Positions 1 to 64,000 of a stretch of DNA of 64,000 nucleotides are shown here, one piece after another. The notes below the pieces were generated by a model. It was not told where the DNA came from. It ran no database searches and saw only the letters and a program-made list of their open reading frames with translations. Made by a program: the position numbers and the translations under genes. How positions within the stretch are numbered: position 1 is the first letter of the stretch; each line of letters begins with the position of its first letter. This DNA is from Methylobacillus sp. (lineage in GTDB: Bacteria > Pseudomonadota > Gammaproteobacteria > Burkholderiales > Methylophilaceae), in assembly GCA_031285185.1 (NCBI GenBank), contig JAITWS010000053.1, positions 26,519 through 90,518 on the forward strand. Reading direction: 5' to 3'.

Positions 1-4
1 GGCG

Positions 5-643
5 GTGTTTCTGGAGATTTTGCCTCATGCGTTTGAGCATTCGGGCGATGTGAAGGCGGTGGCGGCGACGGTGTTGTTCGGCATTTTGCTGTTTTTCGTG
101 CTGGAAAAACTGGTGTTGTGGCGGCATTGTCACGGCGATGATTGCGAAGCTCATGCCGCGCCCGCGCACGATCATGGGCACGACCACGGGCGCAGCGGGC
201 TGATGATTATGATAGGCGACACCTTCCACAATTTCGTGGACGGCATCCTCATCGCGGCGGCGTTTATGACGGATTTCAAGCTGGGCGCGGTGACGGCGCT
301 GGCGATCATCGCGCACGAAATTCCGCAGGAGGTGGGCGATTTTCTTATCCTGCTGCATTCCGGTTACAGCAAGCGTCAGGCGCTGATTTTCAATCTGCTT
401 TCCAGTCTCGCGACGGTGCTGGGCGGCGTGATCGCGTATTTCGCGCTGAGTTTTGTGCAAGGCTGGATTCCGCTCATCCTCGGCCTCGCGGCGGCAAGCA
501 TGATTTATGTCGCGGTCGCCGACCTGATCCCCGGCCTGCACAAACGTCCGGAATTGCGCGCGACGCTGCAACAGGTGACCCTGATCGCGCTCGGCGTTGG
601 CTCAATCTGGCTGACTGAAATTCTGCTCGGGAAGTATGCGTAA
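5..643 (+). CDS. ZIP-family (ZupT-like) divalent metal transporter, 5' end lies upstream of the window
   Basis: Hydrophobic helices, His-rich loop (HCHGDDCEAHAAPAHDHGHDHG), ZIP motifs GDTFHNFVDG and AHEIPQEVGDF. Confidence 0.9.
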   Translation: MFLEILPHAFEHSGDVKAVAATVLFGILLFFVLEKLVLWRHCHGDDCEAHAAPAHDHGHDHGRSGLMIMIGDTFHNFVDGILIAAAFMTDFKLGAVTALAIIAHEIPQEVGDFLILLHSGYSKRQALIFNLLSSLATVLGGVIAYFALSFVQGWIPLILGLAAASMIYVAVADLIPGLHKRPELRATLQQVTLIALGVGSIWLTEILLGKYA

Positions 644-660
644 ATTTTTGCGCGTCGCGC

Positions 661-2085
661 TTAACGCTTGATCGTCAACCGCGCCTCAACGCCGCCTTCA
701 GGCCGGTTTTTCAGCGTGATTTCGCCGCCGTGCAGCGCGGCGATTTCGCGCACGAAGGGGAGACCCAATCCTGTGCTTTTTTGTTGCGTGTCCGGGCGGG
801 GCAGGGAGTAGAAGCGTTCAAAAATGCGGGGGAGGGCGTAGTCGGGGATGCCGCTGCCCTGATCGCTGACGGTGATGACATGCCGTTGCGGTTCTTCTTC
901 ATAACGCAGCGTGATGCGGCCATGTTCGGGCGAAAACGCGATGGCGTTGTCGAGCAGGTTGGAGAGCGCCTGCCGTATCAGGAAAATTTCGCCGTGCGCG
1001 TTCGTGTTGGGCGGAATCGCGTTTTCACAAATCAGCCGATGTTGTTGCAGCAGGGCGGCGTGATCGGCGATCACGGTATCCGCCAGCGCGCGCAAATCCA
1101 TGCGTTCGGGCGCTTCCAGCGCATCGCGGTGTTCCAGCCGCGCGAGCGCGAGTATTTTTTCCAGCATATCCTTGAGGCGGCGGCTTTGTTCGCGGATGTT
1201 GGCGGTGAAGTTCGCGCGATCCTGCGGTGGCAAATTTTCGTCCAGCAGTTCCGCCGAGCCGATGAGCGCCGTGAGCGGGCTTTTCATTTCGTGCGCGAGG
1301 TGATGGACGTAGTTTTCGACATATTCGCGCCCGTCCAGTTTTTCGCGCATTTCGGTGAGCGCGCGCCCGAGTTCGGCGAGTTCGCCGCCGCCAAGATCGG
1401 GCAGTTGCGCCTTGCGTCCCGCGCTGACTTCGCGCGCGTAACGGCGCAGCAGACCGACGGAGCGCGTGAGCCACCAGGTGAACAAGAGGCCGATCAGGAG
1501 CGATCCGCCCATGAGCCACCAACCGGCGCGTTCGATGTTTTGGCGGCTGCGGTCTATGTAAGGTTGCACGCTGAGGGTGGGTTTGGCCACGGTGAGCACG
1601 CCGACCAGCTTGCCGTCGCGCGTGATGGGCGCGGCGACGTGCATCACCGAGGTGCGGTCATTGTCCGGCACATCGCGCGTGCTGCGAACGCCGTAGCGGT
1701 TTTGCAGCGTGAGATAAACATCGTTCCAGCGCGAATAATCCGCGCCGACGGCGGCATGTTGCGAATCGTAGAGCACGATGCCGCGTGCGTCGGTGATGTA
1801 AACGCGCAGATCAACCGCGTTTTTCTTGAAGCTCCAGATTTCGGCGTGGGGATTGCGCGCCTGATAACGCTGAAAAGCTGCGGCGAATCGGGCGGTATCC
1901 AGCTTGCCGGATGTCATATCCTCGGCGGCCAGTTCCGCGAGCAGGTTGGCGGTATCCACCAGCGATTCCTCCATGGTTTGCCGCACGCCGGGCTTGACCT
2001 CCTGCACAAAGCTGTTGAGCACAAACCACGCCGCCAACCCGACGATGAGAAAATATCCCAGCAACAGGCGCAGGCTGATGCTCAT
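661..2085 (-). CDS. creC: Two-component sensor histidine kinase CreC
   Basis: N-terminus [21 protein letters not shown] and VKPGVRQTMEESLVDTANLLA are CreC-like; H-box LAHEMKSPL; N/G boxes NLLDNA, DQGSGIP, STGLGL; overlaps creB by 4 bp. Confidence 0.92.
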   Translation of the reverse strand: MSISLRLLLGYFLIVGLAAWFVLNSFVQEVKPGVRQTMEESLVDTANLLAELAAEDMTSGKLDTARFAAAFQRYQARNPHAEIWSFKKNAVDLRVYITDARGIVLYDSQHAAVGADYSRWNDVYLTLQNRYGVRSTRDVPDNDRTSVMHVAAPITRDGKLVGVLTVAKPTLSVQPYIDRSRQNIERAGWWLMGGSLLIGLLFTWWLTRSVGLLRRYAREVSAGRKAQLPDLGGGELAELGRALTEMREKLDGREYVENYVHHLAHEMKSPLTALIGSAELLDENLPPQDRANFTANIREQSRRLKDMLEKILALARLEHRDALEAPERMDLRALADTVIADHAALLQQHRLICENAIPPNTNAHGEIFLIRQALSNLLDNAIAFSPEHGRITLRYEEEPQRHVITVSDQGSGIPDYALPRIFERFYSLPRPDTQQKSTGLGLPFVREIAALHGGEITLKNRPEGGVEARLTIKR

Positions 2086-2777
2086 GTTTTCCCCGCGTCT
2101 ATGCTGTAACCCATGCCACGGTGCGTGACGATGCGATCTTTTTCTTCATGTATTACTTTAAGTTTAGATCGTAATGTCTTGATATGAGTATCAACTGTTC
2201 GGTCGGAAGTTTCCAGCGCATCGCTCCAGACGCGATCCATTAATTCCTCGCGGCTGTAAATTCGACCGGGGCGTTCGAGCAGGGTTTTGAGCAGCAGATA
2301 TTCGTAACGCGTGAGATCAAGCAAGCTGCCGTGAAAGCGAATACGCCCGCTCTCGGCATCAATTTCAAAGACGGAATCGGAAACAGGCGCGGAAGTCGCC
2401 GCCACCGGCGCAGCCCGCCGCAAGCGCGTCCGCACCCGCGCCACCACCTCGCGCGGCGAAAACGGCTTGGTCACATAATCATCCGCCCCCAGCTCCAGCC
2501 CCACGATGCGATCAATTTCATCCGCCCGCGCCGTGAGGAAAATGATGGGAATATCGGTAAATGTCCGCGCCTCGCGGCACACATCAAACCCGCTCATATC
2601 CGGCAGCCCGACATCCAGAATCGCCAAGGCATGACCGCCGCCGCGCAACGCCTCCAACCCCGCGCGCCCCAAGGTGCAATGCTGCGGCAGATAGCCCTCG
2701 CTTTTAAGCGTGTAAATCAGGGTATCCGCAATCGCGGGTTCGTCTTCGATGATGAGAATGGAAGCGGGCATAGTCAT
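2082..2777 (-). CDS. creB: OmpR-family response regulator CreB
   Basis: Receiver domain ([25 protein letters not shown]) plus winged helix ([15 protein letters not shown]); coupled to creC. Confidence 0.9.
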
Positions 2778-3349
2778 ATGACCGCAACGCCCTCATTCCG
2801 CAACATGGAAACCAGCGCGATCAACGGCAAGCCGATCAGCGCATTCGGATCGTCGCCGCGCATATACTCCATAAGCGCAATCCCCAATCCCTCGGATTTT
2901 GCGCTCCCGGCGCAATGGTAAGGCTGTTCCAGACGCAGATAATTTTCGATCTGCGCGTCCGTAAGCGGACGAAATTTCACCTCATAAACAACATCTTCGG
3001 CCTGCATATGCTCGGTCGCTGCGTTATAAAGACAAAGCGCGCTATGGAACAACACGCAGCGACCGCGCATCAGCGCAAGCTGGCGCACGGCATTTTCATG
3101 CGTCAACGGCTTGCCAAGCTGCGCCCCATCCAGCGTGGCGACCTGATCGCAACCGATAACAAGCGCATCGGAATGATCCTGCCCCACCTTGCGCGCCTTG
3201 GCCTGAGCAAGCCGCAACGCGGTCTGCTCGGGAACCTCGCCCGACAAAGGCGATTCATCCACATCCGGCACAACAACATCAAACGGCAACCCCAGCCGCC
3301 CCAGCAATTCGCGGCGATAGACGGAGGAGGAGGCGAGGATGAGTTTCAT
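2774..3349 (-). CDS. yceF: Maf-family nucleotide pyrophosphatase, YceF (m7GTP) subtype
   Basis: [44 protein letters not shown]. Confidence 0.9.
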
Positions 3350-3360
3350 AAGAGCGACAA

Positions 3361-3708
3361 TTATCCCTGATCGGCAAGAAACCCAATACCGCGTTTCTTT
3401 TTTTCAGGCAGAACGCTGGAAAGCATGGCAACGCCTTGTTCGGTAAAAGCATACGGCAATTTTCGAATACCTCCCCAACTTGAAGTCACAAATTGTGATT
3501 TCAAGTTACGCCACTCCTGTTCGGAAATCTGGAACATGAAGTCATCAGGAAAGTGTTCGATATTCCGACTCACCGCCTGCATTAAAGCCCGATGCTCAAC
3601 ACCATAGAGCGCTGCCAAATCCGTGCCGAGAAAAATTTTCTGCCCGCGCACAACAAGTATGAGACTTGCCAGATGCTCCGAAGACACAGAAGAAGGCGTG
3701 GTTGTCAT
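3361..3708 (-). CDS. ORF6N-domain DNA-binding protein, apparently internally deleted
   Basis: ORF6N signature [19 protein letters not shown]...[15 protein letters not shown]...[16 protein letters not shown], joined directly to a KKRxIGF-type tail; only 115 aa. Confidence 0.8.
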
Positions 3709-3734
3709 CAGGAGAACCCAATAATAGGCATGGA

Positions 3735-5573
3735 TTATTGAATTTCAACCAGCGTTTCATCCGGTCTCACGCTGTCGCCTTTTTTGACGTGTACGGCGAC
3801 GACGATGCCGCCTTTGGCGGCCTGGATTTCGTTTTCCATTTTCATGGCTTCGATGACGAGTACGCCGTCTCCTGCGTTGACTTTGTCGCCGGTTTTGACT
3901 TTGACGTCCACGATGGTTCCGGGCATGGCGGTGGTTACGCAGCCTTCGTGCGAGGGGCGCGGACGGGCGGTGTCGTCGGTGTTGGCGGCTTTTTTCTTGG
4001 CGCCGCCGTTGCCTTTGCCGCCGGAGACTTCGACTTCGCTCAGGGTTTCGACGATGACTTCTTCGGAGATGCCGTCCACGGAGACGTAGAACGGGCGTTG
4101 TTCTTCGCCCGGGTGTCCGCTGCCGGTGAGTTTGATGTGGAAGGTTTCGCCGTGCAGCGTGACTTTAAATTCGTTGGGCGCGTAGCGCGCGGCGGAGGTT
4201 TGCGCGGCTTCTTTGGGCAGCAGTTGTTCCGGCTTGAGCGTGCCTGCGTTGCGTTCCTGCAAAAAGGTTTGCGCGAGGTCGGGGAACATGGCGTAGGTCA
4301 GCACGTCCTCGTCGCTTTTGGCGAGGTTTTCGATCTGGATGCGGAGCTTGTCCATCTCGTTTTCCAGCAGGTCGGCGGGGCGGCAGGTGATGACTTCGGC
4401 ATTGCCGACGGCGATGCTTTTCACTTCGCCGTTGATCGCGCCGGGCGCTTTTCCGTAGTGGCCGAGCAGGTAGTTTTTGACTTCGGTGGTGACCGATTTG
4501 TAGCGCGCGCCGGTGAGGATGTTGAGCACGGCTTGCGTGCCGACGATTTGCGAGGTCGGCGTGACCAGCGGCGGGTAACCCAGGTCTTCACGCACACGCG
4601 GGATTTCGGCGAGCACCGCGTCCATCTTGTCCAGCGCGCCTTGTTCCTTGAGCTGGTTGGAGAGGTTGGAGATCATGCCGCCCGGAACTTGATTGACGAG
4701 CACGCGGGTATCCACGCCGGTGAAATCGCTTTCAAATTGCCAGTATTTTTTGCGAACTTCGCGGAAATATGCGTTAACTTCCTGAATCGCGGCGAGATCG
4801 AGGCCGGTGTCGTATGACGTGCCTTGCAGCGCGGCGACGATGCTTTCGGTCGAGGTGTGGCTCGCGCCTTCGCCAAAGGCGGAAACGCAGGTGTCGAGTA
4901 TGGTCGCGCCCGCTTCCACGCCTTCGAGGAAGCACATCGCGGAAAGGCCGGAGGTGGCGTGGCTGTGCAGATGCACCGGAATGTTGATCGCGGCCTTGAG
5001 CGCCTTGACCAAATCCCGGGTGGCGTAAGGGCGCAGCAGACCGGCCATATCCTTGATCGCAAGCGTGTCGCAGCCCATGGTTTCCAACTCTTTGGCGAGA
5101 CCAACGAAATAGGCGATGTCGTGCACGGGGCTGGTGGTGTAGCTGATGCAGCCTTCGGCGTGTTTGCCGACTTTTTTGACGGCTTCGACCGAGACGCGCA
5201 CATTGCGGAGATCGTTCATCGCGTCAAAAATGCGGAACACATCCACGCCGTTGTTGGCGGATTTTTCGACGAAGGCGCGCACCACGTCGTCGGAATAGTG
5301 GCGGTAGCCGAGCAGGTTCTGGCCGCGCAGCAGCATCTGGATGCGACTGTTGGGCAGTGCCTTGCGGAGCTTTTTGAGGCGCTCCCACGGGTCTTCTTTC
5401 AGATAGCGCACACAGGCGTCGAACGTCGCGCCGCCCCAGGCTTCCAGCGACCAAAAGCCGATGGAATCAAGCTTGGCGCAGATCGGCAGCATGTCGTCGG
5501 TTCTCATGCGCGTGGCGATCAGGGATTGATGTCCGTCACGCAAAACTAATTCTGAAACATATACTTGTGCCAT
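3735..5573 (-). CDS. pycB: Pyruvate carboxylase beta subunit (carboxyltransferase + biotin carrier; OadA-like)
   Basis: [20 protein letters not shown] metal site, [13 protein letters not shown], biotin motif EAMKM; follows a biotin carboxylase gene with no oadB/oadG nearby. Confidence 0.85.
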
Positions 5574-5600
5574 AATCTTAATGTATCACTTTAAAATTAA

Positions 5601-7019
5601 TCAAATGCCTTCATGCGCCGCGATGGCCGCTGAAATTGCCGCCGCGAACAGTTCGGGCGGTAGCTCAGTCTCATAATTCACAAGTTCGGGATGCGCTTCG
5701 ACAAAGCTGGTGTCGAAGTTGGCATCCTTGAAATCCTTGTGTTTGAGAATTTCCTGATAATACGGGATGGTGGTTTTCACACCATACACCACCATGTCGT
5801 TGAGCGCGCGCCGACCGCGTTCCACCACGCCTTCCCAGGTCAGCGCCCAGACCGTGAGTTTGGCGCACATGGAATCGTAATAGGGCGGAATCACATAGCC
5901 GCTGTACATGGCCGCATCCACGCGCACGCCGGGGCCGCCGGGGGCGTAATAGCGGGTGATTTTGCCGAAACTCGGCAAAAAACTGTTTTTCGGGTCTTCG
6001 GCATTGATGCGAAACTCCATCGCATAACCGCGAAAGCCGACATTCTGCTGTTTGTATTGCAGCGGCAAGCCGTCGGCGATGCGGATTTGCTCCTGCACGA
6101 TGTCTATGCCGGTGATGCTTTCCGTGACGGTGTGCTCCACTTGCAGGCGCGTGTTCATTTCCATGAAATAGAAATTGTTGTCCTGATCGAGCAGAAATTC
6201 GATGGTTCCCGCGTTTTTGTAGCCCACGGCCTTGGCCGCCTTGACCGCGAGCTTGCCGATGTAATCGCGCTGTGCCTGCGTCAACTGCGGCGAGGGGGCG
6301 ATTTCGATGAGCTTCTGGTTGCGGCGCTGGATTGAGCAATCGCGCTCGAACAAATGAATCGCGTGGCCGTGGCTGTCCGCGAGCACCTGCACCTCGATAT
6401 GGCGCGGGTTGACCACGCATTTTTCGAGAAAAACTTCGGGTTTGCCAAAGGCTTTGCTGGCTTCGGAAATCACGCGTTCGTAATTGCCGAGCAGGTCTTT
6501 TTCGCTGTTGCAACGGCGTATGCCGCGTCCGCCGCCGCCGTTGGTGGCCTTGAGCATGACGGGATAACCGATTTTTTTGGCGAGCGCGATCGCTTGTTCG
6601 ATATTTTCGAGATTGCCATCGCTGCCCGGCACACAGGGAATCCCGGCGGCAATCATCGCGTTGCGCGCCTGGATTTTGTCGCCCATCTGACGGATGACTT
6701 TGGCATCCGGGCCGATGAACTTGATGCCGCGCCGCGCGCAGATTTCCGCGAGTTCCGGGTTTTCCGACAGAAAGCCGTAGCCCGGATGCACCGCGTCGCA
6801 ACCGGAGGCGACCGCCAGATTCACGATATTGTGCGCGTTCAAATAGCCGACAACCGGATCGGAGCCGATGTTATAGGCTTCGTCCGCCTTTTTGACGTGC
6901 AGGGCGTGCCTGTCCGCATCGGTATAAATGGCGACCGAGCCTATGCCCATTTCCGAGCAGGCGCGAACGATGCGGACGGCGATTTCGCCGCGATTGGCCA
7001 CGAGGATTTTCTTGATCAC
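5601..7019 (-). CDS. pycA: Pyruvate carboxylase alpha subunit (biotin carboxylase)
   Basis: KKILVANRGEIAVR, HPGYGFLSEN, GGGGRG, RDCSIQRRNQK, EMNTRLQVEH, YYDSM; GTG start. Confidence 0.85.
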   Translation of the reverse strand: MIKKILVANRGEIAVRIVRACSEMGIGSVAIYTDADRHALHVKKADEAYNIGSDPVVGYLNAHNIVNLAVASGCDAVHPGYGFLSENPELAEICARRGIKFIGPDAKVIRQMGDKIQARNAMIAAGIPCVPGSDGNLENIEQAIALAKKIGYPVMLKATNGGGGRGIRRCNSEKDLLGNYERVISEASKAFGKPEVFLEKCVVNPRHIEVQVLADSHGHAIHLFERDCSIQRRNQKLIEIAPSPQLTQAQRDYIGKLAVKAAKAVGYKNAGTIEFLLDQDNNFYFMEMNTRLQVEHTVTESITGIDIVQEQIRIADGLPLQYKQQNVGFRGYAMEFRINAEDPKNSFLPSFGKITRYYAPGGPGVRVDAAMYSGYVIPPYYDSMCAKLTVWALTWEGVVERGRRALNDMVVYGVKTTIPYYQEILKHKDFKDANFDTSFVEAHPELVNYETELPPELFAAAISAAIAAHEGI

Positions 7020-7035
7020 TGGGGAGACCCGATTT

Positions 7036-7064
7036 TTGACACAAAAACCCGCGAACTATACCAT
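7036..7064 (+). promoter_or_regulatory. Predicted sigma70 promoter of the yceD-rpmF-plsX-fab operon
   Basis: TTGACA (7036-7041), 17-bp spacer, TACCAT (7059-7064), 9 nt before the yceD ATG. Confidence 0.5.
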
Positions 7065-7073
7065 GCGCGACCT

Positions 7074-7583
7074 ATGACTGACCATACCACTCTTGATGCA
7101 CTCGACTTCGCGCGGAAATCCGGCGAAATTCGTGATACAATCGCGCCCTTCGATTTTTCCAGACTGCGCGACCAGCTTTTTTCGCCAAACGGAAAAGTGC
7201 ATTACCGCTTGACCGGCGGACGCAGCGCGCAGGGGCATCCCCAATTGACGCTGCATCTTTCCGGCAAGCTCGAACTGGTTTGCCAGCGTTGCCTCGGGGC
7301 GCTGGAATTTGAACTGGATCACGATGCGGTGTTTTTTCTCGTGGCGGATGAAAACCATCTGCCGCCGCCGGAAGACGAGCGCGATGATGTCGAATATCTC
7401 GTTGCCGATGCGCCGCTTGATGTGGCCGGGCTGGTGGAAGACGAGGTGTTGCTGAGTCTGCCGCTCGCCCCCGCGCACGGGGATGCGAATTGCAATGCCG
7501 CGCTGCAAACGGCGCAAGAACAAAAAGAAAGTCCTTTCAAAGTGTTGCAAGGGCTCGTATTAAACAAAGACCGAAACTTTTAG
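7074..7583 (+). CDS. yceD: YceD / DUF177 23S rRNA accumulation protein
   Basis: [26 protein letters not shown]; immediately upstream of rpmF. True start taken as ATG 7074 rather than the ORF-track start at 6354. Confidence 0.9.
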
Positions 7584-7593
7584 GAGTAACGAA

Positions 7594-7773
7594 ATGGCTG
7601 TTCAACAAAATAAAAAGTCGCCGTCGAAACGCGGTATGCACCGCGCGCACGACTTTCTGACCAATCCGCCGCTGGCCGTCGAAAAGACCACCGGCGAAAT
7701 CCATCTGCGCCACCATGTCAGCCCCAACGGTTACTATCGTGGCCGTCAGGTGCTGCCCGCCAAGGGCGAGTAA
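7594..7773 (+). CDS. rpmF: 50S ribosomal protein L32 (Cys-free form)
   Basis: Not in the ORF track; translates to [59 protein letters not shown]; RBS AGGAG. Confidence 0.97.
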
Positions 7774-7827
7774 GTTTCATAACCGAAGCAGATACGCCGT
7801 GCCTTGATCGGGTGCGGCGTTTTGTTT

Positions 7828-8862
7828 ATGGAAATTACCGTCGCCATTGACGCCATGGGGGGCGACCACGGTCCCCGTGTCACCGTGCCCGCCGCGCTCG
7901 AAGCGTTGCGGCAGCATGACGATATCCACATCATACTGGTCGGTCTGACCGACGCCATAGAAGCCGAATTGCGCGCTTGCAAGGCGGCGGTCGGCGCGCG
8001 TCTTCGCATCCATCACGCGAGCGAAGTGGTGGAAATGGATGAAGCCCCGCAAAGCGCGTTACGCAACAAAAAAGATTCGTCCATGCGCGTGGCGATTGAT
8101 CTCGTCAAAAGCGGCGAGGCCAACGCCTGCGTGAGCGCCGGAAACACCGGCGCACTTATGGCGACCGCGCGTTTCGTGCTGAAAATGCTGCCCGGCATTG
8201 AGCGCCCCGCGATCGCCACCGCCATGCCCACGCAAAAGGGCGGCGAGGTGTATATGCTGGATTTGGGCGCGAATGTGGATTGCACGCCCGATCATCTGCT
8301 GCAATTCGCCATCATGGGCGCGATGCTGGTCTCCTGCGTGCAGCACAAGGAAAGCCCGGTCGTGGGGCTGCTCAATATCGGCTCGGAAGAAATCAAAGGC
8401 AACGAAGTGGTGAAAGAGGCGGGCGCGTTGCTGCGCGCGAGCCATCTCAATTTTTGCGGCAACGTGGAAGGCGGCGACATTTACAAAGGCGAAGTGGATG
8501 TCATCGTGTGCGACGGCTTTGTCGGCAATGTCGCGCTCAAAACTTCCGAAGGTCTGGCGCAAGTGTTGTATTACCTCCTGAGCGCCGAATTCAAACGCAA
8601 CTGGCTGACCAAATTGAGCGCAATTGCCGCTCTGCCGGTGCTGCTCGCGTTCAAGCGCCGCATGGATCCGCGCCGCTACAACGGCGCGTCGCTGCTCGGT
8701 TTGCGCGGCATCGTGGTCAAAAGTCACGGCGGCGCGGACAGTTTTTCCTATCACCACGCCATCGCCGCCGCCGTTGAGGAAGCGCGCAGCGGCGTGCTGG
8801 AGCGTATCACCGCGCAACTCGAAATCGAACACATCCGCGCAACCGCGGAGGCCGACGAATGA
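7828..8862 (+). CDS. plsX: Phosphate acyltransferase PlsX
   Basis: [49 protein letters not shown]. Confidence 0.96.
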
Positions 8863-9812
8863 CGCATGCGCGCATCGCCGGAACCGGCAGTTATCTGCCC
8901 GCCAAAGTGCTCACCAACGCCGATCTCGCGCGCATGGTGGAAACTTCCGACGAATGGATCGTCGCGCGCACGGGCATACGCGAACGGCATATCGCGGCGG
9001 AAGGCGAATTTACCAGCGATCTCGCCGAGAAAGCCGCGCGCGCGGCGATGCAAGCGGCCAATGTCGCCGCGCAGGAAATTGATCTCATCATTGTCGCCAC
9101 CACCACGCCCGACCGCATTTTTCCGAGCGTCGCCTGTTTGCTGCAAGCCCGGCTGGGCATTTCCGGTCCGCCCGCGTTTGACGTGCAGGCGGTGTGCAGC
9201 GGCTTTATCTACGCGCTCGCCACGGCGGATCAGTTCATCAAAAACGGCGCGGCCAAATGCGCGCTGGTCGTGGGCGCGGAAACCATTTCGCGCATCACCG
9301 ACTGGACGGATCGCAGCAACTGCATACTTTGGGGCGATGGCGCGGGCGCGGTGATTCTCCGCGCGGACGACGCAGCGGGCATCATCTCCACGCATCTCCA
9401 CGCCGACGGCAGCCATGCGCGATTGTTGCAGGTCGCGGGCGGACCGATGCAGGATGGCAGCGATCCCGCGATCAAAATGGAAGGCAACGCCGTATTCAAA
9501 ATCGCCGTGAACACGCTGGACGCGATCGTGGACGAAACGCTCGCCGCCAACGGCATGAGCAAGAGCGACGTGGATTGGCTGGTTCCGCATCAGGCCAATA
9601 TCCGCATCATTTCCGCCACCGCGAAAAAACTCGGCATGGGCATGGAGCGCGTGGTCGTCACCGTGGGCGAACACGGCAATACCTCGGCGGCCTCGATCCC
9701 GCTCGCGCTGGATACTGCCGTGCGCGACGGACGCATCAAACGCGGCGAAATCCTGTTGATGGAAGCCTTCGGCGGCGGCTTCACCTGGGGTTCCGCCCTG
9801 ATTAAATACTAG
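8859..9812 (+). CDS. fabH: 3-oxoacyl-ACP synthase III
   Basis: [32 protein letters not shown]. Confidence 0.96.
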
Positions 9813-9821
9813 GATGGATTT

Positions 9822-10751
9822 ATGAAATTCGCTTTTTTCTTCCCCGGTCAGGGTTCGCAGTCGGTCGGCATGATGCAGGGTTTCGGCGATCAGGCCGTGG
9901 TGCGCGACACGTTCGCGGAAGCCTCCGATGTGCTCAAGCAGGATTTGTGGCGCATGGCGACCGAGGCCAACGAGGAACTCAACCAGACCGCGAATACCCA
10001 ACCGCTCATGCTGACCGCGGGCATTGCCGCGTGGCGCGCATGGCTGGAGGCGGGCGGAGCGCAGCCGAACATCATGGCGGGACACAGTTTGGGCGAATAT
10101 ACCGCGCTCGTCGCTGCGGGCGCGCTGGAATTTTCCGCCGCTTTGCCGCTGGTGCGTTATCGCGCCGAAGCGATGCAGGGCGCGGTGGCCGAAGGCGTGG
10201 GCGCGATGGCGGCCATTCTCGGGCTGGACGATGACGCGGTGCGCGCTGTGTGCGCCGAATCCGCGCAGGGCGAAGTGCTCGAAGCCGTCAATTTCAATTC
10301 GCCGGGGCAGGTGGTGATCGCGGGCGACAAGGCCGCGGTCGAACGCGGCATGGAAGCCGCCAAAGCCCGGGGCGCGAAACGCGCGTTGATCCTGCCGGTG
10401 AGCGTGCCGTCGCACTGCGCGCTGATGAAACCCGCCGCCGAAAAATTGGCGGCGTATTTGGCCGATGTCACGATTTCCGCGCCCGCGATTCCGGTGTTGC
10501 ATAATGCGGATGTCTGTTCCTACAATGATGCCGACAAGATCAAAGACGCGCTGGCGCGCCAGCTTCACAGCCCGGTGCGCTGGGTGGAAACAGTGCTGGC
10601 CGTGGCCGCGCAAGGCATCAACCACGCGGCGGAATGCGGGCCGGGCAAGGTGCTCGCGGGGCTGAACAAACGCATCGTCGCGGATATGACGTGTTTCGCG
10701 CTGACCGGCAATGATGCGGTCGCGGAAGCCAAAAACCAACTCAAGGCATAA
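9822..10751 (+). CDS. fabD: Malonyl-CoA:ACP transacylase
   Basis: FFFPGQGSQ, GHSLGEY, VSVPSHC. Confidence 0.97.
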   Translation: MKFAFFFPGQGSQSVGMMQGFGDQAVVRDTFAEASDVLKQDLWRMATEANEELNQTANTQPLMLTAGIAAWRAWLEAGGAQPNIMAGHSLGEYTALVAAGALEFSAALPLVRYRAEAMQGAVAEGVGAMAAILGLDDDAVRAVCAESAQGEVLEAVNFNSPGQVVIAGDKAAVERGMEAAKARGAKRALILPVSVPSHCALMKPAAEKLAAYLADVTISAPAIPVLHNADVCSYNDADKIKDALARQLHSPVRWVETVLAVAAQGINHAAECGPGKVLAGLNKRIVADMTCFALTGNDAVAEAKNQLKA

Positions 10752-10760
10752 AGGAACATC

Positions 10761-11498
10761 ATGCAAGATCAAATCGCGCTCATCACGGGAGCCAGTCGCG
10801 GCATAGGTGCTGCCATCGCCCAAACGCTGGGCAAGCAGGGCGCGGTCGTCATCGGCACGGCGACCACGCAAAACGGCGCGGATCAAATCAGCGCCGCCTT
10901 GCAACAAGCCGGGATCAAGGGAAGCGGCATGGCGCTTGACGTGAACGACGCGACGCAAGTCGAAGCCGTGCTGAAACAGATCGCGGAACAATTCGGCGAC
11001 ATCACCATCCTCGTCAACAACGCCGGCGTGACGCGCGACACCTTGCTCATGCGGATGAAGGAAGAGGATTGGGATGCGGTGCTGGACACCAATCTCAAAT
11101 CGGTCTGGCGCATGTCGCAAGCCGTGCTGCGCCCCATGATGAAGGCGCGTTACGGGCGCATCGTCAACATTTCCTCCGTCGTCGGACACTCCGGCAATGC
11201 GGGGCAAACCAACTATTGCGCCGCCAAGGCGGGCATGACCGGCTTCACCAAATCGCTCGCGCAGGAAGTCGGCAGCCGCGGCATCACCGTCAACTGCGTG
11301 GCGCCGGGTTTCATAGATACCGACATGACCAAAGACTTGCCGGAAGAACAGCGCGCGCGCTTGCTGCAACAAATTCCGCTCGGTCGCCTCGGCGCGGCGG
11401 AAGACATCGCGGCGGCTGTGGCCTTCCTCGCATCGCCTTCCGCCGCCTACATTTCCGGCGAAACATTGCACGTCAACGGCGGTATGTATATGGCCTAA
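10761..11498 (+). CDS. fabG: 3-oxoacyl-ACP reductase
   Basis: [29 protein letters not shown]. Confidence 0.97.
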
Positions 11499-11504
11499 GT
11501 ATTC

Positions 11505-11536
11505 AAAAAAGCAGCACCCCCCGGATGCTGCTTTTT
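11505..11536 (+). terminator. Rho-independent terminator after fabG
   Basis: AAAAAAGCAGCA...TGCTGCTTTTT hairpin with T tract. Confidence 0.75.
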
Positions 11537-11562
11537 GAAATCCTCGGGAGATTTGCTAGAAT
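11535..11562 (+). promoter_or_regulatory. Predicted acpP promoter
   Basis: TTGAAA, 16-bp spacer, extended -10 TG-c-TAGAAT. Confidence 0.45.
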
Positions 11563-11608
11563 AGCCCGACCTTTAATGCAGTTCTTACCTAACCAAGGGG
11601 TACATCAA

Positions 11609-11845
11609 ATGTCTGATATTGAACAACGCGTCAAGAAAATCGTAGCCGAGCAACTGGGCGCCAACGAAGCCGATGTGAAAAACGCTTCTTCCTTCGTGGA
11701 CGATCTGGGTGCCGATTCGCTCGACACCGTAGAGCTGGTCATGGCGCTGGAAGAAGAGTTCGGCTGTGAAATTCCCGACGAAGACGCCGAGAAAATCACC
11801 ACCGTCCAGCAAGCGATTGATTACGTCACCGCCAACATCAAGTAA
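11609..11845 (+). CDS. acpP: Acyl carrier protein
   Basis: [17 protein letters not shown]...[20 protein letters not shown]. Confidence 0.98.
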
Positions 11846-11887
11846 TCCCGACAAAACCGCCACAACCTTTCCATTCCCGGAGTCACT

Positions 11888-13126
11888 TTGTCCAAACGCA
11901 AGGTAGTCGTTACCGGCCTGGGTATCATCGCGCCGGTCGGTAACACCGTGGCGGATGCCTGGGCTGACATCATCGCCGGAAAATCCGGCATTACCCGCAT
12001 CACCAAGTTCGATGCCTCCGCGTTTGCCTCGCAAATCGCGGGCGAGGTGAAAGGGTTTGATGTGGATCAATACCTGTCGCCCAAGGAATCGCGCCGGATG
12101 GACGTATTCATCCAGTACGGCCTCGCGGCGGGTATTCAGGCGGTGCGGGACGCGGGAATCGAAGCGACCGAAGCCAACGCCGAGCGTATCGGCGTCAGCA
12201 TCGGCTCCGGCATCGGCGGTCTGCAACTGATCGAAGATACCGAATCCGTTTATCGGGAAGCAGGGCCGCGCAAAATCTCGCCCTTCTTCATTCCCGGAAC
12301 CATCATCAACATGATCTCCGGCAACCTCTCGATCATGTGCGGCTTCAAAGGCCCCAACATCGCCATCGTCACCGCCTGCACCACGGCCACTCATGCGATT
12401 GGTGACGCGGCGCGACTCATCGAATACGGCGATGCCGATGTGATGGTCGCGGGCGGCGCGGAAGCCGCCATCACGCAACTCGGCGTAGGCGGTTTCGCCG
12501 CCGCGCGCGCTCTCTCCACCCGCAACGACGACCCGGCCACCGCCAGCCGCCCGTGGGACGCGGAACGCGACGGCTTCGTCATCGGCGAAGGCGCGGGCGT
12601 GCTGGTGCTGGAAGAATACGAACACGCCAAAGCGCGCGGCGCGAAAATCTACTGCGAACTCGCGGGCTTCGGCATGAGCGCCGACGCCTACCACATGACC
12701 TCGCCCAGCGAAAGCGGCGAAGGCGCGGCGCGCTGCATGAAAAACGCGCTACGCAACGCGGGCATCAACGCGGATCAAGTGGATTACGTCAACGCGCACG
12801 GCACATCCACCCAGGCGGGCGACGTGGCGGAAACACAAGCGGTCAAAAGTTTCTTCGGCGACAACGCCAAAAAAATCGCCGTAAGCTCCACCAAATCCAT
12901 GACCGGTCATTTGCTGGGTGCGGCGGGCGGCATAGAAGCCGTATTCTCCGTGCTCGCCCTGCGCGACCAGATCGCCCCCCCCACGATCAACCTCCACAAC
13001 CCCGACCCGCAGTGCGATCTCGACTACGTTCCCAACACCGCCCGCGACATGAAGATAGACATCGCCATCTCCAACTCCTTCGGCTTCGGCGGAACCAACG
13101 GAACCCTCGTTTTTCGCAGGACGTAA
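11888..13126 (+). CDS. fabF: 3-oxoacyl-ACP synthase II
   Basis: [35 protein letters not shown]; TTG start. Confidence 0.96.
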
Positions 13127-13144
13127 CCATCAGAGGATGAAATA

Positions 13145-13180
13145 AAAAAGCCGATTCGATGAATCGGCTTTTGTTTTTTC
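13145..13180 (+). terminator. Rho-independent terminator after fabF
   Basis: AAAAGCCGATTC-GAT-GAATCGGCTTTT followed by GTTTTTT. Confidence 0.85.
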
Positions 13181-13296
13181 ACTTTGCACCTTTCCTGTTA
13201 AAGGGTAAGGGGTTTATCCGGGAACAATTTTTCGCCTCCTGTAGAAGAAATAGCTATCGCAATAAAAATAACGTATTCATTATTTCGGGGGAGGGG

Positions 13297-13332
13297 TTGA
13301 CACAACAAAACGATATACTTAAGATTGTCGTT
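13297..13332 (+). promoter_or_regulatory. Leaderless sigma70 promoter with overlapping palindromic operator (copy A)
   Basis: TTGACA(13297)-17-TAAGAT(13320)-7-ATG(13333); imperfect palindrome AACGATATACTT|AAGATTGTCGTT at 13309-13332; no Shine-Dalgarno. Confidence 0.75.
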
Positions 13333-13353
13333 ATGAAAACAGATCACATCCGC
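13297..13353 (+). repeat. 57-bp imperfect direct repeat, copy A (copy B at 21464-21520)
   Basis: Ungapped manual alignment gives 44/57 identities, spanning the promoter and codons MKTDHIR vs MKSDYTR. Confidence 0.9.
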
Positions 13354-14472
13354 ATGAGTTTGCCGACGAAGGCGGTCGCCGCGCATCGCCGTCCGGTTTT
13401 TCGGCCATCGCAATCCGCATTTGCGGCGGAGTTGCGTGGGGCGGCGCGGGCTTGGCTGGATGCGCGGCATGACCATCAATACGCCAACGTGACGACCATG
13501 TTAAAAGTGGCGGCGATGGCGGGAGTTGCCGTTTTGTTTTATCTCGCTGCGCTGAGTGCGACGCGCGGTTATGCCTACATCGGCTTGTATGCCGGTTTTG
13601 CCGTCACGGCGGTGTTGCTGGCCGCGAACAGTTTGCACGATGCTTCGCATGGCGCGTTTTTTCGTTCGCGCGGTTTGAACGCCGCGATGATGCGCGTTAC
13701 CGCTGTTGCGCTGGGCATAGAGCCTGCGTATTGGCAGGTGCGGCATGTGCGTTATCACCACCCGAACGCGAATATCGAACACATTGATCTTGATACCGCC
13801 GCGAACCGCTTTTTGCGCCAGACACCGTTTCAGCCGTGGTTTCCCCAGTTTCGCTTTCAGCATCTTTACTGGCCGGTCATCGCCGGACTTTCCATGCCGT
13901 ATATCGGGCTGGTCTATGATTGGTCTGATCGCTTCGGCCTGACACCGCTCGCGCGGGATCGGGTGTTGCGCGGGTTTGGTGGCTGGCTGCGATTTATCGC
14001 CTCGAAACTGGCGCATTTTTTTCTGTGTTTGGCGCTCCCGCTTTGGCTTGTCGCGCCTTCCGTCGGTTATGGGGCGGTGATCGGCGGTTATGTGCTCGGG
14101 CAATTGTTGGCATCATGCTTGTTAGTCACGCTTATCCTCGGCACGCACTGGGCGGATACGCAGTTTTATGACATCAGCGACGGCGCGCCTTTGCCGCATA
14201 CGCGGGAAGAGCACGCCTTTCTGACGTGTTGCGACTGGGAGGCATCGCCCCGCATTATGGGCGGGCTGTTGGGCGGTCTGAATTTGCATCTCACGCATCA
14301 TCTGTTTCCGCATTTCCATCATCGTCACTATCCGGCGCTGGCGAAAATTGTCGGGCAAGTCGCCGCGCGTCACGGATTGCCATACCGCTGTTTGAGCTAC
14401 CGCGAACTCCTGCGCGCGCAACAGCATTTTCTTGAATCAATGGGGCAAAAGCCTGTGACTTCCCATGTGTGA
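13333..14472 (+). CDS. Membrane fatty acid (acyl-CoA/acyl-lipid) desaturase
   Basis: Three His boxes LHDASH, RHVRYHH, HLTHHLFP; hydrophobic segments. Start placed at 13333 (alternative 13354); the ORF-track start 13159 lies inside the fabF terminator. Confidence 0.88.
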   Translation: MKTDHIRMSLPTKAVAAHRRPVFRPSQSAFAAELRGAARAWLDARHDHQYANVTTMLKVAAMAGVAVLFYLAALSATRGYAYIGLYAGFAVTAVLLAANSLHDASHGAFFRSRGLNAAMMRVTAVALGIEPAYWQVRHVRYHHPNANIEHIDLDTAANRFLRQTPFQPWFPQFRFQHLYWPVIAGLSMPYIGLVYDWSDRFGLTPLARDRVLRGFGGWLRFIASKLAHFFLCLALPLWLVAPSVGYGAVIGGYVLGQLLASCLLVTLILGTHWADTQFYDISDGAPLPHTREEHAFLTCCDWEASPRIMGGLLGGLNLHLTHHLFPHFHHRHYPALAKIVGQVAARHGLPYRCLSYRELLRAQQHFLESMGQKPVTSHV

Positions 14473-15463
14473 TACGACCATTTCCCCGTTCCTGCCCATC
14501 GCCATCATCGCGACAGGCAAGGCGCTGCCTGCAATCAAACTCACCTCGACTGAACTCGACGCGCGATTTAAAAAGCCCGCAGGCTGGGCGCAAAAACATT
14601 CCGGCATCGAATATCGCCACCATGCGCGTGCCGATGAACGCCAATCCACGCTTGCGGCGCAAGCCTTGCGCGACGCGCTGGATCGCGGCAATGTCAATCC
14701 TGATTCCATTGATCTGCTGCTGTCGGCTTCGGGTGTGCAGGAACAGGCGTTGCCGTGCACCGCCGCGCTTGTGCTTGGCCAGGCCGGGCTGCGTCCCGGC
14801 ACGCCCGGGTTTGACATCAATGCGACCTGTCTGGGTTTTCTTGCCGCGCTGCGCGTTGCCGCGAGCCTGCTCAACACCTCGTCATACCGGCGCATTGCAA
14901 TCGTCGCGTCGGATCTCGCATCGCGCGGCATTGACTGGGACGATACGGAATCCTCGCTGATCTTTGGCGACGGCGCGGCGGCGGCGATCGTCGAGCGCGG
15001 GGACGGCGCGCGCGGTATCGAAGGTTATCGGCTCAACACATGGCCGGAGGGCGCGACATATTGCGAAATTCGCGCGGGCGGCACGCGCCGCACGCCACGC
15101 ACGGGCGCGGAGCCTTCCGATTTTCTGTTTCACATGGAAGGCAGACGGGTGCTCCGGCTGGGAACTGTCGCAACGGATGATCTGCTGGCCGGGTTGTTCA
15201 AGGAAACCGGCTTGTCGTTTAACGACATGGATGTGGTCGTGCCGCACCAGCCGAGTCCGCTCGGAATGCGTTATCTCGCCGAGCGCGTGCCGGATGATCG
15301 CATCGTCAACATTTATGCCACGCACGGCAATCAGGTCGCCGCTTCCATTCCCACCGCATTGCACGAGGCATTTGTAACGGGGCGCGCTCAGCCGGGTCGG
15401 CGGTTGATGCTGATCGGTACGGCGGGCGGCATTTCCGTGGGCGCGTTGATACTCAAATTATGA
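14465..15463 (+). CDS. FabH-like 3-oxoacyl-ACP synthase III / thiolase-fold condensing enzyme (accessory paralog)
   Basis: Cys-His-Asn triad: INATCLGF, VVPHQPS, HGNQVAASIP; FGDGAAA. Confidence 0.9.
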   Translation: MCDTTISPFLPIAIIATGKALPAIKLTSTELDARFKKPAGWAQKHSGIEYRHHARADERQSTLAAQALRDALDRGNVNPDSIDLLLSASGVQEQALPCTAALVLGQAGLRPGTPGFDINATCLGFLAALRVAASLLNTSSYRRIAIVASDLASRGIDWDDTESSLIFGDGAAAAIVERGDGARGIEGYRLNTWPEGATYCEIRAGGTRRTPRTGAEPSDFLFHMEGRRVLRLGTVATDDLLAGLFKETGLSFNDMDVVVPHQPSPLGMRYLAERVPDDRIVNIYATHGNQVAASIPTALHEAFVTGRAQPGRRLMLIGTAGGISVGALILKL

Positions 15464-16473
15464 CGACACTGGTTACCGGCGCCACCGGCGGCTTGGGAAG
15501 AAATGCCGTCGAATGGCTCGCCTCGCAACAACAAGCTGTGCGCGGCTCGGGACGCAACCTTGCCGCCGGAGCCGCGTTGCAGGCGCAGGGAATCGAGTTT
15601 GTCGCCGCCGATCTTGCAACGGCGCAGAGCGAAGAGATTGATCGTTTGCTTGATGGCGTGGAAACGGTCTGGCATTGCGCGGCCTTGTCGTCGCCGTGGG
15701 GGCGCTACGAAGATTTTTATGCCGCCAACGTCACCGCCACCACGCGGCTTGCAGGAATGGCGGCGATGCGCGGTGTGCGGCGTTTCATCCACATTTCAAC
15801 GCCGTCCATTTATTTCGATTACCGGCATCGCGCGAATATCCCGGAAACATTTCGCCCGGCGCGTTTCGTCAATCATTACGCGCACACCAAGGCGCTGGCC
15901 GAGGAGGGCATACGCGCGCTTGCCGCGCGTCATCCGCGGACAACATTTGTCATGCTTCGACCGCGCGGCATTTTCGGTCCGCATGATCGCGTGCTGTTGC
16001 CGCGCATTCTGCGTGTTTTGCACGAGCGCAACGGACGTTTGCCTTTGCCTCGCGGCGGCGCGGCACGGCTTGATCTTACTTATGCCGGCAATGTCGTTCA
16101 TGCGATGCAGCTCGCCACGACCCGCGCCGACATTGTGTCGGGGGAGGCGTTCAACATCACGAACGGGGAGCCGGTCATGTTGCGCGAAACGCTCGCAGCA
16201 TTGCTCGCGGCGCTTGGTGTGGATTGCCGTATTGTGGCTTTGCCCTATCCCGTTCTCAATTTCGTCGCGCGCGCGATGGAAGCCCGCGCGGCATTGACCG
16301 GCAAGGAACCGTCATTCACGCGCTACGGCATGGGCGCGTTGAATTACGACATGACGCTCGACATCGGCAAGGCATGGCGCGTGCTTGGTTACCGGCCTGT
16401 CGTGACGATGGACGAAGGCATCGCGGCAACAGCTCTGAGGATGCGGAAACATGGCGACGCTCACGGTTTTTGA
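15460..16473 (+). CDS. Extended SDR, NAD-dependent epimerase/dehydratase (3-beta-HSD / OleD-like)
   Basis: VTGATGGLG, WHCAA, HISTPSIY, YAHTK (YxxxK), RPRGIFGPHD. Confidence 0.9.
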   Translation: MTTLVTGATGGLGRNAVEWLASQQQAVRGSGRNLAAGAALQAQGIEFVAADLATAQSEEIDRLLDGVETVWHCAALSSPWGRYEDFYAANVTATTRLAGMAAMRGVRRFIHISTPSIYFDYRHRANIPETFRPARFVNHYAHTKALAEEGIRALAARHPRTTFVMLRPRGIFGPHDRVLLPRILRVLHERNGRLPLPRGGAARLDLTYAGNVVHAMQLATTRADIVSGEAFNITNGEPVMLRETLAALLAALGVDCRIVALPYPVLNFVARAMEARAALTGKEPSFTRYGMGALNYDMTLDIGKAWRVLGYRPVVTMDEGIAATALRMRKHGDAHGF

Positions 16474-17257
16474 AGCGGGTTATTGCACGCACATTGCCTG
16501 CATGGCGTTGCGCGGCGCGGGTTTTTCCGTGTGCCGTTTCCCCGCGCGCGCCTGGCTGATCGAAACCGCGCGAGGCCGCTGGCTGTGGGATACGGGCTAT
16601 GCCTCGCATTTTCTCGATCACACGCGGCACGGTGTTTTTGCCTGGTATCGGCGCGTCACGCCCGTGCATTTCAATGCCGGTGACGCGCTGGCATGGCAAC
16701 TGCGCGAACGCGGTTTGTCCGCGAACGATCTCACCGCTGTGATTCTTTCGCATTTTCACGGCGACCATATTGCCGGTTTGCGCGATTTGCAAGGCGCGCC
16801 GACCTGTCTCAGCGGCGCGGGATGGAACGCCACGCGTTCGTTGCGCGGCATTCGCGCATTACGCAAAGGTTTCGTGCCGGGTCTGATCCCGCCGGATTTT
16901 GAAACATCCATGACCGCCGTCGAGACGTTTGATCGCGTCGCGCTGCCTGCCGAACTTGCGCCGTTCACGCACGCCTACGCTGTGCCGGGCAGCGACGGCG
17001 AATTGCTGATCGTCGAGTTGCCCGGCCATGCGGCCGGACATCTCGGCGCGTTTGTCGCCACGGCGCAAGGCTGGGTCATGCTGGCATCGGATGCCGCATG
17101 GTCGCCCGCCGCTTACCGAAATCTCGTCGGCCCGTCGCGCCTGACCCACGCCATCATGGACGATGCGACGCAGTATTACGACACGCTGCATAAACTGAAT
17201 CAGCTTGACCGGCAGAAGAACGTGAAAATTCTCCTCACCCATGAAGGCGCTTTGTGA
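16451..17257 (+). CDS. Metallo-beta-lactamase-fold hydrolase
   Basis: LWDTGY, SHFHGDHIAG (HxHxDH), LPGHAAGH, ASDAAW, terminal THE. Confidence 0.9.
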   Translation: MATLTVFEAGYCTHIACMALRGAGFSVCRFPARAWLIETARGRWLWDTGYASHFLDHTRHGVFAWYRRVTPVHFNAGDALAWQLRERGLSANDLTAVILSHFHGDHIAGLRDLQGAPTCLSGAGWNATRSLRGIRALRKGFVPGLIPPDFETSMTAVETFDRVALPAELAPFTHAYAVPGSDGELLIVELPGHAAGHLGAFVATAQGWVMLASDAAWSPAAYRNLVGPSRLTHAIMDDATQYYDTLHKLNQLDRQKNVKILLTHEGAL

Positions 17258-18543
17258 TGCGGCTTGCGAACGTGCTCCGGTTTTACTGGAAAACGAAACA
17301 TCTGCGCTTTGGCAGCCGCGCGGCGCTCGAACATCACCAGCAGCGACAGCTTCAACGCTTCATGTCGAAGCATCTTGCGCGCAGCCAGTATTTCGCCCCT
17401 TTCGCCGGATATCCGCTTGATGCCTGGCCGATCATGACGAAAGTGACGATGATGGAACAATTTGACCGTCTCAACACGGCCAAACTCAAGCTCGCGGATG
17501 TGCTGGCGTGCGCGCTTGAAGCCGAGCGCACGCGCGACTTCACGAAAACGGTCGACGGTTACAGCGTGGGGCTTTCGTCGGGCACTTCGGGATCGCGCGG
17601 CGTGTTCGTGGTCAGCCCGGCGGAGCAGGCGCGTTGGGCGGGCGTGATGCTTGCCCGACTGCTGCCGCGCGGTTTGTTTTCCGGCGAGCGCGTCGCGCTG
17701 TTTTTGCGGGCGAACAACAATCTGTATTCCGCCATTCGCAGCCCGTGGCTATCGTTTGAATTTTTTGATCTCATGGAACCGCTTGCAAGTCAGTTCACGC
17801 GGCTGAGCCGCTACGCGCCAACGATCATCGTTGCTCCCGCGCAAGTCTTGCGCGCGCTGGCCGAGGCAAAGTCGCGCGGTCAGGCGGATATTCATCCGCG
17901 TCGCGTCATTTCAGGCGCGGAAGTGCTGGAGCCGTTTGACCGCGATTTTCTCGCGCGCGCATTCGGCGCGGTGGGCGAGGTTTATCAGGCAACCGAAGGG
18001 TTTCTTGGTTCGACTTGCCCGCACGGCACGCTGCACCTGAACGAAAGCCATGTTTATTTTGAACCGCAATGGCTGGATGAACAGCGTTTTGTTCCCGTCA
18101 TCACCGACTTCACGCGCGTGACGCAGCCCATCGTGCGTTACCGGCTGGACGATATTCTGGTGAAACGCGACGCGCCTTGTCCTTGCGGCAGTCACGAAAT
18201 GGCGATAGCGCGCATTGAAGGCCGATGCGACGACCTTTTGCGTTTTCCGGGGCGTGACGGCATGGTGGAGGTATATGCCGATGCGATCTCGCGCGCGCTC
18301 GCACAAATTTTGCCGATCACGGCGGATTACCGCCTCATGCAAACCGGCAAAACGCGGCTTGCGCTCCATGTCGAAGGCGTGGGTGATGAGGCGCTGGCGA
18401 ATTGCCGCGCGCATCTGGAACGTTTTTTGATGCGACAGGGCGTGCAAACAGAACGTTTGATCTGGTCTTTGGACATGCGCTTGCCCGCCGCCGATTTCAG
18501 CATGAAACGTCGGCGCATCATGCGCGCCGGAGACGCGCGATGA
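17254..18543 (+). CDS. Adenylate-forming enzyme, F390 synthetase / PaaK-related
   Basis: P-loop GLSSGTSGSRG, YQATEGFLG, RYRLDDIL, IEGRCDD. Confidence 0.88.
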   Translation: MMRLANVLRFYWKTKHLRFGSRAALEHHQQRQLQRFMSKHLARSQYFAPFAGYPLDAWPIMTKVTMMEQFDRLNTAKLKLADVLACALEAERTRDFTKTVDGYSVGLSSGTSGSRGVFVVSPAEQARWAGVMLARLLPRGLFSGERVALFLRANNNLYSAIRSPWLSFEFFDLMEPLASQFTRLSRYAPTIIVAPAQVLRALAEAKSRGQADIHPRRVISGAEVLEPFDRDFLARAFGAVGEVYQATEGFLGSTCPHGTLHLNESHVYFEPQWLDEQRFVPVITDFTRVTQPIVRYRLDDILVKRDAPCPCGSHEMAIARIEGRCDDLLRFPGRDGMVEVYADAISRALAQILPITADYRLMQTGKTRLALHVEGVGDEALANCRAHLERFLMRQGVQTERLIWSLDMRLPAADFSMKRRRIMRAGDAR

Positions 18544-19175
18544 GATCCGCGTCATTCCGAATACGCATCGCCATGATGTGCGTCGGCTGGGGAACGGTGG
18601 GGCTATGCTACGCAATCGGGAGCCTCACGCCGCGCGCTGTTCATGTTTTGCAAGAAACCGCGCTGGATCGTCTCATCCCGTTCAATGTGTCCGCGATAGG
18701 ACTTTATCTGTCTTTTTTCCTGCTGGTTCCGGTTGCCTATCTTTTTGCCGCTCCCGCGCGGCTCAAGTCCTTGATGTTTGCCATGCAACTCTCTGCCGTG
18801 CTGGCGGCCATCGTGTTCGTGCTCTATCCGACCACGCTGATTTATCCCGTTGCTTCGTCGTCCACGCCTGGCGGCGCAGTGCTGAACATGCTCGCCGGAT
18901 TTGATTCGTCCAATAATTGTCTGCCTTCGCTGCACGGCGCGTTGACGCTGCTTTGCGTTGTCGCGCTGTGGCAGCGGGAAAAAATGTGGCGCAATATTTT
19001 CATGCTGCTGTGGGCGCTGGGCATCGCATGGGCTGTCGTGCAGACGCGGCGGCATCTCGTCCTCGACCTCGGCGCGGGATTGCTGCTCGGCGCCGGTTGC
19101 GCGTGGCTGGCGGCGCGCGTGTCCAAACCGGAGAACATCATGACATTTTTCCGAAAGTTGAAATGCACGTCCTGA
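18540..19175 (+). CDS. PAP2-superfamily membrane phosphatase/phosphotransferase (AUR1/IPC synthase-like subgroup)
   Basis: About six hydrophobic helices; NNCLPSLHGA and TRRHLVLD catalytic-type motifs; ATG overlaps the upstream stop (ATGA). Confidence 0.8.
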   Translation: MRSASFRIRIAMMCVGWGTVGLCYAIGSLTPRAVHVLQETALDRLIPFNVSAIGLYLSFFLLVPVAYLFAAPARLKSLMFAMQLSAVLAAIVFVLYPTTLIYPVASSSTPGGAVLNMLAGFDSSNNCLPSLHGALTLLCVVALWQREKMWRNIFMLLWALGIAWAVVQTRRHLVLDLGAGLLLGAGCAWLAARVSKPENIMTFFRKLKCTS

Positions 19176-20311
19176 TTTTGGGCGCGCGCGCTCCGGCATG
19201 TCTGGAATGGTCGCGCTGTTTTCACGCGGTCGGATGGCGGGTCAGCGTCGGAGATTCGCTGCGCTGGCCGCTTGTGCGATTTTCCGCTGCGGCGCATGAA
19301 TTTATCCGTCTGCCCGAACCGCGCCGTTCTCCGGCGGACTGGATAGATGCGCTGGCAAAAGAAGTTGTGGCGCGTGACATTAATCTCGTGTTGCCGACAT
19401 GCGAGGAAGCGTTTTATCTCGCGCATGGCCGCGACCATATTCCCGCCCGCATCATGGTGCCGCCTTTTGCGCTGATGCATGAATTGCATCACAAAGGTCG
19501 TTTCGCGGAAAAGGTCAAGGGCTGGGAGATTGAAGCGCCGGAAACTCACCTTCTCGAAAAAGCCGGGGATGTCGAGGCATTCGCGGCAACGCATGATACG
19601 CGCGACTGGGTATTCAAACCGGCTTACTCGCGCTTCGCGCACCGCGCATTGCTGCGTCCCGATCCGGCACGGGTGATGCGATTGCATCCGACTTCGGCAC
19701 AACCGTGGATTGCCCAGCGCCACATCGCGGGGCGTGAGCATTGCAGCTACAGTTTGTTGCTTGACGGCAGGCTTACCGCGCACACTTGTTATCATCCCCG
19801 CTACCGGGTTGGGGGCGGTTCCGGCATCTGGTTTGAGCCGACCAACCCGCCGTTGATCCGGGCGTTCGTCGAGCAATTCGGCAGGGCAACCGGCTATACC
19901 GGACAAGTGGCTTTTGATTTCATCGAGCAGGCCGATGGTTCGTGTCATGTGCTGGAATGCAACCCCCGCGCGACCAGCGGCATCCATCTGTTCGCCGATC
20001 AACCGGAAGCGGTGGTGGCTGCGTTGCTGGGCGAGCGGGGCGTGCTGATACCACATTCCGCGCCGCGCCAGGTTGCCTCCGCCATGCTTTTGTTTGCCGG
20101 TTGCAAACATCGGTTCAATGCAAAATTCCGGCGCGATTTCCGCGCCGCAAGCGATGTGATTGCGCGGGCAAATGATTTCAAGCCGCTTCCGGCGCAACTT
20201 CTCGGCCTTATGGAAATTTCCGTCCGGGCACTGCGTCGGCGATGCGGTCTTTTGGCGGCTGCAACCGCGGATATCGAGTGGAATGGTCAGTCGCTGGAGA
20301 AGCGATTGTGA
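19163..20311 (+). CDS. ATP-grasp domain protein
   Basis: LPTCEEAFY, LHHKGRF, VFKPAYSRFA, WIAQRHIAGREH, GQVAFDFIE, LECNPRATSG. Confidence 0.85.
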   Translation: MHVLILGARAPACLEWSRCFHAVGWRVSVGDSLRWPLVRFSAAAHEFIRLPEPRRSPADWIDALAKEVVARDINLVLPTCEEAFYLAHGRDHIPARIMVPPFALMHELHHKGRFAEKVKGWEIEAPETHLLEKAGDVEAFAATHDTRDWVFKPAYSRFAHRALLRPDPARVMRLHPTSAQPWIAQRHIAGREHCSYSLLLDGRLTAHTCYHPRYRVGGGSGIWFEPTNPPLIRAFVEQFGRATGYTGQVAFDFIEQADGSCHVLECNPRATSGIHLFADQPEAVVAALLGERGVLIPHSAPRQVASAMLLFAGCKHRFNAKFRRDFRAASDVIARANDFKPLPAQLLGLMEISVRALRRRCGLLAAATADIEWNGQSLEKRL

Positions 20312-21441
20312 AATTGCTGACCGTCGAGGAATTTGCCGCAGGCGAGGGCGGAAAATGCCAACCGCTTTTAGCCGCGTTCGCGCGCCATGCGCCCGGCGCA
20401 ATCCGCAATGTCTCCACGCGCATGAGCATTCTCGCGACCGGCACGCATTTTTTTCCGGTGAGCATCAACACTGGCGATGAGCGCATCGGCAACAGTTATG
20501 TGGTATCTCCATACACGACTTATACCGGCTACGCGCAATATGAAATCGCCCAGCTTGGTGCGGCGTGTCTGACCTGGCCTTTGCGTATGCTGGTAAAAGC
20601 CGTGGGGCTTGGGCTGACGGCGGCACGTGTTGACCAGTTGGTGCAGGTGAATAATTGGCTGCTCTCCACCAATCTGTATCCGGCCAATTGGGAAGGCGCG
20701 GATTTGCCCGAGATGACGGATTTGTTGACACGGGAATTCCCGGAACATGCCATCAGTTTCCGCTCGCTCAATCAATTCAGCAATGCGAAGCTGATCGGGC
20801 GTTTGGAAAATCTGGGTTATCTCGCGCTTCCCAGTCGGCAGGTTTATCTGTTCGATGCGCGCAAGGGCGAACAGTCGGAGTTTTGGCATTGCCGCGATAA
20901 CCATAATGATGCCCGTTTGTCGCGCAACACGTCCTATGAGATTGTGCCGGGGAACGCGCTTGCGGATACGGATTACGCGCGTCTGGAACATCTCTACAAC
21001 CTTCTTTATCTGGAAAAATATTCGCCATTAAATCCGCAGTTCAGCGCCGACTGGCTGCGCGCCGGTCAGCGTGACGGCTGGCTGGAACTGCGCGCGCTAC
21101 GCAGCGAAGAAGGCCGCATGGACGGCGTTGCGGGCTGGTTCGGCAATTCGCATATTTTTACGACGCCCATCGTCGGTTACGATACCGCGCTGCCGCAAAA
21201 GTTGGGCTTGTATCGCCTGATTACCCACCTGAGTCTGCAAGAAGCCGCGCAACGACGCTGCCTGTTCAACGGCAGCGCCGGAGCCGCCCGCTTCAAACGC
21301 TTGCGCGGCGGCGTACCTGCAATCGAATATAGTCTGGTCTTTGTTCGCCACTTGCCCGTGGCGCGACAACAGGCTTGGCGTTCGCTCGTGCGTTTGCTGC
21401 GCGGCATAGGCGTGCCGCTCATGCAAAAGTTCAGGCTGTGA
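20308..21441 (+). CDS. Probable GNAT/FemAB-fold acyl- or aminoacyl-transferase
   Basis: C-terminal TPIVGYD...LGLYRL...GSAGAARFKRLRGG pattern resembles GNAT/Fem folds; GTG overlaps the upstream stop. Confidence 0.6.
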   Translation: MKLLTVEEFAAGEGGKCQPLLAAFARHAPGAIRNVSTRMSILATGTHFFPVSINTGDERIGNSYVVSPYTTYTGYAQYEIAQLGAACLTWPLRMLVKAVGLGLTAARVDQLVQVNNWLLSTNLYPANWEGADLPEMTDLLTREFPEHAISFRSLNQFSNAKLIGRLENLGYLALPSRQVYLFDARKGEQSEFWHCRDNHNDARLSRNTSYEIVPGNALADTDYARLEHLYNLLYLEKYSPLNPQFSADWLRAGQRDGWLELRALRSEEGRMDGVAGWFGNSHIFTTPIVGYDTALPQKLGLYRLITHLSLQEAAQRRCLFNGSAGAARFKRLRGGVPAIEYSLVFVRHLPVARQQAWRSLVRLLRGIGVPLMQKFRL

Positions 21442-21463
21442 TAAATTTCGGCACGAAAAACAC

Positions 21464-21499
21464 TTGACACCACGAAACGACATAACTAAGATCGTCGTC
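21464..21499 (+). promoter_or_regulatory. Leaderless sigma70 promoter with palindromic operator (copy B), probable ArsR autoregulatory site
   Basis: TTGACA(21464)-17-TAAGAT(21487)-7-ATG(21500); ACGAC-N12-GTCGT overlapping the -10 element. Confidence 0.75.
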
Positions 21500-21520
21500 A
21501 TGAAATCCGACTACACCCGT
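21464..21520 (+). repeat. 57-bp imperfect direct repeat, copy B (copy A at 13297-13353)
   Basis: 44/57 identities with copy A, no gaps. Confidence 0.9.
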
Positions 21521-21811
21521 ACCATCCCTCCCGAGTGGCAGCCCATGGCGCGCGTTTTTACCGCATTGGGCGATCAGCACAGGCAACGCATTTTGATGTT
21601 GTTCGACAAGGGCGAACGTTTGAATGTGGGGCAGATCGCGTCTGTTTCGACGTTGACGCGTTCGACGGTTTCGCATCATTTGAAAATTTTGCACGAGGCG
21701 GGCGTGCTGGGTTCGGAGAAGATCGGCAAGGAAGTCTGGTTCTGGATTAATCGCGCCTGGCTGGAAGAATCGCTGGGAAGAGTGCTGCATTACGTGCACG
21801 CGGAATGCTGA
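21500..21811 (+). CDS. ArsR/SmtB-family transcriptional regulator
   Basis: VFTALGDQHRQRIL...LNVGQIA...STVSHHLKILHEAGVL...GKEVWF; 103 aa. Confidence 0.92.
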   Translation: MKSDYTRTIPPEWQPMARVFTALGDQHRQRILMLFDKGERLNVGQIASVSTLTRSTVSHHLKILHEAGVLGSEKIGKEVWFWINRAWLEESLGRVLHYVHAEC

Positions 21812-21844
21812 TTTTTTTAACTAAACGTAACGAAATTTTTGATT

Positions 21845-24061
21845 ATGTCCAATATCGCACATGCAAAAGCGCAAACCTCGGCATGGTGGCGCACTCTGAT
21901 TCTTTGGGCGTTGCGCGGCCTCGCGCGGGTGGTGTTCCGCGTGCGGGTGCGCGGTGTGGAACATGCGCTGGCGGGCGCTCGGGAGGCGGGGGATCGCTTG
22001 CTCATCATCGCCAATCACGAATCGTTTTTGGATGGAACCTTGCTCGGTCTTTTTCTGCCGCTGCCCAAGGAGCCGGTATTCGTGGTGCATACGGAGGCCG
22101 TCAAACACAGGTTCCGGCGCTGGAGTCTGGATATATTGTGCGATTACCTTACGGTTGATCCGAATAATCCGATGGCGATCAAGCAGGTGATTCAACTGGT
22201 CGAATCGGGTCGTCCGGTGGTGATTTTCCCGGAAGGGCGCATCACCACGACCGGCAGTTTGATGAAAGTGTATGACGGCCCGGCGTTCATCGCGGCCAAG
22301 ACCGGCGCGACGCTGTTGCCGGTGCGCGTGGACGGCGCGATGCACAGTTATTTTTCGCGCATGAACAAAGGGAAAGAACCGCGCAAACTGTTTCCGCGCA
22401 TCACGCTCACGTTGTCACCGCCCACGAAACTCTCCATGCCGGAAGCGGAAAGTTCGCAGGAGCGCCGCCACAAGGCGGGCGATGCGATGCGTCGTTTGAT
22501 GCTGGAAATGGCGATGACGCGACCGGCTTCCGACACTTTGTACGGCGCACTGTGCGACACGATGGATCACTACGGACGCGACCGTCGCGTGCTCGAAGAC
22601 GTGAAGGAAATCGAATACAGCTATCAGGATGTGCTCAAGATGGCGCTCGCGCTCGGGCGCGTGGTCGGGCGCATGAGTCGCCGCGACGAGCGCGTGGGTG
22701 TGTTGCTGCCGAATCTCGCGGCGACCGTCGGGCTGTTTTTTGGATTGAGCGCGTTGCGTCGCGTGCCCGCGATGCTCAATTACACGGCGGGCACGGATGG
22801 AATGCAGGCCGCGTGTTCCGCCGCCGAAATCAAATTGCTCGTGACTTCGCGCGCCTTTGTCGAGCAAGCCAACATCGCCGACAAAATCGCCGCGCTGCAA
22901 GGCGTGGAGCGCATCGTTTATCTGGAAGATTTGCGCGAGCAACTCACGCTGTTCGATAAAATCTGGCTGGTGTGCTGGGGTTTGCGTTTTCCGCGTTGCG
23001 CGCAAATCAAAACCTCGACCGAAGATGCCGCCGTGGTGCTGTTCACTTCCGGCTCCGAAGGCAAGCCCAAGGGCGTGGTGTTGTCGCACCGCGCGATTCT
23101 CGCCAATGTCGCGCAAATCCGCGCCATCATTGATATTTCCGCCGACGACAAAATGCTCAACGCGCTGCCGATTTTTCATTCCTTCGGCCTCACCGGCGGC
23201 ACATTGTGGCCGTTGTTTTCGGGCATGAATCTGTTTCTCTATCCCACGCCGCTGCATTACCGCGTGATTCCCGAACTCGCTTATGACCGCAACTGCACGC
23301 TGCTGCTCGGAACCGGAACCTTTCTCGGCCACTACGCGAACAACGCGAATCCGTATGATTTTTACAAGATGCGCTACGTCATCGCAGGCGCGGAAAAACT
23401 CGCACCCGCCGTGCGCGATCTGTGGTTTGAAAAATTCGGCATCCGCATTTACGAAGGCTACGGCGCGACCGAAACCGCGCCGGTGATCGCGGTCAACACG
23501 CCCATGGGTTATTGCAGCGGCACGGTGGGACAATTTTTGCCGGGCATCGAATACCGCTTGCAAGCCGTGCCGGGCATAGACCACGGCGGTCGTCTGCATG
23601 TGCGCGGCCCCAATGTGATGAGCGGCTATCTCAAGGCCGACCAGCCCGGCGTGCTGCAACCGCCGGTGGCCGACGAACTCGGCGCGGGCTGGTACGATAC
23701 CGGCGACATCGTGGATGTGGACGAAGACGGTTTTGTGCGTATTCTTGGCCGCGTCAAACGCTTCGCCAAAATCGCCGGTGAAATGGTGAGTCTGGAATCC
23801 GTGGAAAAAATCGCGCAAAAAGCCGCGCCCGACGCGCAACATGCCGCGAGCAGCCAGCCCGACGAAAGCAAGGGCGAGGCGCTGGTGTTGTTCACAACGG
23901 ATGCCAATCTCGACCGCGCGGCGTTGCAGGAAGCCGCGCGCAGCTTGGGCATTCCCGAATTGGCCGTGCCGCGCAAAATCGCGCGCGTGGAAGAGTTGCC
24001 GCTGCTCGGCACGGGAAAAATTGATTACGTCACGCTGAAACGCATGGCGGAAACGGTTTGA
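21845..24061 (+). CDS. aas: Bifunctional 2-acyl-GPE acyltransferase / acyl-ACP synthetase
   Basis: N-terminal PlsC-type domain (IANHESFLDG, FPEGRIT); C-terminal AMP-binding domain (LFTSGSEGKPKGV, YEGYGATE, YDTGD, GRVKRFAKIAGEMVSL). Confidence 0.92.
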   Translation: MSNIAHAKAQTSAWWRTLILWALRGLARVVFRVRVRGVEHALAGAREAGDRLLIIANHESFLDGTLLGLFLPLPKEPVFVVHTEAVKHRFRRWSLDILCDYLTVDPNNPMAIKQVIQLVESGRPVVIFPEGRITTTGSLMKVYDGPAFIAAKTGATLLPVRVDGAMHSYFSRMNKGKEPRKLFPRITLTLSPPTKLSMPEAESSQERRHKAGDAMRRLMLEMAMTRPASDTLYGALCDTMDHYGRDRRVLEDVKEIEYSYQDVLKMALALGRVVGRMSRRDERVGVLLPNLAATVGLFFGLSALRRVPAMLNYTAGTDGMQAACSAAEIKLLVTSRAFVEQANIADKIAALQGVERIVYLEDLREQLTLFDKIWLVCWGLRFPRCAQIKTSTEDAAVVLFTSGSEGKPKGVVLSHRAILANVAQIRAIIDISADDKMLNALPIFHSFGLTGGTLWPLFSGMNLFLYPTPLHYRVIPELAYDRNCTLLLGTGTFLGHYANNANPYDFYKMRYVIAGAEKLAPAVRDLWFEKFGIRIYEGYGATETAPVIAVNTPMGYCSGTVGQFLPGIEYRLQAVPGIDHGGRLHVRGPNVMSGYLKADQPGVLQPPVADELGAGWYDTGDIVDVDEDGFVRILGRVKRFAKIAGEMVSLESVEKIAQKAAPDAQHAASSQPDESKGEALVLFTTDANLDRAALQEAARSLGIPELAVPRKIARVEELPLLGTGKIDYVTLKRMAETV

Positions 24062-24136
24062 GTTTTAAAAAAACCGTCGCATGAAAAATGCGGCGGATTC
24101 GACATCAACGAAGCAAACACAAAGGAGTAGGGAATC

Positions 24137-24760
24137 ATGAAATCGCTATTTTTCGCCGTTGTTTTGATGGTCGCCGGGATGTCGTCGGCATGGGCATTGC
24201 ATCCGTGCAATGGCACGCCGGGGGAACATGTCGTGGGAGCAACTGCCGACGACAATAGCGCTGTGGCGTTCTGCGAGGCACCGTTGGGGCCTCCCCCAAC
24301 TTTGGAGGAGCTGCAAGCGATGCGTGCAGTTCAGCAGAGAGAGGATGCTATCAAGGCGCTGGCAACCACCGGGGACGGCAAGTGGACGCACTACGATAAT
24401 TTTTGCGCGACATCGTATGTCAGCAGGGACGGCATGATTACGCTGGGCGTGTTCAAGGGCAAGCCCTATGTGTTTTTCGCCGGTGTTGATATTCCTGTTC
24501 CGTCCGGGGTGAAAACGGTTCCGGTCAAGATCGAGCAACCCGGTCAGAAAACGATCATGACCGAAGCCTTGTGGGGCGCCGGACAATTGACCGGACTTGG
24601 CGGGCTGCAAGTTTTTTACGGCAAAAACTTTTTCCCGGACATTCTCGACAAGGGCGATTTCAAAGTCAGCATCGGCGACACGCTTGTTTTCAAAGGCGGC
24701 TGGCGCAACGCAGGCGAGGCGCGCGAAAAATTGAAATGCGCCGTGAAAGAAATCAAATGA
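24137..24760 (+). CDS. Secreted hypothetical protein
   Basis: RBS GGAG; signal peptide MKSLFFAVVLMVAGMSSAWA; four Cys; no family recognised. Confidence 0.7.
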   Translation: MKSLFFAVVLMVAGMSSAWALHPCNGTPGEHVVGATADDNSAVAFCEAPLGPPPTLEELQAMRAVQQREDAIKALATTGDGKWTHYDNFCATSYVSRDGMITLGVFKGKPYVFFAGVDIPVPSGVKTVPVKIEQPGQKTIMTEALWGAGQLTGLGGLQVFYGKNFFPDILDKGDFKVSIGDTLVFKGGWRNAGEAREKLKCAVKEIK

Positions 24761-24807
24761 TTCCGCGCGTTTCGCAAGCCGATTTTCACAGCATTGAAAC
24801 TTGAAAC

Positions 24808-25398
24808 ATGAGACCACAAGATTATTTCGTCAACATCATACTCAGCGGCGTTTTGATCGTCGGCGCGTACCAGTTTTATTTTTTCACGCAGCGTCATCCG
24901 CTCAGAAAAGCACGCGCGTTCGCGTCGGCGCTGGATGAGCGGATTCCGTTCTGGCCGGTGTGGGGCTGGGTTTACAGCTTTTTGTATTACCCCGCGATTT
25001 TGTATCTGAACTGGATCGTCGGCGACGCGCATCAATTCACGATGATGGCGTTCAGTTTCATTGTGCTGCTGTTCATGCAGATGGCGTGTTTTTATATTTA
25101 CCCGGTCGAAACACCCGCGCATTGGCGCGCGATCAACACAGGCCGCAACGCTTCGGAAAGGTTTCTGCGGTTCGTGCAAAAAATTGACGCGCCGAGCAAT
25201 TGCTTTCCGAGTATGCACGTTTCCGTCGCCATGTTGACCGCCTTGCACGCGCAGCCCGTGATGGGGGCGTGGGTGTTTGTTTTTCCGGCGCTCATCGCGG
25301 TTTCGTGCGTATTCACCAAACAACATTACCTCATGGATCTGCCTTCCGGCGCCTTGCTCGGCGTGGCGGGCTATGAGATTTACCGCGTGCTTTTATGA
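24808..25398 (+). CDS. PAP2-superfamily membrane phosphatase/phosphotransferase (second paralog)
   Basis: SNCFPSMHVS, KQHYLMD; hydrophobic; overlaps the downstream MFS gene by 4 bp. Confidence 0.8.
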   Translation: MRPQDYFVNIILSGVLIVGAYQFYFFTQRHPLRKARAFASALDERIPFWPVWGWVYSFLYYPAILYLNWIVGDAHQFTMMAFSFIVLLFMQMACFYIYPVETPAHWRAINTGRNASERFLRFVQKIDAPSNCFPSMHVSVAMLTALHAQPVMGAWVFVFPALIAVSCVFTKQHYLMDLPSGALLGVAGYEIYRVLL

Positions 25399-26747
25399 GC
25401 CAGACGACACAAACCGCGCAGAAAGAACACTCCCAATTCCGGCTGTTGCGGAAGCGGCGTTTTCTGCCGCTTTTCATCACGCAATTTCTCGGCGCGTTCA
25501 ACGACAACGCCTACAAAACTTCGCTGGTCATGCTGATTACCTTCGGCGCTTCGTGGTCGGCGATGAAGCCGGAAGTGCTGACCAATCTCGCGGGCGGGAT
25601 TTTCATGGTTCCCGCGTTTTTGTTTTCGGCCACCGCCGGGCAACTGGCCGACAAATTCGACAAGGCGCGGCTGGCGCGCTGGGTCAAGGCGCTGGAGATA
25701 TTGATTATTCTGATTGTGGCGCTGGGTTTCTGGCTGCACAGTTTGACGTGGTTGTTGTCGGCGCTGTTTTTGCTCGGCACGCACGCCTCGTTTTTCGGCC
25801 CCATCAAATACGCGATTTTGCCGCAGCATTTGCGCCCGCAGGAACTGGTCGGCGGCAACGCGCTTGTGGATGCGGGAACCTTCATCGCCATTTTGCTCGG
25901 CACGATCAGCGGCGGCTTGCTCGCGCGTATGCCGGACGGCGAAGCGTGGATCGTCGGCATTTGTCTCACCGTCGCGCTCGCCGGTTTTGCCGCAAGCTGG
26001 AAAATTCCCGCCGCGCCCGCGCCCATGCCGGAACTCAAAATCTCCCTCAACCCGCTGGTCGAAGCCTGGCGCTGCATCGGGTTCGCGCGGCGCGAACGCA
26101 GCGTGTTGCTCTCCATCCTCGCGATTTCATGGTTCTGGTTTTACGGCGCGACGCTGCTCGCGCAATTTCCGCTCTTCGCCAAAAATGTGCTGGGCGGCGA
26201 CGAGGACGCATTCACGCTGCTGCTCACCGTGTTGTGCGTGGGCATCAGCGTGGGTTCGTTGCTGTGCGAAAAACTCACGCGCCGCCGCGGCAAAACCGTG
26301 GAGCCGGGGCTGGTTCCCATGGGCGCATTGGGCATGTTGATTTTCGGCATTGATCTGGCTTTCGCCGCGCCCGCGCATCCCGCCGCCATGGGAATGACCA
26401 TCACCACGCTGCTGCAACAAGACGGGGTGTGGCGCGTGCTGCTCGACCTGATGATGATAGGCGGCTTCGGCGGCGTTTATTGCGTGCCGCTTTACGCGCT
26501 GGTTCAGCAACGCAGCGACGAATCCTGCCGCGCGCGCGTGATCGCCGCCAACAACATTCTCAACGCGCTCTTCATGGTCGCGGGCGCGCTGGCCGCCATC
26601 GCCATCCTGAGCTGGGGACACCGCACCATCCCCGCGCTTTTCCTGCTGATCGCCGTGCTGCACGCCGGAGTCACCCTCTACATCTTCAGCGTGGTTCCCG
26701 AATTTTTAATTCGCGCGTTGGTGTGGTTGGGATTGAGAAGGGAATAG
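25395..26747 (+). CDS. lplT: MFS transporter, LplT-like lysophospholipid flippase
   Basis: FLPLFITQFLGAFNDNAYK, GQLADKFDK, FFGPIKYAILPQ, RVIAANNILNA; clustered with aas. Confidence 0.8.
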   Translation: MSQTTQTAQKEHSQFRLLRKRRFLPLFITQFLGAFNDNAYKTSLVMLITFGASWSAMKPEVLTNLAGGIFMVPAFLFSATAGQLADKFDKARLARWVKALEILIILIVALGFWLHSLTWLLSALFLLGTHASFFGPIKYAILPQHLRPQELVGGNALVDAGTFIAILLGTISGGLLARMPDGEAWIVGICLTVALAGFAASWKIPAAPAPMPELKISLNPLVEAWRCIGFARRERSVLLSILAISWFWFYGATLLAQFPLFAKNVLGGDEDAFTLLLTVLCVGISVGSLLCEKLTRRRGKTVEPGLVPMGALGMLIFGIDLAFAAPAHPAAMGMTITTLLQQDGVWRVLLDLMMIGGFGGVYCVPLYALVQQRSDESCRARVIAANNILNALFMVAGALAAIAILSWGHRTIPALFLLIAVLHAGVTLYIFSVVPEFLIRALVWLGLRRE

Positions 26748-26815
26748 TCATCCCTGTGCTAGAATGACGCCGCTTTTCCGCTGCTTGTTTTTGGAGCGCG
26801 GAAAAATTCCCAACC

Positions 26816-26905
26816 GGAAGCGTGGCCGAGTGGTTTAAGGCAGCGGTCTTGAAAACCGCCGAGGGTTTACGCCCTCCGTGAGTTCGAATCTCACCGCTTC
26901 CGCCA
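26816..26905 (+). tRNA. tRNA-Ser (anticodon TGA)
   Basis: GGAAGCG acceptor stem, anticodon arm GCGGT-CTTGAAA-ACCGC, long variable arm, GTTCGAATC, encoded CCA end. Confidence 0.97.
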
Positions 26906-26922
26906 TCATTCGCGTGCAAGCC

Positions 26923-27710
<788 letters not shown>

Positions 27711-27745
27711 GATGGTCTCCTGTGAGTTCGGATCATCATAGCAGA

Positions 27746-27768
27746 ACGTAGTGTCGTTGTCATTACGT
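27746..27768. promoter_or_regulatory. Inverted repeat, probable TacA autoregulatory operator
   Basis: ACGTAGTG-N7-CATTACGT (7/8 symmetric), 35 bp upstream of the antitoxin start. Confidence 0.5.
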
Positions 27769-27792
27769 CAGGCTGCTTAATACCTGCCAAGC

Positions 27793-30342
27793 TCAAAGCT
27801 CTTTCAACAACTCCTCTTTCAACGCCGCCACCGCTTCCGCCGACAATTTTTCGCCCTTTGCGCCCGAGATCAGGAAAGTATCTTCGGCGCGGTTTCCCAG
27901 TGTGTTGATTTTCGCGGTGTGCAGTTGCGCGTCGTGGCGCATGAGGGTTTGCGCGATGCGGGAGAGGAGGCCGGGGCGGTCGCCGGCGATGATGGAAAGT
28001 TGGTGATTGTTGTTTTTTTCGGGTTCCAGCGTCACGCTCGGTTTCATGGGGAAATGTTTGAGCTGGCGGCTGATGCGTCCGTTCATGGGCGGGGGCGGAA
28101 CTTTGGCGCTTTCCAGTTTTTTTGTGAGATCGCGTTCGATGTCGTTGAGCAGTTCCTTGTAGTGCAGCGCGTTGTTTTCCTCGTCGAGCACGAGAAAGCT
28201 GTCCAGCGCGTAATCGTGCCGGGTGGTGTGGATGCGGGCTTCGACGATGTTGAATCCGGCGCGTTCGAAAAAGCTGCAAATGCAGGCGAAGAGATTTTCG
28301 CGGTCGTGGATGTAGATCATCACTTGTATGCCGTCGCCCGCGGAACCGAGGCGCGCGCGCACCACGGGTTTTTCCGGGTGGGTGTTGAAGAGCAATGAGC
28401 GCGTGTGCCAGGCGATTTCATGCGCTTCGTGGCGCAGAAAATAGCCGCGTCCGAATTTGCTCCAGAGCGGGCGATAGGTTTCGGGCTTGATCGCATCCTG
28501 CGCGAGCAGTTCGGCGGCTTGTTTTTGGCGTTCGGCAAATTCGGCGGCGGCGCTGACGGGGTGGCCGCGCAACCATTTTTGCGCGAGCTGGAACAGGTTT
28601 TCCAGCAGTCTGGCTTTCCAGCCGTTCCAGATGGCGGGGCTGGTTCCGCGGATGTCGGCCACGGTGAGCAGATAAAGCGCGGTCAGGCGGTGTTCCGTTT
28701 TGACAATGCGCGCGAAATTTTCGATCACGGCGGGATCGCTGAGATCCGATTTTTGCGCGGTGAGCGACAAGGTGAGATGGTGGCCGACCAGCCACGCGAC
28801 CAGCGCGGCATCTTCTTTCGGAAGATCGTGCAATTTGCAAAAACGCCGCGCGTCCGCCATGCCCAGCGTGGAATGATCGCCGTCGCGTCCTTTTGCGATG
28901 TCGTGAAAAAGCGCGGCGAGGTAGAGCAGTTCCGGCTTGTCGAATCCGGCGATCAACTGGCTGCAAAACGGAAATTCGTGCGCAAATTGCGGAACCGCGA
29001 AGCGGCGCAGATTACGCAACACGTTGAGGATGTGCTCGTCCACGGTGTAAACATGAAACAGATCGTGCTGCATCTGGCCTTCGATGCGGCCGAACGCGGG
29101 AATGTAGCGCCCCAGAATGCCGTAGCGATTCATGCGCCGCAGTGTCGCGGTGACGCCGCGCGGCTGGCGCATGATTTGCATGAACAGGCGGCGATTGTTC
29201 GCGTCCATGCGGAATGCGTGGTTGATGCGGCTTTTCATGCGCCACAAATCGCGCAGGATTTCGGCGCTGAAACCGTTCAGTTCCGGGTGTTGTTCCAGCA
29301 GCAAAAATGCCTCGAAAATCGCATCGGGATGTTGTTGCAGCAGATTGGGCGCGCGCGCTTCAAGCAGGCCGTCGCGCATCTGAAAGCGCGCATTGACGGG
29401 CGTGGCCGGATGATGTGGCAGCACCTGTTCCTGCAAGGCTTGCAGCAGAATCTCGTTCATCAGGCGGATGAATTTCGCGCTGCGGTAAAAGTGCTGCATC
29501 ATCTGCTCGCTCGCGCGTTTTTTCGAGGTGGCGACATAGCCCAGTTGCGCCGCGAGTTCGTTCTGAAAATCAAACAACAGTCTGTCCTCGCGCCGCTTCG
29601 CAAGATAGTGCAGACGCGCGCGCAGCATTTGCATGAAAAGTTCCTGCCGCCGGATTTGTCGCGCTTCTCCGCGCGTTATCAAACCGTTTTCGGCGAGCGC
29701 GTTCCAACTGTTGCCCAAGCCGGTCGCGTGGCTGATCCAGAGGATATTCTGCAAATCGCGCAAGCCGCCCGGGCCTTCCTTGAGATTGGGTTCGAGGTTG
29801 TAGGCGGTGTCGTTGAATTTCGCGTGACGCGCGTTTTGCTCGGCGATTTTGTCGCGCACGAAAGTGGCCGCGTCAAAATTCCGGCGCAGTTGCGACTGCA
29901 TGGTTTTGAGCAAGGCGCGGCTGCCGGTGATGGGGCGTGCCTCAAGCAAACTGGTGAGCACGGTGATGTCTTGCGCCGCTTCGTCCATGCACTCTTGCAG
30001 CGAACGCACGCTGTGGCCGACGGCGAGGCCGATGTCCCAAAACGCGCGGATGAGCGGTTCCAGTTGCCGATCAAACGCGGCATCGTGATCGTCCGGCAGC
30101 AGAATCAGCAGATCAACATCGGAATGCGGAAACAATTCGCCGCGCCCGTAACCGCCGACCGCGCACAGCGCCAGCGATGGCGGAAGTTCGGCCTGTCGCC
30201 AGAGATCACGCAGCAATTCATCCACCAGTCGCACGTGTTGTTTGAGCAGACGCGCGGTATCGGCAACCGTATCAAAAGCGGCGTGGAGTTCGGCCTGGCC
30301 GTTTTGCAGCCGTTCACGCCAATACGCGAGATCGTGAATCAA
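27793..30342 (-). CDS. glnD: PII uridylyltransferase / uridylyl-removing enzyme
   Basis: AVGGYGRGELFPHSDVDLLIL, LEPNLKEGPGGLRD, HVYTVDEH, LFHDIAKGR, two ACT domains. Confidence 0.96.
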   Translation of the reverse strand: MIHDLAYWRERLQNGQAELHAAFDTVADTARLLKQHVRLVDELLRDLWRQAELPPSLALCAVGGYGRGELFPHSDVDLLILLPDDHDAAFDRQLEPLIRAFWDIGLAVGHSVRSLQECMDEAAQDITVLTSLLEARPITGSRALLKTMQSQLRRNFDAATFVRDKIAEQNARHAKFNDTAYNLEPNLKEGPGGLRDLQNILWISHATGLGNSWNALAENGLITRGEARQIRRQELFMQMLRARLHYLAKRREDRLLFDFQNELAAQLGYVATSKKRASEQMMQHFYRSAKFIRLMNEILLQALQEQVLPHHPATPVNARFQMRDGLLEARAPNLLQQHPDAIFEAFLLLEQHPELNGFSAEILRDLWRMKSRINHAFRMDANNRRLFMQIMRQPRGVTATLRRMNRYGILGRYIPAFGRIEGQMQHDLFHVYTVDEHILNVLRNLRRFAVPQFAHEFPFCSQLIAGFDKPELLYLAALFHDIAKGRDGDHSTLGMADARRFCKLHDLPKEDAALVAWLVGHHLTLSLTAQKSDLSDPAVIENFARIVKTEHRLTALYLLTVADIRGTSPAIWNGWKARLLENLFQLAQKWLRGHPVSAAAEFAERQKQAAELLAQDAIKPETYRPLWSKFGRGYFLRHEAHEIAWHTRSLLFNTHPEKPVVRARLGSAGDGIQVMIYIHDRENLFACICSFFERAGFNIVEARIHTTRHDYALDSFLVLDEENNALHYKELLNDIERDLTKKLESAKVPPPPMNGRISRQLKHFPMKPSVTLEPEKNNNHQLSIIAGDRPGLLSRIAQTLMRHDAQLHTAKINTLGNRAEDTFLISGAKGEKLSAEAVAALKEELLKEL

Positions 30343-30346
30343 GGCG

Positions 30347-31150
30347 CTAACGGGCGATGAACGCGGGCGGGGGCGGTGTGCCCGCGGAAAGCGTCATGAC
30401 TTCGTAGCCGTCCGGCGTGACCAGCACCGTGTGCTCCCACTGCGCGGAAAGGCTGCGATCCTTGGTGACCACCGTCCAGCCGTCGCCCATCTGGCGGATG
30501 TCGCGTTTGCCCGCGTTGACCATGGGTTCGATGGTGAAGATCATGCCGGCTTGCAGCGCAAGCCCCGCGCCGGGTCTGCCGTAGTGCAGCACTTGCGGAT
30601 CTTCGTGGAAATTTTTGCCTATGCCGTGGCCGCAAAATTCGCGCACCACCGAATAGCCGCTGCTTTCCGCGTGTTTCTGGATGGCATGGCCGATGTCGCC
30701 CAGCGTCGCGCCGGGACGCACCTGGGCAATGCCTATCCACATGCAGTCGTGGGTGATGTCGCACAAACGTTTGGCTTGCGGCGTGGGCGTGCCGACGCAG
30801 AACATGCGGCTGGTGTCGCCGTGGTAGCCGTCCTTGATGACGGTGATGTCGAGATTCACGATGTCGCCGCTTTTCAGCACGCGCTCGCCCGGCACACCGT
30901 GGCAGACTTGCTGGTTGATCGAAGTGCAAATGGATTTGGGGTAGGGCGCGTAACCCGGCGGCGCGTAGTTGAGCGGCGCGGGGATGGTGTTTTGCACGTT
31001 GACCATGTAATCGTGGCACAGCCGATCAAGTTCGTCGGTGGTGATGCCGGGGATGACGTGGGGCGTGATGTAATCCAGCACCTCGGACGCGAGTTTTCCG
31101 GCGATACGCATTTTTTCGATGTCGGCATTGTTTTTGATGGTGACGGACAT
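30347..31150 (-). CDS. map: Methionine aminopeptidase type I
   Basis: YPKSICTSIN, VCHGVP, DGYHGDTSRMF, FCGHGIG, FTIEPMVN, SAQWEHT; start at MSVTIKN. Confidence 0.97.
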   Translation of the reverse strand: MSVTIKNNADIEKMRIAGKLASEVLDYITPHVIPGITTDELDRLCHDYMVNVQNTIPAPLNYAPPGYAPYPKSICTSINQQVCHGVPGERVLKSGDIVNLDITVIKDGYHGDTSRMFCVGTPTPQAKRLCDITHDCMWIGIAQVRPGATLGDIGHAIQKHAESSGYSVVREFCGHGIGKNFHEDPQVLHYGRPGAGLALQAGMIFTIEPMVNAGKRDIRQMGDGWTVVTKDRSLSAQWEHTVLVTPDGYEVMTLSAGTPPPPAFIAR

Positions 31151-31236
31151 GGGCGATAAAGACTGATTGCAGCTTGAGTGAACAGGGGCGTTTATGGTAG
31201 CATACGCCGCCCGTTTATTTTGAACGGGTAAATTCC

Positions 31237-31297
31237 CACACACGTTCACGTATAGGGTGCCCATTTCGGGTTTCTGGGGACGTGTGGAGGCTTAACC
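31237..31297 (+). ncRNA. rpsB leader (t44-like) autoregulatory RNA
   Basis: CACACACG...GGGTGCCC...CGTGTGGAGGCTTAACC pattern of the S2 leader, directly upstream of rpsB. Confidence 0.7.
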
Positions 31298-31315
31298 TTA
31301 TACAGGAGTATAGAA

Positions 31316-32065
31316 ATGTCCGTAACCATGCGTCAAATGCTGGAAGCCGGGGTGCACTTCGGCCACCAAACCCGCTACTGGAATCCCCGTATGGCGCCGT
31401 TTATTTTCGGCGACCGCAACAAGATTCATATCGTCAATCTGGAAAAAACCCTGCCGATGTTCGAGGACGCGCTCAAGTATGTGCGCCAACTCGCGGCCAA
31501 CAAGGGGCGCATCCTGTTTGTCGGAACCAAGCGCCAGGCGCGCGAAATCATCAAGGAAGAAGCCGCGCGCGCGAGCTGCGCCTACGTCAACCACCGCTGG
31601 CTGGGCGGCATGTTGACCAACTTCAAGACGGTCAAGCAATCCATCAAGCGCCTCGCCGATTATCAGGCCATGATGGAAGACGGCAGCCTGGAACGTCTGG
31701 GCAAAAAAGAGGTTTTGGGCTACAAGCGCGAAATCGAAAAGCTTGAACGCTCCATCGGCGGCATCAAGGAAATGGGCGGTCTGCCCGACGCGATTTTCAT
31801 CGTTGACGTCGGCCACGAATCCGGCGCGGTGACGGAAGCGGGCAAACTCGGCATTCCCGTGATCGGCATTGTTGACACCAACAACTCCCCGGACGGCGTG
31901 ACCTATGTCGTGCCGGGCAACGACGACTCCAGCCGCGCGATCCGCTTGTACGCGCGCGGCATCGCAGACGCCGTTCTGGAAGGTCGCAGCCAATCGCTCA
32001 ACGAGATCCTCAAGGCGGGTGTCGAGGAAGAATTTGTCGAAGAGCCTGTCGCGGCGGAAGAATAG
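31316..32065 (+). CDS. rpsB: 30S ribosomal protein S2
   Basis: [37 protein letters not shown]. Confidence 0.98.
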
Positions 32066-32067
32066 CC

Positions 32068-32092
32068 AAAAGGGGCGCGCAGCCCCTTTTTT
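32068..32092 (+). terminator. Terminator/attenuator between rpsB and tsf
   Basis: AAAAGGGGC-GCGCA-GCCCCTTTTTT. Confidence 0.75.
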
Positions 32093-32127
32093 GTATTTGA
32101 AAGAATTTTAAGTTCAGGAGAAATAAA

Positions 32128-33042
32128 ATGGCGGAAATTACCGCAGGCATGGTGAAGGATTTGCGCGAGCGCACCGACGCCCCCATGATGGATTGCAAAA
32201 AAGCGCTGACCGAAGCCAACGGCGACATGACGCGCGCCGAGGAAATTCTGCGCGTGCGTTTCGGCAACAAGGCCACCAAAGCCGCAGGTCGCGTGGCGGC
32301 GGAAGGCACGGTCGGCATTTTCATCAGCGCCGATGCAAAACTGGGTTCCATGGTCGAAGTCAATTGCGAAACCGACTTCGTGGCCAAAAATGACGAATTT
32401 CTCGCGCTCACCAAAAATCTCGCGCACCTCGTCGCCAACCACAATCCGGCGGATGTCGCCGCGCTCTCCGCACTCAAGATCGGCGATGCCACGGCGGAAG
32501 AAGTGCGCGCGCAACTTGTCGGCAAAATAGGCGAAAACATGACGGTGCGCCGTTTCACGCGCATCGCGGCGCAAGGCAAGCTCGTGAGCTATGTGCACGG
32601 CGGCAAGATCGGCGTGCTGGTTGATCTCGTGGGCGGCGACACGACGCTGGGCAAGGATATCGCAATGCACATCGCCGCCGCCAAACCGAAGGCGCTGGAC
32701 ACTTCCGGCGTGGATGCCGCGTCCATTGATTCCGAGCGCCGCGTGGCGCTTGAAAAGGCGAAGGAAGCGGGCAAACCGGAAAACATGCTGGAAAAAATCG
32801 CCGAAGGTTCGGTGCAGAAATTCCTCAAGGAAGTCACGCTGCTCAATCAGGTGTTCGTCAAAGCCGAGGACGGCAAACAGACCATCGCGGAACTGCTGAA
32901 ATCCAAAGGCGCGAGCGTGGCCGGTTTCACGCTGTACATCGTGGGCGAAGGCATAGAGAAAAAAGTGACTGACTTCGCCGCCGAAGTCGCCGCCGCTTCC
33001 AAGGTGGATGGCGACAAAGACGACGATAAAAAAGGCAAATAA
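32128..33042 (+). CDS. tsf: Elongation factor Ts
   Basis: [45 protein letters not shown]. Confidence 0.97.
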
Positions 33043-33046
33043 GCGC

Positions 33047-33763
33047 ATGTCCGCCCCCGCCTACAAACGCATTCTGCTTAAGCTGTCCGGCGAAGCCCTC
33101 ATGGGCGAGGACAGCTACGGCATCAACCGCGCCACCATAGAACGCATCGTGGCCGAGATCAAGGAAGTCGTTGATCTCGGTGTCGAAGTCGGCGTGGTGA
33201 TCGGCGGGGGCAACATTTTCCGCGGCGTCGCGCCCGCAGCCGCAGGCATGGATAGAGCCACGGCGGATTACATGGGCATGATGGCGACCGTGATGAACGC
33301 GCTGGCCTTGCAGGACGCGATGCGTCAGATCGGTCTTGTGAGCCGCGTGCAATCCGCGCTCACCATCGAGCAAGTGGCCGAGCCGTATATCCGCGGCAAG
33401 GCGATCCGCTATCTGGAAGAAGGCCGCGTGGTGATTTTCGGCGCGGGCACGGGCAATCCGTTTTTCACCACCGACACCGCCGCCGCATTGCGCGGCATGG
33501 AAATCAACGCCGACATCGTGTTGAAGGCGACCAAGGTGGACGGCGTTTACACCGACGACCCCAAAACGCACCCCGACGCGATGCGTTACAAAACGCTGAC
33601 TTTCGACGAGGCCATCATCAGGAATCTCAAGGTGATGGATGCGACCGCGCTGACGCTTTGCCGCGACCAGAAACTGCCGATCTGCGTGTTCAGCATTTTC
33701 AAGCAGGGCGCGTTGAAGCGCGTGGTGCTGGGCGAAGACGAAGGCACATCCGTGCTACCTTAG
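33047..33763 (+). CDS. pyrH: Uridylate kinase
   Basis: [41 protein letters not shown]. Confidence 0.97.
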
Positions 33764-33773
33764 GAGAACGACC

Positions 33774-34331
33774 ATGCTGAATGACATCAAAAAAACCGCC
33801 GAGCAAAAAATGCAGCGCGCGCTTGAGGCGCTCAAAAACGATCTGGCCAAGGTACGCACAGGCCGCGCTCATGCCGGCCTGCTCGATCATGTGATGGTCG
33901 AGTATTACGGCAGCATGGTTCCCATCACCCAGATCGGCAGCGTCAGCGCGAGCGACGCGCGCACGCTGACGGTGACCGCGTGGGAAAAACCCATGCTGGC
34001 CAAGATCGAAAAAGCGATCCGCGAATCCGACCTCGGTCTCAACCCCGCCAGCAGCGGCGACATGCTGCGCGTACCCATGCCCGCGCTCACCGAAGAACGC
34101 CGCCGCGACCTCATCAAAGTGGTCAAGGGCGAGGGCGAAAACGCCAAGGTATCCGTGCGTAACGTGCGCCGCGATGCCAACGACCAACTCAAAAAACTGC
34201 TCAAGGACAAGGACATCAGCGAGGATGACGAGCGCCGCGCGCAAGACGAAATCCAGAAGCTGACCGACCGTTATGTCACCGAAGTGGACAAGGCTTTGCA
34301 GGTCAAGGAAGCCGACCTGATGGCGATTTGA
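33774..34331 (+). CDS. frr: Ribosome recycling factor
   Basis: [31 protein letters not shown]. Confidence 0.97.
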
Positions 34332-34379
34332 GCCGCTTCGTGTCAGACTGCGTTTCATCCTCCCGTTGAAAGGGCAGCC

Positions 34380-35135
34380 TTGGCTCTCTTCACCAGTTCC
34401 ACGCAAACCATTCCGGCATCATCGCCGGTTCCGCGCCATATCGCCATCATCATGGACGGCAATGGGCGATGGGCGAAAAAGCGTCTGCTGCCGCGCATGA
34501 TGGGACACAAGCGCGGTGTGGAAACCGTGCGTGATGTGGTCAAGCAATGCGTGGAACTCGGCGTGGAATATCTCACGCTGTTCGCCTTCAGCAGCGAAAA
34601 CTGGCGTCGCCCGCCCGACGAAGTGAAGTTTCTCATGAGCTTGTTCATGGAGGCGCTCAAGCGCGAAGTGGTCAAGCTGCACCAAAACCAGATTCGTCTC
34701 GTGATGATAGGCGACCGTTCGCGCTTCGACCCGCAACTGCTGGAAGCGATTGAGGAGGGCGAGCGGCTCACGCAAGACAACACGCGCCTCACGCTCACCA
34801 TCGCCGCCAACTACGGCGGGCGCTGGGACATACAACAAGCCCTGCAAAAAATGCTGGCCGCGCATCCCGCGCTAATCAACGGCTTCGACGAAAACGATCT
34901 TGCCGAACATCTTTCCATGCGCTACGCGCCGGAACCCGATCTTTTCATCCGCACCGGCGGCGAAAAACGCATCAGCAATTTTCTGCTGTGGCAACTCGCC
35001 TATACCGAACTCTATTTCACCGACACGCTCTGGCCGGATTTCGATCAGGACGCGTTCGCGCAAGCGATGCAGTCCTACCGCCAACGCGAACGCCGCTTCG
35101 GACGAACCAGCGAACAGGTGGGCGGAAATGCTTAA
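34380..35135 (+). CDS. uppS: Undecaprenyl diphosphate synthase
   Basis: [48 protein letters not shown]. Confidence 0.96.
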
Positions 35136-35970
35136 ACAGCGCGTGCTGACGGCGGTGGCGCTGCTCGCGGGTTTTCTCGCGGCGTTGTTTTATTTGCCGG
35201 AACCTTATTGGGCGCTGCTGATGCTGGGTGTGATTTGTCTGGCGGCGCTGGAGTGGGGCGCGTTGATAGGGTTGAAGCGATCTGGCGCATGGCTGCTCGT
35301 GGTCGTGGTTGGATTCGGAGTTGCGGCAATGATGTGGGATTTCCCGGAATTGGACAACGAACTGGACGACGGGATTCCACGCTGGCTGACCATGGGAATT
35401 TTTATTCTAAGCGCGGGAATTGGCATTTTCTGGATGGTCGCAGTGCCGCTTTGGCTGAAGTTGCGTTTCCGCATTGAAAACAAGTTTTTTCTCGCGATTG
35501 TCGGGCTGATGGTGCTGTTTCCGACTTGGATGGCAGCCTCCTTACTGCCCGCTACATGGAGTCCGTTTTTTCTACTTGCCGTGATGGCAATCGTGTGGAT
35601 TGCGGATATCGCGGCCTATTTCGTCGGCAAGCGTTTCGGGCGGCACAAACTGGCTCCGTCCATCAGCCCGGGAAAAACATGGGAGGGCGTCATCGGCGCG
35701 CTGTGCGCCGTTGCGTTGTATGGCGTGATTTTGTGCCTGACCCTGCATTTGAGTTTCTGGCTGATTCCGGGTTTTCTCGTGTTGACGATCATGAGTGTTG
35801 TGGGCGATTTGTTTGAGTCGCTGTTGAAGAGACAAGCCGGAATCAAGGATAGCGGCAATCTGTTACCCGGACATGGCGGAGTATTGGATCGTATTGACGG
35901 ATTGACTGCGGTTTTGCCGCTTTCGCTCTTCGTATTCCTTCCTGTTTATCACAGGCTGGACTTGTTATGA
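35128..35970 (+). CDS. cdsA: Phosphatidate cytidylyltransferase
   Basis: [59 protein letters not shown]. Confidence 0.95.
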
Positions 35971-37157
35971 CCCGCCCCCAAAACATCACTATCCTCGGCT
36001 CCACCGGAACCATAGGCGTGAACACGCTGGATGTGATCGCTCGGCATCCGCAGCGTTATCGCGCTTACGCGCTGACCGCGCATTCCCGGACAGCGCCGTT
36101 GCTGGAGCAATGTCGCCGTTTCAAACCGGCTTATGCCGTGGTGGGCGACGAAGACGCTGCCGAAACACTGGCCAAACAACTCAAAAACGAGCATTCGGAA
36201 ACACAGGTTTTGTGCGGCGCGGAGGCATTGGAAAAAGTGGTCGCGCTGCCCGAGGTGGATGCGGTCATGGCGGCGATTGTCGGCGCGGCGGGTTTGCGTC
36301 CCGCGCTCGCGGCGGCGCGCGCGGGCAAGCGCGTGTTGCTCGCCAACAAGGAAACGCTGGTGATGTCGGGCAAATTGTTCATGGATGCCGTGCGTCAGAA
36401 CGGCGCGACCCTGCTGCCCATAGACAGCGAGCACAACGCGATTTTTCAGGTGATGCCGCGCGACATCGGGCGCGGTTTGGAACATGCCGGAGTCAGCAGG
36501 ATATTGCTCACCGCGTCGGGCGGGCCGTTTCGCACATGCGCGGCGGACGAACTCGCGCGCGTCACGCCCGCGCAGGCGCTCAATCATCCCAACTGGGTGA
36601 TGGGGCCGAAAATCACGATAGATTCCGCGACCCTGATGAACAAGGGGCTGGAAGTCATCGAGGCGCATTGGCTGTTTGATGCCGCGCCGGAGCAGATCGA
36701 GGTGGTGATCCATCCGCAAAGCGTGATTCATTCCATGGTGGAATACATAGACGGTTCGGTGCTCGCGCAACTCGGCAACCCGGATATGCGGACGCCGATT
36801 GCCTACGCGCTGGCGTGGCCGGAACGCATTCCGAGCGGCGTGGGTTCGCTCGATCTGTTCAGGATCGCGCGGCTTGATTTTGAAGCGCCGGATACGCAGC
36901 GCTTCCCCTGTCTGCGTCTTGCGTTTGAGGCGCTGCGGCGTGGCGGAACCGCGCCTGCGATTTTGAATGCCGCCAATGAAATCGCGGTGCAGGCGTTTCT
37001 CGGCAATCGCATCGGCTTCACGGATATTCCGCGCTTGATCGAGGCAACCTTGTCCGCGACGACCGTCACCGAAGCGGCGAATCTGGAAGAGCTGGTTGCC
37101 GTGGATCGCGCCGCGCGGCGCGTGGCGGAAAACTGGGTGGAGGCCAAAGCCGCATGA
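35967..37157 (+). CDS. dxr: 1-deoxy-D-xylulose 5-phosphate reductoisomerase
   Basis: [51 protein letters not shown]. Confidence 0.97.
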
Positions 37158-38521
37158 CAACCGTGCTCGCATTTCTGGTCACGCTGGGCGTGCTCATCAC
37201 CATCCACGAATACGGCCATTACCGCATGGCGCGGCTGTGCGGCGTGAAAGTGCTGCAATTTTCCATCGGCTTTGGTCGCGCGCTTTACAAGCGCAAAGTC
37301 GGCAGGGACGGCACGGAATTTATTTTGGCGGCGTTTCCGCTCGGCGGCTATGTGCGTATGCTGGACGAGCGCGAAGCGCCGGTGGCGGAACATGAGTTGC
37401 ATCGCGCGTTCAACCGTCAGGCGATCTGGAAGCGCATGTTGGTCGTGCTCGCGGGGCCGGTTGCCAACTTGCTGCTTGCGGTGGCGCTTTACTGGCTGTT
37501 GTTCATGACGGGCGTGATCGGCCTAAAACCCGTGTTGGGCGAGATCGCGCCCAATACGGCAGCGGCGCAAGCCGGGTTGGTGGCGGGCGAAACCGTGCGC
37601 GCTGTCGGCGGCGAGCCGGTCAGTTCCTGGACGGATGTGCGCTGGGCAATTCTGCGCTTGTCGCTCAAGGGCAAGACGGTGGAAATCGCAACGGACGGCG
37701 GCAAGCACGCGCTGGATATTTCCGCATTGCTGCGCGACGATCCGACGCGCGATTTGCTCGATCAACTGGGTTTGCAACAGTATTTTCCCGTGATGCCTGC
37801 CACCGTCGGCGAGGTGGTTGCGGGCAGCCCCGCTGACAAGAGCGGGATGAAATCGGGCGACAAAATCACGGCGATCAACGATGCCGCGATTGCGGAATGG
37901 GCGCGATTTGTCGAGATCGTGCGCGCTCATCCCGGCCAGCTGCTGATTATCAAGGTCGAGCGTGGCAGGGAAATCCTCGCGTTGGCGATCACCCCGGATT
38001 CCGTTCGGGAAGGCGACAAAACCGTGGGACGCATCGGCGCGGCGGCGGAAGACATGACGCCGGACAAGGCCGAAAAACTGCTGGCCGCGCAGGGGCTTTT
38101 GGTCAAAACCCGCTACGCGCCCGTTCCCGCGCTCGCGCACGCGCTGGATAAAAGCTGGGAAACAACGATTTTCAGCCTGAAAATGATGGGGCGCATGGTG
38201 ACGGGCGCGGCTTCATGGAAGGGCATAGGCGGGCCGATTACGATCGCGGATATTGCCGGGCAAAGCGCGCGCGCCGGGTGGAAGGCGTTTCTGGGCATGT
38301 TGGCGTTCATCAGCCTCAGTCTTGGAATCTTGAATCTGCTGCCCATCCCGGTTTTGGATGGCGGCCATTTGATGTATTATATGATCGAATTTTTGAAGGG
38401 CAGTCCGGTTTCGGAACGCGCCATGGAACTCGGACAGAAAACAGGACTGGCGTTGTTGGGTTTGCTGATGGCATTTGCCCTGTTCAACGATATCAACCGA
38501 CTCATCACAGGCTTCCACTAA
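37154..38521 (+). CDS. rseP: Intramembrane Zn metalloprotease RseP
   Basis: IHEYGH, FSIGFG, PLGGYV, two PDZ domains, [12 protein letters not shown]. Confidence 0.96.
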
Positions 38522-40851
38522 TGAAGATCAAACTCCTCCGCATCTTGTTGCCGATACTCGGACTGTATGCGGTATGCGCGCAGGCGATGGAGCCGTTCGT
38601 CGTCAAGGATATCCGCGTTGAAGGCATACAGCGCACCGAACCCGGCACGGTATTCAACTATCTGCCGGTCAAGGTGGGCGAAACCATGACCGACCAGCGC
38701 GCGGCGCAGGCGATCAAGGCTTTGTACGCCACCGGATTTTTCAAGGATGTGCGGCTGGAACAGGAAGGCGACGTGCTCGTGGTGACGGTGCAGGAGCGTC
38801 CCGCGATCGCGCAGATTGATTTCAGCGGCAACAAATCCTTCCCCAGCGACAAGATGAAGGAAGGGTTGAAACAGATCGGCCTCGCCGAAGGCATGATTTT
38901 CGACCGTTCCATGCTGGACAAGGCCGAGCAGGAGATCAAGCGGCAATATCTCAGCCAGGGCAAATACGGCGCGACCGTGAAAACCGTTGTCAATCCGCTT
39001 GAACGCAACCGCGTTTCGGTGCGTTTCGAGATTGAGGAGGGCGCGGTTTCCAAAATACGCAACATCAACATCGTCGGCAATCAGGTGTTCGACGACAAAA
39101 CCCTGCTTGAGGAATTCAAGCTGACCACGCCCAACTGGATGAGCTGGTGGACCAAGGACGATCAGTATTCCAAACAGGCGCTGACCGCCGATCTGGAGGC
39201 GCTGCGCTCGTTTTACATGGATCAGGGCTATCTCGAATTCAACATCGAATCCACGCAGGTTTCGATCACGCCGGACAAGCGTGACATCTACATCACGATC
39301 AACGTCAGCGAAGGCGAAAAATACACGGTCACGGATGTCAAAATGGCCGGTGAGACGCTGGTTCCCGAGGACGAGCTGCGCCAGTTGATTACTGTGAAGC
39401 CGGGCGAGATATTCAGCCGCGCGAAGCTGACCGAAAGCAGCAAGGCCATGGGCGATCGGCTCGGCAACGACGGCTACGCCTTCGCCAATGTGAACGCCGT
39501 GCCGGAAGTGGACAAGGAAAAACACACGGTCGCGTTTACCTTTTTTGTTGATCCGGGTCGGCGCGTTTATGTGCGCCGCATCAACCTGACCGGCAACACG
39601 CGCACGCGTGACGAAGTGCTGCGCCGCGAAATGCGTCAGATGGAAGCGGGCTGGTACGCGGCGGACAAGATCAATCGTTCCAAGGAACGTCTGGATCGCC
39701 TCAATTATTTCGATACGGTCAACGTCGAAACCCCGGCGGTTCCCGGCACGGCGGATCAGGTGGATGTGAACATAGACGTGACCGAAAAATCCACCGGCAG
39801 CATCATGTTCGGCGCGGGTCTGTCGAGTTCGGAAGGCGTGGTGCTCAGTGTCACCGTGAGCCAGGCCAACTTCCTCGGAACCGGCAACAGCGTGGTCGCG
39901 CAAGTGAACACCGGCAAGGTGAACACCACTTATTCGCTGTCCTACACCGACCCGTATTTCACCACCGACGGCATCAGCCGCGGCTTCAATATTTACCGTC
40001 GCGACATGAACGCGAGTTCGCTCAGCATCGGCAATTACGACACCTCCGCGTATGGCGTGGGCGTGAATTTCGGCATCCCGCTCAACGAACGCGACACGTT
40101 CAGCACCGGGCTTACGCTGGATTACACCAGCATCGGCCTCAGCGCCAACAGCCCGGATCGCTACAAAAAATACTGCGGCAACGATTCCGGTTGCAGCAAC
40201 GCGACCCTGCAACTGAACGCGGGCTGGGCGCACGACACGCGCGACAACATCCAGTTTCCGAACAGGGGCGTGCTGCAACGCTTGACGGGCGAAGTCGGTC
40301 TGCCGGGGCTGGATCAGCAATACTACAAACTCGACTACCAGCACACCTGGTACAAGGACTTCACCAAGAGCATGACGCTAATGCTGAATGGCGACGCGGG
40401 CTATGCCAACACTTATGGCGGCAAGGAATATCCGTTCTTCAAGAATTTCTACGCGGGCGGCGTGACCTCGGTGCGCGGCTTCAAAACCAGTTCGCTGGGG
40501 CCGCATGACATTGATTCGGTCACAGGCGACAACTACGCGGTGGGCGGAACCAAACGCGTGCTCGCCAATGCCGAATTGTTCTTCCCGGTTCCCTTCATCA
40601 AGGATTCCCACCAGTTCCGTCTGAGCACCTTCCTTGACGCGGGCACGGTCTGGGGCGCGAGCGGAACCACGGCTTCGAACATTCCGGGAGCCTGTTCCGG
40701 CGCGAGCGATTGTCTGCGTTATTCCACTGGGGTCGGCGTAAGCTGGTATTCGCCCTTCGGCCCGATCAAGCTCGTGCTGGCCAAGCCGCTGAACGCGAAA
40801 ACGGGGGATGATACGGAAGTGTTGCAGTTCCAGCTGGGTTCGCAATTTTAA
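38521..40851 (+). CDS. bamA: Outer membrane protein assembly factor BamA
   Basis: Signal peptide, POTRA repeats, GNTRTRDEVLRRE, VRGF loop motif, C-terminal FQLGSQF. Confidence 0.97.
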   Translation: MKIKLLRILLPILGLYAVCAQAMEPFVVKDIRVEGIQRTEPGTVFNYLPVKVGETMTDQRAAQAIKALYATGFFKDVRLEQEGDVLVVTVQERPAIAQIDFSGNKSFPSDKMKEGLKQIGLAEGMIFDRSMLDKAEQEIKRQYLSQGKYGATVKTVVNPLERNRVSVRFEIEEGAVSKIRNINIVGNQVFDDKTLLEEFKLTTPNWMSWWTKDDQYSKQALTADLEALRSFYMDQGYLEFNIESTQVSITPDKRDIYITINVSEGEKYTVTDVKMAGETLVPEDELRQLITVKPGEIFSRAKLTESSKAMGDRLGNDGYAFANVNAVPEVDKEKHTVAFTFFVDPGRRVYVRRINLTGNTRTRDEVLRREMRQMEAGWYAADKINRSKERLDRLNYFDTVNVETPAVPGTADQVDVNIDVTEKSTGSIMFGAGLSSSEGVVLSVTVSQANFLGTGNSVVAQVNTGKVNTTYSLSYTDPYFTTDGISRGFNIYRRDMNASSLSIGNYDTSAYGVGVNFGIPLNERDTFSTGLTLDYTSIGLSANSPDRYKKYCGNDSGCSNATLQLNAGWAHDTRDNIQFPNRGVLQRLTGEVGLPGLDQQYYKLDYQHTWYKDFTKSMTLMLNGDAGYANTYGGKEYPFFKNFYAGGVTSVRGFKTSSLGPHDIDSVTGDNYAVGGTKRVLANAELFFPVPFIKDSHQFRLSTFLDAGTVWGASGTTASNIPGACSGASDCLRYSTGVGVSWYSPFGPIKLVLAKPLNAKTGDDTEVLQFQLGSQF

Positions 40852-40895
40852 TGTTTCATGTTGAGATGTCAGAGTTCAAAATCAGGAGAAATCAA

Positions 40896-41408
40896 TTGAA
40901 TAGACTGTTGAAATTTTTGTTGGCAAGTTGTTTTTCGTTGGCCGCGATCACCGCGAGCGCGGCACCCGGTGCCGATCTGAAGGTGGGCTATGTGCAGGTG
41001 GACAAGATTTTGCAGGAAGCCCCGCAAACCGCCGAGAGCGGCAAAAAGCTGGAAGCCGAATTCAAGCCGCGCACGCAGGAACTGGAGCGTATGCAAAAGC
41101 AAATCCAGGATCAGCAAGCCGCGCTGGACAAGGACGGGCTGACCCTGTCCGAAACCGACCGCCGCAACCGCGAGCGCGACATTGCCAACACCAATCTGGA
41201 ATTCCAGCGCAAGCAGCGCGAGCTGCGCGAGGACATCAACCTTCGCAAGAACGAGGAACTTTCCTCCTTGCAGGATCGCATCAACAAAGCGGTCACCACC
41301 GTGGCGGAGAGCGAAGGTTACGATCTGGTGGTCTATGGCGGCGTTGCCTACGCCAGCAAGAAAGTGGACATCACCGACAAGGTGTTGAAGTCGCTCGGCA
41401 AGAAATAA
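40896..41408 (+). CDS. skp: Periplasmic chaperone Skp/OmpH
   Basis: AGGAG RBS then TTG start; KVGYVQ, coiled coil, VDITDKV. Confidence 0.93.
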   Translation: MNRLLKFLLASCFSLAAITASAAPGADLKVGYVQVDKILQEAPQTAESGKKLEAEFKPRTQELERMQKQIQDQQAALDKDGLTLSETDRRNRERDIANTNLEFQRKQRELREDINLRKNEELSSLQDRINKAVTTVAESEGYDLVVYGGVAYASKKVDITDKVLKSLGKK

Positions 41409-41423
41409 ACTGTCACCACGGCC

Positions 41424-42458
41424 ATGCGTGTCAGCTATTCCCTGCGTGAAATCGCGGAACGGCTTGGAGGGGAAGTTCGGGGCGACGGCGATGTGGCCGT
41501 TTCCCGCATGGCTTCGCTTGCGAACGCCCGACCGGGCGATCTGAGTTTTCTCGCGGATTCGAAATACCGCGCGCTGCTGGAAACCACGCGCGCCTCCGCC
41601 GTCATCGTCGGTGCGGAGGCCGAAACCCGGCTGCCGCGCATCGTGACCGACAATCCGTATGCTTATTTCGCGCGGGTTTCGACGCTGCTTAATCCTGTGG
41701 CAACGGCAGTTGCCGGAGTGCATCCAAGCGCGGTGATTGCCGATTCCGCCGTGGTGGCGAAATCAGCGGCCATAGACGCGCATGTTGTCATCGGCCACGG
41801 CGCGCGCATCGGCGAACACGCCGTCATAGGCGCGGGTTCGGTGATCGGCGACGGCGTGGTCATCGGCGACAACACCGCGTTGCACGCCAATGTCACGGTG
41901 TATCACGATTGCGAAATCGGCGCGGAGTGCGTATTGAGTTCCGGCGTGGTGATCGGCGCGGACGGTTTCGGTTACGCGCAAGACGACGGGCGCTGGGTCA
42001 AGATTCCGCAAGTGGGGCGGGTCGTCATCGGCGACCGGGTGGAGATCGGCGCGCACACCGCCATAGATCGCGGCGCGCTGGACGACACCGTGATCGAGGA
42101 GGGCGTCAAGCTGGATAACCTCATACAAATCGCCCACAATTGCAGGATAGGCGCGCATACCGTGGTCGCGGCCTGCGCGGGCATCGCGGGCAGCACGCGC
42201 ATCGGGCGGCATTGTCGCATCGGCGGCGCGGCGCTGATCGTGGGACATATCGAAATCGCGGACGGGGTGACGGTCACGCCCGGAAGTCTGATTTCCCGTT
42301 CGCTCGACAAAGCGGACACATACACGGCGCTGATGCCGTTTCAGCCGCACGCCAAATGGCTGAAAACGGCGGCGCATCTTCGTCGTCTTGGCGAGCTGGC
42401 CGATCGTGTCGCCCGGCTCGAAAATGAGATTGAGACCTTGAAAAAGGAAAAGCAATGA
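41424..42458 (+). CDS. lpxD: UDP-3-O-acylglucosamine N-acyltransferase
   Basis: Hexapeptide repeats, [28 protein letters not shown]. Confidence 0.96.
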
Positions 42459-42907
42459 ACAACATCAGCATGGATATCAACGAGATTCTCGAATACCTGC
42501 CGCATCGCCATCCGTTTCTGTTGCTGGATCGCGTGGTCGCGCTCAAGGTGGAAAAGGAAATCGTCGCGATCAAAAACGTCACGATCAACGAACCGTTTTT
42601 CCCCGGCCATTTTCCGCATTATCCGGTGATGCCCGGCGTGCTGATCGTGGAGGCGATGGCGCAGGCGGCGGCGATTTTGTCGTTCAAAACCATGGGTCTC
42701 AAACCCTCCGACGATTCGGTCTATTATTTCGCGGGCATAGACAGCGCGCGCTTCAAAAAACCAGTGTTCCCCGGCGACCAGTTGACGCTCAAGGTCAGGA
42801 TGGAACGCGTCATGCGCGGCATCGGAAAATACTCCGGACAGGCGCTGGTGAACGGCGAAATCGTCGCGGAAGCGCAACTGCTTTGCACGCTGAAAGTCAT
42901 CAAGTGA
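42455..42907 (+). CDS. fabZ: 3-hydroxyacyl-ACP dehydratase
   Basis: [31 protein letters not shown]. Confidence 0.97.
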
Positions 42908-43677
42908 TCCATCCAAGCGCGATTGTTGATCCCAAGGCCGAAGTCGCCGCAGATGTGGAAATCGGCGCGTTTTCCGTCATAGGCGCGGGCGTCCGCATCG
43001 GCGGCGGCACACGCATCGGCCATCATGTCGTGCTTCAGGGCGACACCACGATAGGCCGCGACAATCGCATCTTCCATTTCTGCTCGCTCGGCGAAGAACC
43101 GCAGGACAAAAAATATCGCGGCGAGCCGACCACGCTGGAAATCGGCAACGGCAACACCATACGCGAATACTGCACATTCAGCCGCGGCACGGTGCAGGAC
43201 GGCGGCGTGACCCGCATCGGCGACGACAACTGGATCATGGCCTATTCGCACATCGCCCACGATTGTCTGGTCGGCAGCCACACCATACTCGCCAACAGCT
43301 CATCACTCGCGGGGCATGTGGTTGTGCACGATTACGTTGTGCTTGGCGGTTTCACGCTGGTACATCAATTCTGCAAAATCGGCGCGCATGTGATGACGGC
43401 GGGCGGAACCGTGCTGTTCAAGGATGTCCCACCCTATGTGACCGTGGGCGGCGGCGTTCACGCCGAGCCGCACGGCATCAACGCGGAAGGTCTCAAGCGG
43501 CGCGGCTTTTCGCCCGAAGTGATCGCGGAAATCAAACATGCCTACAAGACGCTCTACCGATCGGGGTTGACGCTGGAAGAAGCCAAAGTCGCGCTGGCCG
43601 GACAACGCGCAAGCTGTCCTGAAATCGGCCTGCTCCTCGATTTTCTCGACACCTCCACACGCGGCATCGTCCGCTGA
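42904..43677 (+). CDS. lpxA: UDP-GlcNAc O-acyltransferase
   Basis: [34 protein letters not shown]. Confidence 0.96.
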
Positions 43678-43683
43678 TTCCGC

Positions 43684-44820
43684 ATGACAGTGATCGGCAT
43701 TGTGGCGGGCGAGGCTTCCGGCGACCTGCTGGGCAGCCATTTGATACGCGCGCTCAAACACCACCGCCCCGATCTCGAATTTGTCGGTGTCGCAGGTTCC
43801 AGAATGCAGGCGGAAGGCGCGGTTTCATTATTCCCGATGGAACGTCTCGCAGTGCGCGGCTTGTTTGAAGTGCTCAAACACCTGTTCGGCATATTACGCA
43901 TACGGCGCGGTTTGCTCGCGCATTTCAAGCATCATCCGCCCGATCTTTTCATCGGCATAGACGCGCCCGATTTCAATCTCGGGCTGGAACGCAAACTCAA
44001 GGGCATGGGCATCCCGACCGTCCACTACGTCAGCCCCTCGATCTGGGCGTGGCGCAAAGGGCGCATCAACAAAATCCGGCGCGCGGTGTCGCATGTGCTC
44101 GCGCTGCTGCCGTTTGAAGCGCCGCTCTACGAAGAGGCGGGCGTGCCCGTCACCTATGTCGGCCATCCGCTCGCGGACGAATTTCCCATGCAGCCCGACC
44201 CGCTCCACGCGCGCGCGGAACTCGGTCTGCCGACCGACAAACCCATATTCGCTTTGCTGCCGGGAAGCCGTCAGAGCGAGCTGGATTATCTCGCGGATTT
44301 GTTCGTGCAAAGCGCGTTGCTGATCCGAAAACACATGCCGGAAGCGGTTTTTGTCGTACCGCTGGCGAGTCAGGAAACACGTTTGAAATTTGAAACCGCG
44401 CTCGCAAAACACCCGGCGGAAAAATCGTCGTTTCATATTCTCTCCGGCCAATCGCATCGCGCGATGGAAGCCGCCGATGCCGTCATCGTCGCCTCCGGCA
44501 CGGCCACGCTGGAAGCGGCGCTGCTAAAAAAACCCATGGTCATCACCTACCGCGTTTCGGCAGCAAGCTGGTGGCTGCTGCGACGCATGGTGCGCGTGCC
44601 GTGCGTCGGGCTGCCCAACATCCTCGCGGGCAAAGCCATCGTGCCGGAATTGTTGCAGCACGACGCGACGCCGGAAAAAATAGCGGAAGCCGCAATCAAA
44701 CTGCTCGCCGACAAAAACGCCACGGCGGAAATGCTGCGTGAATTTGAAACCATGCACGCCACCCTGCGCCGCAACACCGCCGAAAAAGCGGCGCAGGCGA
44801 TTTTGGGAATGTTGAAGTGA
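43684..44820 (+). CDS. lpxB: Lipid A disaccharide synthase
   Basis: [48 protein letters not shown]. Confidence 0.96.
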
Positions 44821-45383
44821 AACTGATCTGCGGCGTGGACGAAGCGGGCAGGGGACCCTTGGCCGGAGCGGTCTATGCCGCCGCCGTCATCCTCGATCCC
44901 GCGAAACCTGTCGCAGGCATCGCCGATTCCAAAACGCTGTCGGAAAAAAAACGCGACACGCTCGCGCACGCCATCAAACAAAACGCGCTCGCATGGTGCA
45001 TCGCCTTCGCCAGCGTGGAAGAAATTGATCGCCTCAACATTTTGCAAGCCACGCTGCTCGCGATGAAACGCGCCGTGGAAGGCTTGCAACACGCGCCGGA
45101 TGAGGTGCTTGTTGACGGCCTGCATTGCCCCAAAGTCGCCTATCCCACGCAAGCCGTGGTGAAAGGCGACAGCAAAGTACCCGAAATCGGCGCAGCTTCC
45201 ATCCTCGCCAAAACCGCGCGCGACGAGGAAATGCAACGGCTCGCCCGCGAATATCCGCACTACGCCTTCGCCAAACACAAAGGCTATCCGACCGCCGAAC
45301 ATCTCGCGCTGCTGGAGTTGCACGGCGTTTCGGCGATCCACAGACGCAGCTACGCGCCGGTGAAAAAACTGTTGCTCAGATAA
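44817..45383 (+). CDS. rnhB: Ribonuclease HII
   Basis: [41 protein letters not shown]. Confidence 0.97.
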
Positions 45384-46333
45384 TGATTCCGCCCGCGCCG
45401 CCGCCCGCCATTTTTCTCATGGGACCCACCGCAAGCGGCAAGACCGGACTGGCGGTCGCGCTGGCGCAACGTTTTCCCGTCGAGATCATCAGCGTGGATT
45501 CCGCGCTGGTCTATCGCGGCATGGACATCGGAACCGCCAAGCCGGATGCCGCCACGCGCGCGCATACGCCGCATCATCTCGTTGACATCCTCTCGCCGGA
45601 AGCGTCCTATTCCGCCGCACAATTCCGCGCTGACGCGCTTGGCCTCATGACTGATATCACCGCGCGCGGCAAAGTGCCGCTGCTGGTCGGCGGAACAATG
45701 TTGTATTTCAAAACGCTGGAAGGCGGCATCAGCGAATTGCCGCCAGCCGACCCCGCGCTGCGGCGACAACTGGAAACGGATGCCGCGAATCACGGCTGGC
45801 CGTCCCTGCACCAACGTCTCGCCGAAATTGACCCTGCGACTGCGGCGCGACTGGAACCCGGCGACACGCAGCGTGTGCAACGCGCGCTGGAGGTTTATCT
45901 CATCTCCGGCAAACCGCTGTCGGCATATTTTGTCGAAGATCGGGAAAAACCCGAATTCCCATATCGTCTGCTCAAACTCGCCCTGCTGCCCTCCGACCGC
46001 GCCGCGCTGCATTGGCGTATCGAGCAACGCTTTGATCTCATGCTGGAACACGGCTTGGTGAATGAGCTGAAAAATTTGCGCCAGCATTACAATCTCCATC
46101 CCGGATTACCTGCCATGAAATGCGTGGGCTACCGGCAGGCATGGCAATTCCTCGAAGGCGAACTGGACAAAGCCGCCCTGCGCGAAACCGGAATCGCCGC
46201 CACCCGCCAACTCGCAAAACGCCAACTCACCTGGCTGCGCGGCATGAACGGACTGACGGAACTCGATTGCCTGAGCGGAGATTTGACCGAAAAAACGTTT
46301 GCGGCGGTTGGGGATTTTCTTCAAATCGGGTAG
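45383..46333 (+). CDS. miaA: tRNA dimethylallyltransferase
   Basis: MGPTASGKT, ISVDSALVYRGMDIGTAKP, VGGTMLYF, CVGYRQ, TRQLAKRQLTW. Confidence 0.96.
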   Translation: MIPPAPPPAIFLMGPTASGKTGLAVALAQRFPVEIISVDSALVYRGMDIGTAKPDAATRAHTPHHLVDILSPEASYSAAQFRADALGLMTDITARGKVPLLVGGTMLYFKTLEGGISELPPADPALRRQLETDAANHGWPSLHQRLAEIDPATAARLEPGDTQRVQRALEVYLISGKPLSAYFVEDREKPEFPYRLLKLALLPSDRAALHWRIEQRFDLMLEHGLVNELKNLRQHYNLHPGLPAMKCVGYRQAWQFLEGELDKAALRETGIAATRQLAKRQLTWLRGMNGLTELDCLSGDLTEKTFAAVGDFLQIG

Positions 46334-46364
46334 AGGTTGGCATCAAAATTAACCCTCTGTTTTT

Positions 46365-46378
46365 TTGATGTAAATCAT
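46365..46378 (+). promoter_or_regulatory. FNR/DNR-type box upstream of narX
   Basis: TTGAT-GTAA-ATCAT (9/10 match to TTGAT-N4-ATCAA). Confidence 0.65.
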
Positions 46379-46413
46379 GGACATGATTTAAAAACAGGCG
46401 CACCATCGTTGAC

Positions 46414-48333
46414 ATGAAGCTCAAGATCAGTCAGAAAATTACCAGTTTGCTGGTGTTTTACTTTTTGGTGGCGGTGGTGGCGATCGGTTCGACGCTGGTG
46501 GTTTCGCGGCAACTGGAGGGTAGCGCGGCGGCGATCAATGATGCGGGCAAGGAACGCATGAGGTCTTATCGCATCGCGTTTCTCATGGCGCAGCAGGTGC
46601 GGCAGCCGGAGTTGAATCTGCGTGAGGAGATCGCGGGCGAGGCGTTGCGGTTTGAGCGTACCTTGATCGAGTTGAAAAACGGCAATCCGCAGCGTCCCTT
46701 GTTTTTGCCCAAGGAGCCGCGCGTGATCGAGCAGGTGGAGGCGTTGCAATCGGCCTGGCGCGATGTGATGAGGCCGCGCATCGAGGCCATACTCGGTTCG
46801 ACTTCCGCCGGGGAGCAATCGCGTTTGCTGGCCGAATACCAGATTTCGCTTGAAAGTTTTGTCGCGGGCATAGACGGTCTCGTGGTGTTGATTGAGCGCA
46901 GCAATGCCCGCGCGACCGGCATTTTGCGGCCTTTTCAGGTCGGGTTGATTGTCGTCGCCCTGCTCGGAACGGTATTGCTCGACTATATTTTTTCGTTGCT
47001 GTTGGTGCGTCCGGTGCAACGTCTCAACGACGGTTTACGTAGCATGGGCGAGGGGAATTTCGGCGTGCGTCTCCCGGCAAAGGGCGAGGATGAGTTGAGC
47101 GAGTTGGCGCGTGGTTTCAACCAGATGGCGGAGCAGTTGCAGGATACTTACGACACGCTGGAACAGCGCATCGCGGAAAAAACGCAGCGTGTCGAGGTGA
47201 AAAACCGCGAGCTGGGCGCGCTTTACGAAGTGGCCGCGTTTCTTAACGCTTCCACCGCCGCCGAGCCGTTGTGCGATAACGTGCTGGCGCGCATGATCGC
47301 GTTGTTCAACGCGAGCGGCGGCGTGATACGACTGACCGATCCCAAGGGCGAGCAATTGAAAGTGGTCGCCGCGCGCGGCGTGTCGGAAGATTTTCTCGCG
47401 CGCGAAACCTGGCTGGACGTGGGTTCCTGCGTGTGCGGCGCGGTGGCGCGCGATGGCGTTGCGGTCAGTTCCGACCTTGCATCGCCCGCGTCGCAGACGA
47501 TGGATGCGTGCAATTGCGACGATTTCCATTCCATCGCCGCGATCCCCATACGTTCCAAACAAAACATGCTGGGGTTGCTCAATTTGTTTTTCGACACCCC
47601 GCGCATTTTGCCGCCTGCGGAAGTGCGGCTGCTGGAATCGGTCGGCCTGCATCTCGGCACGGCGATTGAAAACCAGCGGCTCGTCGCGCGCGAAAAGGAA
47701 ATGGCGATTTCCGAAGAGCGCAATCTGCTCGCGCAGGAACTGCACGACAGCATCGCGCAATCGCTGGCTTTTCTGAACATACAAGTGCAGTTGTTGCAGG
47801 AAGACCTCGGCAACCGCAAGGTCGCCAACGCGATTGAAGTGGTCGGGCAAATCCGCGAAGGCGTGCAGGAAAGTTACGACGATGTGCGTGAATTGCTGGT
47901 GCATTTCCGCACGCGGCTCGATCACGCCAATCTCGATGCCGCCATCGTCAGCGCGCTGGAGAAATTTGAAGGGCAGGTGGGCATTTCCGCGCATTATTCG
48001 CGCATCGGAGCGCCGCTGGATTTGCCGCCCGAATCGGTGTTGCAGATTTTGCACATTCTGCAGGAATCCCTCTCCAATATCCGCAAACATTCGGAGGCGA
48101 CCAACGTGGAAGTGGAACTCATCTCGGCAAACGAATGCCGCTTGACGGTGAAAGACAACGGCAAAGGTTACGACCCCGACAAAAGCGCGGGCGACACACA
48201 TGTCGGCATACGCATCATGCGCGAACGCGCGCACCGCATGGGCGGCAGCCTCGCGCTCGTCTCCGCGCCGGGGCGCGGAACCGAAGTCAGCCTCACATGG
48301 GCTGCCGCAACCATGACCACGGGGGACGCATGA
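46414..48333 (+). CDS. narX: Nitrate/nitrite sensor histidine kinase
   Basis: P-box-like AAAINDAGKERMRSYR, HAMP, GAF, HisKA_3 ERNLLAQELHDSIAQSL, DNGKG, HVGIRIMRERA. Confidence 0.9.
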   Translation: MKLKISQKITSLLVFYFLVAVVAIGSTLVVSRQLEGSAAAINDAGKERMRSYRIAFLMAQQVRQPELNLREEIAGEALRFERTLIELKNGNPQRPLFLPKEPRVIEQVEALQSAWRDVMRPRIEAILGSTSAGEQSRLLAEYQISLESFVAGIDGLVVLIERSNARATGILRPFQVGLIVVALLGTVLLDYIFSLLLVRPVQRLNDGLRSMGEGNFGVRLPAKGEDELSELARGFNQMAEQLQDTYDTLEQRIAEKTQRVEVKNRELGALYEVAAFLNASTAAEPLCDNVLARMIALFNASGGVIRLTDPKGEQLKVVAARGVSEDFLARETWLDVGSCVCGAVARDGVAVSSDLASPASQTMDACNCDDFHSIAAIPIRSKQNMLGLLNLFFDTPRILPPAEVRLLESVGLHLGTAIENQRLVAREKEMAISEERNLLAQELHDSIAQSLAFLNIQVQLLQEDLGNRKVANAIEVVGQIREGVQESYDDVRELLVHFRTRLDHANLDAAIVSALEKFEGQVGISAHYSRIGAPLDLPPESVLQILHILQESLSNIRKHSEATNVEVELISANECRLTVKDNGKGYDPDKSAGDTHVGIRIMRERAHRMGGSLALVSAPGRGTEVSLTWAAATMTTGDA

Positions 48334-48977
48334 CACCCATCCGCGTATTGATTATTGACGATCACAGCCTGTTCCGCAGCGGCATCCGCCTTGTGCTGGA
48401 ACGTCAGGACGATTTTGAACTGGTCGGTGAAGCGGGCAACGGACTCGAAGGCGTCAAGCACGCCAAGCGACTCAGCCCCGATGTCATCCTGCTCGATTTG
48501 CACATGCCAGATTTGAGCGGCCTCGAAACCATTCCGCTGTTGCAGGACGAAGCACCCGACGCGCAAATCGTCATGCTCACCGTCTCGGAAGATGCCGAAG
48601 ATTTGCTCGAAGCCCTGCGTATGGGCGCGCGCGGCTATCTTCTGAAAAACATCGAAACGGATTTTCTGTTGCAATCCATACGCCGCGCCGCCGCCGGAGA
48701 ATCCGTCATGTCGCCGCACATGACCGGCAAACTCGCCGACGCCATGCGCGCGCCGATCCGGGGCGGAGCCGACGATGTGAAACTCTCCCCGCGCGAAAAG
48801 GAAATCATCGTCAAACTCGCGCGCGGCGACAGCAACAAGGAAATCGCGCGCGAACTCAAACTGTCGGAATCCACCGTCAAAATCCATGTGCAAGGCATCC
48901 TGCGAAAACTCAACCTCGCCAGCCGCGTGCAAGCTGCGGTGTACGCGGTGGAACATGGGTTGGTCGCGGCATCGTAG
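48330..48977 (+). CDS. narL: NarL-family response regulator
   Basis: IIDDHSLFRSG, LLDLHMP, GARGYLLK, LSPREKE...SNKEIA...TVKIHVQGILRKL; ATGA overlap with narX. Confidence 0.9.
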   Translation: MTPIRVLIIDDHSLFRSGIRLVLERQDDFELVGEAGNGLEGVKHAKRLSPDVILLDLHMPDLSGLETIPLLQDEAPDAQIVMLTVSEDAEDLLEALRMGARGYLLKNIETDFLLQSIRRAAAGESVMSPHMTGKLADAMRAPIRGGADDVKLSPREKEIIVKLARGDSNKEIARELKLSESTVKIHVQGILRKLNLASRVQAAVYAVEHGLVAAS

Positions 48978-48981
48978 CATC

Positions 48982-49018
48982 GCAGGGTGGATAAACCGCG
49001 AAGCGGTGTAATCCGCCC
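48982..49018. repeat. Degenerate REP-like palindrome
   Basis: GCAG-GGTGGAT...ACCGC-GAA-GCGGT...ATCCGCCC. Confidence 0.55.
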
Positions 49019-49028
49019 TTTTTGTTTG

Positions 49029-49151
49029 AATCGCGTTGATTATGGGTAACGATGGCTTGAGCGCCACCGCCGATAGCCAGCTCAATCAAATGGTTGTCGC
49101 CCTCATCAGGCAAATTGGGATGCCAACCGTAATACACCGATACCCACCGCA
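49029..49151 (-). pseudogene. Internal fragment of a PIN-domain (VapC-like) toxin gene
   Basis: RWVSVYYGWHPNLPDEGDNHLIELAIGGGAQAIVTHNQRD matches the C-terminal half of PIN-family TA toxins; N-terminus, C-terminus and antitoxin are absent. Confidence 0.75.
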
Positions 49152-49191
49152 ATCCTGGCAAGGGCAGTACCGAAGTAAAAGCCGGGATAGT

Positions 49192-49331
49192 TGTAGGGTG
49201 GCGCTGAGCGTAGCGAAGCCCACCACCAGCGACGCAAAACAAAACCAGCATTTATTCGGGGAGTGATGGTTGATTTTGTGATTTGTTGGAGGGGGAATGG
49301 TGGGCTTCGCTACGCTCAGCGCCACCCTACA
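49192..49331. repeat. REPIN-like doublet: perfect 34-bp inverted REP pair
   Basis: TGTAGGGTGGCGCTGAGCGTAGCGAAGCCCACCA at 49192-49225 and its exact reverse complement at 49298-49331; 72-bp partly self-complementary spacer; GTAG tetranucleotide. Confidence 0.85.
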
Positions 49332-49393
49332 GCCCATCCTGCGCGGGCTGCGTTCACCGCCAACCTATGCGGGTTGTTGGGATAGGGCGATCC

Positions 49394-49421
49394 GTAGGGG
49401 CAGGTTTCAATCTCCGACCTA
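49394..49421. repeat. Third, different degenerate REP-like unit
   Basis: GTAGGGGCAGGTTTCAATCTCCGACCTA. Confidence 0.45.
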
Positions 49422-49440
49422 GTTCCAAAGAACTAGTCCT
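49420..49440. promoter_or_regulatory. Candidate NarL heptamer cluster upstream of narK1
   Basis: 7-2-7 TAGTTCC-AA-AGAACTA plus overlapping TAGTCCT; resembles TACYYMT with G at position 3. Confidence 0.4.
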
Positions 49441-49532
49441 TTTGCTTCGTCCGGGCTGGTCTTCCGGTGAATACTCGCGGGTTGGCGGCGAGGATAAGCT
49501 GTCTCCCACGAGTGATTCCAGGGAGAAGTGAG

Positions 49533-50795
49533 ATGGCTACGGAAAATTACAAGGCTTGGTCTAACGTCAGCGCGAGCACGATTGCGTTTACGGTGTGTTT
49601 CATGGTCTGGATGATGTTCGCGGTGCTCGGGATTCCGATTCAGAAAACTCTGGGATTGAACGAGACCGAGTTGGGCATTTTGCAGGCGACGCCGGTGTTG
49701 ACGGGGTCTTTGATCCGGTTGCCGCTGGGTATGTTGACCGACAAATTCGGCGGTCGCGTTGTGTTTTTCGTGTTGATGGTTTCGACCATCATTCCCATCT
49801 GGCTGATTTCCGACGGAACCGCGTATTGGCATTATCTGGTGACGGGTTTGTTCGTCGGTGTCGCGGGCGGTTCGTTCACGGTGGGAATTTCTTATTGCGC
49901 GCGCTGGTTTCCCAAGGATAGACAAGGGCTGGCGATGGGGATTTTCGGCGCGGGCAACGCGGGTTCCGCGCTGACCAAGCTGGTCGCGCCCAAGATCATC
50001 AAGGCATTTGGCTGGGCGATGGTTCCCAAGGTTTATGCGGTGGGGATGGCGATTACCGCGCTCTTGTTCTGGATGTTCACATTCGACAATCCCAAGCATC
50101 GGGAAGGCAAAAGTGTGACCGTGGGCGAGCAGCTTGCGGCGCTGAAAGATCCCAAAGTCTGGAAATACTGCCAATACTATTCGATTGTGTTCGGCGGCTA
50201 TGTGGCGCTGGCGCTTTGGATGACCAAGTATTACGTCGCCGAATACGGTTTTTCGCTGGAGACCGCCGGTTTGCTGGCGGCGTGTTTCTCGTTGCCGGGC
50301 GGAGTGTTGCGCGCGATCGGCGGTTATTACTCCGACAAATACGGCGCGCATACCACGACCTGGTGGGTGCTGTGGATTTCGATGATCTTTCTGTTTTTTC
50401 TTTCATATCCGCAGACCGATCTCAGCATACTCACCGCGAACGGCGCAAGGACTTTCCACATCGGCCTCAACTCGACCGTGTTCACGGTGCTGATGTTCTC
50501 GCTCGGCATTGCGTTCGCCATCGGCAAGGCCTCGGTATTCAAATACATCTCGGATGATTATCCGCGCAACATCGGCGTGATCTCCGGCGTGGTGGGCATG
50601 GGCGGCGGCATGGGCGGTTTCATTCTGCCCATCATGTTCGGCGCGCTGGTTGATCTCACCGGCGTGCGTTCGACCGCGTTCATGCTGCTGTTCGGCATTG
50701 TCTGGGTGTCGCTGCTGTGGATGTACTGGACGGAAGTGAGACCGGTCAAGCTGGAGCGCGGCTCCCCGACTGCCCAACAGGCAACAACCCTTTAA
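49533..50795 (+). CDS. narK1: Nitrate/nitrite MFS transporter, NarK1 type
   Basis: AFTVCFMVWMMF, RLPLGMLTDKFGGR, GIFGAGNAG, FAIGKASVFK, GGMGGF. Confidence 0.9.
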   Translation: MATENYKAWSNVSASTIAFTVCFMVWMMFAVLGIPIQKTLGLNETELGILQATPVLTGSLIRLPLGMLTDKFGGRVVFFVLMVSTIIPIWLISDGTAYWHYLVTGLFVGVAGGSFTVGISYCARWFPKDRQGLAMGIFGAGNAGSALTKLVAPKIIKAFGWAMVPKVYAVGMAITALLFWMFTFDNPKHREGKSVTVGEQLAALKDPKVWKYCQYYSIVFGGYVALALWMTKYYVAEYGFSLETAGLLAACFSLPGGVLRAIGGYYSDKYGAHTTTWWVLWISMIFLFFLSYPQTDLSILTANGARTFHIGLNSTVFTVLMFSLGIAFAIGKASVFKYISDDYPRNIGVISGVVGMGGGMGGFILPIMFGALVDLTGVRSTAFMLLFGIVWVSLLWMYWTEVRPVKLERGSPTAQQATTL

Positions 50796-50806
50796 AGGAA
50801 ACCAAA

Positions 50807-52417
50807 ATGACGACCGATATCAAAGAGTGGAACATCGAGGACGAAAAGTTCTGGGAAAGCACGGGCAGGCATGTGGCTTACCGCAATCTGTGGATTTCCA
50901 TTCCCTGCCTGCTGTGCGGGTTCGCGGTATGGATGATGTGGGGCATCATCACCGTGCAGATGTCCAATCTGGGCTTTCCGTTCAGCACGGAACAACTGTT
51001 TACGCTGACGGCGATCGCGGGGCTGGCCGGGGCGACCATGCGTATTCCCTCGTCCTTTTTCATTCGTCTCGCGGGCGGACGCAACACGATTTTTCTCACC
51101 ACCTTCATGCTGGTCACGCCCGCCGTGGGAACCGGCATCGCGTTGCAGCATCCCGACTGGCCGTTGTGGGTGTTTCAGTTGATGGCGCTGTGGTCGGGCG
51201 TGGGCGGCGGCAATTTCGCGAGTTCGATGAGCAACATCAGCACCTTTTTTCCCAAGCGTTTGCAAGGCACGGCGCTGGGGTTGAACGCGGGGCTGGGCAA
51301 TTTCGGTGTGACCACGATGCAGATTCTGATTCCGCTCGCGATGACTGCCGGAATTTTCGGCGCGCTGGGCGGCGATTCGATGGCATTGGTCAAGGATAGC
51401 GGCTGGATTTTCGGCAAGATCACCGCAGGCACGCCGACCTTCATCCAGAACGCGGGTTATGTGTGGTTGCTGCTGCTGGTTCCGCTGGCTGTGATCGCGT
51501 GGTTCCGCATGAACAATCTTCATTCCATTTCGCCCGACATCGGCGGCACGCTGGTCGCCTTTCTCAAAATCACCTGGCTTTACACGCTGGGTTTCGTTCC
51601 CACCGTGATCGGGCTTTATCTCTACCTGCCCGCGCCGACCGGCCTGGGTGTGCTCAATATGTGGGTGGCGATCGCGCTCATCATGGTGAGCACCGTGTTC
51701 GTGATGAAGCTCGCCGCCTTCGGCACGATGAAAGAGGGCGTCCAAAAGCAATTCGCGATTTTCAAAAATAAGCACACCTGGTCTATGACCATTCTTTATG
51801 TGCTCACCTTCGGTTCCTTCATTGGTTTTTCGATGGCGTTGCCGCTTTCCATCACGGTGATTTTCGGCAATCAGCATATTTATGATGCTGTGGCGCAAAC
51901 CTGGACGCACGTCAAAAATCCCGCTGCGCCTTCCGCGCTCACTTATGCGTGGATCGGCCCCTTCGTCGGCGCGTTGATCCGACCCGTGGGCGGCTGGATT
52001 TCGGATCGCGTGGGCGGCTCCATCGTCACGCAGATGATCTCGGCCATCATGGTTTTGGCCTCGGCCTATGCCGGTTTCATCATGATGCAAGCCTATCAAT
52101 CCGCCACGCCGGAAATTTATTTCACGCAGTTCCTCGTGACCTTCGTGATTCTGTTCGCGGCCTCGGGCATCGGCAACGGTTCCACCTTCCGCACCATAGG
52201 CGTGATTTTCGACCGCGTGCAAGCCGGCCCCGTGCTGGGCTGGACTTCGGCGGTGGCGGCTTATGGCTCGTTCATCGCGCCGGAAGTCATCAAGGGTCAG
52301 GTCAAGGCGGGTTCGCCGGAGCTGGCGATGTACGGATTCGCGGTGTTTTACGCGCTGTGCCTCGTGCTCAACTGGTGGTTTTATCTGCGCCCCGGCGCTG
52401 AAATCCGCAATCCGTAA
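50807..52417 (+). CDS. narK2: Nitrate/nitrite antiporter, NarK2 type
   Basis: WNIEDEKFW, RNLWISIP, GVGGGNFASSMSNISTFFPK, FGSFIGFS, GIGNGSTFR. Confidence 0.9.
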   Translation: MTTDIKEWNIEDEKFWESTGRHVAYRNLWISIPCLLCGFAVWMMWGIITVQMSNLGFPFSTEQLFTLTAIAGLAGATMRIPSSFFIRLAGGRNTIFLTTFMLVTPAVGTGIALQHPDWPLWVFQLMALWSGVGGGNFASSMSNISTFFPKRLQGTALGLNAGLGNFGVTTMQILIPLAMTAGIFGALGGDSMALVKDSGWIFGKITAGTPTFIQNAGYVWLLLLVPLAVIAWFRMNNLHSISPDIGGTLVAFLKITWLYTLGFVPTVIGLYLYLPAPTGLGVLNMWVAIALIMVSTVFVMKLAAFGTMKEGVQKQFAIFKNKHTWSMTILYVLTFGSFIGFSMALPLSITVIFGNQHIYDAVAQTWTHVKNPAAPSALTYAWIGPFVGALIRPVGGWISDRVGGSIVTQMISAIMVLASAYAGFIMMQAYQSATPEIYFTQFLVTFVILFAASGIGNGSTFRTIGVIFDRVQAGPVLGWTSAVAAYGSFIAPEVIKGQVKAGSPELAMYGFAVFYALCLVLNWWFYLRPGAEIRNP

Positions 52418-52450
52418 CAACAGCCGCGTATCTATGACAGGAGTAAAAAC

Positions 52451-55400
52451 ATGAGTCACTTTCTCGATCGCCTGAAGTTTTTCAACAAGGTCAAGGAAAC
52501 CTTTTCCAACGGACACGGCATTCTCACCAACGAAGACCGCCAGTGGGAAGACGCATATCGTCACCGTTGGCAGCACGACAAAGTGGTGCGCTCCACGCAC
52601 GGCGTGAATTGCACCGGCGGCTGCTCGTGGAAAATTTTTGTGAAGAACGGGCTGGTTTCGTTCGAGATGCAGCAGACCGACTACCCGCGCACGCGCGAAG
52701 ATTTGCCCGACCACGAACCGCGCGGTTGCCAGCGCGGGGCTTCGTTCTCGTGGTATTTGTACAGCCCGCATCGCATCAAGCATCCGATGATACGCGGACG
52801 CTTGCTCGATCTTTATCGTGCCGAGCGTAAAAAGGGACACGATCCGGTCGAGGCATGGGCGGCGATACAGGCCGATGAAAGCAAACGCAAGCAATATACC
52901 GCTGTGCGCGGTCTCGGCGGTTTTGTCCGCACCGATTGGGACGAAGTGACCGAGATCATCGCCGCCGCGAACATTCACACCATCAACAAATGGGGGCCGG
53001 ATCGCATTTACGGTTTTTCGCCCATCCCCGCGATGTCCATGATTTCATACGCCGCAGGTTCCCGGTATCTCTCTCTCATCGGGGGAGCGTGCGGCTCTTT
53101 TTATGACTGGTATTGCGACCTGCCCGCCGCGAGTCCGCAAACCTGGGGTGAGCAAACCGATGTGCCGGAATCGGCGGATTGGTACAACTCGACCTACATC
53201 ATCATCACCGGCGCGAATCTGCCGATGACACGCACGCCGGACGCGCACTTCGCATCGGAAGTGCGTTACAAGGGCGCGAAGATCGTCGCCATGTCGCCGG
53301 ATTACGCCGAGTTTTGCAAATTTTCCGACCTGTGGATGCCGCTGCGCCAGGGTACGGACGCGGCGGCTTTCCTCGCGATGGGGCATGTCGCGCTCAGGGA
53401 ATTTCATGTGGAAAAGCAGGATCCGTATTTTGAGGAATACGCGCGCAAATACACCGATCTGCCGATGCAGGTGATGCTGCGAAAACACGGCGACGCGTGG
53501 GTGAGCGACCGTTTTCTGCGCGCGTCCGATTTCGACGGCGCGCTGGGCGAGGGCAACAATCCCGAATGGAAAACCATTGTGTTCGACGAAAAAAGCCAAT
53601 CGTTCATCGTTCCCAATGGCTCCATCGGTTTCCGCTGGGGCGAGGAAGGGCGCTGGAATCTGCTGCCCAAAAATGCCGCGAACCAGCAGGAGATTCAGGC
53701 TGAGTTAAGCTGCATCGCCCATCGCGATGACGTGGTTTCGGTCGGCTTTCCGCATTTCAATCCCGACGAGGACGCATTGCTGTATCGCAATGTTCCCGTG
53801 CGCCGCGTCAAACTCGCGGGCGGCGCGGAGGCGCTGGTCGCTTCGGTGTTCGATCTGCAAGTCGCGCAATATGGCATAGATCGCGGACTGGGCGGCGGCA
53901 ATGTGGCGCAATCCTATGCGGATGCGGATGTGGCCTACACCCCGGCATGGGCGGAAAAAGTGACCGGCGTGAAGGCCGCCGACATCGAACGCACGGGGCG
54001 CGAATTTGCCTACAATGCTTCCCGAACCAAGGGCAAATCCATGGTCATCATGGGCGCGGCGATCAACCACTGGTATCACAACGATCTCGCCTATCGTTCG
54101 ATCATGAATCTTTTGCACATGTGCGGCTGCGTCGGTCAGAGCGGCGGCGGCTGGGCGCATTATGTCGGTCAGGAAAAACTGCGCCCGCAAGCGGGCTGGG
54201 CGCCGATCGCGTTCGGGCTGGATTGGCAGCGTCCGCCGCGCCACATGAATTCCACGTCGTACTGGTATTTTCACACCGACCAATGGCGTTACGAAACCAT
54301 CAAGGCCGATGATCTTTTGTCGCCCGCGGGCAAGGGGCGCAACAAGGGGCAATCGCTCGCCGATTACAACGTTGACGCGACGCGCATGGGCTGGCTGCCT
54401 TCGATGCCGCACTGGAACGCGAACCCGCTCGATCTCGTGGCCGAGGCCGCGCAAGCGGGCGCGACCGACGAGGCGGAAATCGCCGCGCATGTGGTCAGCA
54501 AATTGCACAAGGGCGAGCTGGATGTGGCTTTCGCCGATGTGGATAATCCGGTCAACTGGCCGCGCAACCTCATTGTATGGCGCGCCAATCTGATCGGCAC
54601 TTCGGCCAAGGGACACGAGTATTTCCTCAAGCATTTGCTGGGCGCGCAAAACGGCGTGTTGCAGGAAGGCGGCAGCGGACGCGACAACAAAAACGTGCAA
54701 TGGCGCGAGGAAGCGCCAATCGCCAAACTCGATCTCATGGTGGACATCAATTTCCGCCTCAATTCCACGGGCGCGTATTCCGACATCATTTTGCCGACCG
54801 CGACCTGGTACGAAAAGAGCGATCTCAACACCACCGACATGCACCCCTTCATCCATCCGCTGGCGGAGGCGGTGAGTCCGGGTTGGGAATCGAAATCCGA
54901 TTGGCAGATTTTCAAGTCCATCGCCAAGGCGTTTTCCGCGCTGGCGGAAAAACATCTTGGTACGAAAAAAGACCTTGTGGCGCTGCCCATGCAGCACGAT
55001 TCGGCGGCGGAACTGGCGCAGCCTTTCGGTCAGGTTGCCGACTGGAAGAAGGACGGCATCGCGCCGGTTCCCGGCAAAACCATGCCCATCCTCAAAGTGG
55101 TGGAGCGCGATTACGCGAACACCTATCGCAAATACATCGCGCTCGGCCCGCTGATGACAAAAATCGGCAACGGCATCAAGGGGCTGGATTGGAATACCGC
55201 GCAGGAATATGAGGAACTCAAGGTACACAACGGCGCGGTGAAGGAGCCGGGCATTTCCTGCGGAATGCCGTCGCTGGAAGAGGACATTGCCGTATGCGAC
55301 GCGGTGATGCGGCTCGCGCCGGAAACCAACGGCGAAGTCGCGCACAAATCGTGGAGCGCGCTGTCGAAAAAAACCGGCATAGATCATCATCATCTTTATT

Positions 55401-56206
55401 CGGGACGGCACGAGGACAAGATCACCTTCAGCGATATTCAGGCGCAGCCGCGCAAGATCATCACCGCGCCAACGTGGTCGGGGATCGAATCCGAGAAGGT
55501 GTCGTACAACGCGGGTTACACCAACATCCACGAACACATTCCGTTCCGCACGCTCACCGGACGCGCGCATTTTTATCAGGATCACGAGTGGATGCTGGAT
55601 TTCGGCGAAGGTTTTTGCGCCTATCGTCCGCCGCTCGACATGAAATCGCACAACACCGTTCCGGCGACGGTCAAGGCCAAGCCGCATCTGGTGTTGTCGT
55701 GGATCACGCCGCATTCCAAATGGGGCATCCATTCCTCGTATCAGGACAATCTCCGCATGTTGACGCTGTTCCGCGGCGGGCCTTACATCTGGGTGTCGGA
55801 AACCGACGCGCAATCCATCGGTTTGCAGGACAACGACTGGGTGGAAGCCGTCAACGCCAACGGCGCGGCGATGGCGCGCGTGGTGGTTTCGCAGCGCGTG
55901 CCGCGCGGCATGGCGCTCATGTACCACGCGCAGGAGAAAAACGTGAACACGCCGGGTTCGCCTTCCACCAACAAGCGCGGCGGCATTCTCAACTCGGTGA
56001 CGCGCGTGATCGTCAAGCCGACCAACATGATAGGCGGCTACGCGCAGCTTTCCTATGCCTTCAACTATTACGGCACGGTGGGTTGCCAGCGCGACGAGCA
56101 GGTGGTGCTGCACAAGGTCGCGGACGGCGATATTGACTGGCTGGAACGTCCGCTGACGCCGCAACGCGAGGCGCAACTCAACCCCGTCGGCATCGGCGCA
56201 AAGTAA
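52451..56206 (+). CDS. narG: Respiratory nitrate reductase alpha subunit
   Basis: STHGVNCTGGCSW, EPRGCQRG, SFYDWYCDLP (Mo-ligating Asp), HYVGQEK, HSKWGIHS; no Tat signal. Confidence 0.95.
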   Translation: MSHFLDRLKFFNKVKETFSNGHGILTNEDRQWEDAYRHRWQHDKVVRSTHGVNCTGGCSWKIFVKNGLVSFEMQQTDYPRTREDLPDHEPRGCQRGASFSWYLYSPHRIKHPMIRGRLLDLYRAERKKGHDPVEAWAAIQADESKRKQYTAVRGLGGFVRTDWDEVTEIIAAANIHTINKWGPDRIYGFSPIPAMSMISYAAGSRYLSLIGGACGSFYDWYCDLPAASPQTWGEQTDVPESADWYNSTYIIITGANLPMTRTPDAHFASEVRYKGAKIVAMSPDYAEFCKFSDLWMPLRQGTDAAAFLAMGHVALREFHVEKQDPYFEEYARKYTDLPMQVMLRKHGDAWVSDRFLRASDFDGALGEGNNPEWKTIVFDEKSQSFIVPNGSIGFRWGEEGRWNLLPKNAANQQEIQAELSCIAHRDDVVSVGFPHFNPDEDALLYRNVPVRRVKLAGGAEALVASVFDLQVAQYGIDRGLGGGNVAQSYADADVAYTPAWAEKVTGVKAADIERTGREFAYNASRTKGKSMVIMGAAINHWYHNDLAYRSIMNLLHMCGCVGQSGGGWAHYVGQEKLRPQAGWAPIAFGLDWQRPPRHMNSTSYWYFHTDQWRYETIKADDLLSPAGKGRNKGQSLADYNVDATRMGWLPSMPHWNANPLDLVAEAAQAGATDEAEIAAHVVSKLHKGELDVAFADVDNPVNWPRNLIVWRANLIGTSAKGHEYFLKHLLGAQNGVLQEGGSGRDNKNVQWREEAPIAKLDLMVDINFRLNSTGAYSDIILPTATWYEKSDLNTTDMHPFIHPLAEAVSPGWESKSDWQIFKSIAKAFSALAEKHLGTKKDLVALPMQHDSAAELAQPFGQVADWKKDGIAPVPGKTMPILKVVERDYANTYRKYIALGPLMTKIGNGIKGLDWNTAQEYEELKVHNGAVKEPGISCGMPSLEEDIAVCDAVMRLAPETNGEVAHKSWSALSKKTGIDHHHLYSGRHEDKITFSDIQAQPRKIITAPTWSGIESEKVSYNAGYTNIHEHIPFRTLTGRAHFYQDHEWMLDFGEGFCAYRPPLDMKSHNTVPATVKAKPHLVLSWITPHSKWGIHSSYQDNLRMLTLFRGGPYIWVSETDAQSIGLQDNDWVEAVNANGAAMARVVVSQRVPRGMALMYHAQEKNVNTPGSPSTNKRGGILNSVTRVIVKPTNMIGGYAQLSYAFNYYGTVGCQRDEQVVLHKVADGDIDWLERPLTPQREAQLNPVGIGAK

Positions 56207-56218
56207 AGGAGACATCAA

Positions 56219-57763
56219 ATGAAAGTACGCGCGCAATTCGCCTTCGTTTTCAACCTCGACAAGTGCATCGGCTGCCACACCTGCTCGGTCACCTGCAAAA
56301 ACGTCTGGAGCAATCGCAAGGGCGTGGAATATGCCTGGTTCAACAATGTGGAATCCAAACCGGGCATCGGCTATCCGCGCCAGTGGGAAAATCAGGAACA
56401 GTGGAATGGCGGCTGGGAACTCAAAAACGGCAAGCTGGAACTGCGCTCCGGCAGCCGCGCAAAACGGCTCATGAACATTTTCGCCAATCCCGATCTGCCG
56501 GAGATTGACGATTATTACGAGCCGTTCACCTACAACTACGCGCGTTTGCAAAACGCGCCGCTGTCCGAGGCCGCGCCGACCGCGCGACCGTTGTCGCAGA
56601 TCACCGGCGAGACCATGGACAAGATCAAGTGGGGGCCAAATTGGGAGGACGATCTCGCGGGCGAATACGCCAAGCGCAGTCAGGATCAAAACATGCGCGA
56701 CATCCAGAAGGAAATGTACGGGCAGTTTGAAAACACCTTCCATATGTATCTGCCGCGCATCTGCAACCACTGCCTCAATCCGGCCTGCGTCGCGGCGTGC
56801 CCGTCCGGCTCAATGTACAAGCGCGAGGAGGACGGCATCGTGCTGGTGGATCAGGACAAGTGCCGCAGTTGGCGCATGTGCGTTTCTTCCTGCCCGTACA
56901 AAAAAGTTTATTACAACTGGGAATCGGGCAAGGCCGAGAAGTGCATCGGCTGTTATCCGCGCGTGGAATCGGGGATGCCGACCGTGTGCTCGGAATCCTG
57001 CGTGGGGCGCATCCGCTACAACGGCATCATGCTGTACGATGCCGACCGCATCGCGGAACTCGCAAGCACCGCGAACGAGGAAGATTTGTACGAAGCGCAA
57101 TGCAAAATTTTCCTCGATCCGAACGACCCCGAGGTGATCGCCGCCGCGCGCGCCGAGGGTATCAACGAGGACTGGATCGTCGCCGCGCAAAAATCGCCCA
57201 TCTACAAAATGGCGATCGCGTGGAAGATCGCCTTCCCCATGCACCCGGAGTTTCGCACGCTGCCGATGGTGTGGTATGTGCCGCCGCTTTCGCCGGTGCA
57301 AACGCAGATAGATCAGGGCAATCTGCCGACAGGTCCCGATGGCGCGATTCCGCTTGCGGGCGCGATGCGTTTGCCGGTGCAATATCTCGCCAATCTGCTC
57401 ACCGCGGGCAAGCAGGCGCCCATCATCAGCGCGCTCAATCGCATGATCGCGATGCGGAGCTACCAGCGTTCCGTGCATGTGGAAGGTCAGGCCGACACGC
57501 GCGCGCTGGAGGCGGTTGGCATGAGCGAGGAGATGGCGCTCGAAATGTACCGCTATCTCGCCATCGCCAATTACGAAGATCGGTTTGTGATTCCGACCGG
57601 CCACGCCGAAATCGCGCTGGACGATGCCCACGGTTTTCAGGGGCAAAACGGTTTCACTTTCGGCAACGACACCTCGGCGGGCGTGAGCAAGATCACGCTG
57701 TTTCCGAGGCGCAGAAAAGAGGCGATGGAACCGAAGGAACTCGCGCCTTCCGCGGATGCGTGA
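56219..57763 (+). CDS. narH: Respiratory nitrate reductase beta subunit
   Basis: CIGCHTCSVTCK, CNHCLNPACVAAC, CRSWRMCVSSCPY, CIGCYPR...CSESCVGRIRY. Confidence 0.96.
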   Translation: MKVRAQFAFVFNLDKCIGCHTCSVTCKNVWSNRKGVEYAWFNNVESKPGIGYPRQWENQEQWNGGWELKNGKLELRSGSRAKRLMNIFANPDLPEIDDYYEPFTYNYARLQNAPLSEAAPTARPLSQITGETMDKIKWGPNWEDDLAGEYAKRSQDQNMRDIQKEMYGQFENTFHMYLPRICNHCLNPACVAACPSGSMYKREEDGIVLVDQDKCRSWRMCVSSCPYKKVYYNWESGKAEKCIGCYPRVESGMPTVCSESCVGRIRYNGIMLYDADRIAELASTANEEDLYEAQCKIFLDPNDPEVIAAARAEGINEDWIVAAQKSPIYKMAIAWKIAFPMHPEFRTLPMVWYVPPLSPVQTQIDQGNLPTGPDGAIPLAGAMRLPVQYLANLLTAGKQAPIISALNRMIAMRSYQRSVHVEGQADTRALEAVGMSEEMALEMYRYLAIANYEDRFVIPTGHAEIALDDAHGFQGQNGFTFGNDTSAGVSKITLFPRRRKEAMEPKELAPSADA

Positions 57764-57775
57764 TCGGAGAACAAT

Positions 57776-58294
57776 ATGCGTATCTACAAACTTCTTTCGA
57801 TTTTACTGGAATATCCCGACCGGGAACTCATGGAGCATCTGCCCGAATTGTCGCGGCGGCTGGCCGCAAGTCCCGATCTGGATGAAGGCGAGCGCGACGC
57901 GCTGGACGGTTTCATCGAATATCTCGCGGGCAGATCGCTGACCGCCTTGCAGGAAGACTATGTGCAAACCTTCGACATGACGGCGGAACATAGTCTGCAT
58001 CTCACACATCATTTGTTCGGCGACGACAAAAATCGCGGCCCCGCGCTGATAGACATGGGCGAGATGTACCGCGAATACGGCGTGGAAGTGCTGGGCAACG
58101 AGTTGCCGGATTATCTGCCGCTGGTGCTTGAATTTGCCGCGTATCTGGATGACGACGAAGCGCTGGTTTTTCTGTCGCACGCCAACAAGATTTTTTCGGT
58201 GTTGGCCGACAATCTCAAGAAGGCCGGCAGTCCGTATGCCGCGCTGATTTCCATTATTGAAGGACGGGCGACGCTGGCTCGTCTGGCCGCCTGA
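57776..58294 (+). CDS. narJ: Nitrate reductase Mo-cofactor assembly chaperone
   Basis: LLEYP, YVQTFD, RGPALI, ELPDYLPLVLEF; lies between narH and narI. Confidence 0.93.
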   Translation: MRIYKLLSILLEYPDRELMEHLPELSRRLAASPDLDEGERDALDGFIEYLAGRSLTALQEDYVQTFDMTAEHSLHLTHHLFGDDKNRGPALIDMGEMYREYGVEVLGNELPDYLPLVLEFAAYLDDDEALVFLSHANKIFSVLADNLKKAGSPYAALISIIEGRATLARLAA

Positions 58295-58304
58295 GGAGTC
58301 CATC

Positions 58305-58991
58305 ATGAATCTGCACAATTTCATTTACGGCGTGTATCCCTACATCGCGTTTTCCGTATTTTTGCTCGGCAGCCTGCTGCGTTTCGACCGCGAGCAATAC
58401 ACCTGGAAAAGCGATTCCACCCAGTTTCTCGCCAAGGCGAACATGCGCGCGGCGAGCAATCTGTTCCACATCGGCATACTCGCGATTTTCCTCGGCCATC
58501 TGGTCGGCCTGCTGATGCCGCACAGCGTGTTTCTCGCGCTCGGCGTTTCGGATATGGCGCACCAGATGGTGGCGATCTGGGCGGGCAGCATTTTCGGCAT
58601 TCTGTGTCTGATCGGCGGCGCGATGCTGTGGGCGCGGCGCTTTTTCAACCGGCGCGTCGCGGCGGCGGGGCGCGGCTCGGATAAATTCATACTGACCTGG
58701 CTGTTGCTCACGCTGCTGCTCGGCCTGTGCACGATTCCGGTTTCCATCGGCCACGCCAACGCGGGCAATCCCAATGTGATGATCGCGCTCGCCGAATGGG
58801 TGCAAAGCGTGATCTGGCTGCACCCGAATCCCGCGCTACTCGCGGAGGTGGACACGATATTCAAGCTGCATCTGTTCTTCGGCATGACGGTGTTTCTGGT
58901 GTTTCCGTTCACCCGCATGGTGCATGTCTGGAGCGCGCCGTTCGCCTATCTCGCGCGACCTTACCAGCTCGTGCGGGGTCGGCGCGTGTAG
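58305..58991 (+). CDS. narI: Respiratory nitrate reductase gamma subunit (cytochrome b)
   Basis: YPYIA, RFDREQYTWKSDS, LFHIGIL...GHLVG, FKLHLFFG...FPFTRMVHVWSAP. Confidence 0.95.
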   Translation: MNLHNFIYGVYPYIAFSVFLLGSLLRFDREQYTWKSDSTQFLAKANMRAASNLFHIGILAIFLGHLVGLLMPHSVFLALGVSDMAHQMVAIWAGSIFGILCLIGGAMLWARRFFNRRVAAAGRGSDKFILTWLLLTLLLGLCTIPVSIGHANAGNPNVMIALAEWVQSVIWLHPNPALLAEVDTIFKLHLFFGMTVFLVFPFTRMVHVWSAPFAYLARPYQLVRGRRV

Positions 58992-59000
58992 GCCGCAGTT

Positions 59001-59037
59001 CCCTCTCCCGCTTGCGGGAGAGGGGCAGGGGTGAGGG
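59001..59037. repeat. Short palindromic intergenic repeat element / hairpin
   Basis: CCCTCTCCCG-CTTG-CGGGAGAGGG followed by GCAGGGGTGAGGG; no T tract. Confidence 0.6.
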
Positions 59038-59042
59038 TTTGA

Positions 59043-59743
59043 CGATGCGCGACATCAACAAATTCGTGCGCGGCTTTCGGCGGTTTCAGCATCACTACCT
59101 CGAAGGCCGCCCCGCGCTGTTTGAGCGCCTTGTGGAAGAAGGGCAGCGTCCGCGCGCGCTGGTGATCGCCTGTTGCGATTCGCGCTGCGACCCGGCCTTG
59201 CTGACCGATTGCGACCCCGGCGACATGTTCGTGGTACGCAATGTCGCCAACCTCGTGCCGCCTTACACGCAGGCGATGTCGTTCGCCGCAACCAGTTCGG
59301 CGATGGCATTCGCGGTGCGGAATCTGGAAGTCGAGCATGTGATCGTGATGGGACACGCGCGTTGCGGCGGCATACGCACGCTGATGGCCGATTACCCGCC
59401 CACATGCGCGGAAGAGGCGCTGATTACGCAATGGCTGGACATCGCCACGGAAGCGCGTTTGCAGGTGCTGGAAGAGTTGCCGGACAGCCCCGGAGACATG
59501 CAGGCGCGCGCCTGCGAGCAAGCCTCGGTGCTGGTCTCGTTGGGGAACATGATGTCCTATCCGTGGATACGCCGCCGGGTGGAGGAGGGCAGCCTCGCGC
59601 TGCACGGCTGGTATTTCGATATGGAAAGCGGCGAGCTGCTGCAATACCGGGCGGAGACCGATTGCTTCGAGGTGCTGGTTGCAAACGACCTCGAAACAGC
59701 GCGCGACGGCGTGACGGAACAGATGATTATGCCGGGGATTTGA
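59043..59743 (+). CDS. Beta-class carbonic anhydrase
   Basis: IACCDSR (CxDxR), FVVRNVANLVPP, MGHARCGG (HxxC), LHGWYFD. Confidence 0.92.
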
Positions 59744-59750
59744 GACTTGC

Positions 59751-59792
59751 TTGACGCAGGTCAATTCGCTCCGGCATGAAAAGGGTTAGATT
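59751..59792 (+). promoter_or_regulatory. Class II FNR/DNR-dependent promoter of the porin gene
   Basis: Perfect palindrome TTGAC-GCAG-GTCAA (59751-59764); -10 TAGATT (59787-59792) places the box at -41.5. Confidence 0.75.
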
Positions 59793-59839
59793 TTATTTCA
59801 ATGATTTATGCAGCATTTACAACTTGTGGGAGCAACATC

Positions 59840-61168
59840 ATGAAGCACATCAAATTTACCAAACGCACACTGGCCGTCATGGTCGCCTGCGCGATTGCCG
59901 CGCCCGTTTTTGCCGCCGACGAGCCGCCTGTTATCAACTCATTTGTGGACGCACTCGAATACGGCAAGCCGATGACCAATTTCCGCCTGCGTTATGAGAA
60001 CGTGAACGACGACAATCCCGCGCACACCTCAAACGCCAATGCGTGGACGCTGCGTAGTCTGATCGGTTGGCAAACCGCGCCGTTCCACGATTTCAGCGTG
60101 GCGGTGCAGCTCATCAACGTGGCGCAATTCAACAATGAATTTTATGATGGGTCGGCGGGCGTGTTCGGCAGGAGTTCGGCGATTCCGCTGGACAAGAGGA
60201 AATATCCGGTGGTCGGCGATCCCGATTACACCAACGTCAATCAGGCTTACATCGAATGGACGGGGCTGAAAGGCACGGCGGTGCGATTGGGTCGCCAGTC
60301 GGTCAAGCTCGACAATGTGCGCTTTATCGGCAACGTCGAATTTCGTCAGGTGATGCAAGTGTTCGACGGCCTCGCGATCGAGAACAAGGGGCTGTTGCCG
60401 GATACCAGCATCTACCTCGCGCACTTCGGCGGCGTGCAACAAACCTCGACCAAATACCGCAGCGCCAACATCGAAATCGCCAACCTGAAATACAACTTCT
60501 CGCCAAGCGAAGCCCTCATCGGCTACGGTTATTTCATAGACTGGAACCACAAGGCGAATGCAACCAACGCCAACCCGTACAATGAGGACAATTCCAACCG
60601 CACGCTGGGGCTGCGTCTCGACGGCGCGCACGGCATCAACACCGACTGGAAAGCGCTCTACACCGCCGAATACGCCAAGCAGGACGACTACAAGGACGGC
60701 CTCAGCAAAATAGACGCGCACTATTTGCGATTCGGCGGCGGCGCGCAATATCAAAGCTGGTACGCGCGCATTGATCGGGAAATTCTCTCCAGCAACCGCG
60801 GACGCGACGGCAGCCTCTACGCCTTCCAGACACCGCTCGGAACCAACCACCTGTTTCAGGGCTGGGCGGATTTGCTCGTCGTCACCCCCAACGAAGGCAT
60901 CAAGGACACCTTCATCTCCGCAGGCGGCAAAGTCGCGGGCATTCAGTTGACCAGCGAATATCACTGGTACAGGTCGGACAAAAATTTCAAAACATTAACC
61001 GGAACAGGCGACAAGTACGGCGAAGAATTCAATCTGGCCGTCGCCTATCCCTGGAATAAATGGCTGGGCAAGATCGAATACGCCAACTTCAAGGAAGACG
61101 ACAAATACAGCGCCGCCCGCAAATTCGATACCCAAAAAATCTGGGCAACGGTGCTGTACACATTCTGA
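59840..61168 (+). CDS. Outer-membrane beta-barrel, alginate export (AlgE)-like porin
   Basis: Signal peptide, RLRYE, LGRQ, RFIGNVEFRQ, FQTPLGTNHLFQGWAD, C-terminal W-x-T-x-x-Y-T-F BAM signal. Confidence 0.8.
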   Translation: MKHIKFTKRTLAVMVACAIAAPVFAADEPPVINSFVDALEYGKPMTNFRLRYENVNDDNPAHTSNANAWTLRSLIGWQTAPFHDFSVAVQLINVAQFNNEFYDGSAGVFGRSSAIPLDKRKYPVVGDPDYTNVNQAYIEWTGLKGTAVRLGRQSVKLDNVRFIGNVEFRQVMQVFDGLAIENKGLLPDTSIYLAHFGGVQQTSTKYRSANIEIANLKYNFSPSEALIGYGYFIDWNHKANATNANPYNEDNSNRTLGLRLDGAHGINTDWKALYTAEYAKQDDYKDGLSKIDAHYLRFGGGAQYQSWYARIDREILSSNRGRDGSLYAFQTPLGTNHLFQGWADLLVVTPNEGIKDTFISAGGKVAGIQLTSEYHWYRSDKNFKTLTGTGDKYGEEFNLAVAYPWNKWLGKIEYANFKEDDKYSAARKFDTQKIWATVLYTF

Positions 61169-61190
61169 AAATGAAAGTTGTCGCGCGATG

Positions 61191-61218
61191 AAAACGGCCA
61201 CGAAAGTGGCCGTTTTTT
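61191..61218 (+). terminator. Rho-independent (possibly bidirectional) terminator
   Basis: AAAACGGCCAC-GAAA-GTGGCCGTTTTTTT. Confidence 0.88.
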
Positions 61219-61317
61219 TATGTCGTGATGGGATGAAAAGATATGCACACAAAGCTCTTGCTTTGCGCTTTCCAGTGGTATTTGTTTTGGGTCTGTTGAA
61301 AAAATGTTGCTGGATGC

Positions 61318-61776
61318 TTATATAGAGGTTATTTTCGACGACTCCGCCTCAACCACCCACATCTCCTGTTGCATCGCAAACTGCTCGATGATCTCCAATA
61401 TCAACACCTGCTGATGCTCCGGCAAGGCGCGTAGTTTATCCAGCAATTGCAGCTCGTGGGCGGTTGGGGTTGGCGGACTGTAGGCCACTTTTTTCATGCC
61501 GGTCTTTCGCGCTGGGGGCGCTTCCGGGATGCCGTATCTCAGCCACTGCGCGGAAACATTCAACATCTCTGCCAGCGTGGCGATCTTGTCTGCCGAAGGA
61601 CGATTTTCCCCCACCAACCATTTTTGCGCGGCCTGATTGGTGATTTGCCCTGACCCCGGATGCCGCAAATTGAACTGCAACGCCAGATCGGAAGGGCCGC
61701 TGATTTTTTTGGGGCTGCGCTTGATTGCCTGTTTCAGCCGCGCGGCAAAGGCCAGCTTTTCTTGAGAGTGTGCCAT
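61318..61776 (-). CDS. XRE/Cro-C1-type helix-turn-helix regulator
   Basis: FAARLKQAI...SDLALQFN...NQAAQKWLVGENRPSADKIATLAEMLNVSAQWLRYG; start may be 61776 or 61812. Confidence 0.8.
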   Translation of the reverse strand: MAHSQEKLAFAARLKQAIKRSPKKISGPSDLALQFNLRHPGSGQITNQAAQKWLVGENRPSADKIATLAEMLNVSAQWLRYGIPEAPPARKTGMKKVAYSPPTPTAHELQLLDKLRALPEHQQVLILEIIEQFAMQQEMWVVEAESSKITSI

Positions 61777-61946
61777 CCCGGTAGTTTCCGGGACGGGCAC
61801 TTTTTTTTGCATATTAAATGGTTGTCAAAAGCAATCAATTGATATACGCTTTCACAAAACTTTGGAAGTTGCTTGTTGATTCAGCCTGAATTTAACCAAG
61901 AGTTACGTTAAGCTAGGGCGTTTTAAGCCAAGCAAGGGGTTGGGAA

Positions 61947-64000: not shown

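Follow-up and report, generated by a model that had tools for sequence, protein, structure and literature searches.

The 5′ end of an arsR gene was probably copied in front of an acquired desaturase cassette in Methylobacillus

We analysed a 64,000-nucleotide stretch (the window) of a Methylobacillus sp. contig, JAITWS010000053.1; features of the locus are collected in Table 1. The fabF gene is followed by an intrinsic terminator that should keep upstream transcription out of the genes beyond it, which consequently need a promoter of their own. A promoter scan found no promoter-like site between this terminator and the desaturase other than the one described below. An earlier note, made from the letters of the window, had described the eight genes that follow (desaturase, FabH-like, OleD-like SDR, MBL hydrolase, F390-synthetase-related, PAP2, PRK06849 and GNAT-like) as one operon, and our annotation agrees. 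Since no terminator separates the last of them from the arsR promoter, transcription that starts in front of the desaturase may also continue into arsR.

Table 1 Features of the desaturase cassette and the arsR-aas unit (positions in the window).
Feature	Position	Strand	Details
fabF	11888-13126		TIGR03150, 680 bits
Intrinsic terminator, 3′ of fabF	13146-13172	+	12-bp stem, then T run
Module copy A	13297-13353	+	-35 TTGACA 13297-13302; -10 TAAGAT 13320-13325; ATG 13333; codons 2-7 KTDHIR
Operator A (putative), AACGATATACTTAAGATTGTCGTT	13309-13332	.	24-bp palindrome, 9/12 pairs, -10 through to start codon
Fatty-acid desaturase	13333-14472	+	379 aa from predicted leaderless ATG; PF00487; 35-orthologue N-terminal comparison
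FabH-like ketoacyl-ACP synthase III	14465-15463	+	
NAD-dependent SDR/epimerase	15460-16473	+	best NCBIfam match OleD-type reductase, below cut-off
Metallo-beta-lactamase-fold (MBL) hydrolase	16451-17257	+	
F390-synthetase-related adenylate-forming enzyme	17254-18543	+	TIGR02304, 507 bits
PAP2-family phosphatase	18540-19175	+	final gene of six-gene core cassette
PRK06849-type protein	19163-20311	+	missing from sister species' cassette
GNAT-like protein	20308-21441	+	weak Acetyltransf_6 match; start GTG 20308 or ATG 20242; missing from sister species
Module copy B, ancestral arsR promoter	21464-21520	+	-35 21464-21469; -10 21487-21492; ATG 21500; codons 2-7 KSDYTR
Operator B (putative), AACGACATAACTAAGATCGTCGTC	21476-21499	.	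6/12 pairs
ArsR/SmtB-family regulator	21500-21811	+	103 aa; PF01022; NF033788
aas, bifunctional acyl-ACP--phospholipid O-acyltransferase / acyl-ACP synthetase	21845-24061	+	NF005959, 957 bits
PAP2 phosphatase and LplT-like MFS transporter	24808-26747	+	24808-25398 and 25395-26747; end of arsR-aas unit

The start of the desaturase (copy A) and the start of arsR (copy B) are homologous. Pairwise alignment of the two 57-nt segments gave 44/57 identities without a gap, as the earlier note had reported, and outside them identity fell to background at once, the flanks being unrelated. When copy A with 100-nt flanks was used as a blastn query against the 2.1-Mb genome, copy B was returned at E = 1e-7 (56 nt, 78.6%). 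Both copies read TTGACA-17-TAAGAT (13297-13325 and 21464-21492), and in a scan of the plus strand from 11.5 to 26 kb they scored best, except for one site near 11535. The end of the -10 element lies 7 nt from the ATG in both, and those seven bases (TGTCGTT in A, CGTCGTC in B) hold no Shine-Dalgarno sequence, so the promoter layout given in the note stands. With this spacing, +1 is predicted at the A of the ATG, and the mRNAs would begin at 13333 and 21500 and be leaderless. The same geometry recurs in the family, where every arsR promoter matched by our scan has a gap of only 6–7 nt before an ATG.

ArsR/SmtB repressors such as SmtB, CzrA and CadC are autoregulated through imperfect inverted repeats of the 12-2-12 type that lie over their own promoters. 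The regulator encoded here resembles them in being a winged-helix protein of about 100 amino acids with a 24-bp palindrome over the -10 and +1 of its own operon. The inverted repeat ACGAY-N12-RTCGT, which the note had placed over the -10 and start in both copies, was found there and at no other position in the window (13310-13331 and 21477-21498). A genome-wide scan for it, which the note had proposed, did recover both sites, but within a set of 21 that lay mostly in coding DNA, and the short motif alone is thus unspecific. By inspection, the arsR promoters scanned in family relatives carry a 28-bp version of the palindrome with 12/14 pairs, and while the half-sites vary by ArsR lineage (AACTA, GACTA or ACGA/TCGA), their position is constant. 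We presume that the 24–28 bp palindrome is the ArsR operator, and ArsR is predicted to bind it in both copies. The orthologue of site A in the sister Methylobacillus species (A′) is a near-perfect palindrome with 11/12 pairs, more symmetric than arsR's own site, which would favour selection for binding over a decaying relic.

The regulator itself was recognised as an HTH_5 protein (PF01022, 42.4 bits against a cut-off of 22; NF033788, 60.6 bits against 55), and its closest sequence matches in the PDB are the CadC-like Lmo1102, CzrA and SmtB. It departs from the SmtB, CzrA and CadC type in lacking the α3 cysteine pair, with RLNVGQI opposite ELCVCDI in the alignment to Lmo1102, and in a cargo of lipid remodelling (aas, PAP2, lplT) in place of metal efflux. 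Family orthologues do not share its C-terminal HYVHAEC, whose final cysteine recurs in many but not all members of the Rhodocyclales-type subfamily. Judged from its sequence, a regulator without the usual metal-sensing cysteines may respond to membrane-lipid status. None of the papers searched links an ArsR to aas or lplT. The arsR-aas-lplT unit seems so far undescribed.

This arsR-aas-(PAP2)-lplT unit is old and widely conserved. TTGACA-N29/30-ATG together with the palindrome stands before arsR-aas in some 20 genera of the Methylophilaceae, and promoter, palindrome and an MK[SKP]DYTR start are also found in a Rhodocyclaceae bacterium, Azoarcus and two metagenome contigs. The arsR copy is thus ancestral and the copying ran from arsR to the desaturase, the direction that had been proposed. 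The note had further expected relatives without the cassette to have fabF followed directly by a single promoter-arsR-aas; the single promoter-arsR-aas was seen, but fabF was absent within 1.5 kb upstream. The ArsR of the window's genome (G000) and of the sister species (G004) shares 77–85% identity with the Rhodocyclales type against about 55% with its own family, so in these two species the arsR-aas unit may itself have been imported.

The desaturase carries the trace of the junction. It is about seven residues longer than its orthologues, none of the 35 compared having the extension, and the database gene call for the contig also gives the 379-aa form. Copy A contributes seven codons (MKTDHIR) that continue without a frame break into a second ATG (13354, MSLPTKAV), and orthologue starts such as MMPLTPKPSL, MPTKTPLPKP and MRKLSIFPRPVF align to that ATG, which by this comparison is the ancestral start position. 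The note's view of the extension as an ArsR N-terminal remnant fits the codons: codons 2–7 of copy A match 13–14 of 18 bases of the arsR consensus (empirical P ~0.003 in a set of 983 ORFs with an ATGAA[AG] start and a length of 80 codons or more), and only three ORFs reach this score, two of them being A and B themselves. Desaturases unlinked to arsR do not begin with MKTDHIR-like residues but some seven residues later; the one orthologue that resembles MKTDH (MKNDF...) aligns at the native start, outside the extension.

The sister species bears on which start codon is used. G000 has ATG at positions 1 and 8 of the desaturase, G004 at 1 and 17 with ACG at position 8, so that the internal starts differ and ATG1 is the sole start codon common to both. 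Because copy A is known in two genomes, this argument is a single comparison. Frame and length are preserved between the two as far as HRRPVF, and MKTDH is identical with one synonymous change; beyond it the extension is weakly conserved (2/12 residues, residues 6–17). ATG 13354 has no upstream Shine-Dalgarno sequence; M17 of G004, from which NCBI annotates that protein, has a plausible one (GAAGGGGG). Taken together, these features suggest that the predicted leaderless ATG at 13333 is the start in use.

The cassette has a restricted distribution, present in only two of 61 relatives, G000 and G004, with its nearest homologues in Burkholderiaceae-type genomes. Orthologous cassettes in Trinickia, Paraburkholderia, Ralstonia and four metagenome contigs have neither module nor ArsR: at the nine cassette loci outside the genus, the best PWM score was below 0, against 46–66 for real sites, and no ArsR was encoded within 9–10 kb. 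Synteny between G000 and G004 starts exactly at copy A, and the flank upstream of it is unrelated. By these sequence comparisons, the cassette is foreign, horizontally acquired and lineage-specific, as its proposed integration implies. It is present in a single copy, with neither a tandem array nor a second cassette, and no microhomology could be read at the 13353/13354 junction.

The note had the operon bracketed by one duplicated promoter. The pair is real, but the module also occurs at two other loci of the genome, and one duplication around the operon is too simple a picture. A third, strong copy (C) lies on contig C37 and a fourth, decayed copy (D) on C13, the latter with an orthologue (D′) on contig C55 of G004. 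Module copies span -36 to +24 relative to the start with inter-copy identities of 72–84%, and ATG is the start codon in A, B and C and in A′, B′ and D′ of the sister species. The genes downstream are non-homologous (the desaturase, ArsR, secreted proteins and an ABC/Lgt-like operon). Past the start, copies C and D have only ATGAA or ATGAT in common and no arsR codons. On C37 the vestigial AUG opens a mini-ORF of 20 codons. The one on C55 has 9 codons, and its stop codon runs into the ATG of an Lgt-like gene; that gene lacks a Shine-Dalgarno sequence and may be driven by termination-reinitiation from the mini-ORF. In all 24 related genomes holding an arsR-type site (12 Methylophilaceae and 12 Azoarcus relatives) the site is single, and the extra copies in G000 and G004 thus look like regulon growth by copying of a 40–60 bp module.

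We consider the following account probable, if well short of certain. The arsR-aas-(PAP2)-lplT unit would be transcribed from a sigma70-type promoter with its -10 and +1 inside the 24–28 bp palindrome. In the common ancestor of G000 and G004, the six-gene desaturase-FabH-SDR-MBL-F390-PAP2 cassette would have arrived beside arsR by horizontal transfer, and some 57–65 bp of the arsR 5′ end, from the -35 to codon 7, would have been duplicated in front of it and joined in frame to the desaturase's native ATG. As the copied piece holds promoter, repressor site and translation start, the foreign operon would gain transcription, need no Shine-Dalgarno sequence for its translation and come under control of the resident repressor. 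The module, without arsR codons, also precedes two other operons, and the lineage would thus have built a small ArsR regulon from the regulator's own promoter. For the copying, we infer that the likeliest route would be a tandem duplication that ended on one side within arsR codon 7 and then lost its upstream copy, or else a microhomology-mediated copy.

Alternatives concern both the source of copy A and its function. The cassette could have arrived with the module already in place, from an unsampled donor in which an ArsR of the same subfamily natively regulates it. Copy A in fact resembles arsR promoters of unrelated metagenome organisms (48/57) slightly more than it does the neighbouring B (44/57), so the donor was possibly another arsR-type promoter, and the Rhodocyclales character of the arsR-aas unit would suit an import. 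We nevertheless think such an arrival unlikely: the nine outside cassette loci have neither module nor nearby ArsR, their desaturases lack the extension, and none of the 12 Azoarcus-relative genomes with an arsR site has a second one. Even then, an arsR 5′ end would be the module's ultimate source. A working duplicate is also assumed in our account, and copy A could instead be a true duplicate that is not the working start, the desaturase being translated from 13354 in G000 and M17 in G004, or transcribed from another main promoter, with the seven codons an untranslated relic. The annotated start and Shine-Dalgarno-like sequence at M17 and the weak conservation of residues 6–17 speak for this. 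We think it as unlikely as the imported module, given the differing internal starts, the lack of a Shine-Dalgarno sequence before 13354, the frame, length and MKTDH kept in both species, and the lack of a second promoter-like site after the fabF terminator.

Two further readings were weighed. The 41-nt core consists mostly of constrained positions (-35, 24-bp operator with the -10, and ATG), and C and D share little past the start, so the sites might have arisen independently by point mutation under selection, with the codon likeness due to chance. This seems very improbable, as A and B agree at 5/7 unconstrained bases between the -35 and the operator and both have the lineage-specific spacing of 30 nt, against 29 in the rest of the family; the arsR-like codons 2–7 and a homology that stops exactly at the desaturase's native ATG also argue against convergence. 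Three to four dispersed 40–60 bp copies with an inverted repeat could, finally, recall a miniature mobile element (MITE, Correia or REPIN-like) carrying a promoter by chance. We give this almost no credence: the inverted repeat lies inside the copies, at the operator, instead of marking their ends, neither terminal repeats nor target duplications in the flanks were observed, each of the few copies is placed and oriented as a promoter before an operon, and the related genomes checked hold one copy, always at arsR.

Copying of the arsR 5′ end, our preferred reading, has precedents. The Cit+ rnk-citT case of the LTEE is reportedly one of promoter capture by duplication. Promoter capture of silent or transferred genes, by duplication or deletion, is also documented by the activation of ble-GFP in E. 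coli, and junctions are often in frame and formed by illegitimate recombination (PMC6614815). As in those cases, a gene lacking a suitable promoter would gain expression from a duplicate of a host promoter fused to it along with the first codons of the host gene; here, unlike there, the event is natural and old, a single cassette copy is left, and the captured piece is a leaderless promoter that adds a translation start and a putative operator. Putative mobile promoters, defined by homologous upstream sequence before non-homologous genes and discussed as transcriptional rewiring, were screened at -150 to -50 with at least 80% identity over at least 50 nt, excluding extensions into coding sequence (Matus-Garcia, Nijveen and van Passel 2012, PMC3575422). 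The present module (78.6% over 56 nt, -36 to +24, into coding) falls outside these limits and would be missed; unlike those promoters, it has a nameable donor, arsR, and direction of copying. What marks promoter capture or reuse is present: a homologous promoter before non-homologous genes of one genome, a donor ancestral at arsR, and a recipient cassette without the promoter at nine outside loci. In Cupriavidus metallidurans, dRNA-seq found regulator genes, including an arsR, without a 5′ UTR (PMC7563307). The promoter geometry here likewise predicts none, the difference being that the desaturase, an enzyme gene, has apparently inherited the leaderless start, as have short upstream ORFs at other loci.

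None of the three elements, promoter capture, autoregulation by ArsR and leaderless mRNAs of regulators, is new in itself, and the locus changes no paradigm. The way in which acquired operons gain expression and regulation in a new host is usually inferred only in broad terms; here donor promoter, recipient operon, junction and direction can all be named from sequence, and the event is old enough to persist in two species. It is conceivable, though we hold the idea tentatively and it may well prove wrong, that a segment of ~41–57 bp (-35, operator with the -10, AUG at +1) is a portable, self-sufficient expression unit that this lineage has copied repeatedly, with leaderless mini-ORFs elsewhere, and that a probably lipid-responsive, non-metal ArsR went in this way from autoregulator of one operon to regulator of several envelope and lipid operons. 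Given a leaderless mRNA, any gene downstream of such a short piece would receive from it transcription, ArsR repression and translation initiation together. That a single leaderless promoter of ~60 bp combines transcription signal, regulatory site and translation start may ease its re-use, and the further copies suggest how control of several operons passed to a single small regulator.

The earlier note proposed, from the sequence alone, that an eight-gene operon beginning with a fatty-acid desaturase had captured its promoter, operator and first codons from arsR; its observation of two matching modules, copy A before the desaturase and copy B at arsR, is correct as written. The two align without gaps at 44 of 57 positions, and identity is at background directly beyond both ends. 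When copy A and its flanks were compared by blastn with the full assembly (2.1 Mb, 140 contigs), copy B was returned (E = 1e-7). A promoter scan called TTGACA-17-TAAGAT at both copies, with the −10 hexamer ending 7 nt 5′ of ATG 13333 and of ATG 21500, a space too short for a Shine-Dalgarno sequence. Within the window, ACGAY-N12-RTCGT occurs at these two copies only, and the codons of copy A (MKTDHIR) continue in frame to a second ATG at 13354 (MSLPTKAV). Rfam returned no RNA family at either copy, the sole match in the 11–27 kb region being a tRNA (26816–26902). Each of the eight cassette genes overlaps or abuts its neighbour, and the 22-nt gap between the cassette and copy B holds no terminator.

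Features of the locus and copies of the module. Window positions, genes on the plus strand, unless a contig is named; pairs are those of the 24-bp predicted operator; A′, B′ and D′ are counterparts in the sister species.
Feature	Position	PWM score	Pairs
fabF	11888–13126
Strong terminator	13146–13172
Copy A	13297–13353	66	9/12
Fatty-acid desaturase	13333–14472
FabH-like ketoacyl-ACP synthase III	14465–15463
OleD-like SDR	15460–16473
MBL hydrolase	16451–17257
F390-synthetase-related enzyme (TIGR02304)	17254–18543
PAP2 phosphatase (cassette)	18540–19175
PRK06849 protein	19163–20311
GNAT-like protein	20308–21441
Copy B	21464–21520	62	6/12
arsR	21500–21811
aas	21845–24061
207-aa protein, function not assigned, without Pfam match	24137–24760
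PAP2 phosphatase (aas unit)	24808–25398
LplT-like MFS transporter	25395–26747
Copy C	C37:21725, minus strand	65	8/12
Copy D	C13:32321, minus strand	35	4/12
Next best genomic position		21	
Copy A′			11/12
Copy B′			3/12
Copy D′			6/12

The match extends into coding sequence, with 12 of the 18 bases 3′ of the ATG identical in copies A and B. All four comparisons of A or A′ with B or B′ give 10/16, versus 3–8/16 for other copies; the primed copies are from G004, the metagenome-assembled genome Methylobacillus sp. Pmx449_bin13, whose GTDB genus is identical to that of the window's assembly, G000 (Methylobacillus belongs to the Methylophilaceae in the NCBI taxonomy). Copy A also matches arsR genes of other organisms at 13–14 of 18 bases after the ATG, and its score against the consensus of L050, a metagenome contig carrying arsR, was reached by only three of 983 ORFs in the window's genome (ATGAA[AG]-initiated, at least 80 codons), two of them being A and B themselves. 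The A/B homology stops at the native ATG of the desaturase. These comparisons lead us to conclude that about codons 1–7 of arsR were copied. The copied segment may start a few bases farther upstream, from a G-rich run (GGGGGAGGGG, window 13285–13296) adjoining the −35 element in A, A′ and the arsR promoters of L050 and a second contig, L049, and not in B or B′; being of low complexity, the run is given little weight.

The second ATG, which the earlier note had taken for the likely original desaturase start, aligns with the starts of orthologues. Thirty-five orthologous desaturases begin 6–11 residues ahead of a conserved RPxF motif (MMPLTPKPSLRRPRF, MPTKTPLPKPAF, MRKLSIFPRPVF and others); the window's protein has 20 residues ahead of it, or 13 if counted from the second ATG. 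Orthologues unlinked to arsR do not already begin with MKTDHIR-like residues, and the MKNDF start of a single one is treated as coincidence because it is located at the native position. G004 retains copy A′ (TTGACACTATAAAACGATAAACTTAAGATTATCGTTATGAAAACAGACCAC...), reading MKTDHACTTKPEKGAPMHRRPVF, equal in length and frame to the window's MKTDHIRMSLPTKAVAAHRRPVF. Desaturase ATGs lie at codons 1 and 8 in the window and at codons 1 and 17 in G004, where codon 8 is ACG, and the predicted leaderless ATG is the sole start codon common to the two.

Of 61 relatives, G000 and G004 alone have the desaturase, whose closest homologues lie in Burkholderiaceae-type genomes (74% for a MAG, 68% Paraburkholderia, 64% Trinickia, 56% Ralstonia), which keep a six-gene core, desaturase-FabH-SDR-MBL-F390-PAP2. 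At nine of nine cassette loci outside the two species, the module is absent (best PWM score below 0, versus 46–66 for real sites) and no ArsR lies within 9–10 kb. These distributions mark the cassette as foreign, and the module as missing from it elsewhere. Synteny between G004 and the window begins exactly at copy A. The G004 locus, syntenic in other respects, lacks the PRK06849, GNAT-like and 207-aa genes, which have the look of recent insertions into both operons. Scanning metagenome contigs for the exact pattern yielded no further genome with copy A, and a looser pattern returned arsR promoters only. The core is present at all cassette loci examined (L002–L006 and L046–L048, from Trinickia, Paraburkholderia, Ralstonia and metagenome contigs), with a fatty-acid hydroxylase and a Metal_hydrol gene 3′ of it at some; desaturase homologues are far more widespread (Serratia, Yersinia, Pseudomonas, Chromobacterium). 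The enzyme set is loosely reminiscent of the Ole head-to-head condensation pathway, its product is apparently uncharacterised, and a literature search found no paper on this cluster.

Conservation of B-type promoters at arsR elsewhere argues that copy B is an old conserved unit and that its codons 2–7 are native ArsR sequence. Such promoters precede arsR at loci L044 and L045 and on L049 and L050 (for example TTGACTGAACGTAACGATATAACTAAGATCGTCGACATGAAGAAAGATTACACCCGT), with aas and an MFS transporter gene downstream in L044, L045 and L050; L049 is too short to show this. An ArsR search of 60 relatives placed arsR immediately 5′ of aas in about 20 genera, and nearly all these loci have TTGACA, 29 nt and then ATG upstream of arsR. 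The family promoter contains a 28-bp palindrome, ATAACTAaATAAcTAaTTATaTAGTTAT, closed by the first two bases of the ATG, with 12 of 14 pairs as read off the sequences. The expectation that cassette-free relatives would have fabF followed directly by a single promoter-arsR-aas held in part: the single promoter-arsR-aas is present, but fabF is absent within 1.5 kb upstream in 20 relatives. The arsR-aas-(PAP2)-lplT unit, with a promoter predicted to be leaderless and palindrome-embedded, was seen in about 20 Methylophilaceae genera and in Rhodocyclales-type genomes (window 21464–26747; loci L016–L033, L044, L045 and L050); a literature search found no paper tying an ArsR to aas or lplT. L044, a Rhodocyclaceae contig, has a further operator-like palindrome, ATCGATGAAACTAAATTTATCGAC, in the interval from arsR to aas (about 10326–10366, minus strand).

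Family ArsR proteins encoded beside aas share only some 55% identity with the window's ArsR; much closer, at 77–85%, are many 103-aa proteins from Azoarcus, Accumulibacter, Zoogloeaceae and Rhodocyclaceae MAGs, which start MK[STKN]DYTR, a set to which loci L044 and L045 belong. The aas of G000 and G004 (window 21500–24061) is 50–64% identical to family aas (comparison sets L016–L033 and P0122–P0240). With ArsR nearer to Azoarcus, Accumulibacter and Zoogloeaceae than to its own family, and aas at this level of identity, the entire arsR-aas unit of the two species may itself be a horizontally acquired replacement.

The putative operator is a 24-bp palindrome from AACGA to TCGTT that takes in the −10 element and runs up to the ATG. 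The best palindrome is that of the cassette site and arsR's own is weaker, which is easier to reconcile with a working operator at the cassette than with a relic in decay. From one ArsR lineage to another the half-sites keep their position but not their sequence, a pattern consistent with joint evolution of protein and site: most of the family has AACTA, genomes G002 and G003 have GACTAA, and both the window's lineage and Rhodocyclales-type genomes have ACGA or TCGA. The window's ArsR is a bona fide ArsR/SmtB member whose closest solved relatives are CadC-like Lmo1102, CzrA and SmtB (E ~1e-9 to 1e-6); the α3 Cys pair is missing.

The bracketing pair is real but not unique, as the PWM finds four sites in the genome. 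A genome scan for ACGAY-N12-RTCGT, suggested in the earlier note, gave 21 sites but proved non-specific, other spacings with arms in the same codon phase being equally common; real copies are separated only by a PWM over the 41-nt core, which was used after nhmmer with unaligned sites gave no matches. The ATG of copy C (TTGACATGATAAAACGATATAACTAATCTTGTCGTTATGAAC...) begins a 20-codon ORF; beyond it come an ordinary Shine-Dalgarno sequence and then a run of signal-peptide proteins and a dienelactone hydrolase. Copy D, decayed (ATT replaces ATG; right operator arm GCCTG), lies upstream of two ABC-transporter genes, an Lgt-like gene and a radical-SAM gene. Its orthologue D′ (G004 contig C55, about 15760–15860; L039 7774–7860) is well kept and its upstream flank matches that of D; the ABC genes are absent. 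The D′ ATG opens a 9-codon ORF (MIAGQQPSA) whose TGA stop overlaps the start of the Lgt-like gene (ATGA), which lacks its own Shine-Dalgarno sequence, making the pair a candidate for coupling through a leaderless mini-ORF. Next downstream lies the gene for a radical-SAM protein bearing an HMPTM zinc ribbon. The nearest G004 homologue at the copy C locus (43% identity) has an ordinary Shine-Dalgarno leader and no module. As A, B and D have G004 counterparts and C has none, the former predate the species split and C is specific to G000. An arsR-type site occurs exactly once in each genome having one, in 12/12 Methylophilaceae and 12/12 Azoarcus relatives, so multiplication of the module is peculiar to the G000/G004 lineage.

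Two other origins for the repeated module were rejected. A larger duplication might have included the PAP2 genes of the cassette and the aas unit, but these are 31% identical over 70 residues and thus not recent duplicates. A MITE is contradicted by a repeat that is internal and equals the operator, by copies that are all promoter-positioned, and by the lack of any visible terminal repeats or target duplications. Copying from arsR, the favoured reading, could have proceeded by tandem duplication with ends in arsR codon 7 and just 5′ of the desaturase ATG, the first cassette copy then being lost, or by copying of a short stretch through microhomology; each has precedent in promoter capture (PMC6614815; PMC3575422).

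By these comparisons, 57–65 bp of an arsR 5′ end, with arsR as the source, precede the acquired operon and are fused to it in frame; the fused state is kept in two species, and extra copies lie at other loci. The interpretation first offered is thereby supported, amended as to uniqueness of the pair and adjacency of fabF. At all module promoters ArsR would repress by blocking access to the −10 element and +1, and transcripts would begin with the first base of the ATG and be translated leaderless. In Cupriavidus, mRNAs of an arsR and other regulators are leaderless (PMC7563307). Because of the missing terminator, transcripts from A probably continue into arsR-aas; with no Shine-Dalgarno sequence for arsR on such transcripts, ArsR synthesis may depend on the leaderless mRNA initiated at B.

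The evolutionary reconstruction is well supported by sequence comparison, while the physiology is predicted only. Promoter capture, promoter reuse, ArsR autoregulation and leaderless regulator mRNAs are each already established, but a published promoter-reuse screen (PMC3575422) would miss the A/B pair because of its position, identity level and reach into coding sequence. What sets this case apart is the capture of a predicted leaderless promoter, so that transcription, repression and translation start would have moved in one step, and the re-use of the module at several loci, where the vestigial AUGs left behind open mini-ORFs.

Follow-up and report, generated by a model that had tools for sequence, protein, structure and literature searches.

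We analysed a 64,000-nucleotide stretch of Methylobacillus sp. DNA (the window). Our preferred reading, to which we give about an even chance, is that the eight genes at 13333-21441 form an intact, horizontally acquired operon from a widespread, uncharacterised biosynthetic family, which probably makes a long-chain, lipid-like product, possibly by an Ole-like mechanism. The conserved unit of the family is a four-gene core i.e. a KAS III ketosynthase, an SDR, a metallo-beta-lactamase-fold (MBL) hydrolase and an F390-related ligase. Two different tailoring sets of the family are joined here in one operon. In the literature searched, no characterised pathway corresponds to this gene set, as a first reading made from the sequence alone had supposed, and the biosynthetic, lipid-directed role proposed in that sequence-only reading is supported.

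All eight genes are intact and, when the ORFs and junctions were recomputed, successive genes overlapped by 8, 4, 23, 4, 4, 13 and 4 bp, confirming the 4-23 bp reported previously (Table 1). A terminator scan found no strong terminators inside the operon, and this together with the overlaps suggests that the eight genes are co-transcribed. In a motif scan, the catalytic motifs were found in all of the operon enzymes checked, as had been claimed, except that the C1 motif of the PAP2 protein was absent. The original gene-type calls held for six genes by Pfam and NCBIfam matches, whereas the ATP-grasp and GNAT calls, which are below the Pfam threshold, held at the level of the predicted fold only.

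Table 1. Positions of the operon genes and of the associated features in the window.
Feature	Positions	Strand	Details
acpP of fab operon	11609-11845
Intrinsic-terminator hairpin, bidirectional, 3' of fabF	13146-13172	.	12-bp stem, T runs on both sides
Promoter TTGACA-17-TAAGAT with overlapping ~22-bp palindromic operator ACGATATACTTAAGATTGTCGT	13297-13332	+	predicted
Desaturase family protein, membrane	13333-14472	+	379 aa; PF00487, three His boxes
KAS III-fold ketosynthase, MxnB/CorB-like	14465-15463	+	332 aa; ACP_syn_III N- and C-terminal domains
Extended SDR, 3-beta-HSD type	15460-16473	+	337 aa; Epimerase/3Beta_HSD
MBL-fold hydrolase	16451-17257	+	268 aa; Lactamase_B
F390-synthetase-related, PaaK-like adenylate-forming enzyme	17254-18543	+	429 aa; GTG start; TIGR02304
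PAP2_3-family integral membrane protein	18540-19175	+	211 aa; Pfam PAP2_3
ATP-grasp carboxylate-amine ligase-like protein, PRK06849-like	19163-20311	+	382 aa; AF2 fold
Tandem (dupli-)GNAT protein	20308-21441	+	377 aa; GTG start; AF2 fold
Inserted cassette (ATP-grasp and tandem-GNAT genes)	19119-21442	+	2.3 kb; missing from G004
Second promoter/operator copy (21464-21499), then leaderless arsR-family gene (21500-21811)	21464-21811	+
aas, 207-aa hypothetical, second PAP2_3, MFS (LplT-like) transporter	21845-26747	+	predicted to be co-regulated

The operon does lie directly after a fab cluster (plsX, fabH, fabD, fabG and fabF, each above its profile cut-off, with acpP), but a functional link between the two is not borne out. 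The strong terminator 3' of fabF splits the fab operon from the eight-gene cluster, and since this terminator and a separate promoter intervene, the adjacency is positional rather than functional. The neighbourhood is accidental, as the closest relative, G004, carries the operon in another genomic context that is not beside the fab cluster, and acpP is upstream of the cluster in the present genome only. The predicted -10 element of the operon's own promoter ends 7 nt upstream of the desaturase ATG, so the cluster mRNA is probably leaderless. The overlapping operator has a near-identical copy ahead of the arsR-family gene, and the genome holds a third at another site (C37); both of the cluster-linked copies are kept in G004. 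The operon and the downstream arsR-aas-PAP2-lplT unit have the palindromic operator in common, and the ArsR-family protein is probably the regulator of the cluster. Within the downstream unit, the aas product is an acyl-ACP synthetase/2-acyl-GPE acyltransferase by profile match, and the gene for the 207-aa hypothetical protein is an insertion relative to G004.

The idea that the operon is unique to the present genome was rejected. The core was found across Pseudomonadota, Bacillota, Bacteroidota, Actinomycetota and a cyanobacterial sister group, with loci in E. coli, Pectobacterium, Xenorhabdus, Ralstonia, Burkholderiaceae, Neisseria sicca, Pseudomonas, Thiothrix, Bacillus mycoides, Chitinophagaceae, Micropruina and Sericytochromatia. 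Synteny of the core genes recurred in every locus inspected, in several phyla, which is far above chance. The tails of these clusters come in two variants: a membrane type (PAP2_3, desaturase and fatty-acid hydroxylase) and a soluble type (ATP-grasp, tandem GNAT and often a Rieske oxygenase). The membrane type is exemplified by a narI/tRNA-Tyr island, which 673 of the 5426 complete E. coli genomes carry; pathogenic-lineage E. coli are thus among the holders of the family. The cluster is found in host-associated bacteria. The window holds a hybrid i.e. a membrane-type cluster with an ATP-grasp/GNAT cassette from the soluble type. Close to home the family is sparse: among 61 relatives just 2 exceed the TIGR02304 cut-off, and among 401 genomes of the phylum just 8 do; this sparseness, together with a GC3 of 0.64-0.71 in the cluster genes vs 0.75-0.78 in the fab genes, argues for horizontal acquisition of the operon. 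Several loci also carry genes that point to lipid-type substrates: a fatty-acyl-AMP-ligase-like gene upstream in Sericytochromatia, a PP-binding protein with a desaturase in Chitinophagaceae, and FA_hydroxylase in the Burkholderiaceae and E. coli clusters.

The ketosynthase has a KAS III fold with a Cys-His-Asn triad (Cys122, His261 and Asn289). Its closest solved relatives are MxnB and CorB, which aligned end to end with 195 bits compared with about 145 for FabH, although identity to MxnB is only 35%. In a tree that held two FabH rows, was built without OleA, PpyS or NocG rows and has weak deep forks, MxnB and CorB nest inside the radiation of the cluster ketosynthases and FabH sits on a separate long branch with 100/100 support. 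MxnB and CorB are stand-alone ketosynthases that accept PKS-bound beta-ketoacyl chains and fuse two chains to give the alpha-pyrone of myxopyronin and corallopyronin (PDB 4v2p, 4yuc). The 14 NCBIfam matches of the window enzyme were to FabH-type, HMG-CoA synthase and StlD/DarB models and did not include OleA, and Pfam found no PKS or PP-binding gene within the operon. The enzymes of the window and G004 carry PHQPS, with a Pro two residues past the catalytic His that is equivalent to CorB P266, a residue linked to non-decarboxylative chemistry (PMC5506619). All 22 of the other cluster loci in which the motif could be read have PHQAS, with Ala as in FabH; since only the window and G004 carry the HQP motif, it is not a family trait.

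The SDR (motifs GATGGLG and YAHTK) has OleD (NF042422) as its best NCBIfam match, at 165.6 bits against a cut-off of 580, and is therefore related to OleD without being a member of that family; its best PDB match is NSDHL, and its nearest relatives are OleD and NSDHL/SdmB. The substrates of OleD and NSDHL are beta-keto or beta-hydroxy acids. The MBL protein (motif HFHGDH) is most similar to the lactonases AiiB, AiiA and 4-pyridoxolactonase, and no PqsE match was found for it in NCBIfam. The ligase (motif SSGTSG) belongs to TIGR02304 (507.1 bits against a cut-off of 251.9, positions 5-426 of 430), with PF00501 below its cut-off at 18 bits, and profile comparison places it as a TIGR02304/PaaK-like enzyme. 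As the target that true F390 synthetase adenylylates is a hydroxyl group, it is uncertain which group the operon enzyme activates. Natural fusions elsewhere, of MBL with F390 (protein P0352) and of PAP2_3 with F390 (protein P0393), suggest that each of these pairs is functionally coupled.

These relatives bear on two alternatives to an Ole-like head-to-head condensation. In the first, which resembles PQS synthesis, the F390/PaaK-like ligase would convert an unusual starter acid to its CoA or ACP thioester, the KAS III enzyme would add one malonyl unit with decarboxylation, the SDR would reduce the 3-oxo group and the MBL protein, as a PqsE-type thioesterase, would release a 3-hydroxy acid (or, without the reduction, a methyl ketone would result), the product then being decorated by the tail enzymes. 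Such a combination of ligase, KAS III and MBL thioesterase follows the established PqsA/PqsD/PqsE logic, the ketosynthase triad is complete, most family members have HQAS like the decarboxylating FabH, and PaaK-like enzymes are CoA ligases. However, we consider this route unlikely: the ketosynthase appears to group with MxnB/CorB and not with FabH, and the window copy has the CorB-type Pro; the nearest SDR relatives use alpha-substituted beta-keto acids; in the Sericytochromatia locus, loading is already provided for by a separate fatty-acyl-AMP ligase; and the MBL protein matches lactonases rather than PqsE. The second alternative is catabolic or detoxifying, with oxygenases preparing the substrate, the MBL protein opening an exogenous lactone, the PaaK-like ligase forming the CoA ester, the SDR oxidising the 3-hydroxy group and the thiolase-fold enzyme cleaving the chain. 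It would explain why the MBL protein is matched best by quorum-quenching and pyridoxolactone lactonases, and would suit both the use of PaaK-type ligases in degradation pathways and the occurrence of the cluster in host-associated bacteria, but we regard it as very improbable. KAS III-fold enzymes condense and are not thiolytic, no transporter or catabolic-type regulator is conserved with the core, and the company of a fatty-acyl-AMP ligase, PP-binding protein, ATP-grasp, tandem GNAT and PAP2 fits biosynthesis.

Among the tail enzymes, the desaturase scored 86.5 bits against PF00487, has the His boxes HDASH, HVRYHH and HLTHH, and has orthologues in the membrane-type clusters of E. coli, Pectobacterium, Ralstonia and Burkholderiaceae. 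The PAP2 protein matched PAP2_3 with 40 bits and contains C2 (PSLH) and C3 (RRHLVLD) motifs; lacking KxxxxxxRP, it does not show the three-motif signature of lipid phosphate phosphatases (C1 KxxxxxxRP, C2 PSGH, C3 SRxxxxxHxxxD). PAP2_3 is the branch that holds sphingomyelin/IPC-synthase-type transferases, and a transferase role is therefore possible.

Comparison with G004 went against treating the eight genes as one unit, and shows instead that the operon is a conserved six-gene module into which a cassette of two genes was recently inserted. In blastn, colinearity is lost at 19118/21443 with the same flanks on either side, and the final ~19 PAP2 codons differ from G004 as a result of the insertion. 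The nearest homologues of the cassette (70-76% at the amino acid level) sit in soluble-type clusters; it is a recent, precise insertion derived from another variant of the same family. The ATP-grasp protein has no Pfam match and an NCBIfam score of 372 bits against a cut-off of 406 (PRK06849-like); its homologues match ATP-grasp_3, one that was scored in this analysis being sub-threshold. Its AF2 model (pLDDT 93.6) nevertheless indicates a three-domain ATP-grasp fold, with Foldseek matches to PurK, PylC and L-amino-acid ligases (E 6e-15 to about 1e-14, TM about 0.6). The tandem GNAT, which has only a sub-threshold Acetyltransf_6 match in Pfam, was modelled with a pLDDT of 92.8 and matched Sba18/Sbb17, the MprF aa-PG synthase domains and FemX, which have the same two-GNAT fold (Foldseek probability 1.0, TM 0.45-0.6, acetyl-CoA tandem GNATs matching almost equally). 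The modelled fold is closest to aminoacyl-tRNA-dependent transferases, to which no relationship was found at the sequence level, and the donor may be an aa-tRNA or an acyl-CoA.

If the cassette were simply a recent passenger between PAP2 and the arsR promoter, the eight genes would not form one pathway and the ATP-grasp and GNAT enzymes would not act on the six-gene product. Its absence from G004 between the same flanks, its excision from a soluble-type cluster without the Rieske gene, its GC3, which is the lowest in the operon, and the ability of the ATP-grasp protein to stand alone (as a close homologue does in Chromobacterium) are all consistent with this. We nevertheless think it distinctly improbable, as the two ORFs are intact, translational coupling links them to PAP2 and to one another, and the present genome has no second core cluster for the cassette to serve. 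Furthermore, loci that range from Bacillus to Pseudomonas pair ATP-grasp and tandem GNAT with the same four-gene core, and the two enzymes should therefore accept a core-derived product; the B. mycoides cluster holds both, its tandem-GNAT orthologue being 34% identical, which makes them old partners of the core.

An Ole-like head-to-head condensation is a plausible reading, for which the relatives of the ketosynthase and the SDR provide evidence. The ketosynthase would carry out the head-to-head fusion of two thioesters, fatty-acyl or beta-ketoacyl, and the SDR would reduce the 3-oxo group. The lactonase-like MBL protein might then release the acid from its thioester or open a lactone, and the F390-related enzyme might re-activate the product with ATP at the membrane beside PAP2_3, which would add, exchange or remove a phospho head group. 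The desaturase would modify an alkyl chain, the ATP-grasp and tandem-GNAT enzymes might add an amine or aminoacyl decoration, and the ArsR protein would tie expression of the operon to lysophospholipid recycling via aas and lplT. For the MBL, F390-related, PAP2, ATP-grasp and GNAT steps, both the order and the substrates are guesswork, and the roles that the sequence-only reading gave to PAP2, ATP-grasp and GNAT are likewise conjectural.

The OleABCD and OleACD beta-lactone pathways (lipstatin, nocardiolactone) use the same succession of enzyme types as the operon i.e. a thiolase-fold condensing enzyme, a 3-beta-HSD-type SDR, an ATP-dependent adenylate-forming enzyme and a hydrolase. However, every component comes from another family and the gene order differs. 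The ketosynthase is an MxnB/CorB-like KAS III instead of a member of the OleA clade, the ligase is TIGR02304/PaaK-like whereas OleC is an ANL enzyme (PF00501), the only hydrolase is MBL-fold whereas OleB is an alpha/beta-hydrolase, and the Ole systems have nothing that corresponds to the PAP2, desaturase, ATP-grasp and GNAT tails. Membership of the Ole family was rejected, the SDR falling well below the OleD cut-off and none of the other proteins qualifying as OleA, OleB or OleC. MxnB and CorB resemble the operon ketosynthase in their Cys-His-Asn triad and HQPS motif, but use type I PKS carrier domains, which the operon lacks, and most family members have Ala in place of the CorB Pro. In alkylquinolone synthesis, the PqsA/PqsD/PqsE steps likewise bring together a ligase that activates an acid, an enzyme of KAS III fold and an MBL-fold hydrolase; in contrast, the operon has no anthranilate genes and has an SDR and lipid-tailoring enzymes, and no PqsD or PqsE models were among the NCBIfam matches of its ketosynthase or MBL protein. 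The phylogroup-B2-type E. coli narI/tRNA-Tyr island and the corresponding clusters of Pectobacterium, Xenorhabdus szentirmaii, Ralstonia and Burkholderiaceae, all of them annotated only, have the same core and membrane tail as the window, and their proteins have 40-82% amino acid identity to those of the window. These membrane-type clusters are without the ATP-grasp/GNAT pair and the ArsR operator; they add a 'sterol desaturase'/FA_hydroxylase that is missing in the window, and in the Enterobacterales clusters the desaturase gene lies at the 3' end, whereas in the window it starts the operon at the 5' end.

As proposed by the sequence-only reading, the window carries eight plus-strand genes, with no gaps between the open reading frames and with every neighbouring pair overlapping; the recomputed junctions were 8, 4, 23, 4, 4, 13 and 4 bp. 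Scans against Pfam and NCBIfam confirmed a fatty-acid desaturase, a KAS III, an extended SDR, an MBL hydrolase and a PAP2_3 protein, and the F390-synthetase-related enzyme matched TIGR02304 at 507 bits (NCBIfam cut-off 252). The catalytic motifs had been described as intact, and they are; the C1 motif seen in true phosphatases is absent from the PAP2 protein. Neither the ATP-grasp nor the GNAT protein gave a significant Pfam match, and a PDB sequence search with these two and the desaturase returned no match. We therefore characterised the two by structure prediction, using AlphaFold models built from alignments of 32 sequences (pLDDT 93.6 for the ATP-grasp protein and 92.8 for the GNAT protein). 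Foldseek searches with the models identified an ATP-grasp ligase fold, matching PurK, PylC and L-amino-acid ligases, and a tandem GNAT fold whose closest matches were aminoacyl-tRNA-dependent transferases, i.e. Sba18/Sbb17, the aa-PG synthase domain of MprF, and FemX. The nearest relatives of the SDR were OleD and NSDHL/SdmB, all of which act on beta-keto or beta-hydroxy acids; the ligase is PaaK-like, and the MBL protein is closest to lactonases, MBL-fold thioesterases being likewise well known.

A TIGR02304 match above the cut-off occurs in just 2 of 61 relatives and in 8 of 401 genomes from the phylum, and the GC3 of the cluster is 0.64-0.71 vs 0.75-0.80 for neighbouring housekeeping genes. 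This marks the operon as an acquired, accessory part of the 2.1 Mb genome. Each F390-related gene that was found had KAS III, SDR and MBL genes with it (the four, at 14465-18543 in the window, are referred to here as the core); in Micropruina the SDR gene lies ~2 kb off on the opposite strand. Among ~500 representatives of the ligase family (50% clustering, E<=1e-30) there were fusions of both MBL-F390 (P0352) and PAP2_3-F390 (P0393) type, the extra domains being orthologous to the cluster MBL (32% identity) and PAP2 (39% identity) respectively; P0393 has its PAP2 domain at the N-terminus, the reverse of the window gene order.

Three architectures recur around the core. In the membrane type, found in Burkholderiaceae, Azoarcus, Ralstonia, Pectobacterium, Xenorhabdus and E. 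coli, the core is joined by PAP2_3 with a desaturase and/or an FA_hydroxylase ('sterol desaturase'). In E. coli this is a seven-gene island between narI and tRNA-Tyr (loci L051/L053), which 673 of 5426 complete genomes (12%) carry, among them UPEC strains, ABU 83972 and NRG 857C, and which has generic annotation only; K-12 is without it. In the soluble type, found in Pseudomonas (including P. syringae), Thiothrix and others, the core is joined by ATP-grasp and tandem GNAT genes and usually by a Rieske oxygenase gene; a Pseudomonas 223-aa upstream gene was considered as a PAP2 and rejected. At one soluble-type P. syringae locus (L033, 5302-6807) the KAS III gene is uncalled and tblastn covers only residues 83-331, i.e. 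this copy may be truncated or a pseudogene. The third type, Bacillus/Sericytochromatia, has its ATP-grasp gene between those for the KAS III and the SDR. The tandem GNAT is the last gene in B. mycoides (34% identity to that of the window), and members of the Bacillus cereus group carry the cluster on plasmids. The Sericytochromatia locus has a fatty-acyl-AMP-ligase-like gene on its upstream side, and an opposite-strand GNAT there was rejected as a tandem-GNAT orthologue. Neisseria sicca has a bare core. Separately, a Chromobacterium subtsugae-type contig (L032) has a 59%-identical ATP-grasp homologue alone among signalling and phosphonate genes, with the core genes absent nearby.

The window operon is a hybrid of a membrane-type six-gene module at 13333-19175 and a soluble-type ATP-grasp/GNAT cassette. 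Comparison by blastn with G004, the closest relative, gave three colinear blocks separated by two segments that G004 lacks, the first of which is the 2.3 kb cassette. The core proteins of the window most resemble those of membrane-type clusters (51-82% identity), whereas its ATP-grasp and GNAT proteins are closest to those of soluble-type clusters (70-76%). The 3' boundary of the cassette coincides with the stop codon of the GNAT gene, the point from which soluble-type clusters go on with the Rieske gene; the 13-bp overlap at its 5' boundary is part of the opening codons of the ATP-grasp gene. Three of five soluble-type clusters examined end their upstream F390-related gene with the same ATGCACGT.CTGA, and the other two have near-variants with the same overlap. 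The second inserted segment holds a 207-aa open reading frame, for which no family match was found.

Features of the window in and around the operon
Feature	Position	Description
plsX, fabH, fabD, fabG, acpP, fabF	acpP 11609-11845	upstream of operon
Bidirectional terminator	13146-13172	12-pair stem, 3' of fabF
Operon promoter		TTGACA-17-TAAGAT; ends 7 nt before desaturase ATG
Putative operator		palindrome of ~22 bp over -10 element of operon promoter
Eight-gene operon	13333-21441	plus strand
Block 1 shared with G004	13288-19118	78% identity (blastn)
Segment missing from G004	19119-21442	ATP-grasp and GNAT genes
Block 2 shared with G004	21443-24056	85% identity (blastn)
Second copy of promoter, palindrome and first codons	21464-21515	before ArsR-family gene
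ArsR-family gene	21500-21811	heads aas, hypothetical gene, second PAP2_3 gene, MFS transporter gene
Segment missing from G004	24057-24807	hypothetical gene
207-aa open reading frame	24137-24760	between aas and second PAP2_3 gene
Block 3 shared with G004	24808-26905	83% identity (blastn)

The operon had been noted to lie directly after the core fab cluster. The five upstream proteins scanned (PlsX, FabH, FabD, FabG and FabF) each scored over the family cut-off. We reject a functional link between the operon and the fab cluster, because a terminator and the operon's own promoter intervene and the G004 operon is not adjacent to fabF. No strong internal terminator was found within the operon, and as the promoter ends so close to the desaturase ATG the transcript is probably leaderless. 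The promoter, palindrome and first codons are repeated before the ArsR-family gene (MKTDH vs MKSDY), and both copies are also present in G004. A third near-identical TTGACA-operator-ATG module (AACGATATAACTAATCTTGTCGTT) lies outside the window on the minus strand of another contig of the same genome (C37, ~21690), with a terminator before it and, after it, a leaderless open reading frame of ~20 codons and then five genes for signal-peptide proteins; these genes may be a third operon of the ArsR regulon. In two same-genus genomes without the cluster, the arsR-aas units (L031, ~8900-9000, and L030) have a different palindromic operator (ATGACTAAT/ATTTAGTCAT), likewise over the -10 element and before a leaderless start. 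Their regulators share 54-56% identity with that of the window, and the operator has therefore diverged together with the regulator.

The best solved relatives of the KAS III are MxnB (35% identity by blastp) and CorB, the myxopyronin and corallopyronin ketosynthases, both of which fuse two chains head-to-head. In a maximum-likelihood tree, which has two FabH rows and weakly supported deep forks, they fall inside the radiation of the cluster ketosynthases, with FabH on a separate, long, fully supported branch, which is consistent with head-to-head condensation in the cluster. The main rival explanation is that the enzyme would instead carry out a PQS-like decarboxylative extension. The KAS III of the window has Pro after His-Gln, a residue that in CorB has been linked to non-decarboxylative chemistry (PMC5506619). 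However, we place little weight on this Pro because it is replaced by Ala in all other family members checked; as a family signature the CorB-type HQP was rejected, being restricted to the genus of the window (24 orthologues checked).

Clusters elsewhere carry a fatty-acyl-AMP ligase, a PP-binding protein, membrane desaturases, hydroxylases and PAP2_3, and these accessory genes suggest that the substrates are long-chain acyl groups and that the product is associated with the membrane. From the enzyme families and their linkage we infer, as the preferred model, a route in which head-to-head condensation by the ketosynthase would be followed by 3-oxo reduction, acid release or ring opening, re-activation by ATP coupled to PAP2_3, desaturation and, in the genome of the window, cassette-borne amidation and aminoacylation. 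A more far-reaching reading is speculative, and we consider it improbable. In it the core product would be an unrecognised class of bacterial lipid, a mycolate-like branched 2-alkyl-3-hydroxy (or pyrone-derived) acid, which the F390-type enzyme would nucleotidylate/adenylate at the membrane and to which the C1-less PAP2_3 transferase would add a phospho head group. The genome of the window would add ATP-grasp amidation and aa-tRNA-dependent tandem-GNAT aminoacylation, the whole belonging to an ArsR-type lipid-responsive regulon with lysophospholipid recycling.

A literature search covering the gene set, TIGR02304, PRK06849, F390 synthetase and the E. coli, Pectobacterium and Xenorhabdus contexts found no description of the cluster. 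The system is of interest because the family is so widely distributed, because the window holds a natural hybrid and because the ArsR regulon is tractable. The conserved pathway is present in many well-studied bacteria, i.e. E. coli, Pectobacterium, Xenorhabdus, Ralstonia, Burkholderiaceae, Neisseria sicca, Pseudomonas syringae and the Bacillus cereus group. Identification of the product would give a new class of membrane lipid or signal, or a new route to branched/lactone lipids, and would also give functions to TIGR02304, PRK06849 and the unnamed tandem-GNAT family. The window unites both tailoring sets on one core and offers a simple regulatory handle, with one putative ArsR-type repressor and three near-identical putative operators, at 13297-13332 and 21464-21499 in the window and at ~21690 on C37.

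There is a faint parallel to the oxidative demethylation chemistry of sterol C4-demethylation: the best NCBIfam match of the Rieske protein of one soluble-type cluster (L014, 11119-12126) is SdmA, the bacterial sterol C4-methyl oxidase (68 bits), and the window SDR has a weak match to SdmB, the partner of SdmA (80 bits). The Rieske gene of the soluble-type clusters is, however, missing from the window, and to our knowledge the host bacteria make no sterols. The other comparison is with the OleABCD olefin/beta-lactone pathway, to which the operon had been likened. Although each test of Ole membership failed, the analogy describes the logic of the gene set fairly.
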